Part shown: one piece after another, positions 1 through 64,000 of the stretch
How positions within the stretch are numbered: the first letter of the stretch is position 1
Layout: each line of letters starts with the position of its first letter
DNA from: Azolla caroliniana
Lineage: Eukaryota; Plantae; Polypodiophyta
Length of the DNA: 64,000 nt
NCBI GenBank assembly: GCA_043228905.1
Contig: JBHGNT010000022.1
Span: 11,718,001-11,782,000 of the forward strand
Reading direction: 5' to 3'
Translations under genes and position numbers: made by a program
The notes under the pieces: generated by a model
The model's input: the letters and a program-made list of their open reading frames with translations, nothing else
What the model was told of the DNA's origin: nothing
Database searches by the model: none

Positions 1-3000
1 CTTGCTTCTATTGCGGCAAGCTGGGACACTTCGAGAAGAACTGTTGGCACTTCCGAAAAGACAAGGAAACCGACGGTACCGATTCGAAGCGGACACCGGA
101 CCGGAACGGTGAAGACCGGAGTGGAGCGGACCGGAAGGGAACAACGGCAATCACAGCAAGTGAAGAAGAGTTGATGCTCATCACCGAGGAGAGTGAGTTG
201 AACCTTGCCGGCGACGAGACAATGTGGGTTTTCGATTCCGGAGCGTCGTTCCACCTTACCCCGAACTGGAAATGCTTCTCATCCTACACAACCGGTGATC
301 ACGGTTGTGTCCGGATGGGGAATGAAGGTACATGCCGAATTGTCGGCATAGGAGACGTGTGGTTGACAACACCAATCGGATGCAAGCTGTTGTTGAAGGA
401 TGTCTGACACGTTCCAGAGGTTCGACTGAACCTGATATCATCCGGTCGGCTAGATGATGAAGGCTACACAGGTACCATCCGGAACGGAGTCATGAAATTC
501 AGCAAAGGGAGCCTGATAGTGGCTCGGGCACAGAAGGTCAACACATTGTACCTGATGAATGCACGGTTATGCCCAGGAGAAGTGAACGTGGCTTCCGACA
601 CTACCTGTGAGTTGTGGTACAAGAGACTGTGTCACATGAGCGTGAAGGGGATGAAGAGGCTTGCTGATGACAACCTCATTCCGGTGAAGAACATGCATCT
701 TGAGAGGTGCACCGACTGCCTAGCCGGTAAGCAAAACCAGACCTCCTTCTAATCAAGGCCATCGATGAGACGTAATGCACCATTGGAGTTGGTGCATACC
801 GATGTGTGTCAAGTGGACACGAAGTCCCATGCCGGAGCGCAATACTTTGTGATGTTCATAGATGACCACAGCAAGAGGCTGTGGGCCACACTGTTGAAGA
901 CGAAGGATCAGGTGTTATCCATCTTCAAGGAGCTCCACACAAGAGTGGAAAGAGAAACCGGACGGAAGCTGAAGGCGGTTCGAGCAGATAACGGAGGGGA
1001 ATACCGGGGGCAGTTCGAGGAGTATTGCCGCTCAAAGGGAATCCGGCTCGAATTTACCGTGTCGAAGATGCTGGAACTAAACGGGCTAGCCAAGAGGATG
1101 AACCGGACCATAATGGAGAGGGTCCGGAGTATGCTAGCACATGCTAAACTACCCAAGACGTTTTGGGCTGAGGCGCTGTCGACAACGACGTATGTGATAA
1201 ACAGATCACCCTCAGTGCCCTTGGATGGAGACACACTGCAAAAGGTGTGGACCGGTAAGGAAGTGTCCTACCGGCACTTGAAGGTGTTTGGGTGTCTCAC
1301 GTATGTGCATGTTGCTAAGGACCGGAGAGGAAAGTTGGATCCAAAGACCCGACCATGCATATTCCTCGGATACGGAGATGATGAGTTCGTCTACCGAGTG
1401 TGGGATCCGGTTGACAAGAAGGTTTTCCGGAGCCGAGATATTATCTTCATGGAGGACAAGACTCTTGCCAACTGGGAGTCGAAGATAATGAACTCTGATG
1501 AGATTCGAACTCACCCGGCTAAGAGCCGGTTGACACTCAAGGAACCAGCCGGTTACGGTGAGGATACCGAACCGGCAAAAGAAGAAGTAGAGGAAGTTGA
1601 AACCAGAACCGGCCAAGACCCCGAATCAGATTCGGATGAAGAACAAATAGAGGAGCCGGTTGTTGAAAGCCAAAGATGGAGATATCCTCTTAGAGAGAGA
1701 AGGGCCCCCCGGAGATTTTCGGATGCAGAGCATGTGCTACTGACCGATGAGGGGGAGTCAGAAAGCTTCGAAGAAGCAAAGGATGACACCCATAGCCGCA
1801 AGTGGTTGAGTGCTATGCAGGACGAGATGGATTCCCTACATGAGAACCACACGTATGAATTGGTGGAGTTGCCGAAAGGAAAGAGAGCACTCTGAAACAA
1901 GTGGGTGTACAAGTTGAAATCGGGAGATGCCGACAACCCTCCAAGGTACAAAGCCAGGATCGTGGTGAAGGGGTTCCAGCAGAAGAAGGGTGTGGACTTC
2001 GACAAGATATTTGCCCCGGTAGTAAAGATGACTTCCATCCGGACGGTGCTGAGCATAGTGGCAAGCATGGACCTCGAGGTAGAGCAGTTAGATGTGAAGA
2101 CGGCGTTCCTCCACGGAGACCTCGAAGAGGAGATCTACATGCAGCAACCGGAGGGATTTGTGAAGAAAGGGAAGGAGCACTTGGTTTGTTGGTTAAAAAA
2201 GAGCCTCTACAGGTTGAAGTAGGCTCCCTGGCAATGGTACCAGAAGTTCGACTCCTTCATGACCGATCAAGGGTACCACAAGACGTAGGCCGATCACTGC
2301 GTATTTGTGAAGAAGTTCGAAGGTGGAGACTTCCTGATACTCCTCTTGTACGTGGACGACATGTTGATCGTCAGATGAGACCAAGTCAAGATACGGATGT
2401 TGAAGAAGGCCCTGAACCGGACCTTCTCAATGAAAGACTTGGGTCCGGCAAGACAGATGATGGGGATGCATATCATCCGAGACCGGCCAACGAAGCAATT
2501 GTGGTTGTCACAGGAGAAGTACGTGACAAAGGTGCTTCAACGGTTCAACATGTCAGATACAAAACCGATCGGATCGACACTTCCGGCAAATTGGAGGTTA
2601 TCCAGTAAGCAAAGACCGAAGACGAAGGCAAAGAAGGCAGATATGATGAAGATACCATATGCCTCTGCCGTCGGGAGCCTAATGTACGCAATGGTGTGTA
2701 CCCGACCGGATATCGGATATGCAGTTGGAGTGGTGAGCCAGTTTATGAGCAATCCCGGCAAGGAGCACTGGAATGCGGTAAAATGGATACTCCAATACTT
2801 GAAAGGCACCTCAAGTATGTGTCTCTGATTTGGCTCCGGTAAACCCCAACTTGACGGTTTCACCGATTCATATATGTCGGCTGATGCGGATACCAGCCAG
2901 TCAACATCCGGATATGTCATGACATATGCGGGGGGAGCTGTTTCGTGGCAATCGAGGCTGCAGAAGACGGTTGCGTTGTCAACCACGAAAGCGGAGTCCA

Positions 3001-3341
3001 TAGCGGCTGTGGAAGCTGGCAAGGAAATACTATGGATGAAGAACTTCATTGAAGAGCTAGGGATCTGGCAAGAGGAATACCGGCAAGAGGAATACCGGCT
3101 CTATTGCGATAGTCAAAGTGCCATCCACCTTGCGAAGAACGCAGCGTATCATTCCAGGATGAAGCACATCCAGTGGAGGTACCACTGGATTCGGGAGCGA
3201 GTAGAAGACCAAGAGTTTGTGTTGTCGAAGATCCACACGGAGGAGAATGGGTCGGATATGCTGACCAAGGTGCTGACGCCCAACAAGCTAGACACATGCC
3301 GGAAGCGGATTGGATTGACGAGGCATTCCATGCCGGAGTGA
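1..3341 (+). pseudogene. copia gag-pol remnant of element A, multiple premature stops
   Basis: ORF pieces 171-407, 492-752, 765-1895, 1905-2222, 2397-2828 and 2874-3341 are in one frame, separated by point stops, and match the 48068-52144 polyprotein. Confidence 0.93.
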
Positions 3342-3351
3342 AGGGAGAGTT

Positions 3352-4737
3352 TGTTAGGATCTCGGTCCCTCCGGATGGGATACGAAGGCCCGGCATCGGA
3401 AGACCCGGTGAGAACCGGTGTCGTAGTGTGTCGCAAGATTCAAACCCTATACCTCCACGTAGACAAACCCCAACCTTACCATTGTACTAATTTATCTTTA
3501 GTGTTCTAAATATAGATTTAATACCTATAAGACCTTTATTTATGCCTACCTTTATTAAAAAGGTAAGTCATGCATTTTTTAGAGTGCGTGAATACTTTAT
3601 TTATAAGAAAAATGTAAACCAATAAAATATTACTCGTGCACATCTAGCAAGCATGAGCATTATATTTAGGAAATAAAAGCATAGTGTAAAAAGCAACTCA
3701 TGCACATTTAGTGTGCATGAACATTTTAGAAAAAGCATAGAGTCTATCTATAGAAAAAACATAGATTGTTAAGACTCTCCCATCACTATATAAGGATGAG
3801 GAGCACAATGTAATAGGGGTGAAAAATATTTGGAAATTGGATATATTTCCAAAAACACCAATTAATAAACTATAATCGTGGGATTCACGAAATAATCTAT
3901 ACTTGTGGGATTCACAAGTTCTTTTATCTATTTCTTTCAATCTAAATACATATTCTTATCTAAATATTGATTAATCGAATATAATACACTCGTGGGATTC
4001 ATGAGATTTCTATCTCTCTTTCTAATAATCTATCCATAACTATAAACTTGTCTCAAATTCACGATCTGGCGCCGAAAGGCACGACACCGGATGTGGAGTA
4101 CCCGGCAACGGAAGACCCAGTGAGAACCGGATGTGGAGTAGCCAGAACCGGATGATGCAAACCTGGTGAGAACCGGATGATGAGTACCCGGCAAGGAAGA
4201 ACCGGTGAGAACCGGATGATGCAGACCCGGTGAGAACCAGATGTTGCAGGCCTGGTGAGAACCTCTCACCGGATGAAGGGACATATATGTAGATATGTTT
4301 CTGAGAGCCCATTGGGGCTATATCTGTAAATAGTCCTAAAATGTCATATTAGTATAAATGTGACCTAGGGCAAATAGTGTGTATGATTATAGTTGTTGTT
4401 ATTATCTTTGTATAGTGTAATTGGTTCATCAACTGTACTAAGAGAGAGAGAGAGAGAGCGATACAGAGCATGTCTCTGTTGTAACCGCCGCCAGGCGAAG
4501 ATTGTGAGCAAGAGGTCGTTGCCTCTGTGCTCCGTGTTGTACTCCTTGACATAGTGATAGTTTGGAGTGTGTGGACTCCCGTGGTTTTTCCCTCTCAGGG
4601 TTTTCCACGTTAACATCCTGTGTATTCTCTTTTTGTTTGTGTACTTACCTCCATTCCCATTTCTTTTGTGTTTTGATTGTCATCAAGTGATCTACGCTTC
4701 GGTTGGGGCCAGAGATTATTCCGCATATTTCTCGTCA
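3352..4737 (+). repeat. 3' LTR of copia A with CCGG-rich U3 tandem repeats, interrupted by a 668-bp insert
   Basis: Start matches the intact family LTR (TGTTGGGATTTCGGTCCCTCCGGATGGGA). Repeated CCCGGTGAGAACCGGATGATG units at 4087-4275. Host RNase H codons resume at 4738. Confidence 0.85.
3419..4086. mobile_element. Non-autonomous TGT...ACA element with 4-bp CCGG TSD (Ginger-like DNA transposon or atypical solo LTR)
   Basis: Termini TGTCGT/ACGACA. CCGG at 3415-3418 and 4087-4090; removing the insert restores the LTR unit AGAACCGGATG. AT-rich, non-coding. Confidence 0.8.
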
Positions 4738-5439
4738 CTACCACTTTGTCCGCGAGGGTGTCTTCTCCGGTGAAGTCGAACTTTAGTATGTTCCGACAGA
4801 TCGATAGACCGCCGACATTTTCACCAAGCCCCTTGGTCTCGACAAGTTGCGGCAATTCTCGGGTGTGCTTGGGTTGCAGCACCTCGGTGTGCCTAACTTG
4901 AGGGGGAGAGAAGAAGTCTTGGAAGACAACGGAAGGGAGCAAGGAAGGAGGGGAAGAGACCGTGACGCCGAGTCGGATGACAAATCCGATTTCGGGTTGG
5001 CTGAAGAAGCCGAGGGCGGATCCGCGAAAGAGTTCGAAAGCGGACGTGAGGGTAGCAGTCGAAAGAAAGAGCTGAAGCCAGCCAAGTGTGGGGGAGATGA
5101 AGCCAACTCGGATGAGCGCGAAAACCGATCAGAGGAAGCCGATTCGGTTCGGATGTTTGATTCGGAGATGCCGAATGAACCGAGGTCCAAGCGGAAGAAA
5201 GGGCAGTCGAAGAGATGCCAACACCGCGATAGCAAGGGAATTGAGAAGGGCCGCACTAGCACAGACGCCAACCAGAAGGGTCAAGGCGCGCGGAATCGAA
5301 CAAGTCGAGGAGCGCGAACGAGGCGTGAAGCTAGAAGCAACTAGAGTGGTGATTCGGAAGAACCAGAAGAGCCTCAAGTTGAGCTTGAGGGGGAGTGTTG
5401 AGATATAAGCTCAACATTGGCCGGATCGGCTGTGCAAGC

Positions 5440-6272
5440 CCATGGTTGTTTACGTGCCCATATTTAACGTTTAAATACGTACAATACCTCATCATTTGTA
5501 TAGTACGTACTATACCTCAATGTTGTTCAGTCAAATATCATGTACATTTGTCCAATACAGTATTTAACGTATTTATAAAAGAACGGGTATAATACGTATT
5601 TATAAAAGAAATGTAAGTGAAACTCTAACAAAAAGCAAAAGAAAAAAAAGATTTTAGTGAAAAAGAAGCCAAAGGAAGAAAGAAAGAAGAATAGAAGAGA
5701 CGACGATGAAGAAGATGAAGAAGAAGAAGAAGAGAGAAAAGAAGACATAAACTTGTCCTGAGTGTGATAATCGCAGAAGATAGAAGATAGAAGAAGAAGA
5801 AGAAAAGAGAACCCTATCATGAGTGTGATAATCGTAGACGATTCCTCAATCTATGAAGGCATAATTGTAAATAATTACAATTTGAAGTAGAACATCATGA
5901 TACACATTTACATTGATTTATAGAATAAGGGAATGTCAACATCCATATTACTACAAGTACTTTAGGATGTGAAATGTTCAAATGTCTTATATGTATTTTA
6001 GGATGTAGAACTATATTGTACATCACAAAATTGTGTAAACATAAATGTTTTTTACAATATTATAGATATTTTTTAGAAAGGTAAATAATTTTCAAATTCT
6101 AGAAGTATTTAACGTACTATACATAAAATACGTATTTTACGTATTTTATAAGTATTTAACATATTAAGAAAATGTATTTAACGTATTTTTAAATTGGGAG
6201 GTACTATACGGGTATTAATATGTTAAATACATATGGTATCCGTACCGTACCTAACGTACCTAACAACCTTGG
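5440..6272. mobile_element. MITE-like non-autonomous DNA transposon (hAT-like) inserted in LTR of element C
   Basis: TIRs CCATGGTTGTT / AACAACCTTGG (10/11). Imperfect 8-bp flanks GTGCAAGC / CAGCAAGC. Many subterminal ACGTA motifs; AT-rich. Confidence 0.65.
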
Positions 6273-6516
6273 CAGCAAGCTGAGAACCGGATCGGTTGGG
6301 ACCAATCGGTTAGGCCGGACCGGTGCGTAAACCACGAGGCCGTTGGAAAGATATTTCGTGTAGGAATATATTTTAGGAGTTAGTGTAGAGCGCAGTTATG
6401 AGCATTGAAGTACGTGTCAGTACTTCTGTCAGTCCGTATGGACTTGTATAAAAGTGTTCACTGAGCACATTCTATGTACAGACTGAGTATTATTTTTTGA
6501 ATAGAGTTGTGTGTAT

Positions 6517-6519
<3 letters not shown>

Positions 6520-6592
<73 letters not shown>
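6520..6592. repeat. (CT)n microsatellite inside LTR C
   Basis: Uninterrupted CT run. Confidence 0.95.
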
Positions 6593-6594
<2 letters not shown>

Positions 6595-6682
6595 GCGTAT
6601 TGTGTATGTGTGTCCAAGCTCTCCATTAAACCTGTGTTTTCCTACGTTCTGCTTTCTGTTGCTTCCGCACGTTCTTTTCAGA

Positions 6683-8995
6683 CTTCCCAATCTCTCCAAG
6701 GGTGTCGTCGAATAAGACCGCATCCACGACACCGCTAATCTCATCATCGGAGCTAAGAGCTCTGCACGCCCTAAGACGCTCCTCGACCCTCTTCTTTTCC
6801 CAGTCGCCGACGCTAGTTATCGTACAACCTCCATTGTCGGAGAACCAAAATTTTCTTCCTATGGTACATGTGTGGGGTTTCTCCGGGGTGTTCGGACTAT
6901 CGCAACCCCACACCTTGATAGCCCTCTCTAAAAATCCCCTTGGCCATTGTTGCCAAGGGTCTCGCGGTTGCGCTCGTGGTTTGGTCGTATTGTAAAAAAT
7001 TGGACGTAGTGACACCCGTCCTGGCTCTTCACCCATACGTACGTTGAACCGTTATCCAACACCTTGGTCGCCATGCGGGCCGCCATAATGTATGGTTCGC
7101 CGAAAATCACCGGGTGCGAAGATGTCTCCTGCACGAAGAAGTGTTGATCTATCTCGACATCTCCAATTTTAACACGCACGTTCGGGCATGCTTTGTGTAG
7201 TTCCTTCGTAGCGCGCGTGACCGCGCGTATCTTCCATTCATGCTTGGTGTTGATCGGTCATTTCCCCTTTCTGTAGAAGTCCATTGACATCATGTTTATC
7301 TTGGAACTGTGGTCTATCAATGCCACCACCGGCTCCTGAACGTCCTCGATCCGGACAGGGGTCTCTGTAGTAGCTCCAACCCAATGTAACTTCGAATAGT
7401 GGTTCTCCACCAATTCATCCTCCAAGGCCGTGTCCTCTAAGTGCGTTGTCCACACTTCCACGGGCTTCTTTGGCTCCGTTGTGAGCCTTTTACGCTTCAC
7501 CAAGACCACGATGGAATCGTGGAACTCCTTCTTGGCGATTCCGAGTACTTCCCTCAACTACAGCTCCACCTTGCTCTCAAGGATCCGTTCCCCGAGGACC
7601 TTCCGCAAGTCTGTCGCCCTTTCTATTTCCGTGCTTAGCCAATAACCTGCCTGCTTTACCTTTTCCTGCGAGCCGGGCTTTACCTCTTCCACCGGATCGT
7701 CCCATCCTGTGACCTCCCGGACCTGCTTCTCCGCGCGGTCCGCTTCCTCCTTCCTTAGCCACACTCCGGAGAGGCCTTCTAGCACCAATGGCCAGAATCC
7801 AGAGTCCTTCGTCTTCTGGCCGCCATCGCTTCCGACCCGGATCCCAGCCGATGCCGAATAGTGGATGGCTTTGGCGTGCCGCGCCGCGACTTCTTCCATC
7901 AACCGCTTCATTCCACTACGCCCGGTATTCAACTCCAGAGCTTTCCGGGTTTCGCTCGCGTGCATCCGTCCATTCCAGAGGTACACTACATTGCTTCTGA
8001 GTGCCTCCGTAAACTCCGCGCAATCTCTTCTATTGTGGCCGACCGTGCCGCACCACATGCATCATTGTCCTGCCGGAGGCCTCCGGTCGCGTGTCTGTTC
8101 TCTAATGTCTCTCTTGGCGTTTGTGATTTGGAGATCGCGTATCATCTACGTTAGCTCTTCTAGAGCCGCTCCCCTGGATGGGCCCTTGATCACACCAGTC
8201 TGGGCTATGCCCGACTCAAGCCAACTTCGGGTCTCTTCCTTTCGCGCCGGCAACGACTCAAACTTCCTTGCCATTGTTGGTCCTGTTGTCGATGGACCTT
8301 CCTCGCTCCACTTGCGCCGCTTGTCGAAACGGCTACATACTCTTTTTACCACAGCTCAGTCGACCGTGAGCCCTTCATTCGTCTCCAGTAGGAGACCCAC
8401 CTGCTCCCGATCCTGCACGTCCACAGACTTGACGAATAACAGGACACGGCTCGTGTCGAGCACAGTCCTGTCCAACGCCGATAGTTGGGCAAAATGTTTC
8501 TCGAACTCTTGTAGGAGCACCGACGTGTTCCTCCCCTTTCCAAGGGTCTCAAACCATTCCATGAATTCCCATTTCGATAACCGAAGTGAGTCATCGAACC
8601 CATACCTCTCGAGGAGCCGTCCTTCGAACTCCTTCCAAGATTGACAACCAGCTTGTACCTTGAGCACCTCCGCATGGATGCTCGGCGTCACCACCCGAGG
8701 GAATCCCGACAGTCATCTGTCCTCCGCATGGATGCTCGGCACGGTAAGCCTCTAGATAACTCGCCGCATTCTTCCCTCCAAACCGGCCTATCGTGCCGAG
8801 GATTGTCTCAATAGCCCTGTCAAGAGCTTCCCACACGAACAAAGGCGTCCGACAAAAGAACTCTTGCAAAGAACACCAATACATAACGAGCGCTCGGTCC
8901 CCAGTCTAACAACACTCCATTCTCCCCAAAACGCGATCTCCCCTCTCGACCCTCTCTCCCGACCTTTATAGGTCCCCGAGGAAGGAGCCATCACA
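6683..8995 (-). mobile_element. Decayed Ty3/gypsy-like gag-protease fragment
   Basis: Frameshifted pieces: gag start (IGRFGGKNAASYLEAY), CCHC-type knuckle (..WCGTVGHNRRDC), aspartic protease (VVALIDHSSKINMM ... HPVIFGEPY). Cut at 6683 by the end of element C. 5' boundary uncertain. Confidence 0.7.
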
Positions 8996-9859
8996 TCTTG
9001 TAATTACATCATCTTTATTCTCTGTCGCTTCGGACAGAGATTCGTTTCGATTTGTTAATCTCTTTAATGTGTCTATATCAAAGTCTATCCACATCACGCC
9101 GACCTATTCTTAGACTATGTACAAATCATTTACAACTACATGCATCCGTGTATGTTGTGGTTCACGTGCTCAGGTCTTGGTTTATGCTCGTAGCCGGTTT
9201 TCCTCACGACAACGTTCTTCTCACTATTTGTTCGATTCATACTGGACTGATGACAAACAAAAAAGTTAGTTAAATATTTGGGGCTCTCCTAGGTAGTGTA
9301 AATTTGGTATAAAAGGGAGATGGGCAAACTCCCTTGTTAAGACATTTGTGAGGTGAAAGAAGTTATTGGGTAAGGTTCTACATGAGAAATTTGTTTTTTT
9401 GTGGATTTCTTTTTTTCCATGACAAAATATCATTCCATTAGTTATATAGAAAGGTCATAACAACTACAACATACAAAGTATTTGTGTAAGACAATGCCCG
9501 AGGAAACAAATCTATGTGCTCCAAAGTAGAGAAAACAGTTCAGTAATTACAGGCTATTCCATAAACACATTGCAAGGTATCCATATCCATAGACAACAAC
9601 AAAAGTAGTTGTATTCGAAAACGAGTCCTCTCAGGTCATAGTTTTGAACGATTTCAATACTTCTTCAACCTGCTCTTGTTCAACATAATCTTTATCCAAA
9701 AAACCGAATGCTACCACAAGCTTTCAAGGTAGATAACATTGTATTCCATGCTTGTATAGCTCGGATTTGACGGCGATGAACTACGTTGTTTGTTTTTTCA
9801 AGAGAACCACATTTCACATTCGTGACTGTACAATGTAGTTGTTACAGATGCAGTTAAAC

Positions 9860-10320
9860 AGGCCAAAGATACATTCTTGTCACTAGTTCAACCCACTATT
9901 TGTGTTGATAAAGCTATTGCTTTGGATGCAACATTCACAATGGAGGAGCTTTTGGAAGCTCAAAAGGACCTCGGGAAAGGCAATGTGTCTATTTGGGATG
10001 GTATTACATTAGAGTTCATTGCAGAATTTTGGGATGTCCTTAAGGATTTAATCCTATCTATGGCAAATAATGCTTGGAAACAATGGGATATGCCAATCTC
10101 ATGGAAAGAAGGTTTGGTCAAATTAATACCCAAAAAGAAACTATGTGAATCTTTTTTGGATTGACGACCAATCATTCTCATGCCAATGATCTATAGACTT
10201 ATTGCAAAGATAATTGCTAATCGTATTAAGAGGCATCCACGTAAACCAATACGGGTTCATTCCCAAAAGGCAAATTATAGATAATATTACTAATGCCTAT
10301 ATTGGAATGGAGTATGACTC
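9860..10320 (+). mobile_element. LINE reverse-transcriptase fragment
   Basis: DGITLEFIAEFW ... WKEGLVKLIPKK ... RPIILMPMIYRLIAKIIANRIK: non-LTR RT N-terminal motifs. Confidence 0.8.
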
Positions 10321-11499
10321 TTAGATTATTCCCCCCCTCATGACAATAATCCTCTTCCTCTTACACTAAATGGATGCTTTTACATGTGGCCATGTGGCAC
10401 ACCCCTAGAGATTCAAGCTTTTGAATGTGCGTTATATAAAAGCATGTGGGCCATGTGGCACACATGTAGAGAAGCTTTGCATGTGCCTTATATGGTACGC
10501 ATGCAATACATTACATTAAATCCCTAATAACAATAATACTAAGGAAACTTGAGTCTAGAATGTAAATCAATTCCAATGACTCAAATCAGGTGGATCTCCA
10601 AGGAGTGTTGGGTCATCGAACCAAGTCGGGATGCTTGGTTGTAGTTGAGGCAAGTGTGGAATCGCGGTAGCACCAGTTGGTCGCATCACTATACGACACT
10701 GGACCTTAGCTATCCGGTTGACTTGATAAGTCAATTCATGGCGCATCCGACCGTGGAGCACCTTCAGTGCGTGCAACGAATACTCAGGTATGTCAGCGGC
10801 ACTAAGGACTGGGGATTGTTGTATCGGACTGGTACTGTCGAACAATTGGTCGGCTATATGGATGTCGATTGGGCTGGAAATGCCGGCGAACACATATCAA
10901 CATCCGGATTCGCGTTTTCACTTTGAAGTGTCGCGATCATCTGGAGCCATAAGAAGCAGTCGACAGTTGAACTGTCGAACACGGAGGCCGAATATCGAGG
11001 AGCCGTTGTCGCGACGTGCGAAACCATATGGCTCAAAAGGCTATTGAAGGATCTACAAACGGAGGTGTCCGATCCAACAACGATCTACTGTGACAACCTC
11101 AGCATCATCCAACTTGTGAAGAACCCCATCTTCCACTCCCAGACGAAGCACATTGAGATGCACTATAATTTTGTCCGCGAGCAAGTCCTTTCTAGTGAAG
11201 TCGAACTAGTGTATGTTCCGACCTATCGGCAGACTGTCGATATCTTCACCAAACCCCTTGGCCTGGACAAGGTGGACAAATTTCGAGTTTGCTTGGTTTG
11301 TGACACCTCGACGTCCCGACCTTGAGGGGCAGAAGGAGTGTAAGAGAAGAGGAAGAAGAAGTCCAGAAATCTGAATCGGATGAGGAATTTGACTTTGGGA
11401 CGGCTGAAGAAGACAAGGACGGATATAGGGGGAGCGACAAAGGAACGAGCCGATCTTGAAGCCGACCGAACAAGGGGGGGGTAAAGCCAACAAGGGCAG

Positions 11500-11910
11500 G
11501 AAGGCCAGGACCAAGACATGGTCAGATGTGGTTAAGGGCCTTGAAGAAGATGAATCGGAGACAGCCGATTCGGAGGAGCCAAATCAACTGAAGGTCAAAC
11601 AGGGGTAAAGCCAAGAAGGCCAAGACCAAGACATGGGCATATGTGGTTAAGGACCTTGAAGAAGACGAATCGGAGACAACCGATTCAGAAGAGGTGTTCA
11701 ATTCGGATGAGATGAATCAACTGAAGGCCAAACGGGGGTAACGCCAAGAAGGACAGGATGGCCTAGACCAAGACATGGTCATATGTGGTTAAGGGCTTTA
11801 AAGAAGACGAATCGAAGACAACCGATTCGGAAGAGGTGTTCGATTCGGAGGAGTCGAATCAATTGAAGGCCAAATGGGGGTAAAGACAAGAAGGCCAGGA
11901 AGGCCAAGAG
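11500..11910 (+). repeat. Tandem ~115-143-bp units in the 3' tail of copia D
   Basis: ACCAAGACATGGTCA(G/T)ATGTGGTTAAGG-like motif recurs near 11510, 11625 and 11768. Confidence 0.85.
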
Positions 11911-12226
11911 CCAGATCGGTGTCCAGATGAAGAGCCGGATCAGTGTTCGGTAAGATGATCTGGATCGGAGAGCCGAACCCATATGCGAACTGGTAGGCCA
12001 TTGGAGTCCTACACTCCTAGTCTAGTAGGTAGTTATGGTTCTAGTAGTTAGTGTCAATAACTCGATACGAGCATTGAAGTACTTGTCAATCCTTTTACGG
12101 ACTTGTATAAAAAGTGCTCTAAACCACATTTGTATGTACAGAGTTTTACAGAGCTTTTGGAATTGAGATTATTGTCTTGCTCTCTATGTCTATGTCTCTC
12201 TCTCACTTACTCTGTGTATTCCATTC

Positions 12227-15200
12227 TGTGAAAGAATAGTGTGCAGAAGCAATAGAAAACCGAAAACACAGAAACGCAGGTTTAATAGAGAGCTTGAATA
12301 TACACAGTACGCGGGAGAGAGAGAGTGTGAGAGAGAGCAGAACATAAGACTCTATTCAAAAATAACTCTAAAACTCTGTAATCCTCTGTACATCGTATGT
12401 GTTCAGTGAACACTTTTATACAAGTCCATACGGACTGACAGAAGTACGGTGTACTTCAATGCTCACACGAGCATCTGACACTAACTACAAGACCTTAACT
12501 ACCTAGTAGTCTAGCTGCTACTTGGCTTCCGGTTACTGTTTGATCCCGCTAACCAACTCCCCAACTCCCCAGCTCAATTGCTCATCGGCTCACCGATCCG
12601 GCTCATCCTTCCGGATGTCGATCCGGCTCAGGCTTATTCAGCGGATCCGGATCCGGTTAAGCTTGCTGCTCAACACTCCCCCTCAAGCTCAACTTGAGGT
12701 CGTATCGTGACAGGAACTCACGCTCCCTATGCGCAACACTCGGCCACAACCGAGCTTAGAATCATACACAGAAAACGGTGAAAGAATGCATGACACGAAG
12801 AAGAGAAGAGTACACAGGATGTTTACGTGGAAAACCCAAACTAAGGGAAAAAACCACGGCAGCCCACAAGCTACAAACTATCACTATGTTAGAATGTACA
12901 ACAGTGAGTTCACGGAGGCAACGACCTCGTGCTCACGATCTTTGCCACAAGCGACGGTTACAACAGAGGCAACGACCTCTTTCTCTCTTTCTCTCTCTCT
13001 CTCTCTCTGTACACAGTTACGCGCTCTCTCTTCTTTCACAAACAAGAATGACAGCAACTCTTTACATAAAAGTTTGCCCTAAGTCATATTTATACTAATA
13101 TGACTTTTCGGTTATTTACAAATATAGCCTCGATGGACTCTCAGAAACATATTTACGAATATGTCTCTTCATCCGGTGAGCACTTCTCACCGGGTCTGCA
13201 CCATCCGGCTCTCCGTAGCCGGGTACTTCTCATCCGGTTCTCACCGGGTCTGCACCATCCGACTCTCCGTAGCCGGGTACTTCTCATCCGGTTTCGGCCT
13301 CGGCCGAGTTTGCTCATCAGCACTGTTCTTTTCCCTTCCCATCTAGAGGGACCTGTCTCCCAACATATCGTAGTGTCAGTTTCCATGGCAGCCGGTCCTT
13401 CCACCTGGCTCCTTCTGGTGTCACTCCACCTCGCTTGTGCTCCTCGTCCGGTCTGGTCCCACTTGCCCCGACCCTTCTGATTTTGCGCACCTCGACCTCC
13501 TTGGTCGGCTTGTCTGCTCAACAGGCCCAATCCAGCTCCCTCGTTGTTGTGACTTCGGCGCTTGCCGATTCGTCGATTCCTTCGTGTTGGCGTCCATTTT
13601 CACTGCCTTCTCGTCCTCTTTGCCTTGAAATGATCCGGTTCTTCCGAATCCGTCTGTTGAACCGAATTGGTTGTCTCCGATTTGTTCCAACTCTTGTCGG
13701 AGTTGGTCGCTCTCGATTCGTCTTCCGGTTCCAAGCCCTTCACCACATTGGACCATGTTAGGGTCTTGGCCTTCTTCTTCCGGTCGACTCTGTCCTTCTT
13801 GACTTTGTCGTCGTTGCCGCTTGGTCCGATTTGTTCGGATGTGTCAACTGCTTTTGTCGACTCGGCTCCTTTCTTCTTCTTGTCTCTCCCTTTGTCGGTT
13901 CTTCCCTCACCGGCGCAATCGACAGTCTCTTTGCCTTTGCCCGTTCCAGTGTCTTTGCCAGTTCTCCCCCTCAAGTGTGGCATGTCGAGATGCTCAACAC
14001 CAAGCATTTCGGTGAAGTGCTGCAACTTGTCTAATCCGAGCGGTTTAGTGAAGATGTCGGCAACTTGCCGATCCGTATGAACATAACGACGTTCGACTTC
14101 ACCGCTCAGGACACGCTCACGCACGAAGTGGTAGTGCACTTCTATGTGCTTTGTGCGAGCATGGAATACAGGGTTCTTGGCGAGCTGCATGCTGCTTATG
14201 TTGTCGCAGTAGATCAGGATTGGGGTCGGCACCTCGATCCGTAGGTCTTGCAGCAGTCGCCGAAGCCAAATGGCTTCACAGGTGGCAACAATAGCACCCC
14301 GGTATTCAGCCTCAGTGCTCGAAAGGGCCACTATTGGCTGATTTTTGCTGCTCCATGCAACAACCGTGCTACCAAGGGAAAACATATAGCCGAAGGTCAG
14401 CATCGGTGTAGCCGACTAGCTCTTCAGTTATACCATGTCGGTATAACAATCCCCGTTCCTTCGTGCCGCTCACATATCGCAAAATTCGATGCGCGCACAG
14501 AAGGTGCTCCACGGTTGGCTGCTACATATATTGGTTGATCATGCCGACTGGATAACTGATGTCAAGTCGTGTGACTGTCAAATATATAAGGCTTCCGATG
14601 ATTTGTCAGAACCGTTTCTCATCGCAGGCCGGTTCGGAGTTGGGACGGAGCTTGTGGTTCCGGTCTAGGGGTGTAGAGATAGGTCGGTATTCCGTCATGC
14701 CAAACATGTACAGAACAATCAACACATAGTATCTCTGTGAGAGCAGTATGCCATCGGGGGTTCGGATCACCTTGATCCCAAGGAAATAGCGAAGGTCCCC
14801 CAGATCCTTCATCTCAAATGCATCTGACAGTTGGGACTTGACTCGGCTGATTTCATCGAGTCCGGGTCCGGTGATGATTAGATCATCAACATATAGTAAG
14901 ATGCAAACCAGACCGTCCAGACCTTGCCGGGTGAACAACGAAGAGTTAGACTTGGAGGCCACAAACCCCATCTTACACAACCGGTGCGTGATCTTCGCAT
15001 TCCAAGCTCGGGGGGCTTGCTTCAGGCCATAAAGTGACTTCTTCAGCCGACTTGTTCATCTCCGTCTGGAAACCAGGAGGTTGGGTCATAAAGACCTCTT
15101 CTTCAAGATTGCCTTGAAGAAATGCATTATTCACGTCCATCTAGTGAAGATGCCACTCCCTTGCCGCAACAACAGCCAGCACCACACAAACCGCCGTCAT

Positions 15201-18200
15201 CTTCGCTACTGGAGCGAAGGTCTCGTCGTAGTCGATTCCGTCGGTCTGCGCATATCCCGTCGCCACTAACCAGGCCTTGTACCGATTAACCGAACCGTCG
15301 ACATTGTACTTTACCTTGTACACCCACTTACATCCGATCGGTTTACATTGTCGGGGAGGGTCAACTAGGTCCCATGTGTCGTTGGCATCAAGTGCCTGCA
15401 TTTCCTCCTCCATAGTGGCACACCAATTTGCATCCTTTGCCTCTTCTGCATAGCTCTCCGGCTCATGCACTTCCGCCAACTTGGTCATGTACACATAGTG
15501 ATGCACCATGTACTCATTGTACCCGTACCGCTTTACGGGATTATTCTGATGGGAAGACCGGCGTAATCTATCGTTACCCGATTTGAGGCCCTTCTTGACC
15601 GGTTCGGACTTCATTCTCGAAGATCCACTTTCATCCTTTCTGGAGTCGGATTCGTCCCGATCCGACTCAACGTTGCCGGTTTCATATTCCGACATCTTCT
15701 TCTTCCCCTTCTCTTTGCGTGTTAACCGTCTCCTTGGTTCCTTGCGCGGGGAGAGCACGACAGAGTCTCCATTACTCGTCGGTTCCTCATCTGACTGGTC
15801 ATCCTGACTCAGCCGCTCATTCGGTCCACTTAACCAAAATGAGATCGAACTCTCTTCTAGAGTGCCGAGCTCTTCATCTTCTATCTGGACCGGTTCAAGC
15901 TCACTAGCCTCATCCTCCGATATCAGGTCGGGGTCGGAAGTCGGAGCCCGTAAGGCATACCATGATGCCGTCTCATCAAACTCAACATCTCGGCTAAGTC
16001 GGACCTGCTTCGTTCGGGGGTTATAACACTTGTACCCCTTTTGATCATGCGAGTAACTGACTAGGATGCATTTCTCCGACTTTGCATCCAACTTCCTCCG
16101 CTTCTCATCTGGCACATGCACATATGCAATGCTACCGAATATCCGAAGGTGTCTCAGATTCGGCTTGCGCCCGAAGTACAGCTCATGCACGGACACCTTG
16201 TCACCGATCTGGTTTTGGATGTAGACGATCGTCCGGACTGCCTCCGCCTAGTAGAAATGGGGCATGCTCTTCTCCTCCAACATTGCCCTTGCCGCATCGA
16301 TCATCGACCTGTTCTTCCTTTCGGCCACACCGTTTTGCTCCTGTGTGTATCTGTAGCTGAACTCTCTCTGAATTCCTTTTTGCTGCAAATAACTGTTGAA
16401 TTGGCCGGAAAAATATTCTTTTCGCCATCCGACCGCAGGCACTTGATCTTCCTCTCCGTTTCCCGTTCAACCAGGTTTTGCCGGTTTCGGAAACACTCGA
16501 AGACTTCGCTCTTCCACTCAATGAGGTAGATCCATGTTTGCCGGCTGTAGTCGTCGATGAAGGAGACGAAATACCGACTCCCGCCAAGACTAACATTTTG
16601 TGTCGGTCCCCATACATCCGAATGAATAAGGTCAAGCTTGTTATGGCTACGGTTTCGTTCAGTGGGGAATGGAAGCTGGTGTTGTTTCCCTAGCTGGCAG
16701 GCTTCACATATTTGGGACTTCCGACCACTGAACTTTGGCAAACCGAAAACAACTTGTTTCGTCTGAAGGTCTTGAAGCCTCCGGTAATTGACGTGGTCGA
16801 TCCGCTTGTGCCACAGGTCGATGTCTGATTCGACCTTCTGTCCTTTGGCGAACAAAGTAGTGCCGACATCATTGGTGTCGAGGATGAACATCCTCCCGTC
16901 TCTGCGCCCTTGCGCAATGATTTGGCCCTCTTCCTCGATGAAGCACCCGAGGTACGTAAACCGCACCTGCATTCCCTGGTCAACAACCTGTCCAACCGAC
17001 ACCAAGTTCTTCGTGATGGTCGGAACATGTAATACGTTCATCAGCTTCCCCCTCTGTCCGACATGGCTCAAAGGGACTTCTCCGATATGCACGATAGGGT
17101 GTGGAGTGTCGTCTTCGGTTTCAACAACTCCTGGTTGTTCTGGTTTCTCCAAGAAGGAGAACAACTCTCTGTGGCTCGTCATGTGATTTGATGCACCGGA
17201 ATCAACGTACCACACTTCCTCTGATTTGGAAGTGGTCTTCTTCATCGAGTTAGCCTTGTGTTTCATCACCAAGGCTGGCCCTTTACTGGCTTTTCCGGTT
17301 TTGGATCCTCCCGATCCTTCTGGGTAGTGCAAGTATTGTCGGTTCTCTCTATCGGCCTTGCCGGATCCGGATCTGTCCGAATTGGCGCACTTCTTCCAAC
17401 ACTTGCTTTCTCTGTGGCCCTTTTTACCACAGTACTAGCATTCCGTGTCGGCCTTTGCTTGCCGGCCTCCTGCGCCGCCTTGACTCCCCCTGCTTGTGGA
17501 GGGTCCGGAACTACTGTCGGCACGCTCTTTATGCCTTCAGTCCTGCTCTTGCCTGACGCTACCATTGCAAGCCGACCCGCCTCATTCACCACGCCCACGG
17601 GACCGATCCACCTCCATGTACAGCATTCGGCTATCAATGGTTGCACCTTTTGACGCACCAGCGTGGTTCTCCTCTACAATGAGCATCGACTGTAAGTCGA
17701 AAAACGACGGCGTATTCTCCCATGTACACACAGTAGTTCGGAATGCTCCGAACTTCGACGCTAGTCCCCCAAGACAGATCTGCACCATCTCGCCTTCCTC
17801 GACATTCACATCGATAGAGGCTAAGGAGTTGTATATCTCTTTGATCTTCGAGGTGTAATCAGCCACCGACAAGTCGTGTTGTTGTAAGTTGCTCAGCTCC
17901 TATTGGAGTTGAAGCTTGCTGGTTGTGGTGCTTGCGATGAAAATCTTCTTCAGATTTCCCCAAGCATCCTTTGGCGTTTTCGCATCCCGAATATAGCTCA
18001 GAAGTTGTTCATCCACACAAGACACGAAGCAGTACAGTACTCTGCTCGCCGACTGTTCCCACACTAGAAAATCTTTGTGTGTCGATTCAGGTGTTGTGTC
18101 ATTTCCTCTGTCGACATAGCTCCAGTAACCGTGCCCGAGCAGGTACTAGTGCATCTTGTAGGACCAAGACACGTAGTTGTTTCTGTCGAGCTTCTCTGTT

Positions 18201-18769
18201 GGAAGCAAGCTAACCATGCCTCTATCCATTTTTTTTTCCTCTTCTTTACGAAGATTAGGTTTTCTTCTTGAGCTAAGGTCGGCTGCAAAGGTTCTCAACC
18301 CTCGCGCTCTGATACCATGTGAAAGAATAGTGTGCGGAAGCAATAGAAAACCGAAAACACAAAAACGCGGGTTTAATGGAGAGCTTGAATATACACAGTA
18401 CATGGGAGAGATAGAGAGAGAGTGAGAGAGCAGAACATAAGACTCTATTCAAGAAATAACTCTAAAACTATGTAATCCTCTGTACATCGTATGTGTTCAG
18501 TGAACACTTTTATACAAGTCCATACAGACTGACAGAAGTACGGTGTACTTCAATGCTCACACGAGCATCTGACATTGACTACAAGACCTTAACTACCTAA
18601 TAGTCTAGTTGCTACTTGGCTTCCGGTTACTATTTGATCCAGATAACCGACTCCCCAGCTCACCGACTCAATTGCTCACCGGCTCACCGATCCGGCTCAT
18701 CCTTCCGGATGTCGATCCGGCTCAGGCTTATTCAGCCGATCCGGATCCGGTTGAGCTTGCCGCTCAACA
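12227..18769 (-). mobile_element. Ty1/copia element E, both LTRs present, decayed coding region
   Basis: LTRs 18318-18769 (5') and 12227-12675 (3'). TSD CATTC at 12222-12226 and 18770-18774. PBS TGGTATCAGAGC (tRNA-iMet) at 18306-18317; PPT 12676-12687. Frameshifted gag, PR (WYVDSGASNHM), IN, RT (LLYVDDL), RH. Confidence 0.95.
12708..13365 (-). mobile_element. Solo LTR of the copia A-related family inserted in the 3' region of element E
   Basis: TG...CA termini; TSD TATCG at 12703-12707 and 13366-13370. Shares GGATGTTTACGTGGAAAACCC and TTTGCCCTAAGTCATATTTATAC with the LTR at 47357-48057. 54-bp tandem duplication. Confidence 0.92.
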
Positions 18770-19649
18770 CATTCTCTATGTTTTTTATTGCTATCTAGTT
18801 GAGATTTGTATTTATCTTCACACTACCAAGTCAACTCGCTTGTCGATCCGGTCGACCGACCCGATTTCGACTACTGATTCTCCCAATTCGATCGGTCAAC
18901 TTCTCTCATTAGGAGGGATAGAATCCTAACAATATTTGTATGGTTTCCATGCATCATCATCGTCGACATAGCTTGAAACATCTACTCCATGACAAGATTT
19001 ATGGGTTCCTTTGCTACAAATTCGGGTTGCATACTGACAACGTTATCCCCATCGGCTTGATACATCTCTAACATTGTACAGCTAAATGATGGAGTTTCGA
19101 GTTGAACAATGGAGAAACTATAGTGCTCATGCGGTGTTTGACATGTGTGAAAAACCTTTTTGTAGGGCATCAGGTTTTATGCCCGACAGTTGGACAGTTG
19201 CCCGTCTTCTTCACAAATGTGGCGTACAAGATCTGACTCAAAAATAACCAATGCCTTTACCCTAGTTGTCAGGAACAATACTAAGACAGAGAAGTACTAT
19301 CAAGAACAGTACTAAGACAAACAAGGAATTAGTACTAAAAGATGAGAATTAGTACTAAGGGAGGTGTAGAACTCTCGAGGGAAGGGAAGAGTGAGAGTGA
19401 GTGAGTGAGTGAGTGAGAGAGAGAGAATGATGATAATAAAAGATATATATTATGTTAAGAGAATATACAATAGTACCTAGGAGGCTTAAGACTGGTGTTG
19501 AACCGATTTGGTTCAAAATAATGCCTTGGGCCTCCTTTTATAGTGTTCTTAGGAGTACTCCTGAAGTTTCTAGAATGTTCCAGAGAAATCTGGAATATAC
19601 ATCAATTTTCTATAGTAAAACTTAAATGAAAATAATATCCTTCGTATTA

Positions 19650-19720
19650 CAACATATAGTCTAATGGTTAAGAGCTCGACCCATGTAACATAAGGTCATA
19701 GGTTTGAGTCTTGCCATATC
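19650..19720 (+). promoter_or_regulatory. tRNA-like Pol III A-box/B-box module in 3' LTR of F
   Basis: TAGTCTAATGG (19657) and GGTTTGAGTCT (19701), 44 nt apart; AGGTC variable-loop-like motif before the T arm. Confidence 0.6.
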
Positions 19721-22700
19721 ATGACACTATCCCTCCTTTAAAACGACGAGTGTCACGAGTCATTTTGGATTGAGGACCCGGTTTGTCTGGATATTGACGA
19801 TGGAAGTCTTCAAGAAGAGCACGAGCATTGGGCACATTCTCTATTGGTTCCCAAGTACACTCGCTGGGACTATATCCTAGCTAATCGACTAAACAGTAGA
19901 GCTTGTTGCGAACAATCTTGGAATCGAGGATGGCAACAATCTCGTACTCAGGTCCATCTTCAAGTTCGATCGGGGGTGGAGGTTGTTTAATACGACCTGG
20001 GATGGTGCTATCTTGATAGGGTTCGAGGAGAGAACTATGAAACACTGGATGTATCCGAAGTTGTGGAGGTAGATTGAGACAAAAAACAACATCATTAATT
20101 TTTCCGATAATACGGAAAGGACCTAATCGCCAATAATCCAACATCTCACATGGGCGAGTAGTCTTGATGTGTCGTCGTAGTAGCCATACCTGATCTCCAA
20201 TGTTAAAACTAGATGGAAGCCGATGACGATCCGCGTAAACCTTGTGTGTTTGTTGAGCTTGTTGTAGATGAGTAGATAAATCCGCTTGTATCTTGCATAA
20301 CTGCTCCAAACGATCCTTTGCGCAAGGATTTGTGGGTAACTCTCGGGTTTCAAATACACACCACTGGGGGTGACAACATAAAATGGTGTAACCTTTGTAT
20401 ATGAGTGGACAGACTTATTATATGCAAATTCGGCGAAGTGGAGAATATCCGCCCAATCATCTTGATGATAGCTTAGAAAGCACCGAAGATATTGGTCCAG
20501 TGTTTGATTTGTTCATTCTAATTGGCCATCTGTTTGCAGGTGGTAGCCAGAGGAGAGTTTACAAGTTACCTTGAGCATTTTAAAGAGGTGCTTCCAGAAT
20601 TTCGAGACGAACTGGGGTCCACGGTTGCTAATGATACTATCGGGAAGGCCATGATGCCGACATACTTCACGCATGACAGTTTCAGCGGTTTCCTCACTAG
20701 AGATTTCCTTAGTACATGGCAGGAAATGGGCCATCTTCGTATATCGATCTACTACTGTTAAGATCGCATCGAATCCCTTAGAGGCTAGAAGATTTGTGAT
20801 GAAATCTAGAGCAATGGATTGTCACGGCTTGCTTGGAATTGGTAATGGTTCTAATAAACCATATGGATGATGCCTTGGCATTTTTGCTCTACAACATGTA
20901 TCACAAGTCTGAACAAAATCTTTGACAAATTGTCGCATATGGGGCCACCAAAATGATCGTTGTACTAAATCTAATGTTTTAGTACTACCAAAATGCCCAG
21001 CTGTATATGTGTCATGACAATTTTGGACTACTCGAAGGCAACAAGAACCATTAGGAACATACAAGAGTTTCTTAAATAATAGTAATCCATCATGACATTC
21101 AAATTGTCGATAGTCCGTACCTGGTTGTTGCGACTGTGAAAAAGATGCTTGAGAGGGATCAATTTGTGATAGAATGTCTTGGGCGAAAGCATCTGTCTTC
21201 AAGTCCTTACGTATGGTATCAATAACGTGGAAATCCAAGGGCATACCAAAGACCTGCGTTGCTTGCAGTCGTGTTGGTCCCAGGATTACTTGCTTTTGGT
21301 TATCGAAAGTTGACTCGCCAAGAGGCGGTGCTAGATACGAGCATCGTGATAATGCATCTTCCTTCCCTTGTTGCTTCCCCGGACAATATGTAATTTTGAA
21401 GTCGAAACGAGTGAGGAATTGGGCCCACCGAGCTTGACGTCGATTTAACACACAAGCATTCTGAAAGTAGGCAAGGTTTTGTTGATCACTGAATACAGTG
21501 ACTTGATGAGAAGATCCCTCTAGAAAATGCCTCCATTGCGTAAAAGAGTCCACTATTGCTAATAGCTTCTTATCATGAATTTCATAGTTGATTTCAGCGG
21601 CGTCAAACTGCGTGAGTGGAAAGCCACAGGATGGAGTTTTTCATCATCCCCTTGTTGTGACAGAATGCTACTCAAGGCGAAATCCGACGCGTCTGCTTTG
21701 ATGATGAATGGTTTTCCCGGATCAACATGAGCTAGACTAGAAGTTGATGTAAATGCCTTCTTAAGACTCTCAAAAGCCATGTCTACTTCTTCAGACCAAA
21801 CGAACGATTGTCCCTTCTTGGTAAGTTGTGTGAGAGGTAGAACAAGCTTTGAGTAATCATGTATAAACTTGCGGTAGAAATTGGCAAAGCATAAAAAGCA
21901 TTGCACATCTCGCAACGAACACGGAGTCTACCACTCGACCACCGTTTTGACCTTAGTTGGATCCATGGAGACGCCTTCCGAGGAAATGACATAGCCCACA
22001 AATTCTACCTAGTTGCACTCAAAACTACATTTTTCCAGCTTTGCATAAAGACCATGTTCTCGAAGTCGGGTCTTCGAATAAACCAGTAGATCATCCAAAT
22101 AGATGATTAAAAAAACATCCAAGAGATCTTGGAATATATCATTTGCCATGTGCTGGAAGACTATTAATGAGGCCGAATGGCATGACCGTATACTCGAAGT
22201 GCCCATATCTGGTGCGAAACGCGATCTTCCATTCATCTCCTGGTCGGATCCGTATGAGGTTATATGCTCCTCATAAGTCAATCTTTGTGAAGAACCTTGC
22301 ACCATTGATCTGTTCTAAAAGACTTGAGATAAGGGGAAGTGCATACCTATTCCTGATGGTGACCTTATTCAAGCCACGGTAATCTACGACGAGACGAAGT
22401 GATCCATCCTTTTTCTTGACGAAGAAAATGGGTGCGCCGGCTAGAGATTTCGAATGTCGAATTTTGCCAAATTCTCCTCTATATAGGGTCAAAGGACTAA
22501 ACTAGCTTGGTTGGTGACAAATTGTAGATCGGTCCCCATGGTGGATCTTTTCCCAGTTGTAAATCGATGGGGCAATCATACAGTCGATGGTCAGGAAGTG
22601 TATTCTCTTGTACTTTATCGAACACATCGGCATAATGACAATACTTCTCTGGAAGTTGAATGGTGGACTCCTCTTTAGTGGTGTTGGAGGGTTTTACTGA

Positions 22701-23658
22701 TACTGCAAAGAGAAACATTTCTTCCTTGCGTCCTTCCTCACGCAACTGACGTAGCGAAATGCTTGCAATCTTATGAGTAGATCCTCGGGTTTGTTGATAC
22801 CGGATTTCTCTTGTTCTCCAATTTATGTCTGGGTTATGTGATTCGAACCATGGTAATCCCAAAACAATGGGATGTTTTGGGATATTAATGATATTAAAGG
22901 ATACTACACACGCTAAATTATCTAGGATAATATTAACGGGCTTTGACTCTTCTATGATATTTTCGGAAGCAATGGGACGACCATCAATGACTACTATAGA
23001 GGCTGGACACGAGAGTTTTCTTAGGGATATCTGGTGAGCTTGGGCAAAATTCCTATCCACGAAGCAAGAATTAGCTCCGGAATCTAGGAGTGTTGAGACA
23101 TGTGCTTAAAGGAAATGGAACCACTAATGGGTTACACAAATCTAGGGTTGTCCAACCAAACGGCTCCTATTTTGGCTGGACTTAGTCGTTTAACTCTTCT
23201 TCTAACTAAGGACATCAAATTTGTTCGATAAATTTGGGCTATTAGTACTATTAGGATTATTAGATATTCCTACTGAAATAGACTCGGGTTTAGTACAATT
23301 AGAACTAGAGACTATTTGGTTTACTTGTCTTCTTGGCCTATGGGAACAGTTCATTGCAATATGCCATGGACCACCGCAATAAAGACATAGTCGATTTGCT
23401 CGGCGTCACCGCTTTTCTTCTTTCGATAATGGTCTGCGACGACGTGTAGTGTCAATTTCCATCGGAGTTGTAGTATTCATTAGAGACGCATTATAAGATT
23501 CCCTTGGAAAAGGTTTTGCTACCACTGAGGTGTAGGTGGACTTTGATCTTGCCCTTGGCAACTAGTACTAACGTTCCTAACGTCGTTCGAAAAGACGGTT
23601 GTTGCATCTCACTGTGCGACTGATTGCTTCTATCAATGACTTTGGTTCTTCGGGGAAG

Positions 23659-26600
23659 TGTTAAGAGTCTATTACTAATCAATAGACCAAATCAAGTAAT
23701 AAGGAAGAAAATAGATTGGATAGAAGAACCCGTTCCACCCGACCACCCCCGAGCTATGATCTAAACATAGCCAACCTACCACCGACGTCCCATACCGCCA
23801 GATATTAGGATGACTAATACCTTGGAAGAGATAAACACGATCGTCGAGACGAAAGCCTAGACCGCACCACCGGTGTCTACGACAGCAGCCTTCCGACGTG
23901 ATTCCCTATGAGGGTAGCTAAGCCTCATATTTATACCTTTTCCTAGGCCCCTTGAATAGATGTGCCTTTCTAAAAGGCTCTCTATTCATTGGTTGTCTAA
24001 ATCATGATAGTGCATGCACATATCATTCATTCTATCCAATCATTAGTCCCCTTTTTAATAATAGTGAACATACCCTTCACTAATGTAAATATTAGTGACC
24101 TACCCTCACCAACGTTATGTGTACATAACATACTCCCCTACTTCAAAAGATTGCACTCTTGCAATATAAAGTGAGGAAATTGTGCCTTAAGCGAATGCTC
24201 GCGTTCCCATGTGGCATCATCAATAGGTTTATCCATCCATTTGATCTTGAATAGCCGAATCTCTTTAGAACGTAAACATTTAGTACGAGAATCAAGAATT
24301 CGTTCAGGAACATGAGGTTTGTAAGAAAAATCCTCTAATGTTACAAGATCTTGGATTGTGATGGTGTTATCACCAGAGCCTAAAAATGGTTTTAGACGAC
24401 TAACGTGAAAAACAGGATGAATACCAACGTTACGAGGTAAGGCAAGGTGATAAGCAGATGACCCAACTCGCTTAAGGATTTCAAATGGGCCACAATATCG
24501 TGGGGCTAACTTAGCGCACTTGCCCGTAGATAATGACGTAGAATCAGTCGGGACACGCAAAAAAACTTTTTGACCAATAGTAAATGCACGAGGACGTCTA
24601 TCCTGATCAGCATAAAATCGAGCACGATCTTGAGCTGTCTTGACATTTTCTTTGGCAATATGCAACATTTGGTTCATGTCTTGCAAAAAATTGCGTGTAC
24701 TGTCTAATGTATCACGATGAATCGTGACATCAACTGGGGCACGTGGCTGAAAACCATACATCAACATAAAAGGACTATATCCAGTGGATGTATGTTTAGA
24801 GCTATTATAGGCAAATTCTAAGATAGGAAGGTATTGCTCCCACTTAGAAGGGGTTTTTGCTACATAAGCTCGAAGCATGTCCTCAATAATTTGATTAACT
24901 CGTTCAGTTTGTCCATCAGACTGAGGATGATCTGCGGAACTCATGCTCAACGTAGTTTCTAGTTTCTTAAAGACCTGAGTCCAAAAGTCACTAGTAAACT
25001 TGGAATCTCGATCACTAACAATATCCATCGGTAATCCATAAAAACGAAATAACTCATCAACAAATTGATAAGCCAACTGTTGAGCGGTTACCGTGGTTTT
25101 TGTAGGAATAAATCTAGCTAATTTTGTTAGCCTGTCAACGACAACCCATATGGCATCATGACCCCTCTGTGTACGAGGTAAACTAACAATAAAATCCATC
25201 GAGATACTTTCCCATTTATTGTTGGGAATATCTAAGGGATGTAAAAGACCAGCAGCTTTAAGTCGTTCCGACTTATTAATCTGACATTGTAAGCATTGAG
25301 TTACGTATTTATGCACGTCAGAGCGCATCTTACGCCAGAAAAAAGTACACGAGATGAGAACGAGTGTGCGTTGTATTCCAGGATGACCAGCAGATGGTGC
25401 ATCATGACATTCATGAAAAAATTTCTGTTTAACATTTGGTAAATCTGGAATACAGACCTTTCCACTACGGTAGAGCAAACCGTTTGTAATGTGAAAGGTC
25501 GCCTTCGAGGGTAGGGTGCTAGTATCGGCATCTAAACCAGATTCGGCTTTCGTCCAGTATTTTGAGAAATAACTGTCACCAAGGTATTTCCCTCGAAGGT
25601 GATCTAAAAGATCAGATTTTATTTCCGTGAAGCTAAGCATGTTAACTTCTTTAATGCGACTAAGAGCATCAGCAACGGTCTTCATAGAACCCTTGCGATA
25701 TCGTATGGAAAAATCAAAATCTTGCATAAGGTCAGCCCAACGGCCTTTACGACCAACAAGATCGAGCTGGTCACAAAAATACTTTAATGATTGATGGTCT
25801 GTTGTAACCACAAATTTATTTCCATAGAGATAGTGCCTCCATGTTTTAAGTGCGTGTATCACCGCAAACAACTCTTTCTCTTGAACCGAATACCGAGATT
25901 GAGCAGCATCAAGCTTCTTACTTTCAAAAGCAATAGGGTGACCACCTTGATAAAGAACGGCACCAATAGCATAATCACTAGCATCGGTTTCAATTGAGAA
26001 AGGCTTAGAAGGGTCTGGTAATAGAAGAGTGGGAGCCTGACACACATGCTCCTTGAGTGTCTCAAATGATTTGTCAAGTTGTTCATTCCATGAAATTGGT
26101 TTGACAGACTTACGTGGATGACCTTTTAAAAGGTCAGTTAATGGCGTAGTCAATTTGGAATAGTTACGAATTGATTTTCGTAAAAATCCAACAAACCCTA
26201 AGAATGATCTAAGTTCACGAATATTACGAGGAATGGGCCAAAGTTTAACCTTTTCAATACGAGAAGGTTCAATTTCAACGCCATTTTCTGTAATTAAATG
26301 ACCTAGGTACACAATAGATTTTTGGAAGAAGTCACATTTTGAATGTTTTGCATAGAAAGAGTTGTCACGCAACTTTCGCAAAACAAATCGAACATGTTGA
26401 ACATGATCTTGCAAGGTACGGCTATATATCAAAATATCATCCAAGAAGACGACAACAAAATCACCGAGTTGATCTCGGAAAACATCATTCATCGCTTGTT
26501 GGAATGTGGCTGGAGCATTAGTCAACCCAAACGGCATGACTAAAAACTCATAATGGCCATAGCGCGTACGAAAAGCGGTTTTAGGAATATCATCCTCGGC

Positions 26601-29600
26601 GATGCGAATCTGATGATAACCAGTTCGTAAGTCAATTTTCGTAAAATATCGAGCCCCGTGCAAACGATCAATCAAATCATCGGCACGAGGTAATGGATAT
26701 GCATTCTTAATTGTCATTTTATTCAAACGGCGATAATTGATACACATTCGCCACGAACCTTCCTTCTTCTTGACTAATAGAACTGGCGCACCCCAAGGTG
26801 ATTTACTATACCTAATGTGGCCCATACTCAAGTATTCCTTAAGTTGTTTAGCGATCTCATCCTCTTCTAATCGACTAAGTCGGTAAGGTGGAATGCTCAC
26901 AGGAGCAGCCCCAGGGATGAGTTCAATTTGATGGTCCACATTACGTTTAGGTGGTAAAGTAAGCGGTAATTCAGTAGGAAACGCATCTTGAAAATCCTCT
27001 AAAATAGAGTCGAGTAATCGTTGCTCAAAATGTGGTAATTGTGTGGCGTCAATATTAAAATAATAAAATTGAACCGCAGGATCAATTACACACGAATAAA
27101 TTAATGAACTAGAATACTCACTTAAAGATTTAGAAGACACAAGTGAATGAGAAGGAAGTTTGGAACATTGAATAAAATGTTTACAATTATTAAGTTCAAA
27201 TGTGATTGAGTGATTAACCCAATCAATGGACAAAGAAGGGTTTTTATTAAAAAACCAAGGATATCCTAAAATGACATCTGCGGATTGTAATTTCATAACA
27301 TGAAAGTCAAGCTTCTCCAAATAAGTATCTATTTGAATTGGCAGTTGACAAACAATGCCACTGATGTATTGAACGTTTCCATTTGCCATGTGAACTTGAT
27401 AGATATGATCACTTGCGTTTATGTGGAGCTCCATTTGCTGCACAAAGTGATCATTAAGAAAATTGTGAGAACTACCGGAATCAAACAAGAAATGTGCTTG
27501 TGTTCCATTGATATATCCGACTGCTCGGAGTAAATCATTAGGTCCAAGTAAATGTGAAGGAAAAGTGCATTCACATAAACTTAAGTGATTGGTATGAACT
27601 TCAACAATATCAAAAGACTCACCTGTGTGACTCGTAGATTTGTCTTGAGGAGGGGTGTTCATTGACTTCCTCTCAAGACGACGACAGGTATCCTTTGTGT
27701 GGCCCCGCTTCTTGCAATATGCACAGAAGAGGTTCGGTTTCTTTGAGTCGCGGTCAAGAGTGTCACTGGATTGCTTACGTTTCCCAATGAACTTGACATT
27801 CGGAGTTTTGGCGAACTCAGGTTTATTGTGGTCTTTCTTGGAAGTCCTATGGTATCGCAGCACAATGTTGACGGCTTCCTCGAAAGTTGTGGGGTCCTTG
27901 TCATGGACAATCCAATGATAATCCCCATTGGGAATACCATTCAAAAAACAAGCGACAAACCATTTCTCACCCGTAAGTCCCGATTTTTGGATCTGGGTCC
28001 GTGCGTGATGCACATAATCCTCGAGAGAGGTAAATGGCTTACTAGACAATGTGAGCAAGTGTTGCGCTTGTTCGGTTTGAGAAGGTGGCTGCAAGAATTG
28101 TTTCTTAAAAACATCAACGAAACCTTCCCAAGTTGTGGGTAAGTTTTTTGCGGTCCTTAGGCCACGCCACCAAGCAGCAGCTCAGCCACCTAACTCACGA
28201 CCGACATAACCAATTTTTACTGCATCGGGCTTGGGATGAAGCTCAAAGTGAGACTCCCAACGACCAAGCCAAGTGCTAATGGCCTCCTCGGTTCTTTCTT
28301 TCTTATCTCCCTTGAAAGGCGTGACTACGAAGGAAGGTTCACCTTCTTTCTTGGACTCAATAGTTAATTCTTGGAATTTCTTTTCCAATGCCATATTGGC
28401 CTGTCTCATTTCGGCCAATTGATTCAAGGTAGTAGTGAGCAATTGCTCAATAGTGATCTCAGCTTGTGTGCGAGATGCGGATTGGGGTTGAGAGGTCTCA
28501 TTTGGAGAGATCGTTCCAACTGCGTTGAAAACTTGTTCCATGATGCACGCTGTGGGTATGCAATAAAATAAGGAGGTTAAGAAAATACACAAGCAAAATG
28601 AATGCTTGAAATTTTGATTGAAAGAACTTTATCCAAGAAAGTATCTCATGTCTTTACCCCTCTAGACATATGAGATGTGATTCGAGATCCGATAACTATG
28701 GTAACACTATGGTGTTTTAAAAACCATGGGGGAAACATAGCTAAGATGTATTTCTCGGATCTCTATCTTGAGTAATCATGGCGGCTCCCTGAGGCTCAAC
28801 CATGGTTCTTACATCAATGAAATTTCCTAGATAGCCTTATATTAATGCCAACCCATCATGTATTATATGGTCGAGAAAGTGTATTACGTGAAAAAACAAG
28901 TGCACTCACAAGTAATATTCTAGTCTTGCGAGCAATAAGCAAACGTGATGATAAAATGATAAAATAAGGCACTACTCATAAGAGTTAAGTAGTGACGAAA
29001 ACAAGGGTAACAAAAAAAAAAAGAACCCATGTGTTACCTACGAAAAAAACAATGTCACAAATAAATGGGAAGTGCAAGGTATGCACATATACATCCCAAT
29101 ATGATTGTTATAACTTGCACAATTGTGACATAAGCCACAAATTGATACAAGTGATGACGGTGTTGTGCGCAAAGATGTAATACTCAAATCCATGAGTAAA
29201 ACATCAATAAGGGAACTCATGTGGTTTTACTCGTTTTCTAAGGCTTGATGATAAGAGTTAAACCTAGATGACCCGTTGAAAAAAATCGTTCAACAAGCCA
29301 CTCCATACGAAAAAATAGTCTACACGTAAAGGTTACATTAAAATAAACGATGTAAATACTTTATACATGAAAAGGAAGTGGAAAAAGGAGAGTTAATTGT
29401 GGGCGGGTAAATAATAATTACTAGAAAATCATATAAGTGAAACACTACTTATGAAATTAAAATTTAATTAGAATAATCAACAATTAGGTGTATGGAATCA
29501 AACATGCCCTAAGATACGAAACCCTAGGGTAGTTGACATGCACCTCCTCAAGACCACCACATATCCCTAGAATCGGCCAAGTAATGGCTAATTAAAGAGG

Positions 29601-30602
29601 AAAGTGGCATAGGTAAGTGACATATACCTCGTCAAGGCCACATCATCCCTTAGAATCGGCCAAGTGATGGCTCAATAGAGGGGAAGAGTGGTATACTCAA
29701 CATCATATGCAAAACGGCCATGAGATAAGCGTGTGCGATTAGAGCAAACACGCTCGACCCAATGCACAAGAATAATTATTATCGTAAGAGTTCAAGAGAG
29801 GAGAGAGTGGGATATATATCGCAATATGCAAAAGGCCATGAGTTGAGCGTGTGCGATTAGTGCAAACACGCTCGGCCCGATGCATAACAATAAGTAAAAT
29901 CGTAGCGTAGTAGGAGGTAGAAAGAAAGAGAATAAAACGTAATACCAATTTGATTCGACCATAAAGAACGCATAATAGAAAAAGAGAAGAGATCAAAAAA
30001 GAAGAATACCGGGTTTAGAGTGTTGTTTTGATCCTGAGAAGAGCATGACGAGCCTTGTTAGATCCCCCTCGCTCACACGCAAAAAACATCAAAACAACAA
30101 AAAAATTGTTAGTAATCGCTCTGATACCACTGTTAAGAGTCTATTACTAATCAATAGACCAAATCAAGTAATAAGGAAGAAAATAGATTGGATAGAAGAA
30201 CCCGTTCCACCCGACCACCCCCGAGCTATGATCTAGACATAGCCAACCTACCACCGACGTCCCATACCGCCGGATATTAGGATGACTAATACCTTGGAAG
30301 AGATAAACACGATCGTCGAGACGAAAGCCTAGCCCGCACCACCGGTGTCTACGACAGCAGCCTTCCGACGTGATTCCCTATGAGGGTAGCTAAGCCTCAT
30401 ATTTATACCTTTTCCTAGGCCCCTTGAATAGATGTGCCTTTCTAAAAGGCTCTCTATTCATTGGTTGTCTAAATCATGATAGTGCATGCACATATCATTC
30501 ATTCTATCCAATCATTAGTCCCCTTTTTAATAATAGTGAACATACCCTTCACTAATGTAAATATTAGTGACCTACCCTCACCAACGTTATGTGTACATAA
30601 CA
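23659..30602 (-). mobile_element. Ty3/gypsy chromovirus H, near-intact, recent
   Basis: 472-bp LTRs 30131-30602 and 23659-24130, with 3 differences seen by eye. TSD GGAAG at 23654-23658 and 30603-30607. PBS TGGTATCAGAGC at 30118-30129; PPT next to 24131. Confidence 0.97.
24138..28541 (-). CDS. gag-pol polyprotein of element H (gag, CCHC, PR, RT, RNase H, IN, chromodomain), one in-frame TGA at 28182-28184
   Basis: ORF 28541-28182 and the 1318-aa ORF are in the same frame (..[17 protein letters not shown]). Motifs [61 protein letters not shown]. Confidence 0.92.
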
Positions 30603-31365
30603 GGAAGGTCAAGAGTAAATCCTTGACATCGTTATGTAGACCATAATGAAATTGCTCTATTAGTGCTTGGTCATCCCAGGGGATATCGGAGGCAAGTGGC
30701 GGAAATCTACAGCGTATGCGGAGGTTGGATGATCACCTTGACCTAATCGTCAGATTTTGTTGATTGTTGTCCTTATGCTGTCAATATCTCCAAAACAGGC
30801 TTTAAACTCACTTAAAAACTCTTCAAAATTATTTAGTAAAGGAGATTCATTTTCTAAAAATCGAGTGAACCATGCCAAAGTTGAGCCACTTAACAACATG
30901 CCTACTAAACCCAGTTGTGATGCATCGGTGGGATATCGGGAAGGATGCATTTGAATGACTAATCGCACCTGATTAAGGAATCCTCTAAATTGCGATCGCA
31001 TTCCATCGAATTTCATGGGAAGGCCGATCTTGGGTTCTTTATGAATCCCTTGCGTACTAGGTCCTTGTTGTTGCATCGCTACTATGGTTGCTTCAAGCTA
31101 TTGCACGCGTAACACTAGTTCCCCATGTTGTTGTTGCGTTTGCTGCTTCTCTAAGGAGATTTGTTGAAGCTCCCCCAACAGTCATTGATTTTCTTGTTCC
31201 AATGCGAGAAACTTCTCTTTCAACCATTGCAACTCCGAAAAAACGGATCGATATTCTTGAGCGTTAACAGTGGCCATAGTATGAGAGAAAAGAGGAATAA
31301 ATTTTTTTGATTGGCATGAAGGGAGGGAGAAGGAAGAAGATAAAGGAAGAGAAGGAAGGAGACAA

Positions 31366-31379
31366 AAATCGGTTCAAAC
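31366..31379 (-). promoter_or_regulatory. Putative self-priming PBS of element F
   Basis: Element-sense TTGAACCGATTT lies 2 nt after the 5' LTR. It is complementary to an LTR 12-mer (19498-19509, 12/12; 31605-31616, 11/12) about 33 nt downstream of the LTR TATA box. Confidence 0.75.
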
Positions 31380-31756
31380 TGTCAGGAACAATACTAACAT
31401 AGAGAAGTATTGTCAGGAACAGTACTAAGACAGAGAAGGAATTAGTACTAAAAGATGAGGATTAGTACTAAGGGAGGTGTAGAACTCTCGAGGGAAGGAA
31501 AGAGTGAGTGAGTGAGTGAGAGAGAGAGAGAGAATGATGATAACAAAAGATATATATTATGTTAAGAGAATATACAATAGTAGCTAGGAGGCTTAAGACT
31601 GGCGTTGAATCGATTTGGTTCAAAATAATGCCTTGTGCCTCCTTTTATAGTGTTCTCAAGAGTACTCCTAAAGTTTCTGGAATGTTCCAGAGAAATCTGG
31701 AATATACATCAATTTTCCATAGTAAAACTTAAATGAAAATAATATTTTTTATATTA

Positions 31757-31827
31757 CAAAATATAGTCTAATGGTTAAGAGTTCAACCCATGTAACATAA
31801 GGTCATAGGTTCGAGTCTTGCTATATC
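31757..31827 (+). promoter_or_regulatory. tRNA-like Pol III A-box/B-box module in 5' LTR of F
   Basis: TAGTCTAATGG (31764) and GGTTCGAGTCT (31808), 44 nt apart. Confidence 0.65.
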
Positions 31828-33620
31828 ATGACACTAGTTCGTCTATTACTTATATAGTCAAGTTACATGGCGAACATTATTGTAACTGCTCTCTTACTAT
31901 TCTTGGCCTGATTCGGCTCGACTTGGGACATAGTAGGGTCTTTGGTTTGGTCTTACAACACATCATACACAACATTATATTTATCAATATTATTATTTAT
32001 TATTTCGGTGTATTTTATTTATTTGTTATTATTATTATTATTTTAATAACTATTATCTTTATTATTATTATCTTGTTTTTGTAACCAATTAACTACCATT
32101 ATTATTGTTATTGTTAGTCTTTTTTTTTCCTTGAAAGATTTTCTTCAATAGTATTAAAAATATCGAAAAATACAAGTAAAAGTTATTTTCCTGTAGGCTT
32201 ACAGCGTAATGTATCTACACCTAAACCTGTACATACAAAAACAACTTATACAGGGCTTTTGAACCTTAAACAGTACATTAGCATGTTGGTTTTGTATCAA
32301 GAAAGGGTCCATGGAATATGATGATTCCATTGAGGTCTTTGATTTGTCACTACAAAGAGAGGCACCTTCCTCCATAAGTGAATAATCTTCATCCTTCTTT
32401 TATAATGAATATTTTTTGGAGAACCGCACATGTTATCATATTGCCCACGAACTATTGTCAACAATGTTTCCCATATCTCAAGCAATACCTCTGGAAGACC
32501 AAGCTTTGCGGCATCGTAAAGTTGATTGCATCTACATTTCCATAATACCCATAATGTTATCGTAGTCACAATTTTCCAAATCTGGACAGATCGCACCTGC
32601 TTTCAAGGTTGTTGAAACGGACTAACTGATATCAATCTTCTGTTATGTACCATCATGGCCTCTTGTATATCATCTGCCTCATACAACATCAAGCTGGAGT
32701 GTAAAATTCCCCACACCATTGCTCCCCATGAGAACAAGCAACCAACATTGACTGTTAGGAATAAAGAAAGAACTTTATTCCATAATTGTTGAGCCAAGGG
32801 ACAAGACCAAAGGGCATGCTTAGTAGTCTCTGGCGTTGCATAGCAAAATCCACATTGCCTGAGATTATGTGCTACATTCCCTTTTAATGTCTAGCCAATT
32901 GGTAATGTTGCATGCACTAGTAGCCATCTAAAAAGAATAAATTTAGTTGAAAGACCAGATCCATCTCCAATATGTTTTCAACTACAACGTTGAAACACCC
33001 CAGTTAGTCCAATGTTTTTGTGTTGCTGGCGCCATTACATTCATAGACCTTAGTAATGACCTTCCTAGCTTTATTGAATACTGAAAGAAGGGAACCTTTA
33101 TGATCTGTTCCCCCAAGGAATATGTCAAAAACCAACCCCCCGGATCCCATAGTAGTCTTGCAACAGATTCTTTTGCATACAACCACATCATATCACACAT
33201 ATCAGTGATAAAAGGATAAGGGTCAAGCATCCACTTCTTTCCCATTTTTGCAAGCACTTTGACTGGTGCATTCTGCACGTGTTGAAAATAGCTGCAGTCA
33301 AAGGCATGAGGTTGCATTCTATTGTTATCAAGAACCTCAAAATAAGAGATGCACCCATTAGGTGAGATACCCTTGACAACCAACAATATATCATTTATGA
33401 AGCATCCAAACAAAAAATGCTCTTGTATGGGTTTGAAGGTCATCGCTAATGAGGAATATGACGTTGAAATGACAGTCGTCATTATCTTGGCTCCATGAAG
33501 AGCTTGTAAATGCGCAAGTCGATCTGCTTGTGGCATCTGTTGGAATTGAATCCAAGTGCTTACAGATGTAGCTAGCCCATTATCCAGTTTACGCCAGACA
33601 AGGTGAGTTCTTAGACCCAA

Positions 33621-35120
33621 TGTCGAGACTCGTGGGTAGGAGATAGAGTGAGAGCGAGAGCGATAGCGAACGAGAGAGGGTGTGTGTGTGTGCATGAGAG
33701 AGAGTGTGTGAGAGAGAGTGAGAGTGAGAGAGATAAGACTTGAAATAGAAATGAGATTATATTATGATGAAATAAGATTACAATGAGTAGGCTAAGGGCT
33801 AAAGACTGGTGTTGAACCGAATGAGTTGAAATGAATGTATGGACAGTTATTTATAGATCCTTATGGAGTATTCTAGAATGTTCTAGAATATTTTAGATTT
33901 TTATGATAAGAAATATAATCATGAAATATTAAAGGATGTTCTAGAATATTCTAATATCTCGTAATAACTAAAAATATAATGATTATAATCACACAACATA
34001 TATATTATTTCAATGGTTAAGGATTCAACACATAGACTAAGAAGTCGTGGGTTCGATTCTTGATAAGCCAAAAATGTTGTCTTGACATTATCCCCCCTTT
34101 CGATGAAGAGTTCGACGAGTCGGAAGACAAGAGTTCGGACTTGGTTTATGGGGATATTTGTCGTGAAATGCAACAACCACGTCAGAGGCATTAGCAAGAT
34201 GCTCTGCAGGCTCCCATGTTCGACCATTAGGTGTATAATCTAACCAATCAACCAAATAATATAGTTTGTTGCGGATGATCTTGGAGTCGAGAATGGCAGC
34301 AACCTCATATTCAGAGCCATTAGAAACTTCGATTGGAGGTGGGGGAGGTGTAAGACGACCCGGAATAGAGCTTGTTGTGTAGGGAGGTGAAACATGGAAG
34401 ACCGGGTGAAGACGCATATGAGGAGGGAGATCAAGACGAAATGTCACATCATTGATCTTACCAGAGATTACATATGGGCCGAAACGTTGATAATCCCATT
34501 TGTAGCAAGGTCGGGTGGTTTTAATGCTACCTTGTAAGAGCCATACACGATCTCCTACTTGAAACATAGTCGATGAATCACGTTGATGACGATCAACAAT
34601 CTTCTTTTGAGTGTTTTGGGCATCACATAAATGATGCAAAAGTATATCCTGAACTTCTTGGAGTTGAGTGAGTTGATCTTCAGCAGCCAGGTTTTGCGGG
34701 AGTTCGGGATGTTCAAGCATCGTCCAACGAGGATGGTATCCAATGTTAGCAAAAAATGGGGAATATCCAGTAGAAGAATGTTCTGAGTTGTTGTAAGCAA
34801 ATTCCGCCAAATGTAAATCCACCCAATCATCTTGTTGATAGTTGACAAAACAACGTAGATATTGTTTGACTGTTTGGTTGGTGCACTCACTCTGCCCATT
34901 AGTCTCTGGATGGTAGCCGAAAGAGAGTTTACATGAAGTATGTAAGAATTCTAGAATAATCTAGAATGTTTTAGAATATTCTAATATCTCGTAATAACTA
35001 AAAATATAATTATTATAATCACACAACATATATGTTATTTCAATGGTTAAGGGTTCAACACATAGATCAAGAAGTCATGGGTTCGATTCTTGATAAGCCA
35101 AAAATGTTATTTTCATGACA
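33621..35120 (-). mobile_element. Internally deleted chromovirus G (related to F) inserted in LINE ORF2
   Basis: TSD CCCAA at 33616-33620 and 35121-35125. 3' LTR 33621-34087, PPT from 34088, IN end and chromodomain (EYEVAAILDSKIIRNKLYYLVDW..TWEP). Only the outer ~170 bp of the 5' LTR remain. Confidence 0.92.
33999..34070 (+). promoter_or_regulatory. tRNA-like A-box/B-box module in 3' LTR of G (second copy 35029-35100)
   Basis: TATTTCAATGG (34006; 35036) and GGTTCGATTCT (34050; 35080), each 44 nt apart. Confidence 0.6.
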
Positions 35121-38100
35121 CCCAACACTTTTCCTGCATTATCCCAAAATAGAGAATTTCCAAGAAGAGGTTGATTAAGCAATGCATCCCAAGTAGAAGG
35201 CTTCTCCTTAATTAGAAATGGCTTGATCCCATCCCATGCCCTTATGATTCCTAACAAAAATAAGTTAGAAGCTAGATCCTGCCTTGACGTTTGTACATCA
35301 TTCAAGAACAACCATTTTAGAGAGGGAGACCAAACTCCCCCCATCCTAGGACTTAACTTCATTAGCTGGTTTAGAAACATTCCTTTCCAGGCTTTTGACC
35401 CTGGCAACAATCCTCGAATCACAAACTTAACCAAGAGGGCTCTTGACTGCATCAAAGGATCTATCAAACCCAACCCTCCATGGATTTTAGGTTGAATCAG
35501 CACCTTCCAAGCAACTTTGGCTATTCTTTGAGATCCATTTTTTCCTCCCTAGAGGAAATTACGAATCAAGCTTTGTACTTTCATTATTGTTGACCTAGAA
35601 AATAACCAAACAGAAGCTATAAACCACATGGAGGCCAAAAGTACTGAATTTGCTACTACAACCCGACCTGCAAAGGACAATTGTTGGGCATCCCAATATA
35701 GAAGTTTATGCTTTATTGATAATATCAGCGGGGATAACATAACTTCTGATTTTAACTCTATACCAACTAGGCATCCCAAATACCGAACAGGTTCACCTTG
35801 GTTAAGCTAGCGGAAAGTAGAAACTGGATACCAAGCGGGATGAGGCTCTCCACCCACCCATAACCCTACCGACTTATTCCAATTAAGAGAGGCACATGTA
35901 GCTTCCGAGAAATTCTGCAAAGCATTCTGTACCTGCCCAAGATTACCAATCTCCCCATCAACATGGAGGGTCGTATCATCTGCAAACTCAACATCCAATA
36001 TAGTAGATTGTGCAATAGGTAATGATATACCTTTTATACCAGTTGAAGAAGATCTTAAGTATGAGGCTAGAGCTTCCCCATACAAGATAAAAAGAGAAGG
36101 GGCAAGAGGACATCCTTGCCTAACCGACCTGGAAATTGGAAATATTGGCCCATAACCTCCAGCGAACAAAATTGAGCTAGAGGCTTGCCTATATAAGGCC
36201 GAAACACCATTTATCCATGCATTAGGAAAACCTAATCTTGACAACACTGCCTCAAGAAAGTCCCAATCTACTTTGTCATAGGTTTTTTCAAAGTCCAATA
36301 GTAAAATTGCCATTTGTTGTTTATTTTGTTGAGCTAGTGCAACCATTTCCCGGAACAAAAAGATATTATAAAAAATGCTTTTGTCTTGTATAAAACCAGA
36401 CTACGTATCATGAATAATAGATGGCAACAAAGATCATAATCTAATGGCAATTGTTTTTACCACAATCTTATAAATATCATTGCGCAGTGTTATTGGCTGC
36501 CACTTAGAAACTTCATCACATTGCACATTGGACTTAGGAATCATATATATTATTCCTTCCTTCCATTCCGCTGGAATAGTTCCCGTTGAAAAAATTAGAT
36601 TAGTCGCTCTAGTGAGGATAGGGCCAAGAAAATCCCAATAATGTAAGTAGAAGCCAATTCCTATTCCGTCTTTTCCGGGACAGACATCCTTACCCAAGGA
36701 TTTAGTTGCAAATAACACATCTTGAAACGTAAATGGTTGTATCAAATGAGATGCCATTTCATTTGTGATATTCTGCTAAATAGTTGCAAGTATATCTTGT
36801 TTCTCATAAAGACTATTTGTTGTAAAAGTTGTAGCAGACAACAATTGATGATAGTAATCTAAGATTATACCTCGCATTTCGGAGTCATCTGATGTATATG
36901 ATTCGTCATGCCATTTCAAGGAGGTAATAGAGACAGGTTTATATTTTCGTTTGAACTGATTAAAGAATTCCTTATTAACTCAATCTTGCTTTTGTGACCA
37001 GCGAGCAGTATTACGATAAAAGAAGAACGTCGAATGTGCTTGTTGCTTTTCTTTTAAACTTCTTTTTACCTGTTGCAAATAAGAAAGTAGCATGGATGAA
37101 GTTGGATACCTTTCCAATAGTTTTTGTAATGGTACAAGAACACGATGCAAATTGGCAATTTCTGAATTGCAACGATACACCAAAGCAGAGACTATATTCA
37201 TGAAGAAATTATTTGTATCAAGTATGGCATCAACCATCTTGCGAAGAATCAAACAATCATCCGTGAAGTTGTATTTTGACCATATCTGAACAATTGACAT
37301 CCGATGGCTATTATCAGATAGTAAGGAAGGAGGAATACCCCACTGCTTAGAGTATCTCTTCTTATAAAATGTAACATTTAGCTTCAGAGGGTCATGGTCA
37401 GATATCATTGATCCGGGAATAATGCCAAGGGATCCGCTGGCATCCCAAAAGAAACTGTTGGCATAAAATCTATCCAACGGAGACAAAGTTGCACTAACCA
37501 CACTCCCATCTGATCTAGAAAAATGTAGGGGCCCTTTGTATATGTGAGAAAGACTGCACCTTCCATAAATCCAAAAGAAAAAGAAAAGGAATCCCAACAC
37601 TTAGCTTCCCAACCTGAAATTGTAGTAGTTGTACATCCTATTCTATCATAAGCATCTTCAATCATATTAAAATCGCCTCCCACTAACCAACAATATGCTA
37701 ACCCCGCATATTCCACAAGAGAGCCAAAAACCCGCCCTCGCTGACGTTGAGTTAGGAACATAGATATTCATTAGGCCAACCTTCTGAGACCCTATTTTTA
37801 TGATAAGAAATTGTGCCCGTTTATTCATAACAGTACCTGCTGATAAGATAATAGATTGCAAGTGTTGTCTAAGAGCTATACATAATCCGGCCTGACAACT
37901 ATTTGGACCAAAGGTAGGAACCCAAAAATGAGTTCACCATCCTGGTAAAATGGATCCATACTTTTGAATCCTATCCCTGCACAGGTGATGCTCTTGCAAA
38001 AAGAGGATATCGATAGTGCCAATATTCTAAGAAGTACCTAAATTTGAACATACGAGTCCTTTAAATCTACGAAAAGCCTGACCACCCAGACCTTGCACAT

Positions 38101-40999
38101 TCCAGGAAAGAAATGTAGGGCATCCATATTACATAGGGTTTAGAGACGTCCTTTTCTCAAGAAGAGCATCCTGGCGTCCTTTCTTGGCACCCTCTTGAGC
38201 TCTCATTTTTCTTTTCAAGAACAAATCCTTCCTAGCATACTTATGCATCCTATGTTCCTTGACCAACTTTTTAGAATTTTGGATTATCAAAGGGTTTTGT
38301 GTAACTGTAAATTGAAATCCAGCATGAATGTGCTCTTTGTTCATTTCCATATTCCTTGGTTATCCTTTAGACTTGTCTGAATCCACTTGTAGATTAGAGG
38401 CAACTTTTTCTTTAAACTTATTGGATAAATCCGAATTAGTAGACATAACCAAAGTTTGTTGTTGATTCTCAGTTATTTTTAATGGTGGTTGTCCTACCAC
38501 CAACTTTGGAAAGGATGTATCAAACTGAATAGAGTTTTGAACTATCTTCTGTGACGAAGAATCTGACTTGAGTTTTTGAGGAGGGTGGAATGATGAGTGA
38601 CCCCCATTATTCAACTCTTGTGAACTTTCCTCTTCCATTTGGAGGGCATTATATGTATTCCGCAAGGGAGGGAATTCTTGCATATTGTTGATTAACACTT
38701 GTGTAGGTTTATTTAGAGATACACATGGAGGTGTCTTCTTATGCTCCACTGTGGTCCAACCCTCGGTCCTATTCTTATATGGAACTATGGTTGTGTTAGG
38801 TGTATGTTTGTTAATCTCTTCCTTAAATTTCGGGCAATATTTTGCCAAATGACCAAACCCAAAACAACGGATACATTGGTTCGGCAAACCCCTATACAAG
38901 ATTTTCTAAGAATAAGGAGCCTGTAGAGGGTCAAGTATATTGGGCAACAAAATGTTTGAGGGCAAACTTGTAGACTTAGAAATCAAAAGCTTAGCAAATG
39001 CAGCCCCTAGATACTTATCTTTAATCTGGCGTGGTCTTTCATAAATTTCTAGAACCGTACCAATAGTGGTAGCAATCACATGCATAGAAGGCAACCATTC
39101 TTTTCGTAAGTTAGGAAAAAAAACCACACATGTTTGATATGAATCAAAATCATGATGCACCTGTTTTGCGGAAAATTTGTGACTCCACTTGTGAAAAGAG
39201 ATCCAACCTCCCTTGACTGCTACTGCTTTCTTCTCCAACAAAATTGGTGAGATGTACGTTCCGACTCGAACACTAATTGGTAGTAATTTCTGCCAAGTAT
39301 TTGTACATCTATAATGTTGTCAAGATCCTGTTTCAAAGCAGCTTGAAGCAACAAACGGAGATCATCTCGTGTAGGACGAAGACCCAAGACATGCGCAATG
39401 ATAGTCTTCTTCTCCAAACGTTGAATCTCTTGTACAATCCGTGTTCGATCTTGTTCCGACAACTTGAGCTCTATTGCACTGTCCGAAATGGGTGGAATAT
39501 CCAGGTTAGTTGCACGGGAGCCCCGGTCAAATTGTTCGCAATGGCGTGGCAATCGCTCCTGATTGGCGGATGTGGCGATGAAGGTTGAAGAGGATTTAGA
39601 GGGACTGGCCATAGATGATGCCTTGATTTCAACAACCACTGATCTGTTTTCGGCTATTGTGCCAGGCACAACAACAGAGACTGGACAGCCGAGAGATATG
39701 TGGCCAACAATCGAGCCATATCCAATGGGAGATGATCCGGTTGCGGCGGCAATTTGGGCGGTAGAAGATGTGGTTGTAGGTTGCGCGACTGTGTTCATCG
39801 CCTTCTTCCTATGTAATGTACTTTGTACTTCCAGATCAAGGAGGTATTCATTGTTATTGTTAGTCTTGGATATTTTTATTTTTGTTATATATAAAAACTG
39901 GTTATTATTATTATTATACTTACTTCATTAACTAATTAGTTAAGTTAATATTGTTGTTTTTAATCTTTATTTATTATTTTATTAAATTACTATTACTTAA
40001 CTATTATTAATTCGTATATCTAGCTAGTTATTATTTATGCTTCTTTTTTTTTTAGATTCTTATATATATATATATATATATATATAGTTTGTCGGTGGAG
40101 TGTTGGGTGACGTCGATGATGACATTAATGAAGGTGCCAAATCGGTGGTGGCCATGAAGGGTGAGTGGCGGTTGGTGGTGGTAGCAACATCAGGCGGGCC
40201 TGGAGAAGGAGGAGGAGCTAGCAACATACAGGCCTTTGACCCTGAGGATCATATTCGAAAGGTCGAATGTCTAAATTTACGTAACTTTGTGTCCCAAGCT
40301 CGAAATTTTGATGTGATCCTTGTGGTGAAGTCTTTGTATCAAATACTCAAACAAGAATATTTTATTATAATTTTTTAAGCAATAGTATGTTTAAAAGAGT
40401 ATGAAAGTACAACGAGAAAATTCTCGACACCATTAACATGGAGTGAACAAGAGATAGAAGAAGGATAGGAAGAATATAGGGGTAAATAGAGAGGGTAAGA
40501 TCACGAGTAGAGCTCCAGGGGGAAATCTTCGAGCATTAGTACGACGTCTCAACTAACAACGGCCACGTAGCCTTTTGTCATCATTGATCTTGCATGCCCT
40601 CTTGATTCAGTGGCGCTTCCACCTTGTCTCTAACTCCCCGCTTGCTATTTTATAAATATTCTACTATGAACTAGCCCACTAGCTGAAACTTCCAAATGTG
40701 ATACCATCAAATGTGCTTTAAAGGCTACCTTATGGTTTGAAATCATCCTTGAAAACAATTACACCAAACACAATTTTATTAAGACCAATGGAACCCATCT
40801 TGTACTTTATATATGTATTTCATCAACCGGGATTTGTGGTATATTTGAAAACATAAGGAAATCAAAAGGTTAAGTTTTGTGATTCTTTATCTTGAAGAGT
40901 AGAAGCTATATATTTTTCTAATGTCATGCATTTCTTGTTGCCATGTTTGTGTAGGCAATTGTACCTTATTCATTAGGAATGCCTTTTTCTAAATTCATG

Positions 41000-41440
41000 A
41001 ACTTGTTCGGGAACTATTTCATTCCACACTACTATTCAATATTAGTTCACTCTAAGTTTTCTATGTTCAATTCTCTTCACACATTACATGCGCGATTACT
41101 TAAAGGGTTGGTTCACACTTGATTCCCACATGTAATGAATCCTCCCATGCAATACACTTCAGTGTTCACACGTGACAAGGTCAATAATTATTGACATTTA
41201 AAAGCGGATGCCCACATGGATTTCTCTTCACGCATGGCACAATCAATTATTTAAAGGTGGATGTATGCTGACATACTCAATGGCCACATGGATTGCTCTT
41301 CACACACATGGCACAATCAATATCCAAAGATAGGTGGCCACATGGATTGGTCTCCATACATGGCACAAATTAGTTATTTAATGGTTAGTTCACGCTTGAT
41401 GGCCACCTGAAATGCGCTTCACATATGCCATGCTTGATGG
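41000..41440. repeat. Degenerate tandem repeats with GGCCACATGGATT / CATGGCACAA cores
   Basis: Cores recur about every 55-75 bp (e.g. 41210, 41282, 41335, 41401). Confidence 0.6.
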
Positions 41441-41980
41441 ATGTTTCTTAAGAGAAAACAAACTCATTCATTACATTCACGACCCCAACAAAATATCAAG
41501 ATTTATGCTAAGTAATATCTACTTATGTGAAGTAGATTACATATATTCACTGTAGGGTAAAAACAGGTAGAGTGAATAGTGAAAGACGAGGTTAATGTTA
41601 TAAATCCAACAATGAATATTTTGTAAGGGTACATGTTGTCGAGCAAGAAGATTAGGGGTATTGATTGTTTGATGTTGGATTGCATAGCAAACAAGGGGTA
41701 TTTTTGTGAAGAACATGTGAACTCTTCTAAGCAAAGAGACTTCAAGGTTGGGGCATAAGAGAGTTTCTTTCACTTATGCCTTCTTGAAGGGAAGCAACCA
41801 AAGGATACAAAAGACAAATTACAACGTGAGCTAAGACGACGAGCATCATGTACTATGTTTAACTCTTTATGTAACCTCATGTGTTATAGAATGGTCTCTA
41901 ATAATTTGTAATCTATTGCCTATCGATATGGTGATTGGTTTAGCATGATGTCTCCACGCTACTAATTACCCATCCTCCTC

Positions 41981-42367
41981 ACCATGTACTAGTGACACCA
42001 ATTTTAGGGCAACCGGTCCATTGAATTAGAAAAAGTTCCAATTAGGGGCCTTCGTTTAAACCGAATCTTGAAGCAAGTGAAGGTCAAAGCTACTCGAGCT
42101 TTCAAAGGTTCACGACAGTAGACATAGACACACAAAGAGACTAGGAGTCGGCAATGGCTCGGCTCAAGCCTAAACCATGTACTAGTGACACCAATTGGAG
42201 GACAACCGGTCCATCAGATTAGAAGAAGTTCCGATCAGGGGCCTTCGTTTAACCCGAATCTCAAAGCAAGTGAAGATCAAAACTACTCAAGCTTTCAAAG
42301 GTTCACGGGAGCAAACGGAGACACACAAAGAGACTAGGAGTCGGCAACGACTTGGCTCAAGCCTAAA
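41981..42367. repeat. Tandem duplication, 2 x 193 bp
   Basis: ACCATGTACTAGTGACACCAATT at 41981 and 42174, similar throughout. Confidence 0.9.
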
Positions 42368-42636
42368 CTGAGTAGTTAAAACCGTTTCTAAATGGGTTGA
42401 CAGTTCGGTTTGGTTCCATTCAGGTGTGAGGTTCCCAAATTGGTTCGAGCTCGGTTTGGCAAGGCTCAAACTAAACCGAACTGTTTTGGGGTTGAATTGC
42501 CTTGCCAAACCGAGCTCGAACCGTTTTGGGGTTGAATCGATTTAGCCTAACCGGTTTCTAAATTGGTTTGGCCAAACTGGCTAAGCCTAACCGGTTTAAG
42601 AACCGGTTCGACTTAAGTTTGAAACCTTCCAAACCC

Positions 42637-42637
<1 letters not shown>

Positions 42638-42710
<73 letters not shown>
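42638..42710. repeat. Compound (TG)n(AG)n microsatellite upstream of the gene
   Basis: Directly visible. Confidence 0.95.
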
Positions 42711-42712
<2 letters not shown>

Positions 42713-43051
42713 AAAACAAGATGTACTCTTTCTCTTCTCTTACTAATTATTTATGTTGAAATTACAAAACTGTCCCAACAGAAACCAGGTGGTTTTCAGC
42801 TGACTTACTATTTCCCTGCACAAAACCAGGAAAATGGTGGCACCACAAAACCAGGTGGTTTTGACAGACAGACAGACCAGGCAGGCATGGTGATGGAACC
42901 TTCACAGTTTAGAAGAACAGTTAGAAGATCATCATCATCATCATCATCCTGTCATTCCTCTGTCGTGAAGCTCTCCATCCATGGCTGATTAGAGCTACAC
43001 CATCACCACCACCACAGAAGAAGAAGAAGAATCGAGAAAGATCCCAAGCTT

Positions 43052-46000
43052 ATGGAAACCGCTGCTGCTGCTGCGTGCATCCCTCCTCTCCTTCAGATTT
43101 CTCCTCCCCCTCAGTCTCTCCTTTCTCCACCTCCAGATCAGAAGCAGCAGCAGATCCAGTCCTCCATTCCACCTGTTTTAGATGCGATCTTGGATGATGA
43201 CGATGATTTTGAACTCACATTCAGCCTTGATATGAAGCAAAGAGCAGCAGCAGAAGCTCTGGTAAGTCTATTCCCTCCTTCCTCCTTCCTTCTTTCTTCT
43301 TCTTCTTCTTCTTCTTTCTTCTTATTTAATCTCTGATCATTTTAGCTTGTGCATGGAGCTTCAAGCCATTTTTTCTTCTATCTTCATCTTGTTCTTTGGT
43401 CCCTTGTATTTACACCTTCTGTTGGGTTTATGAACGTTTGTTCCTTAGTTTCCATATTTGATCTGTCGCATTAATTCCATTTTATCTCATTCTTTGCTTT
43501 CTGACATCACCTTCTGGCATCATTGAATTGTTTCATTTGATCTATGCTACCTTACCTTTTGCTAGCCTTGCAACTGCTTTCGTTCTGTAATCGTTATTAC
43601 CTTATGTGTGCCTCACTACTGTTTCCCTATTACTTTTCGTTCTTATCGCCTTCTTTGATCACTGATATTACTTCTATAATTTTTAAAGTGTCTCATCATT
43701 TTATCTTCTTTGATCTCTGCATTTTACATTCTCTAAGCTTTACATGTATTCATGAGAGTTTTTTCTGGAAGCTTTAAAACAGTTTTTTTCCTAGATCTCA
43801 CGAACTTTTATTCCTTTTTTTTGTAGGAGAAAACTCGCCATGCTCTTCGGAGTGAAGAATACCGACAACTTTTCCATTTGCCACCAGAAGAGGTAGAACT
43901 AATTTTGTGCTTTTATGATGCACTTTTCATTTTTCTTAACTTCAAATTTTTCTTTTGGCTCTGCATTACCTCTTTCATTTCTTGTGCCTCTTGCAAGATG
44001 CACATAATCCTGCCGTGTTTTCTCATTATTTGATGATAGAATGAAGGTTGAACTTAATGTATTTACTATTGAAGTGATAGCATGGGAGAGCTTGGAAAAA
44101 CTTTTTAAACCTGTTATATTACCAAGGTAGAGTTTTTGTGTATTTGAACGAGAGGGATCAGAAAAGTTTGTGAATGCGTTAAAATATCAAGGTACACAAA
44201 ATATCAAGGTACACAATGTGAATTTGAAAACGTCTGGACAGTAATTTGCTAAACCTTTTAAACGTGTTAAAATATCAATGTAGACCAAAATGGATTTGAA
44301 TGAATTGATCAGAAATTTTCTTGAAGCATTTAAGCTTGCTGAAAAACCTGAGATACAGCCAGATTTTGTGCTATTGGTCAGGATTGCTGTTGATTTGAGG
44401 CTCTCTTAACTGTGTGTAGTATCCCAAACTCCTCTTTGCATTGGCGGTGTTTTCTAATCATGTCATGCACTTGACATCTGTATATGTAGCATCTTTTAAA
44501 GAATTATCATCATATATTGCTTCAGTTTCTGTACTTTGTAAAGGTTTTCCTCATTCTATGCCTCCGATGTTGTGTTCAATATTCTTCTTTACAATTAGGA
44601 GTTTTTATGATATAGAGCACACATCACAATTGAATGTTTTTATCTTGAATCACTCTCTCTCAGGCCCCAAAGGAGTTCAGGTGAAACATTTGGCCAAAAT
44701 GTTCATATATACAAACCTATTACATACCATTGTTACATCACACCTGCTTCTGCCTTTTGAGACACTGAGATTTTTTTTTGCGCGATTTGTCTGCATTTTC
44801 AGGCATTGTCCTGGCCAAAGGCTCTCTATTTTCTCTGGAAATACAAAATAAAGACAACAAACCAACAAAAAAAATCTGTTTAAGGTCGTCTTTTTCATGG
44901 GGTTTTGTAGGTGCTGCTTAATGATTCAGGTGTATTATTACACAGTAATCCCTCATTAGATTCCTATAAGTTATGACAGCAGAAGAGGTTCACTGTATGA
45001 GTGTTCATTGCATGCATTAATAGTAGGTCTAAGAGTGGGAAATATTAGAAAGACTTTGATAAATTATAATACCAATACAAAAGGGTGTATCTTGGTGATG
45101 CAGGTGCTTATTCAAGATTTTAATTGTGCACTTCAGAAAAAAATTCTTCTTCAGGTGTGCAAAAGCCAAATCTTTTGTATTTGTTGAGAAGTTTCAGTCA
45201 ATTGACTTGGGAAATGGTTTGAATATGCAGGGCCATATGTACTTATTTGAGCATTATGTCTGCTTCTACTCAAATATTTTTGGATATGAAAAGAAAGTAA
45301 GTGTCAGCATTTCTTGAACACCAAATAATGTATACATGTTTTTGATGTTCGTCATTAATATCTAACACACTCAAAATTCTTGGAAAATGGGAAATGATCA
45401 CATGACATACTGTAAACTGTTCTTGAAATCATCCATTTTCTTTTGTTTTCCCATCTTTCTCTTATTGCACCTTCAATCTCTTTAGGGTTATTTTTTGTAA
45501 CTTGTTTATTCTTGTTTTAGTACTTTCAGAAAGATCCTTTGCTTTCCACATTGCCAAAGTATCTATATAACAATTCCCGAGGTTCTTATCTTTTGATTGT
45601 GGCTTATGGTGCATCAATTCCTTAAGTTTGGAACAATGGCTTATCAAAGTAGGTTCAATGAATTATAAATTGATCTTCTGGAATTCCTTTTTTCATTATT
45701 TTGGCATGTAGTATCCCGCCTCTCTTCCCTCATCGTAGACAGTTCTTCAATGTCCATGTGCTCTTGAGGACATTAGAGCCAAGCTTGGAAAAGAGAGAAA
45801 GCCTCCTTACCACATGAAAGAAGGCTTGCTTCCATGATTGCACTACTGAAGGAATTCCAAGAAAGTCACCAGGTGTGCTTAGACTGTTATTTTGATGATG
45901 ATTTTCTCACATGCTCTGTGAGAAAAGCTGTTAATAGCAGCAGCGGAAGACTTAAAACAAAATAGGCACAGCCAAGCTGTGAGAAGGCTGTTAGACAGCA

Positions 46001-49000
46001 GTAGAAAAAATGGTTGCAAAGAGTAGAGACACAGCCAAGGAATAGAGCTTGTTTTAAGTAGCAAAAAAGAAAATGAAAACTTATACAAAAGAGGCTGGTA
46101 TAGCCTATTTATACAAAATTGGGGAATGTGGGTGAAATGGCTGTTTGGTAGTTAAGTGACTCTTGTACTACCAAACAGGTACAAAAAACTAGGAATATCT
46201 TGGAAAAGGTAGAAGAGAGAAAAGGCATTTAAAGAGTTGCAGATTCTAGAGAGAGAAAAATCTGAGAAAAGAGAGAATGTAGTACAGAGATAATAAATAT
46301 GAAAGAGAGTGCAGGTCTGGAGCTGCCACCCTCCAACACCTCTCTCAGCTCCAGAACGGCCATCAAACATTGAGTCGACCGAGGAGCTGATTAATGGCAT
46401 GCCTTGGAAGCGGGAAATATATATATATATATAGAGAGAGAGAGATTGTTGTCAACTTAACAGTTCTGAAACCCAAGAGAGAGAAAGAAGCTATCAATTT
46501 TGTCATGCCAAGCTTTGGGAGCTTGCTTTAAGCCATACAAGGCTTTGTGTAACCTGTAGACCATGTTTTTCTGCTCTAAAATCTCGAAACCTGGAGGCTG
46601 TTCAACATAAACCTCCTCTTTCAAGTCACCGTTAAGGAAGGCTGACTTGACATCCATTTGAAAAATGGCCCATTTGTTGTGAGCGGCAAGTGCAAGCGCA
46701 CATCGGATAGATGTGTACCTTGCTGTTGGAGCAAAAGTTTCCTCATAATCCACTCCTTCAACTTGTGAGTAGCCTTTTGCCACTAAACGTGCCTTGTGCT
46801 TATCCAAAGTACCATCAGCATGGTATTTGGTCTTGAAAATCCATTTCAATCCAATGACTTGTCGATGTGGAGGTCGTGGGACCAGTTCCCATGTATGATT
46901 CCACTCAATGGAATCAAGTTCAACTTCCATTGCTGCTTTCCACTTTGGAAGAACAAGGGCCTCTTTTGCTGTTGTGGGTTCTTTTGATTGCACAACAGTG
47001 CACAATAAGGCAAAGTTGCATGAGTGAAGAGGCCGTTGTGACTTACGTGTTCGAGAACCAGATGTATACTCATGAAGTTCAGCATCGGAGAGATGAGAAT
47101 CACGAATGGTGGCTTGAAGCCACTTGGGAAGTGGTGGAAGCTGGTTTGTAGAGGGAGTGGAAACAAGTGGAGTTGAGGGAGAGGTTTGAATTGTTGGCGA
47201 AGTTAGAGATTGAGTAGGAGGAGATGGGGGGCTTGAAGATGAGACATCTTCGTCTAAAATAGGAGATTCCGGAGGAGCTTGGATTTCAACCATGAACTCA
47301 GGTAAAATCCTAGAGTCATCTGGCTGAGACTCCACAAAATGAACATCCCTAGATATTGTTGAAATTCCGTGCTCGGCCACAACCGAGGAACAGGATCGAT
47401 TCGCAGAAAACGGGAAATACAAGAATGCACGAAGAACAACAGAGAGAAGAGCACACAGGATGTTTACGTGGAAAACCCTAAATGGGAAAAAACCACGGGA
47501 GTCCTCTAACTCCAACTATCACTATACACAGAGATGTACAATGGTGAGGCTACAAGGCAACAACCTTGAGCTCGCTGTCCTCGCCACAGGCGGCGGTATT
47601 ACACAGAGGCGTCGACCTCTTCCTTCCTCTTTCTCTCTCTCACTCTCGCTCGGCTGCTCTCACTTCGCTCCCTCTTCTTGGAAAACAGAAAATGAGCAAC
47701 AACAACAAACTGTTTGCCCTAAGTCATATTTATACACATATGACTTTTGGGCTATTTACAAATATAGCCTCAAGGGCTCTTGGCAAACATATTCACAAAT
47801 ATGTCCCCGCATCCGGATCTCTCTCCGGGTACATTCGTCATCCGGCTCCGTAACCGGGGTCTTCAGCATCCGGCTCCGTAACCGGGGTCTTCATCATCCG
47901 GCTCCGTAACCGGGGTCTTCATCATCCGGCTCCGTATCCGGGTACTCTTTATCCTGCTTCATGCCGGGTACTCTTCATCATCCGGTTCCGTAACCGCAAC
48001 CGGGCTTGCCGTCATTCATCTCCGGACATCCCATCCGGAGGGACCGAAATCCCAACAAACTCCCCCTTCACTTCGGCATGGGATGTCTCTCCAATCCGAC
48101 TCTCTTCCGGCACGCTCCCAGCTTGTCGGGTGTGAGCACTTTGGTCAGCATATCCGACCCGTTCTCGTCCGTGTGGACCTTCGTCAGCACGAACTCCTTG
48201 TCTTCTATCCTTTCCCGGATCCAGTGATATCTTCGCTGGATGTGCTTCGTCCGGGAGTGATAGGCCGCGTTCTTCGCAAGGTGGATGGCACTCTGACTGT
48301 CGCAGTAGAGTCGGTACTCCTCCTGCTGGATACCGAGCTCTCTAATGAAGTCCTTCATCCATATTATTTCTTTGCCGGCTTCAACAGCCGCCATGTACTC
48401 CGCCTCCGTGGTTGACAACGCAACCGTCTTCTGCAGCCTCGACTGCCACGAAACAGCTCCCCCTGCATACGTCATCACATACCCTGATGTGGACCGGCTG
48501 GTATCTGCATCAGCCGACATATCCGAATCGGTGAAACCGTCGAGTTCGGGTTTACCGGAGCCGAATCGGAGGCACACATTCGCTGTGCCCTTCAGGTATC
48601 GGAGTATCCACTTGACCGCGTTCCAGTGCTCTTTGCCGGGATTGCTCATGTACCGGCTCACCACTCCGACTGCATATCCGATGTCCGGTCTCGTACATAC
48701 CATGGCGTACATCAAGCTCCCGACGGCTGAGGCATATGGTACTTTCATCATATCCTCCTTTTCAGCCTTTGTCTTGGGGCTTTGCTTGCTGGACAGCTTG
48801 CAGTTTGCCGGGAGGGTCGATCCGACCGGTCTTGCCTCCGACATGTTGAACCGGTGAAGCACCTTCGTCACGTACTTCTCCTGTGACAGCCACAACTGCT
48901 TCTTCTTCCGGTCCCGGATGATGTGCATCCCTAGTATTTGCCTCGCCGGACCCAAATCCTTCATTGAGAAGGTTCGGTGAAGAGCCTTCTTCAGCATCCG

Positions 49001-52000
49001 TATCTTGACCTGGTCCCGTCCGACGATCAACATGTCGTCCACGTACAGGAGGAGTATTAGGAAGTCTCCTCCTTCAAACTTCTTCACAAACACGCAGTGG
49101 TCGGACTGCGTTTTGAGGTACCCTTCGTCGGTCATGAAGGAGTCGAACTTCCGGTACCATTGCCGGGGAGCCTGCTTCAGTCCGTAAAGGCTCTTCTTCA
49201 ACCGGCATACCAGGTGCTCCTTCCCTTTCTTCTCGAATCCTTCCGGTTGCTGCATGTAGATTTCTTCTTCGAGGTCACCGTGAAGGAATGCTGTCTTCAC
49301 GTCCATCTGTTCTACCTCGAGGTCCATGCTTGCCGCTATGCTCAGCACCGTCCGGATGGAGGTCATCTTCACTACCGGGGCAAATATCTCGTCGAAGTCG
49401 ACGCCCTTCTTTTGCTGGAACCCCTTCACCACGATCCTGGCTTTGTATCTCGTGGGGTTTCCGGCATCTCCCGGTTTCAGCTTGAACACCCACTTGTTTC
49501 GAAGTGCCCGCTTTCCTTTCGGCAACTCCACAAGTTCATATGTGTGGTTCTCATGCAGGGAATCCATCTCGTCCTGCATGGCACTCAACCACCTGCGGCT
49601 CTGGGTGTCATGCTTTGCTTCTTCAAAGCTCTCCGGCTCCCCTTCGTCGGTTAGCAGCACGTGCTCTGGTTCCGGAAATCTCCGGGGGGCTCTCCTCTCT
49701 CTTAGAGGATATCTCCGTTCGGGAGCTTCGGTAACCGGTTCTTCCGATTCTTCTTCTTCATCCGAATCCATTTCGGGATCGGGGCCGGTTCCGGTATCAT
49801 TTTCATCTTCTTCGGCCGGTTCTATTTCTTCACCGTCTTCGGCCGGATCCTCGAGTGTTAACCGGTCCCTTGCCGGTCGGGACTGCTCCTCGTAGAGTTG
49901 ATCCTCACCGATCGACTTGGAGCTCTTCATCTTCTTCTCCGACTCCCAGTCGGCGAGTGTCTTGTCCTCCATGAAGATGATGTCTCGACTCCTGAATATC
50001 TTCTTGTCGACCGGGTCCCATACTCGGTAGCCGAACTCGTTGTCGCCGTAACCGAGGAATATGCATGGCCGGGTCTTAGGATCTAGCTTTCCTCTCCGGT
50101 CCTTTGCCACATGCACGTATGCGAGACACCCGAACACCTTCAGATGCCGGTAGGACACTTCCTTACCGGTCCACACTCTCTGCGGCGTGTCTCCGTCCAA
50201 AGGAACTGAGGGTGATCTGTTTATCACATATGTCGCCGTCGACATTGCCTCAGCCCAAAACCCCTTGGGTAATTTCGCATGCGCCAGCATACTCCGGACC
50301 CGCTCCATTATGGTCCGGTTCATCCTCTCGGCCAGCCCGTTCAGTTCCGGCGTCTTCGGCACAGTAAACTCGAGCCGGATTCCCTTCGAGCGACAGTACT
50401 CCTGGAACTGCCCCCGGTATTCCCCTCCGTTATCCGCTCGTATCGCTTTCAGCTTCTTGCCGGATTCTCTTTCCACTCTCGCGTGGAGTTCTTTGAAGAC
50501 GGACAACACTTGGTCCTTTGTCTTCAACGGCGCCGTCCACAGCTTCCGGCTATGATCATCGATGAATGTTACGAAGTACTGGGCTCCGCCATGTGACTTC
50601 GTCTCTACCTGACACACGTCAGTGTGCACCAACTCCAATGGTGCGCTACGTCTCGTCGGTGGCCTTGAGTGGAAGGAGGTTCGGTTCTGCTTACCGGCCA
50701 GGCAATCGGTGCACTTCTCCAGGTGCACATGCTTCACTGGAATGAGGTTGTCTTCTGCAAGCCTCTTCATCCCCTTCTCACTCATGTGGCACAGTCTTTT
50801 GTGCCACAGCTCACCGGCAGTGTCGGCTGCCACATTCAGCTCTTCCAGACATAGCCGGGAATTCATCAGGTACAGTGTGTTGACCTTCCGGGCCCGAGCC
50901 ACTATCAGGCTCCCCTTGCTGAACTTCATGACACCGTTCCGGATGCTACCCGTGTAGCCTTCATCATCTAGCCTCCCGGCCGAGATCAGGTTCAATCGGA
51001 CCTCCGGAACGTGTCGCACATCCTTCAACAGCATCTTGCATCCGGTTGATGTCATCAGCCACACGTCTCCTATGCCGGCTATCCGGCACGTACCTTCATT
51101 TCCCATCCGGACACAGCCGTGCTCACCGGCTGTGTAGGATGAGAAGTATTTCTTCTCCGGGGTCAGGTGGAACGACGCTCCGGAATCGACCACCCAGGTC
51201 ATCTCTACACCGGCAAGGTTCAGCTCCCTCTCTTCGGTAATAAGCATTATCTCTTCTTCACTTGCCGCAAGTGCCGTCGTTCCTTTCCGGTCCTGCCCTC
51301 GCCGATCCGGACCTCTCCGGTCCGTGGCTCCCCGGTATGCACCGTTTCTCTCCGGTGATTTCTTCGAATCGGTGTCGTCGGCTCCGTTGTCCTTTCGGTA
51401 ATGCCGACAATTCTTCCGGAAGTGCCCCGGCTTCCCACAGTGGAAGCATGTTGGCCTTCCTCTTGACTGCGACCGGGTCCCCGACTTCTCCCGTCTTTGC
51501 GGACTCCGGTTCCACTGTCTTCCCCGATCCGATTCGGTAAGCAGCGCCTTCGAGTCGGAGACCGGTTCTTTATCTCTCCGACGCGCTTCTTCATTCAGAA
51601 TACTTGTCTTTACCGTTTGTAGGGACAAGTTATCTTCGGTGCAGGAGGTGATGAGAGTCACCACCAAGTTCTCCCAGCTGTCCGGCAATGTACACATCAG
51701 GATGATGGCTTGCATTGCATCCTCCAACGGGAACTTGATCGCCGCAAGCTGGTTCACGAATCCCATGAACGTGCTTACGTGTTCCACCATACTCTCGCCG
51801 TCCCGGTACTTGAGGTTCACTATCTTCCTCATCAGGGAGGTCCGGTTCAACGCATTCTTCCTCTCATAGAGGCCCGACAGCTTCTTCCACATCTCATAGG
51901 CGTTCGTATCGTTCGCCACATGTTGCAGGACACTTACATCGACATATTGCCGGATCGTCGCTACGGCTTTCCGGTTCAGGAGCTTCCACTCCGACTCAAG

Positions 52001-55000
52001 TACCCCTTTCGGTATTTCCGACCTGTCAATCGGTTCGTACAGGTCCCGAACAATCAGAAGATCCTCCATCTTGATCTTCCAGTCGGCGTAATTCTGTGCA
52101 TTCAGCACCATCATCATCGGCTGCCCGCTGCCGCCGCCTTCCATTTTCTGTGTTACCGTCGCTCTGATACCAGTTTGTTGAAATTCCGTGCTCGGCCACA
52201 ACCGAGGAACAGGATCGATTCGCAGAAAACGGGAAATACAAGAATGCACGAAGAACAACAGAGAGAAGAGCACACAGGATGTTTACGTGGAAAACCCTAA
52301 ATGGGAAAAAACCACGGGAGTCCTCTAACTCCAACTATCACTATACACAGAGATGTACAATGGTGAGGCTACAAGGCAACAACCTTGAGCTCGCTGTCCT
52401 CGCCACAGGCGGCGGTATTACACAGAGGCGTCGACCTCTTCCTTCCTCTTTCTCTCTCTCACTCTCGCTCGGCTGCTCTCACTTCGCTCCCTCTTCTTGG
52501 AAAACAGAAAATGAGCAACAACAACAAACTGTTTGCCCTAAGTCATATTTATACACATATGACTTTTGGGCTATTTACAAATATAGCCTCAAGGGCTCTT
52601 GGCAAACATATTCACAAATATGTCCCCGCATCCGGATCTCTCTCCGGGTACATTCGTCATCCGGCTCCGTAACCGGGGTCTTCAGCATCCGGCTCCGTAA
52701 CCGGGGTCTTCATCATCCGGCTCCGTAACCGGGGTCTTCATCATCCGGCTCCGTATCCGGGTACTCTTTATCCTGCTTCATGCCGGGTACTCTTCATCAT
52801 CCGGTTCCGTAACCGCAACCGGGCTTGCCGTCATTCATCTCCGGACATCCCATCCGGAGGGACCGAAATCCCAACAGATATGACTAGGGACTTTGACTCT
52901 AAATCCCATAACCTATATGCTTTAGATTGTGTGCTGTAACCAAGAAATTTTGATTTCTTGGTTTTGGACTCAAATTTCGTCCTTTTATGATCTGAAATGT
53001 GAACATAAGCATCACAACCAAACACTTTAAAATGAGATACTGAGGGCTTTACACCTGTAAATGCTTCTTCAGGCGTCATTCTAGCAACTGCTTTTGTTGG
53101 GCAGCAGTTGATGATGTAGACTGCTGTGTTGACAGCTTCACCCCAAAACGAGAGAGGAAGATCAGATTGAGATAGCATCGTACGAGCCATCTCTTGGACT
53201 GTCTGGTTCTTCCTTTCCACGACTCCATTTTGTTGAGGAGTATTGGGTGTACAAAATTGGCGAGCAATGCCTCGTTGAGAGCAGAAATGGTGGAAAGCTT
53301 TGGAGATAAACTCTCCACCATTGTCCGACCTGATCTTTCGAACTTTCTTCGATGTCTCGTTCTCCACGAGAGCTACCCATTCTTGAAATTTTGCGAAGGC
53401 TTGGGATTTTTCTACAAGAAAATAAACCCAAACCTTGCGGGAGAAGTCATCAATTATAAGCATGAAGTAGCGTGCACCACCAAGAGTAGTGGTTTTCATG
53501 GGACCACAAAGATCCATGTGCACTAACTCCAAGATAGATGTTGCTTGGTGAGTGGCTTCATGAGGGAAAGGCTCTCGATGTTGCTTGCCATGAAGACAAG
53601 CAACACATGGGGTATTGGGAGATTTGAAAATAGGAAGACCCTCAACTAGTTGGGAGGAGGAGAGCTTTTGAAGAGAATCATAGTTGAGATGACCAAACCT
53701 AGCATGCCACAACGTGGGATCTTCTTGTGCCACCAAGGCATGAGAGCCTTGAAGAAGATGAAGAAGATGAGATTTGGAGTTTTCCAAGGGGCTATGGGAG
53801 CTTTTTAGGTGATATAAACCCCCTTCTTGTGTGCCACTAGCTACAATTTGTAGGCTGTTGGTGTCAATCACTTCCAAAACTGAGCTATCAAAGTAGACTC
53901 CATAACCTTGCTTGGTGATTTTGTAAACCGAAAGTAGGTTGGTAGAGATGCGAGGCACATGTAGCACATCTTGAAGAACGACAGGTTCTTCACTTGAAGA
54001 ATTGTCAAGAACCACATTACCCACACATGAAGCCTCAATGCTTGAGGCATCTCCTATAGAGATTTGGGAAGAGCTAGGCTTCACATCATGCAAAATGGAT
54101 TTGTCATAGGTCATGTGTGAAGTGGCACCACTATCTACTAACCACTCATCGATGGTTGAAGTAGTTGGTCCAGCCAAATGTGAAGTATGTTCCTCAATGC
54201 CAAGGAAAACTGTTTCTTTGGCTGAGTGGGCCGAGTTGGATTTCGATGTAGGTTGATTTCTGGTAGAAGAAGAGTTCTTAGCATTGTCCCTTTTCTTTTT
54301 CCGACAATCTGGCTGAATGTGACCTTTGTAGCCACAATAATGACAAGTGAGCTCCTTGTAAGCTGGGTTGTTTGGCGGTCTTGGATTGGGTTTGTTGTAG
54401 GAGTTACCATTTTGCTTCCACTTGCCTTTACTTGTCGCATGTAGAAGCGTCTCATTGGAAGTTTGAGCACTTTTCTTCCTTGTTGCCCTATCTTGTAGCA
54501 TACCAAGAAATGTATTCATGTCAGGTGTGTTGGGAAGAAGAGAAATGGTGTCACAAAAGGCTGAGAATGACTCAGGCAACTTTATCATTAGACGATGCAC
54601 AAACTCAACTTCAGTGGACTTGCTTCCCAAAGAAACTAGTTCCTTTTGGAGAGTGACACATTCCGTTATTTGATCCATGATGTTGGGAGTGTCATGAATC
54701 TTGAGATTTGCTAGTTGGCTTTCAATAGCTATCATTTGAGCATGATTAGCTCGATGATACCTCCTTTTGATGGCTGTCCATAGTTCATTGGCTGTCTCGT
54801 CATCTTTATCTTGAAATTGACGAGCGATGCTCGGTTTAATATTAAACATGAGGAAAGCATGAGCACGAGAATCCTTATCTAGCCAAGCTTCAATCTCAGC
54901 GTTAGATGAGCCAGCAACTGATTTGGTTGAAGAGGATGAAGTTACTGGTGGTTTCTTGTCACTACCATTGACTACATTCCATAAACGATGGTATTGTAGC

Positions 55001-58000
55001 AAGGTCTTTATTTGTAGCTCCCAATCCAAGTAATTGTTCCCATCTAAGATGGATTCTTTGGGAAGTTGGGGAATGGTTGATGAAACAATGGTGGCATGTG
55101 AGGCCATGGATATCCTCCTCTTGAGCTACAGCTGGACAATTTACAGCAGTTGTAAGTAGATACTCAGGGTCTTTCTACTTCTCCCTAGATGCTAGGTGAG
55201 GCTCAGATAAGGGGAAAAGAAAACAGAAGAGCCTCCTCTGTAGGGTTGGGAGGGAGGGATAAAAGAAGATAGGTCTGTGTGCTCTTTGGCAAAAATAAAA
55301 ATCAGGCCGAGGATATGGAGACCTCACTGCTCTGATACCATGTGAGAAAAGCTGTTAATAGCAGCAGCGGAAGACTTAAAACAAAATAGGCACAGCCAAG
55401 CTGTGAGAAGGCTGTTAGACAGCAGTAGAAAAAATGGTTGCAAAGAGTAGAGACACAGCCAAGGAATAGAGCTTGTTTTAAGTAGCAAAAAAGAAAATGA
55501 AAACTTATACAAAAGAGGCTGGTATAGCCTATTTATACAAAATTGGGGAATGTGGGTGAAATGGCTGTTTGGTAGTTAAGTGACTCTTGTACTACCAAAC
55601 AGGTACAAAAAACTAGGAATATCTTGGAAAAGGTAGAAGAGAGAAAAGGCATTTAAAGAGTTGCAGATTCTAGAGAGAGAAGAATCTGAGAAAAGAGAGA
55701 ATGTAGTACAGAGATAATAAATATAAAAGAGAGTGCAGGTCTGGAGCTGCCACCCTCCAACATGCTCATCCTTCATATAATACCAGTCTAAGCAAGTTGG
55801 TATGTGGCACATATATGATGTTAAAGAAATGCATTGCTCTAATCATTGAGTCTTTGCAATTCACCAGGTGGTTATAAGAAATCAGGACATTGGTGATTTC
55901 CTCATTGTCTCATTGTATTCCCTGTCTCTTCTCTCATCATAAATCTTTCCTCATTGTCCATGTGATCACAATGACATAAAAGTCAAGGATGTAGATGCAA
56001 GTTATATGGAGCAGATCTCAGAGAGCTAATATCACACCATTTGCTATTTTCCACCTGCTTGCGTGAGGTTTGCACTCCGACTTCAATGCACATATGAAGG
56101 ATGAGTCAACAACAAAGTTTGGCACAATCGAGGCCATGCATGGAGAAGTTATGGCAGAAGAATTTGACCTAAAGCAACAAGCCCAAGATACAAGTTACAC
56201 ACAATCTGTTTGATTGCTTATGCCATGCACTCAGTTTAGTATATTGTTCACATCATATATTCCTTATGCCCTTACGCTCAGTTAAACCAAGGCATAGAAA
56301 GGAAATAATATACAATGAAATACACACAGCAGATAGAATAGATTTGTATATAATAGTTTATGCTTGATTGCACATTTACAACTCAAAGAGAAGCTCAAAG
56401 TCTAAGTACTCTCCCTGTTACATTGGCTGAAATATGTAGTGGTTTGGTGGGTTGCCAGCAGATGAAATAGATTTGGCACAAATAGTTTATGCTTAATTGC
56501 ACATATACAACTTGAAGAGAAGCTCAACAATGAACTACTTTGTGTTATATTGGCAGATACTTATAGTAGTTTGGTGGGTTGCCTTCCCACCATTTGCTTC
56601 AGAGTCAGAAGTGTTGGTACAACGTACAATGATCACCTTCAGCATTAAAACAACATCCTTCCATTATTAAGGGTCCTTTATTTCCTATTTTGTAAAGAAA
56701 ACGACAATATCCGCCTCAATGCTATGTCCATGTCCTGCACTAACATGCTAGATGTATAGTAGCATGTTTAGAAGGCCAAATTTAGCATGACGACATCATG
56801 GCATATGAAACAATCTAGAGTCTTATGTTTACTGTAATTGTTATCATGAAAAACACTTTTATATATGAGAAATGACATGCTCATCATTGATGGATTACGA
56901 TAATGATTTATTGTATTTTATATAAGATCTCAAAGTAGAATAATTACCTCTCGATATTCAGTCCATGCCCTTTAAAGCATTATCAATGTACTGTACCCTG
57001 ATATCCTATGTACTGTGTCCATATGATGTGTTATCTCTTCATATTTGCTCTACTTAGTAAAGATATGGCTGGAAAGATGACATTCTAGAGACTATGTTAT
57101 TATAAGTTTTAATTGTATGAGGATGTTGAAGTCTATTGGAGTCACCGAGTCTCACATTCAGCATTGTTCCTCTTTTCAACCGAGTTAATATAATTTTTGA
57201 TTGTGTGAGGATGTTCAAAGCTATTAGAATCACTCTATCTCACATGGGCCTTGTTCCTCTTTTCAACTTGTCATTTATACTTTCAGAAACCAGATACAAC
57301 TCGTTTTTCAGATATACTTATGAAATAACTAAATGTGGTTCCTTTACAGAAAGTGATCGTTCTGAAGGATGTGACAAGTGTCCATAAAGCTAAGACTGCA
57401 GGACTTTTCCCAAATGCTATTGAAATTGTGGCATGGGGTAAAAAGGTACAGTATAACATGCATTAAATCTTGAAATTATGACAGTTTATCTAAGATTTTG
57501 GTATATTTATGCTACATAATGGGTAAGTTTCTAGTTCAAATCCACCTTGTGGTGCATGTATAAGGTCAAATAGTCTGATATCCACCTGATGAGGTGAAAA
57601 AAGTTAGCGAATCCATACTGCTGTAGCTACTGAGTGACATGCACCTTCAATAGTACCTTTCCTCGAAAAGCATTCCTTTGATTAGTGAGCATAAACTGGT
57701 TTTAAATTGCAGCCTGTAGCATAATATACTGTATATCACTTTGATGAATCAAGGATTTAAGAGATCATCACTTTTAAAAATGCTTTTGATATATATTATC
57801 CACTTGACTGAGTTGGGGCCTCCATACTAGAATACAAATGTTTCCTTACTCTTGACTGTTAATTCTGCATATGGGCTCAAGATGGCAAAGATATTTTCAT
57901 GATGAATGTATTTTTGAGCAAGAGGGCTCTAGATCTCATAATTGGATTCATCACTTTACCAAACCTTACTGAATGACCTGCTAACAAATTTTGTTTTGAG

Positions 58001-61000
58001 GGGAAGGCATATGAACTCCATACGATACATGTATTGCTCTGTCGACTTCAGCAATGACTATATCTTCTTGGTTCATGACCTATGTTATGCATGGGGCATA
58101 AGTGTTCTTTATGCATAAACCATTGAGTCAAGGTACTCTTGGTGCACACGTGGGAGTCTAGTGTATGAAATGCACAAGACTCAAACCCTAATCGTGGTGA
58201 AATATATATTTACATCTTAAAGAGACTATGATCTCTTATGAGAAGGAAATCCTTAGTTATGTCTTTTGGCATTTATTAAAACAGAACTCACATGAACACT
58301 TCTGCTCATAAATCAGTATTTCTTAACTAGAAGGTTGATATGGTTGCAGAGTTTTTTTGCCTCTTTTCTATCTAGAGATGAAGCTTATCGATTAATACAA
58401 GAAAGATGGGCTCGCCACAGCAAGAACGCAATATTGGATTCTGATTCACAGGTACTATCAGGTTCTCATACCTGCCCACATAGCCATTTATCTTTTTGGA
58501 AGTGCACATTTGGAGTCAGATAGTCACTTCCATATGCAGAATAATATACCTGTACTTATGTACTTATAAGTCATCCTGTGCAGACAAGTTCAGAGCAGCA
58601 TGATATATCTGTTTCGGAATCGAGCTCAGGAAGCAGGTATTCTCAATTGCACAGTCAGGGTTCTGATCACACATGAACTGGTCATGCTGACAGATTAGGG
58701 GATGCACTTTTGTTGAATCAGTGGAATGGTAGAAGCCTCTACTAGATGCAATGCTGAAACTGAACATGCAATTGAGGATGCAGCAGAAGGGATAAATGAG
58801 GAAGTTGTGATTATGGAAGAGTTGCCATCAATAGAGGATTCAAGCAGCAGTGAGGAAATTAAAGATGCGCAAATTACTGATGATGATGTTTCTAAGCATA
58901 GCAGTGTTTGGGAAATTGAAGACGAGGATGCCCCAACAGGTATAACATTTATTACTCGAAGTCATAGCTACTGGATAAAAGAAAGGAGAAACCTATTCAT
59001 GCTGACCATAGTGGTCTTTTATACTAGTGAAAAAATAAACTTGAAAACATTAAAGATATTACAATATTTGGACAGGAAAGACAGCCAGTCATGAAATGTA
59101 CAGTTATTCTAGATAACATGTTTCCTATAAATGGATGACTAATTATGAATAATCAACCATTAAGGCAGAAGCTAAGCAACTGAGGATAAACATAGAATAG
59201 CTGATGAGATTAATGCAGAGTCATTTATGTAGAAGCTAAGCAAACTTTAACCCAGATATTAAGGAGACATTAACATAGAGAATAAGTTGACAGAAAAGTA
59301 GGGATTAAGTAGACATTAATGTAGAGATTTAGGAAAGAGAGAGAAATATAAAGAACATGATACACAAACATGACGAGATTAGCTCTTGTAATGTCCTGAT
59401 TTTATTTATTAACAGTCTATAAAATTTCTATCATCATTGTTGTTTACACAACACTTGTGCTATATCAAAACTTCTTATTAAAGTTTCTTTACATATTATT
59501 GTCCCGCTAACATGACAATAACATTTCCTGGTTGCAGTGACGGATTCATATAAAACGGTTTTGGAATGTGAGCTGCCTGTGAGTGATAATATGGCTGGAT
59601 TCTTATTTTCTAGAGTTTGTATATGGTATTTCTTGTTCTTTACCATGGTAAATGTTGATGCAGATCAACGTGAAAGATTTCTTTATGATGTTCTTCTCGA
59701 ATGATTCACTGAAGTTCTTTGAATCATTTCACAAAAAATGTGGAGATCAAGGCAAGAAGACTGTAAATTCTACATCTTTAATATGAATATAATTCATTTG
59801 CTGTATTCGTATTGAATTATGCGGATATACCCATTAATTTTATAGGTTGATAATGCAACTTTTGAAACATGAATCTGATATGCTCAAATCAAAACTAATC
59901 CCTATGAACTTTAAATTTGTTGAAAGGTTTTGGAAAGCTCATTCTATCCCTTGCCTTTTGGCTCTTTTCCACCCATTACATGCAACTGGCTAACATTTTG
60001 GGCAGGGCTAGGAATCTCTAATGTGTTAAGCCTACATTTGTGTCTGCTAGATCCATCAAATGCATGGTTTCTCAATTGGTGCCAATCCTACGTTTGGCTC
60101 TCCTAGATCCATCAAATGCACCTTAATTATTTTATCATGCGGATAGTACATTTATCACCTACAGTTAACATATCAATTGAGGTGCAGTTTTCATCTACTA
60201 CAATTAAAAGAGTTAAGTTTCAATGAAAACATGATGATGGCCAAATGCAGCACTGTACCTGCTGAAGAAGGCAAGCTTCACTATCCACTAATATTTTTCA
60301 GTGTGGAAATTCTTTTTGAAGAGGCAAAATTTGGCCGCTTGGGCTTCATTCATTCATCAATTTGTTTACTACCTTATTCTAGCCAGGCCAAAGAAGTATG
60401 TCTTACATTAGTTTCAAGCTTAAAGTGACCTGAGCTCTTATAATTGTTATTCTTTTATCCTCTTATATTTTACTTAAATTCTAAGTGTGTGGTCTATTAA
60501 GCTCATTTGATCTCCTCTAGCAGTACTATATGTTTTGAAAGTCAGTAAGCACATTCTGTTTCAGCATTCCCTCTCTTGTCATTTGCCTGATTTAAAAGAT
60601 ATTGAAAAAAAGAAACTTCTGTTTATAACTGCTTCCATGGAATGGAGGGTTCTGTATTGAAATAATGGTTGAAACATATTTCATTGATTTATGTGTGCAA
60701 GAGAAAAAATTAGATGCACAAAAATTGGATTCTGGACATATTGATTACACAGTATTTTATTGTGGCACGATGATTTTATTGGTGTTTTTCTTGATTTTGA
60801 AGATTTTCGGTGCACAAATTGGGCAAAAGGTCAACATTTTGGTGGTCATGTGCGAGACGTTTCTTTTCGGCATCCTGTCAAGGTCTATTTTGGTAAGGTA
60901 CCCCTACAAAATTCTATTTTGTACAATTTCGTGATTTCAAACTCATATGCTTCTGTCAGGCCCCAAAGCTAGTAACTGTCAAGAGGTTCAAAGATATCGT

Positions 61001-62598
61001 GTATACCGGGATAGGTATATACTATCCTTCCCATGTGTCACCCAAGTAGGTTTCATGTTTTTTAGATAGAAGGTAACATTGTCACAAAATTTAATTTTCA
61101 TGCAGTCACCTAGTTGTAGAGACTTCACAACAAATGAATGACATACCTTACGGTGATTATTTTCATGTGGAGGCAAGGGTTCTTGCTGAATTTCTTGTTT
61201 TATATTTAACTGGCGCAGCAACCTGGTTAATTGAAATTTATCATTCTACAGGGGCATTGGGATGTTTATCCATTGGTTGGCAAAGAAACACCCAGTTGTG
61301 TGGTTCGGGTTTTTGTTAATGTTTCCTTCTCCAAGAAAACAGTCTGGAAAGGTAAAATATTGACGATTTTGTCAATACACAGTGGTAAAGCATTGACTTT
61401 TTTGTTATGAAAAGAATCTGTATTTACCTCTGTAGTTTGAGTGGCATATGTTTCTTGTATAAGTCATCTTGCGTGTAAAGCTACATGACACTATCCATTA
61501 TTATGGACGAAGTGATGAAATTTCGATGATTGTAGTGCATTGACTTCAATTATTTAACAGGTAAGATCGAGCAGGGCACTTTTGAAGAATGTAAGGAGGT
61601 TTATGGCACTTGGTTGGGTGAGGTAATGATCTTATATAAGGGCAGGAACCACTTGTCTGCATGTCTTGGAGCTAGTTATTTGATGCAGAACCTATATTGC
61701 TACATATGTTTTTGCTCTTTTTTTTACCTGGCACATGTTTTTTTCCTTTTTTTACCTGGCCTTGGCTCCTGCATATCATGCACCATTTACTCACCATGTT
61801 CATTGTGTTCTAATTGAAAGTTGATGAACAATAAACTGATGGATCCCATGGTTCAGGCATTTAAATGTTTGCAGGAGAAAGGTTTGATTGATAGTAAACC
61901 AATAAAAGTTGACAATGTCAGCCAGACTAATGCGATAGGTAATTGCTCTTTATGTTCGTTCTCTTGTAAATCTTATGGTAATTACATTTTTTCTTGTCCA
62001 AACTCCCAACTGGAATGCCAAACAGATGCCATTTTCTGATGCATATCATGCATGTTATATTGTTTTAGGATCTCCAAGAACAAAATCAAAAGTGAAACGG
62101 AAGTCTGAACTTGGAAATGGGCAAATTCAAGGCCAAGAGAAAGTTTCAACACCAGCATCCCAGGAAACTAAACAAATGCTCATAACTTTGGCTTCACAGC
62201 CAAGTAAAGAATCAGACGTTCTGCAGCAGCATGATGATTTTGTAACTCGTCTTGGCTTTACCGACTCAAAAAAGCTTATTGTTGTTATCTGCATATTGGC
62301 AGTATTGGTACTCATACAGACAGGGATTATTATAACTCTATCAAGTTCATCAAAGGTGCAATATGTACCCATTAGCCTACAAAAGCGTGCCACAGTTTAC
62401 TATGAGTCATTTGCTGGGAATTCTCAACGACGTGATTTAACATGGCTGGAAGATTCTGCAAGGCTATTGGAAGAAGAAATAAACATAGCAGAGGCACGAA
62501 TAGAGAGTTTGCAGAATTCCTTGGGTATCTTGAAAAGCAATTTCAAGTTGGTTGAGAAGTCGGTTTATAATTCAGGATTAGCTCCTGAGATCACTTGA
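43052..62598 (+). CDS. VAD1: VAD1-like GRAM and VASt domain membrane protein, 17 exons, ~658 aa
   Basis: Exons 43052-43261, 43827-43892, 45104-45154, 45231-45296, 57350-57445, 58350-58451, 58584-58636, 58722-58939, 59538-59578, 59664-59751, 60803-60892, 60960-61014, 61106-61172, 61252-61351, 61561-61622, 61857-61938, 62069-62598 join in phase with no stop. GRAM: [65 protein letters not shown]. VASt: [69 protein letters not shown], then a coiled-coil. Matches my recall of Arabidopsis VAD1. Confidence 0.92.
46457..47351 (-). pseudogene. Linker and N-terminal RT of copia B
   Basis: [46 protein letters not shown], ending in a stop before the YVDD motif. Confidence 0.9.
47839..47992. repeat. 28-bp tandem repeat in U3 of element I (mirrored at 52658-52811)
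   Basis: CATCCGGCTCCGTAACCGGGGTCTTCA(G/T) at 47839, 47867 and 47895, then degenerate copies. Confidence 0.92.
48068..52144 (-). CDS. Uninterrupted copia gag-pol polyprotein, 1358 aa
   Basis: First ATG after the PBS (MEGGGSGQP..). [31 protein letters not shown] integrase, [10 protein letters not shown], RNase H (GFTDSD, TEAEY, YCDSQSA, SDMLTK). Confidence 0.96.
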   Translation of the reverse strand: MEGGGSGQPMMMVLNAQNYADWKIKMEDLLIVRDLYEPIDRSEIPKGVLESEWKLLNRKAVATIRQYVDVSVLQHVANDTNAYEMWKKLSGLYERKNALNRTSLMRKIVNLKYRDGESMVEHVSTFMGFVNQLAAIKFPLEDAMQAIILMCTLPDSWENLVVTLITSCTEDNLSLQTVKTSILNEEARRRDKEPVSDSKALLTESDRGRQWNRSPQRREKSGTRSQSRGRPTCFHCGKPGHFRKNCRHYRKDNGADDTDSKKSPERNGAYRGATDRRGPDRRGQDRKGTTALAASEEEIMLITEERELNLAGVEMTWVVDSGASFHLTPEKKYFSSYTAGEHGCVRMGNEGTCRIAGIGDVWLMTSTGCKMLLKDVRHVPEVRLNLISAGRLDDEGYTGSIRNGVMKFSKGSLIVARARKVNTLYLMNSRLCLEELNVAADTAGELWHKRLCHMSEKGMKRLAEDNLIPVKHVHLEKCTDCLAGKQNRTSFHSRPPTRRSAPLELVHTDVCQVETKSHGGAQYFVTFIDDHSRKLWTAPLKTKDQVLSVFKELHARVERESGKKLKAIRADNGGEYRGQFQEYCRSKGIRLEFTVPKTPELNGLAERMNRTIMERVRSMLAHAKLPKGFWAEAMSTATYVINRSPSVPLDGDTPQRVWTGKEVSYRHLKVFGCLAYVHVAKDRRGKLDPKTRPCIFLGYGDNEFGYRVWDPVDKKIFRSRDIIFMEDKTLADWESEKKMKSSKSIGEDQLYEEQSRPARDRLTLEDPAEDGEEIEPAEEDENDTGTGPDPEMDSDEEEESEEPVTEAPERRYPLRERRAPRRFPEPEHVLLTDEGEPESFEEAKHDTQSRRWLSAMQDEMDSLHENHTYELVELPKGKRALRNKWVFKLKPGDAGNPTRYKARIVVKGFQQKKGVDFDEIFAPVVKMTSIRTVLSIAASMDLEVEQMDVKTAFLHGDLEEEIYMQQPEGFEKKGKEHLVCRLKKSLYGLKQAPRQWYRKFDSFMTDEGYLKTQSDHCVFVKKFEGGDFLILLLYVDDMLIVGRDQVKIRMLKKALHRTFSMKDLGPARQILGMHIIRDRKKKQLWLSQEKYVTKVLHRFNMSEARPVGSTLPANCKLSSKQSPKTKAEKEDMMKVPYASAVGSLMYAMVCTRPDIGYAVGVVSRYMSNPGKEHWNAVKWILRYLKGTANVCLRFGSGKPELDGFTDSDMSADADTSRSTSGYVMTYAGGAVSWQSRLQKTVALSTTEAEYMAAVEAGKEIIWMKDFIRELGIQQEEYRLYCDSQSAIHLAKNAAYHSRTKHIQRRYHWIRERIEDKEFVLTKVHTDENGSDMLTKVLTPDKLGACRKRVGLERHPMPK
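52877..55107 (-). CDS. gag-protease-integrase part of copia B polyprotein (continues at 47351-46457)
   Basis: [36 protein letters not shown]. Reads ..KSLVIS | RDVHFVES.. in frame once element I and one TSD copy are removed. Confidence 0.9.
56325..56583. repeat. Diverged intronic tandem duplication, ~2 x 130 bp
   Basis: AATAGTTTATGCTT..GAGAAGCTCAA..GTTTGGTGGGTTGCC occurs twice. Confidence 0.75.
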
Positions 62599-63533
62599 AA
62601 TCCTAGCTAAAAATGCAGAAGCATTTATACAAAATCCACTAATCACTGTCCATGGCACATATCTTCCCTCTGTTGATCGAAGCATTTATACAAAATCTCT
62701 GAATCAGTATCCACATCAATCTGTCTCTTTGCTGAGAAAATATTCGAGATTGACGGAAGGGGTTTTCAAGGATTGCTATCCAAATGATGATGTTTTTTCT
62801 TCTGATAGTCTTAATACAACCATCACTGTACAAAGTCAATAAGCATGACTCAAATATCATTGTGCATTGTATCCATGACATCTCTAAATACCTTGTTCAT
62901 TGTTTTTCAAATGCTTCTCCTTTGAACATCAGAAGACATTCGATGCAACAGCTTTCTTGACAAAGAGATAAAGGGGAAACTTCATGCATCTGTTTTTATA
63001 GAGTAAATGTTTTGCATTTTGGGCACTGCGAGCAATCACCACAATTGTACCAAGAGCTTTTTAATTCAACAAAAGCTTAAAACCTCATCATCAATTTTTT
63101 TGTGGTGACATTCTCATCATGGTCTATGTAGTATAATAATAATAATAATATTTGTACGTAACCACCCGATTCTCATTTTCGAAAAACTAAGCCTCGACTT
63201 CTGTCATGGCACTGAAGCTTCACTACCTGGACGTTTTGTTTGATTATATTCTTGGTCTTTTATACCTGATTGTGTGATTGAACGTTCCGGAAATTTTCAA
63301 ACTTCTCATGTTTGTGAAGATGCACGATGAGCTGATTCATGCTTTGTGGTGTTTAGGTTCAAGTGATTTCCTAACTATCGCAAATGCATGGGCATGGTTT
63401 ACTTGATAAAAGACTTTATTTATTTATTTGACATTTGTAACCTCTCCATTAATATCACAGAGCAACATGAGATATTGGTCTTTTCACATGGGATATCGAT
63501 GATGAGAAGGAGTTTCCATACCCACAATTATGG

Positions 63534-63661
63534 CATCATGTAATAATTTGCATCTTGTATATAATTCTTTGTTCATCATGTGATAATTTGCATCCTGTAT
63601 ATAATTCTTTGTTCATCATGTGATAATTTGCATCCTGTATATAATTCTTTGTTCATCATGT
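63534..63661. repeat. 40-bp minisatellite, ~3.2 copies, downstream of the gene
   Basis: CATCATGTGATAATTTGCATCCTGTATATAATTCTTTGTT repeated. Confidence 0.93.
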
Positions 63662-64000
63662 CATACATGCAAGTATTATATTGGAAATTACTCCTAAATT
63701 AAAGCATGATGTCTTGCTTTTCACAATGTAGGTGTATGAAGATGAGTTGACACAACATGCACACACTCTCACACGAAACTATGATTTCACAAATTATAAC
63801 TAGGTGTTCTAGGTTTTCCAAAATATTATAAAGAACAAGGGAAAATTATATAAGTAAGTGAACTTTTATAAAAGTGGGAACATTATATAATATATATGTG
63901 CATACATACATCTGTTTGTTTTGGGTTTTGTCTTTTTATTGTTCATGAATACTTTATAACATAGTTTCATGATGGTACAACACGATACTTTCTGATCGGG

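Follow-up and report, generated by a model that had tools for sequence, protein, structure and literature searches.

Two elements of the window, as we call the whole stretch of 64,000 nucleotides analysed here, and most of their sampled relatives in one clade of Tcn1-like chromoviruses carry an antisense pair of tRNA-type A and B boxes at the outer edge of the U3 region of their LTRs. The module is real and clade-wide, and appears to be under purifying selection. Judging from sequence comparisons, we give a probability of about one half to the reading that selection keeps the antisense pair of these chromoviruses as a TFIIIC site that shields the element's own Pol II promoter.

Boxes and elements in the window

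The textbook A box reads TRGYNNARNGG, and the textbook B box GGTTCRANYC. A scan of the window recovers the four modules placed by a preliminary description of this DNA, with box starts 44 nt apart in all four, and the same textbook boxes, run over both strands, yield a fifth module that the description had missed:

19657..19710, + strand: module of the F 3' LTR (A box 19657-19667, AGGTC 19693-19697, B box 19701-19710, with C56 changed to T)
31764..31817, + strand: module of the F 5' LTR
34006..34059, + strand: module of the G 3' LTR (A box starting at 34006, B box at 34050)
35036..35089, + strand: module of the partial G 5' LTR (A box starting at 35036, B box at 35080)
3437..3489, - strand: fifth module, at the left edge of insertion H (A box at 3489, B box at 3446, spacing 43)

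The F 3', F 5', G 3' and G 5' modules differ from the textbook boxes at 1, 0, 1 and 1 positions; the chance level, taken from 8 other LTR-like segments of the window, is 5 to 7 mismatches at tRNA spacing on either strand. In four DNA runs, the majority letter at position 56 of the F module is C. None of the modules of the window is called as a tRNA by ARAGORN or Rfam. With relaxed settings, ARAGORN gives 0 matches at ps95, 9 at ps85, of which 2 cover a module, and noise at ps75. When the conserved letters were turned into a degenerate pattern and run against viral_contigs, four stretches matched, all four of them tRNA genes called by ARAGORN: the signature is thus tRNA-specific.

The elements that carry the modules, with the parts used below, are the following:

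19267-31833, - strand: element F, with target site duplication CTAGT and LTRs that are 92% alike
19267..19726, - strand: F 3' LTR, 460 bp, with CTAGT at 19262-19266
19498..19509, - strand: predicted 5' end of the F RNA and self-primer, 12 nt, 33 nt after the TATA box and an exact complement of the PBS
19536..19542, - strand: TATA box predicted for Pol II in the F LTR; the A box starts 115 nt further out
19727..19742, - strand: polypurine tract (PPT) region of F, adjoining the U3 end, as read from the sequence
19881..23105, - strand: F pol, broken, with pieces of protease, RNase H, integrase and SH3
31366..31377, - strand: predicted self-priming PBS of F, not a tRNA PBS, 2 nt past the 5' LTR
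31380..31833, - strand: F 5' LTR, 454 bp, with CTAGT at 31834-31838
33621..34087, - strand: G 3' LTR, with target site duplication CCCAA at 33616-33620
34088..34924, - strand: G integrase C-terminus, SH3 and chromodomain (Pfam Chromo and SH3_Tf2-1)
34925..35120, - strand: partial G 5' LTR, U3 only, a piece of about 195 nt, with CCCAA at 35121-35125
3419..4086, + strand: H, a solo-LTR-like insertion of 668 bp inside a copia LTR, with ends TGTCGT...ACGACA and a 4-bp CCGG duplication

The pol frames of F and G lie on the - strand and their modules on the + strand, and the B boxes end 16, 16, 28 and 31 nt from the termini at 19726, 31833, 34087 and 35120: the antisense position at the outer U3 edge, as first described, is borne out. 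All four LTR copies do carry the module, but the G 5' LTR is only a U3 piece, element G (33621-35120) having an internal deletion that runs from the middle of its 5' U3 to the integrase, with CCCAA still present. Another chromovirus is nested inside F at 23659-30602, and loose ends accumulate in four DNA runs at 19726, the terminus of the F 3' LTR.

The fifth module faces opposite to the inferred orientation of H, near whose right end stands TGGCGCCG. The CCGG duplication fits the NCGN preference given for Phygy in the available text of PMC6317226, and blastn finds no match to H among the fetched relative loci. If H is the LTR of an element other than a chromovirus, the module crosses lineages.

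Two further features of the window were noted. The copia at 47356-52876, nested in another copia, has 702-bp LTRs that are 100% identical and an open frame of 1404 aa, and is a very recent insertion. At 42430-42534, beside GT/GA microsatellites, a hairpin of about 100 nt has a weak Rfam match to a miRNA precursor, under the family threshold.

Occurrence among relatives

Relatives were fetched by alignment of the integrase and chromodomain, that is, by protein and not by motif, and the sample consists of the best 80 of 507 confirmed metagenome loci and one locus from the viral collection. In the 280 nt that follow the integrase, we searched for a pair of A and B boxes with at most 3 mismatches, allowing any spacing from 30 to 60; loci with less than 130 nt downstream (5/47, 1/10 and 3/26) were left out. 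The trees, which cover the fetched loci only, distinguish a main clade, to which F and G belong, from a second clade and from outgroups; 7 near-duplicates were removed for the pol tree.

Among these best 80 of 507 loci, the antisense pair is found near the start of U3 in 39 of 42 main-clade loci, or 17 of 20 families, and its spacing is 43 or 44 nt in 15 of the 17 families that bear it. None of the 23 outgroup loci, all from other assemblies, has an antisense pair. Dinucleotide shuffles match the search in 83 of 1200 cases, with only 2 of 1200 at spacing 43 or 44, and main-clade pol identity ranges from 54% to 94%. On the sense strand, pairs with 3 mismatches are not rare (8/42 main-clade and 7/23 outgroup loci), and pairs with at most 2 mismatches occur in one main-clade locus of 42. 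The tRNA-type nature claimed for the module is upheld.

Of 7 families in the second Tcn1-like clade, 5 have AGGT and a B box, antisense and at the edge of U3, again among the best 80 of 507 loci; the same test finds none on the sense strand and 0/14 in outgroups. A normally spaced A box is clearly present in two of its loci, L047 and L058. Grouping the two module clades together is rejected by the AU test (p-AU 0.0003, on a quick tree of 27 rows with groups named after an earlier tree), which makes them non-sister. In seven loci that form the sister of the second clade (L050, L053, L056, L057, L066, L068 and L072), short tandem repeats stand in place of the module at the U3 edge.

The module is dispensable: L004 and L048 are without a recognisable pair, and L026 retains a decayed B-box side only (the contig names give a coverage of 71 for L004 and 53 for L048). 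Locus L010 shows another kind of change, its A-box region being duplicated upstream of the module, just inward, and the tip of its LTR being duplicated as well.

Apart from those of the window, all carriers come from a single ENA assembly set (prefix ERZ10344), from which none of the outgroup loci is drawn. Consequently, the module families are not independent, and presence of the module tracks the host group more than the tree of the elements, which implies either repeated gain or exchange of LTRs in one host group, or loss elsewhere. In four DNA runs with four organism labels, hundreds to thousands of contigs match the F module.

The carriers are coding elements. Open frames of at least 600 aa, mostly of about 1200 aa with YxDD, are found in 26 module-bearing loci (collapsed assemblies, best 80 of 507). 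A Ty3/gypsy pol with a chromodomain, as in Tcn1, is present, with full sets of Pfam domains in close relatives; P0145, a close pol relative at 70% identity, has two extra Pfam matches within pol, PF00692 and PF22769, which we take to be of dUTPase type. Among loci with at least 450 nt downstream, F and 17 loci have a PBS of 11-12 nt, 2 nt past the LTR, complementary to a sequence 31-33 nt after the TATA box, and these sequences differ from family to family. The carriers are thus predicted self-primers, with no need of a tRNA primer; together with the chromodomain, this agrees with the assignment of the hosts to the Tcn1-like chromoviruses in the preliminary description, on trees of the fetched loci only.

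In 7 of the 8 loci checked, the distance from the A box inward to the TATA box is 112-207 nt, and the AT content of the 80 nt inward of the A box is 75%, compared to 57% for the window. With such an ordinary Pol II design, the carriers need no Pol III promoter for their RNA. About 12% of each of three polyA RNA runs, labelled as a related species, was screened and yielded 21, 11 and 15 reads. These few reads lie mostly on one strand over the LTR, the element sense if the usual chemistry is assumed. Depth on the opposite strand is at most 3 at 19704-19870, with no piles of starts or ends, in libraries of a type that misses short Pol III RNAs.

What is kept in the module, and for what

Conservation was tabulated per position, in tRNA numbering, over 21 families with the module, leaving out L004 and L026. 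The kept letters are T8, A14, T16, G18, G19, T20, AGGT at 44-47, the run G52-A58, and C61: G53, T55 and A58 are found in all 21 families, G19 and T16 in 20, and AGGT in 19. AGGT, T16 and T20 lie outside the search pattern. The acceptor and anticodon regions are randomised across families, and paired acceptor and anticodon stems, the mark of a tRNA gene, are not found: pairing stands at 41% and 44%, versus 40% expected. The D stem pairs at 58% and the T stem at 65%, neither pairing nor covariation exceeding column shuffles. It was thus rightly noted at the outset that boxes and spacing are retained and the RNA fold is not. Across families, the B box is anywhere between 12 and 65 nt from the terminus, and the box spacing does not vary.

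Within eight groups of close families, a column of the box cores has 0.22 extra alleles, compared with 0.51 for the anticodon arm and 0.55-0.56 for the flanks, the box value being flattered by an alignment anchored on the boxes. Boxes evolving at the background rate, absence from young intact copies, and a recent SINE insertion limited to a subfamily had been named as results that would speak against the first description, and none of the three occurred.

These figures bear on the alternative that the module is a neutral relic, left by an old insertion of a tRNA or SINE and carried passively by the LTR. The losses in L004, L048 and L026 are what a relic would undergo, and the families share both their ancestry and one host group. 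However, boxes that change less than half as often as spacer and flanks, at a fixed spacing and with a spacer randomised across families, are not: the per-position conservation largely refutes the relic, which we regard as very improbable.

Conservation is uneven within the boxes themselves. The 5' half of the A box is often off consensus, with T10 in 9 of 21 families, and the CpG at 56-57 is kept in 14 of 21, the others having CA (5), which is compatible with the consensus, or TG (2), though these numbers are small. Among copies of F, the variants G10A (11%) and A14G (9%), each in single runs, affect the A box; the B box and AGGTC are spared, and no indel reaches 8%. Since 18 of 21 spacer positions of the F family are as invariant as its boxes, these copy-level data cannot separate boxes from spacer. 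Over all families, the B-box side is the core, the A box being lost or shifted in some. A 6-bp hairpin encloses a T-loop that has shifted position in L028, L030 and L040, and in L040 the change is two-sided; not all families have this hairpin.

Is the module a working Pol III gene? From the 3' LTR, such a gene would transcribe the junction of U3 and PPT, and from the 5' LTR the flanking DNA, and the antisense RNA would tune silencing or copy number. An A box kept at a spacing of 43-44 nt is what transcription needs, and in several families a run of four T falls within the LTR or on the antisense strand of the PPT. In F, the first TTTT after the 3' B box is at 19763, as reported when an RNA of about 115 nt was first proposed. 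A defined RNA does not follow, however: of the 22 LTRs that were scored, 7 contain a T4 run, and in the 100 nt past the B box there is none in 8 of 21 families or in the G copy of the window. With no conserved terminator, the 115-nt RNA would be specific to its family. Body, fold and end of the transcript all vary, and no CAA start motif is conserved across families upstream of the A box; we consider this explanation unlikely.

With boxes and spacing kept, and RNA body and terminator free to change, the pattern is the one expected for a protein site on DNA. Assuming that the protein is TFIIIC, the preferred reading runs as follows. TFIIIC, probably with TFIIIB, would dock on the DNA of the module, back to back with the Pol II promoter, and would shield and open that promoter, 110-210 nt further in. 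In the 5' LTR, the bound module may form a boundary or a nucleosome-poor zone between the flanking chromatin and the promoter, limiting the inward spread of silencing. The backward orientation would make any Pol III transcription point away from the Pol II start, as a coding element needs.

TFIIIC at B boxes often marks chromatin boundaries, according to the available text of PMC8136502, which cites work in yeast and mammals; our search of the open-licence literature found no test of such a role in plants. Two observations count against the barrier proposed here. A pure barrier needs the B box alone, so that the kept A box and spacing suggest real Pol III transcription; and the conservation of AGGT goes beyond what the box consensus explains.

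The persistence of AGGT and the B box, which outlast the loss of the A box in the second clade, rather favours another use of bound and selected boxes, for instance as an ordinary site for a Pol II activator that descends from a SINE head, or as a means by which TFIIIC would tether the cDNA end or the integrated copies to particular nuclear sites. This alternative draws on the same box conservation data as the barrier. Two separate boxes jointly kept at tRNA spacing point specifically to TFIIIC, and we see only a small chance for it.

The kept AGGT would also be accounted for by a reading at the RNA level, in which the U3 of the genomic RNA pairs with a host tRNA along its D and T arms, as Ty3 does with the 3' half of its bipartite PBS, and the tRNA, once packaged, aids dimerisation or strand transfer. 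A similar tRNA-like stretch exists in the U3-R of HIV-1. The module agrees with Ty3 in its antisense orientation and in its place next to the PPT within U3, as far as the text consulted of PMC5371799 goes. On the other hand, the carriers are predicted self-primers, with a 12-nt PBS whose sequence differs among families, and thus have no tRNA at the 5' end to bridge. A complement of the T arm should moreover preserve the T-stem, and Watson-Crick pairing outside 53-61 is limited to 25 of 84 pairs. Such annealing is improbable.

As to origin, a tRNA gene or the head of a tRNA-derived SINE may have been captured in U3, and would then have been copied into both LTRs at each cycle of retrotransposition; an extended PBS is a further candidate source. 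No tail or target site duplication of a SINE is evident at the modules themselves, nor do they have a CCA end; F retains its PPT. Outside U3 edges, 335,962 bases of loci contain 2 modules, neither of them alike; a pair resembling a SINE head lies in the flank of outgroup locus L075, at about 2660-2720. No donor tRNA emerged; the tRNA-Asp gene of L013 resembles the modules at the level of the boxes only. This complete tRNA-Asp(GTC), called by ARAGORN at 128-201, is followed by GC-rich DNA and precedes the integrase match by about 1.3 kb; the contig may be chimeric, or the tRNA captured.

More tentatively, it can be conjectured that autonomous plant retrotransposons carry their own TFIIIC-bound boundary against silencing, and that, in one host group, two or more Tcn1-like lineages that are not sisters, and besides them a third type of LTR, gained or exchanged the module.

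Known systems

Pol III promoters in LTRs have so far been described for miniature, non-coding elements that make their own RNA; a coding clade that keeps such a promoter backwards must have it serve something else. If the boundary reading is true, each insertion and each solo LTR seeds a TFIIIC site in the host genome, and the LTR promoter is walled off from flanking heterochromatin. Many LTR-borne TFIIIC sites are then predicted in this host group, which would offer a natural, high-copy test of TFIIIC sites as chromatin boundaries in plants, and would bear on how a promoter stays active in chromoviruses, elements that insert among other repeats.

In the open-licence literature, our searches turned up no description of an antisense A/B-box module in the LTRs of autonomous elements. 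For Tcn1 or other coding plant elements, the available portions of PMC2864245 and PMC13570524 do not mention a tRNA-like LTR module, and the portion of PMC12789967 contains nothing relevant to it. The carriers resemble the Tcn1 clade (Tf1/sushi group) in their chromodomain integrase, predicted self-priming, lack of a tRNA PBS and 5-bp target site duplication, as given in parts of PMC6317226 and PMC2864245; self-priming of the Tf1 type was predicted for Tcn1, according to the text seen of PMC6317226 and bioRxiv 10.1101/2022.12.06.519325.

The novelty first suggested for a tRNA-type module in plant LTRs has to be narrowed: such a module is not new in itself, Helenus being known. The comparisons with Helenus and with other miniature elements that follow rest on the accessible part of PMC10886601 and its supplement. 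Helenus (TRIMp3; Kojima 2024) has tRNA-like LTRs in fungi, animals and Selaginella, the TRIM of the latter preceding the modules described here in plants. As in our elements, the tRNA-like sequence stands in both LTRs, boxes A and B are conserved without a functional tRNA, and capture of a SINE or tRNA is the proposed origin. Helenus, however, is non-coding and 311-1263 bp long, whereas the present carriers encode pol and a chromodomain; its boxes are proposed to drive Pol III transcription of the element, whereas the carriers have a TATA-type promoter and predicted self-priming. The tRNA-like part of Helenus-1_SMo lies on the strand of the PBS and PPT (supplement sequence), and our module is antisense at the U3 edge in all carriers, so that its boxes are not oriented for transcribing the element. 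Since both the short, non-coding structure and the sense orientation fail, the present system is not Helenus. The same source calls the sharing of tRNA-like LTR sequence with autonomous partners unlikely. By its account, similarity to part of a tRNA is moreover seen in 'not a few' of the LTRs in Repbase, of which only TRIMs were analysed; earlier, unannotated examples are thus possible. Cassandra and Ajax, two further TRIMs, likewise keep Pol III promoter motifs inside their LTRs, but the boxes are of the 5S type, the elements are non-autonomous, and the promoter makes the element's own RNA.

Two other systems share one trait each with the modules. The bipartite PBS of Ty3, in the text consulted of PMC5371799, includes a tRNA-complementary sequence in U3, but Ty3 pairs with its own primer tRNAiMet, whereas the elements studied here have neither a tRNA PBS nor an intact complement of the T-stem. 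B2 SINEs, as presented in the available text of PMC8136502, are mobile tRNA-derived boxes proposed to set chromatin edges; they are separate insertions in the mouse, partly linked to CTCF, whereas the boxes described here are a fixed part of an LTR.
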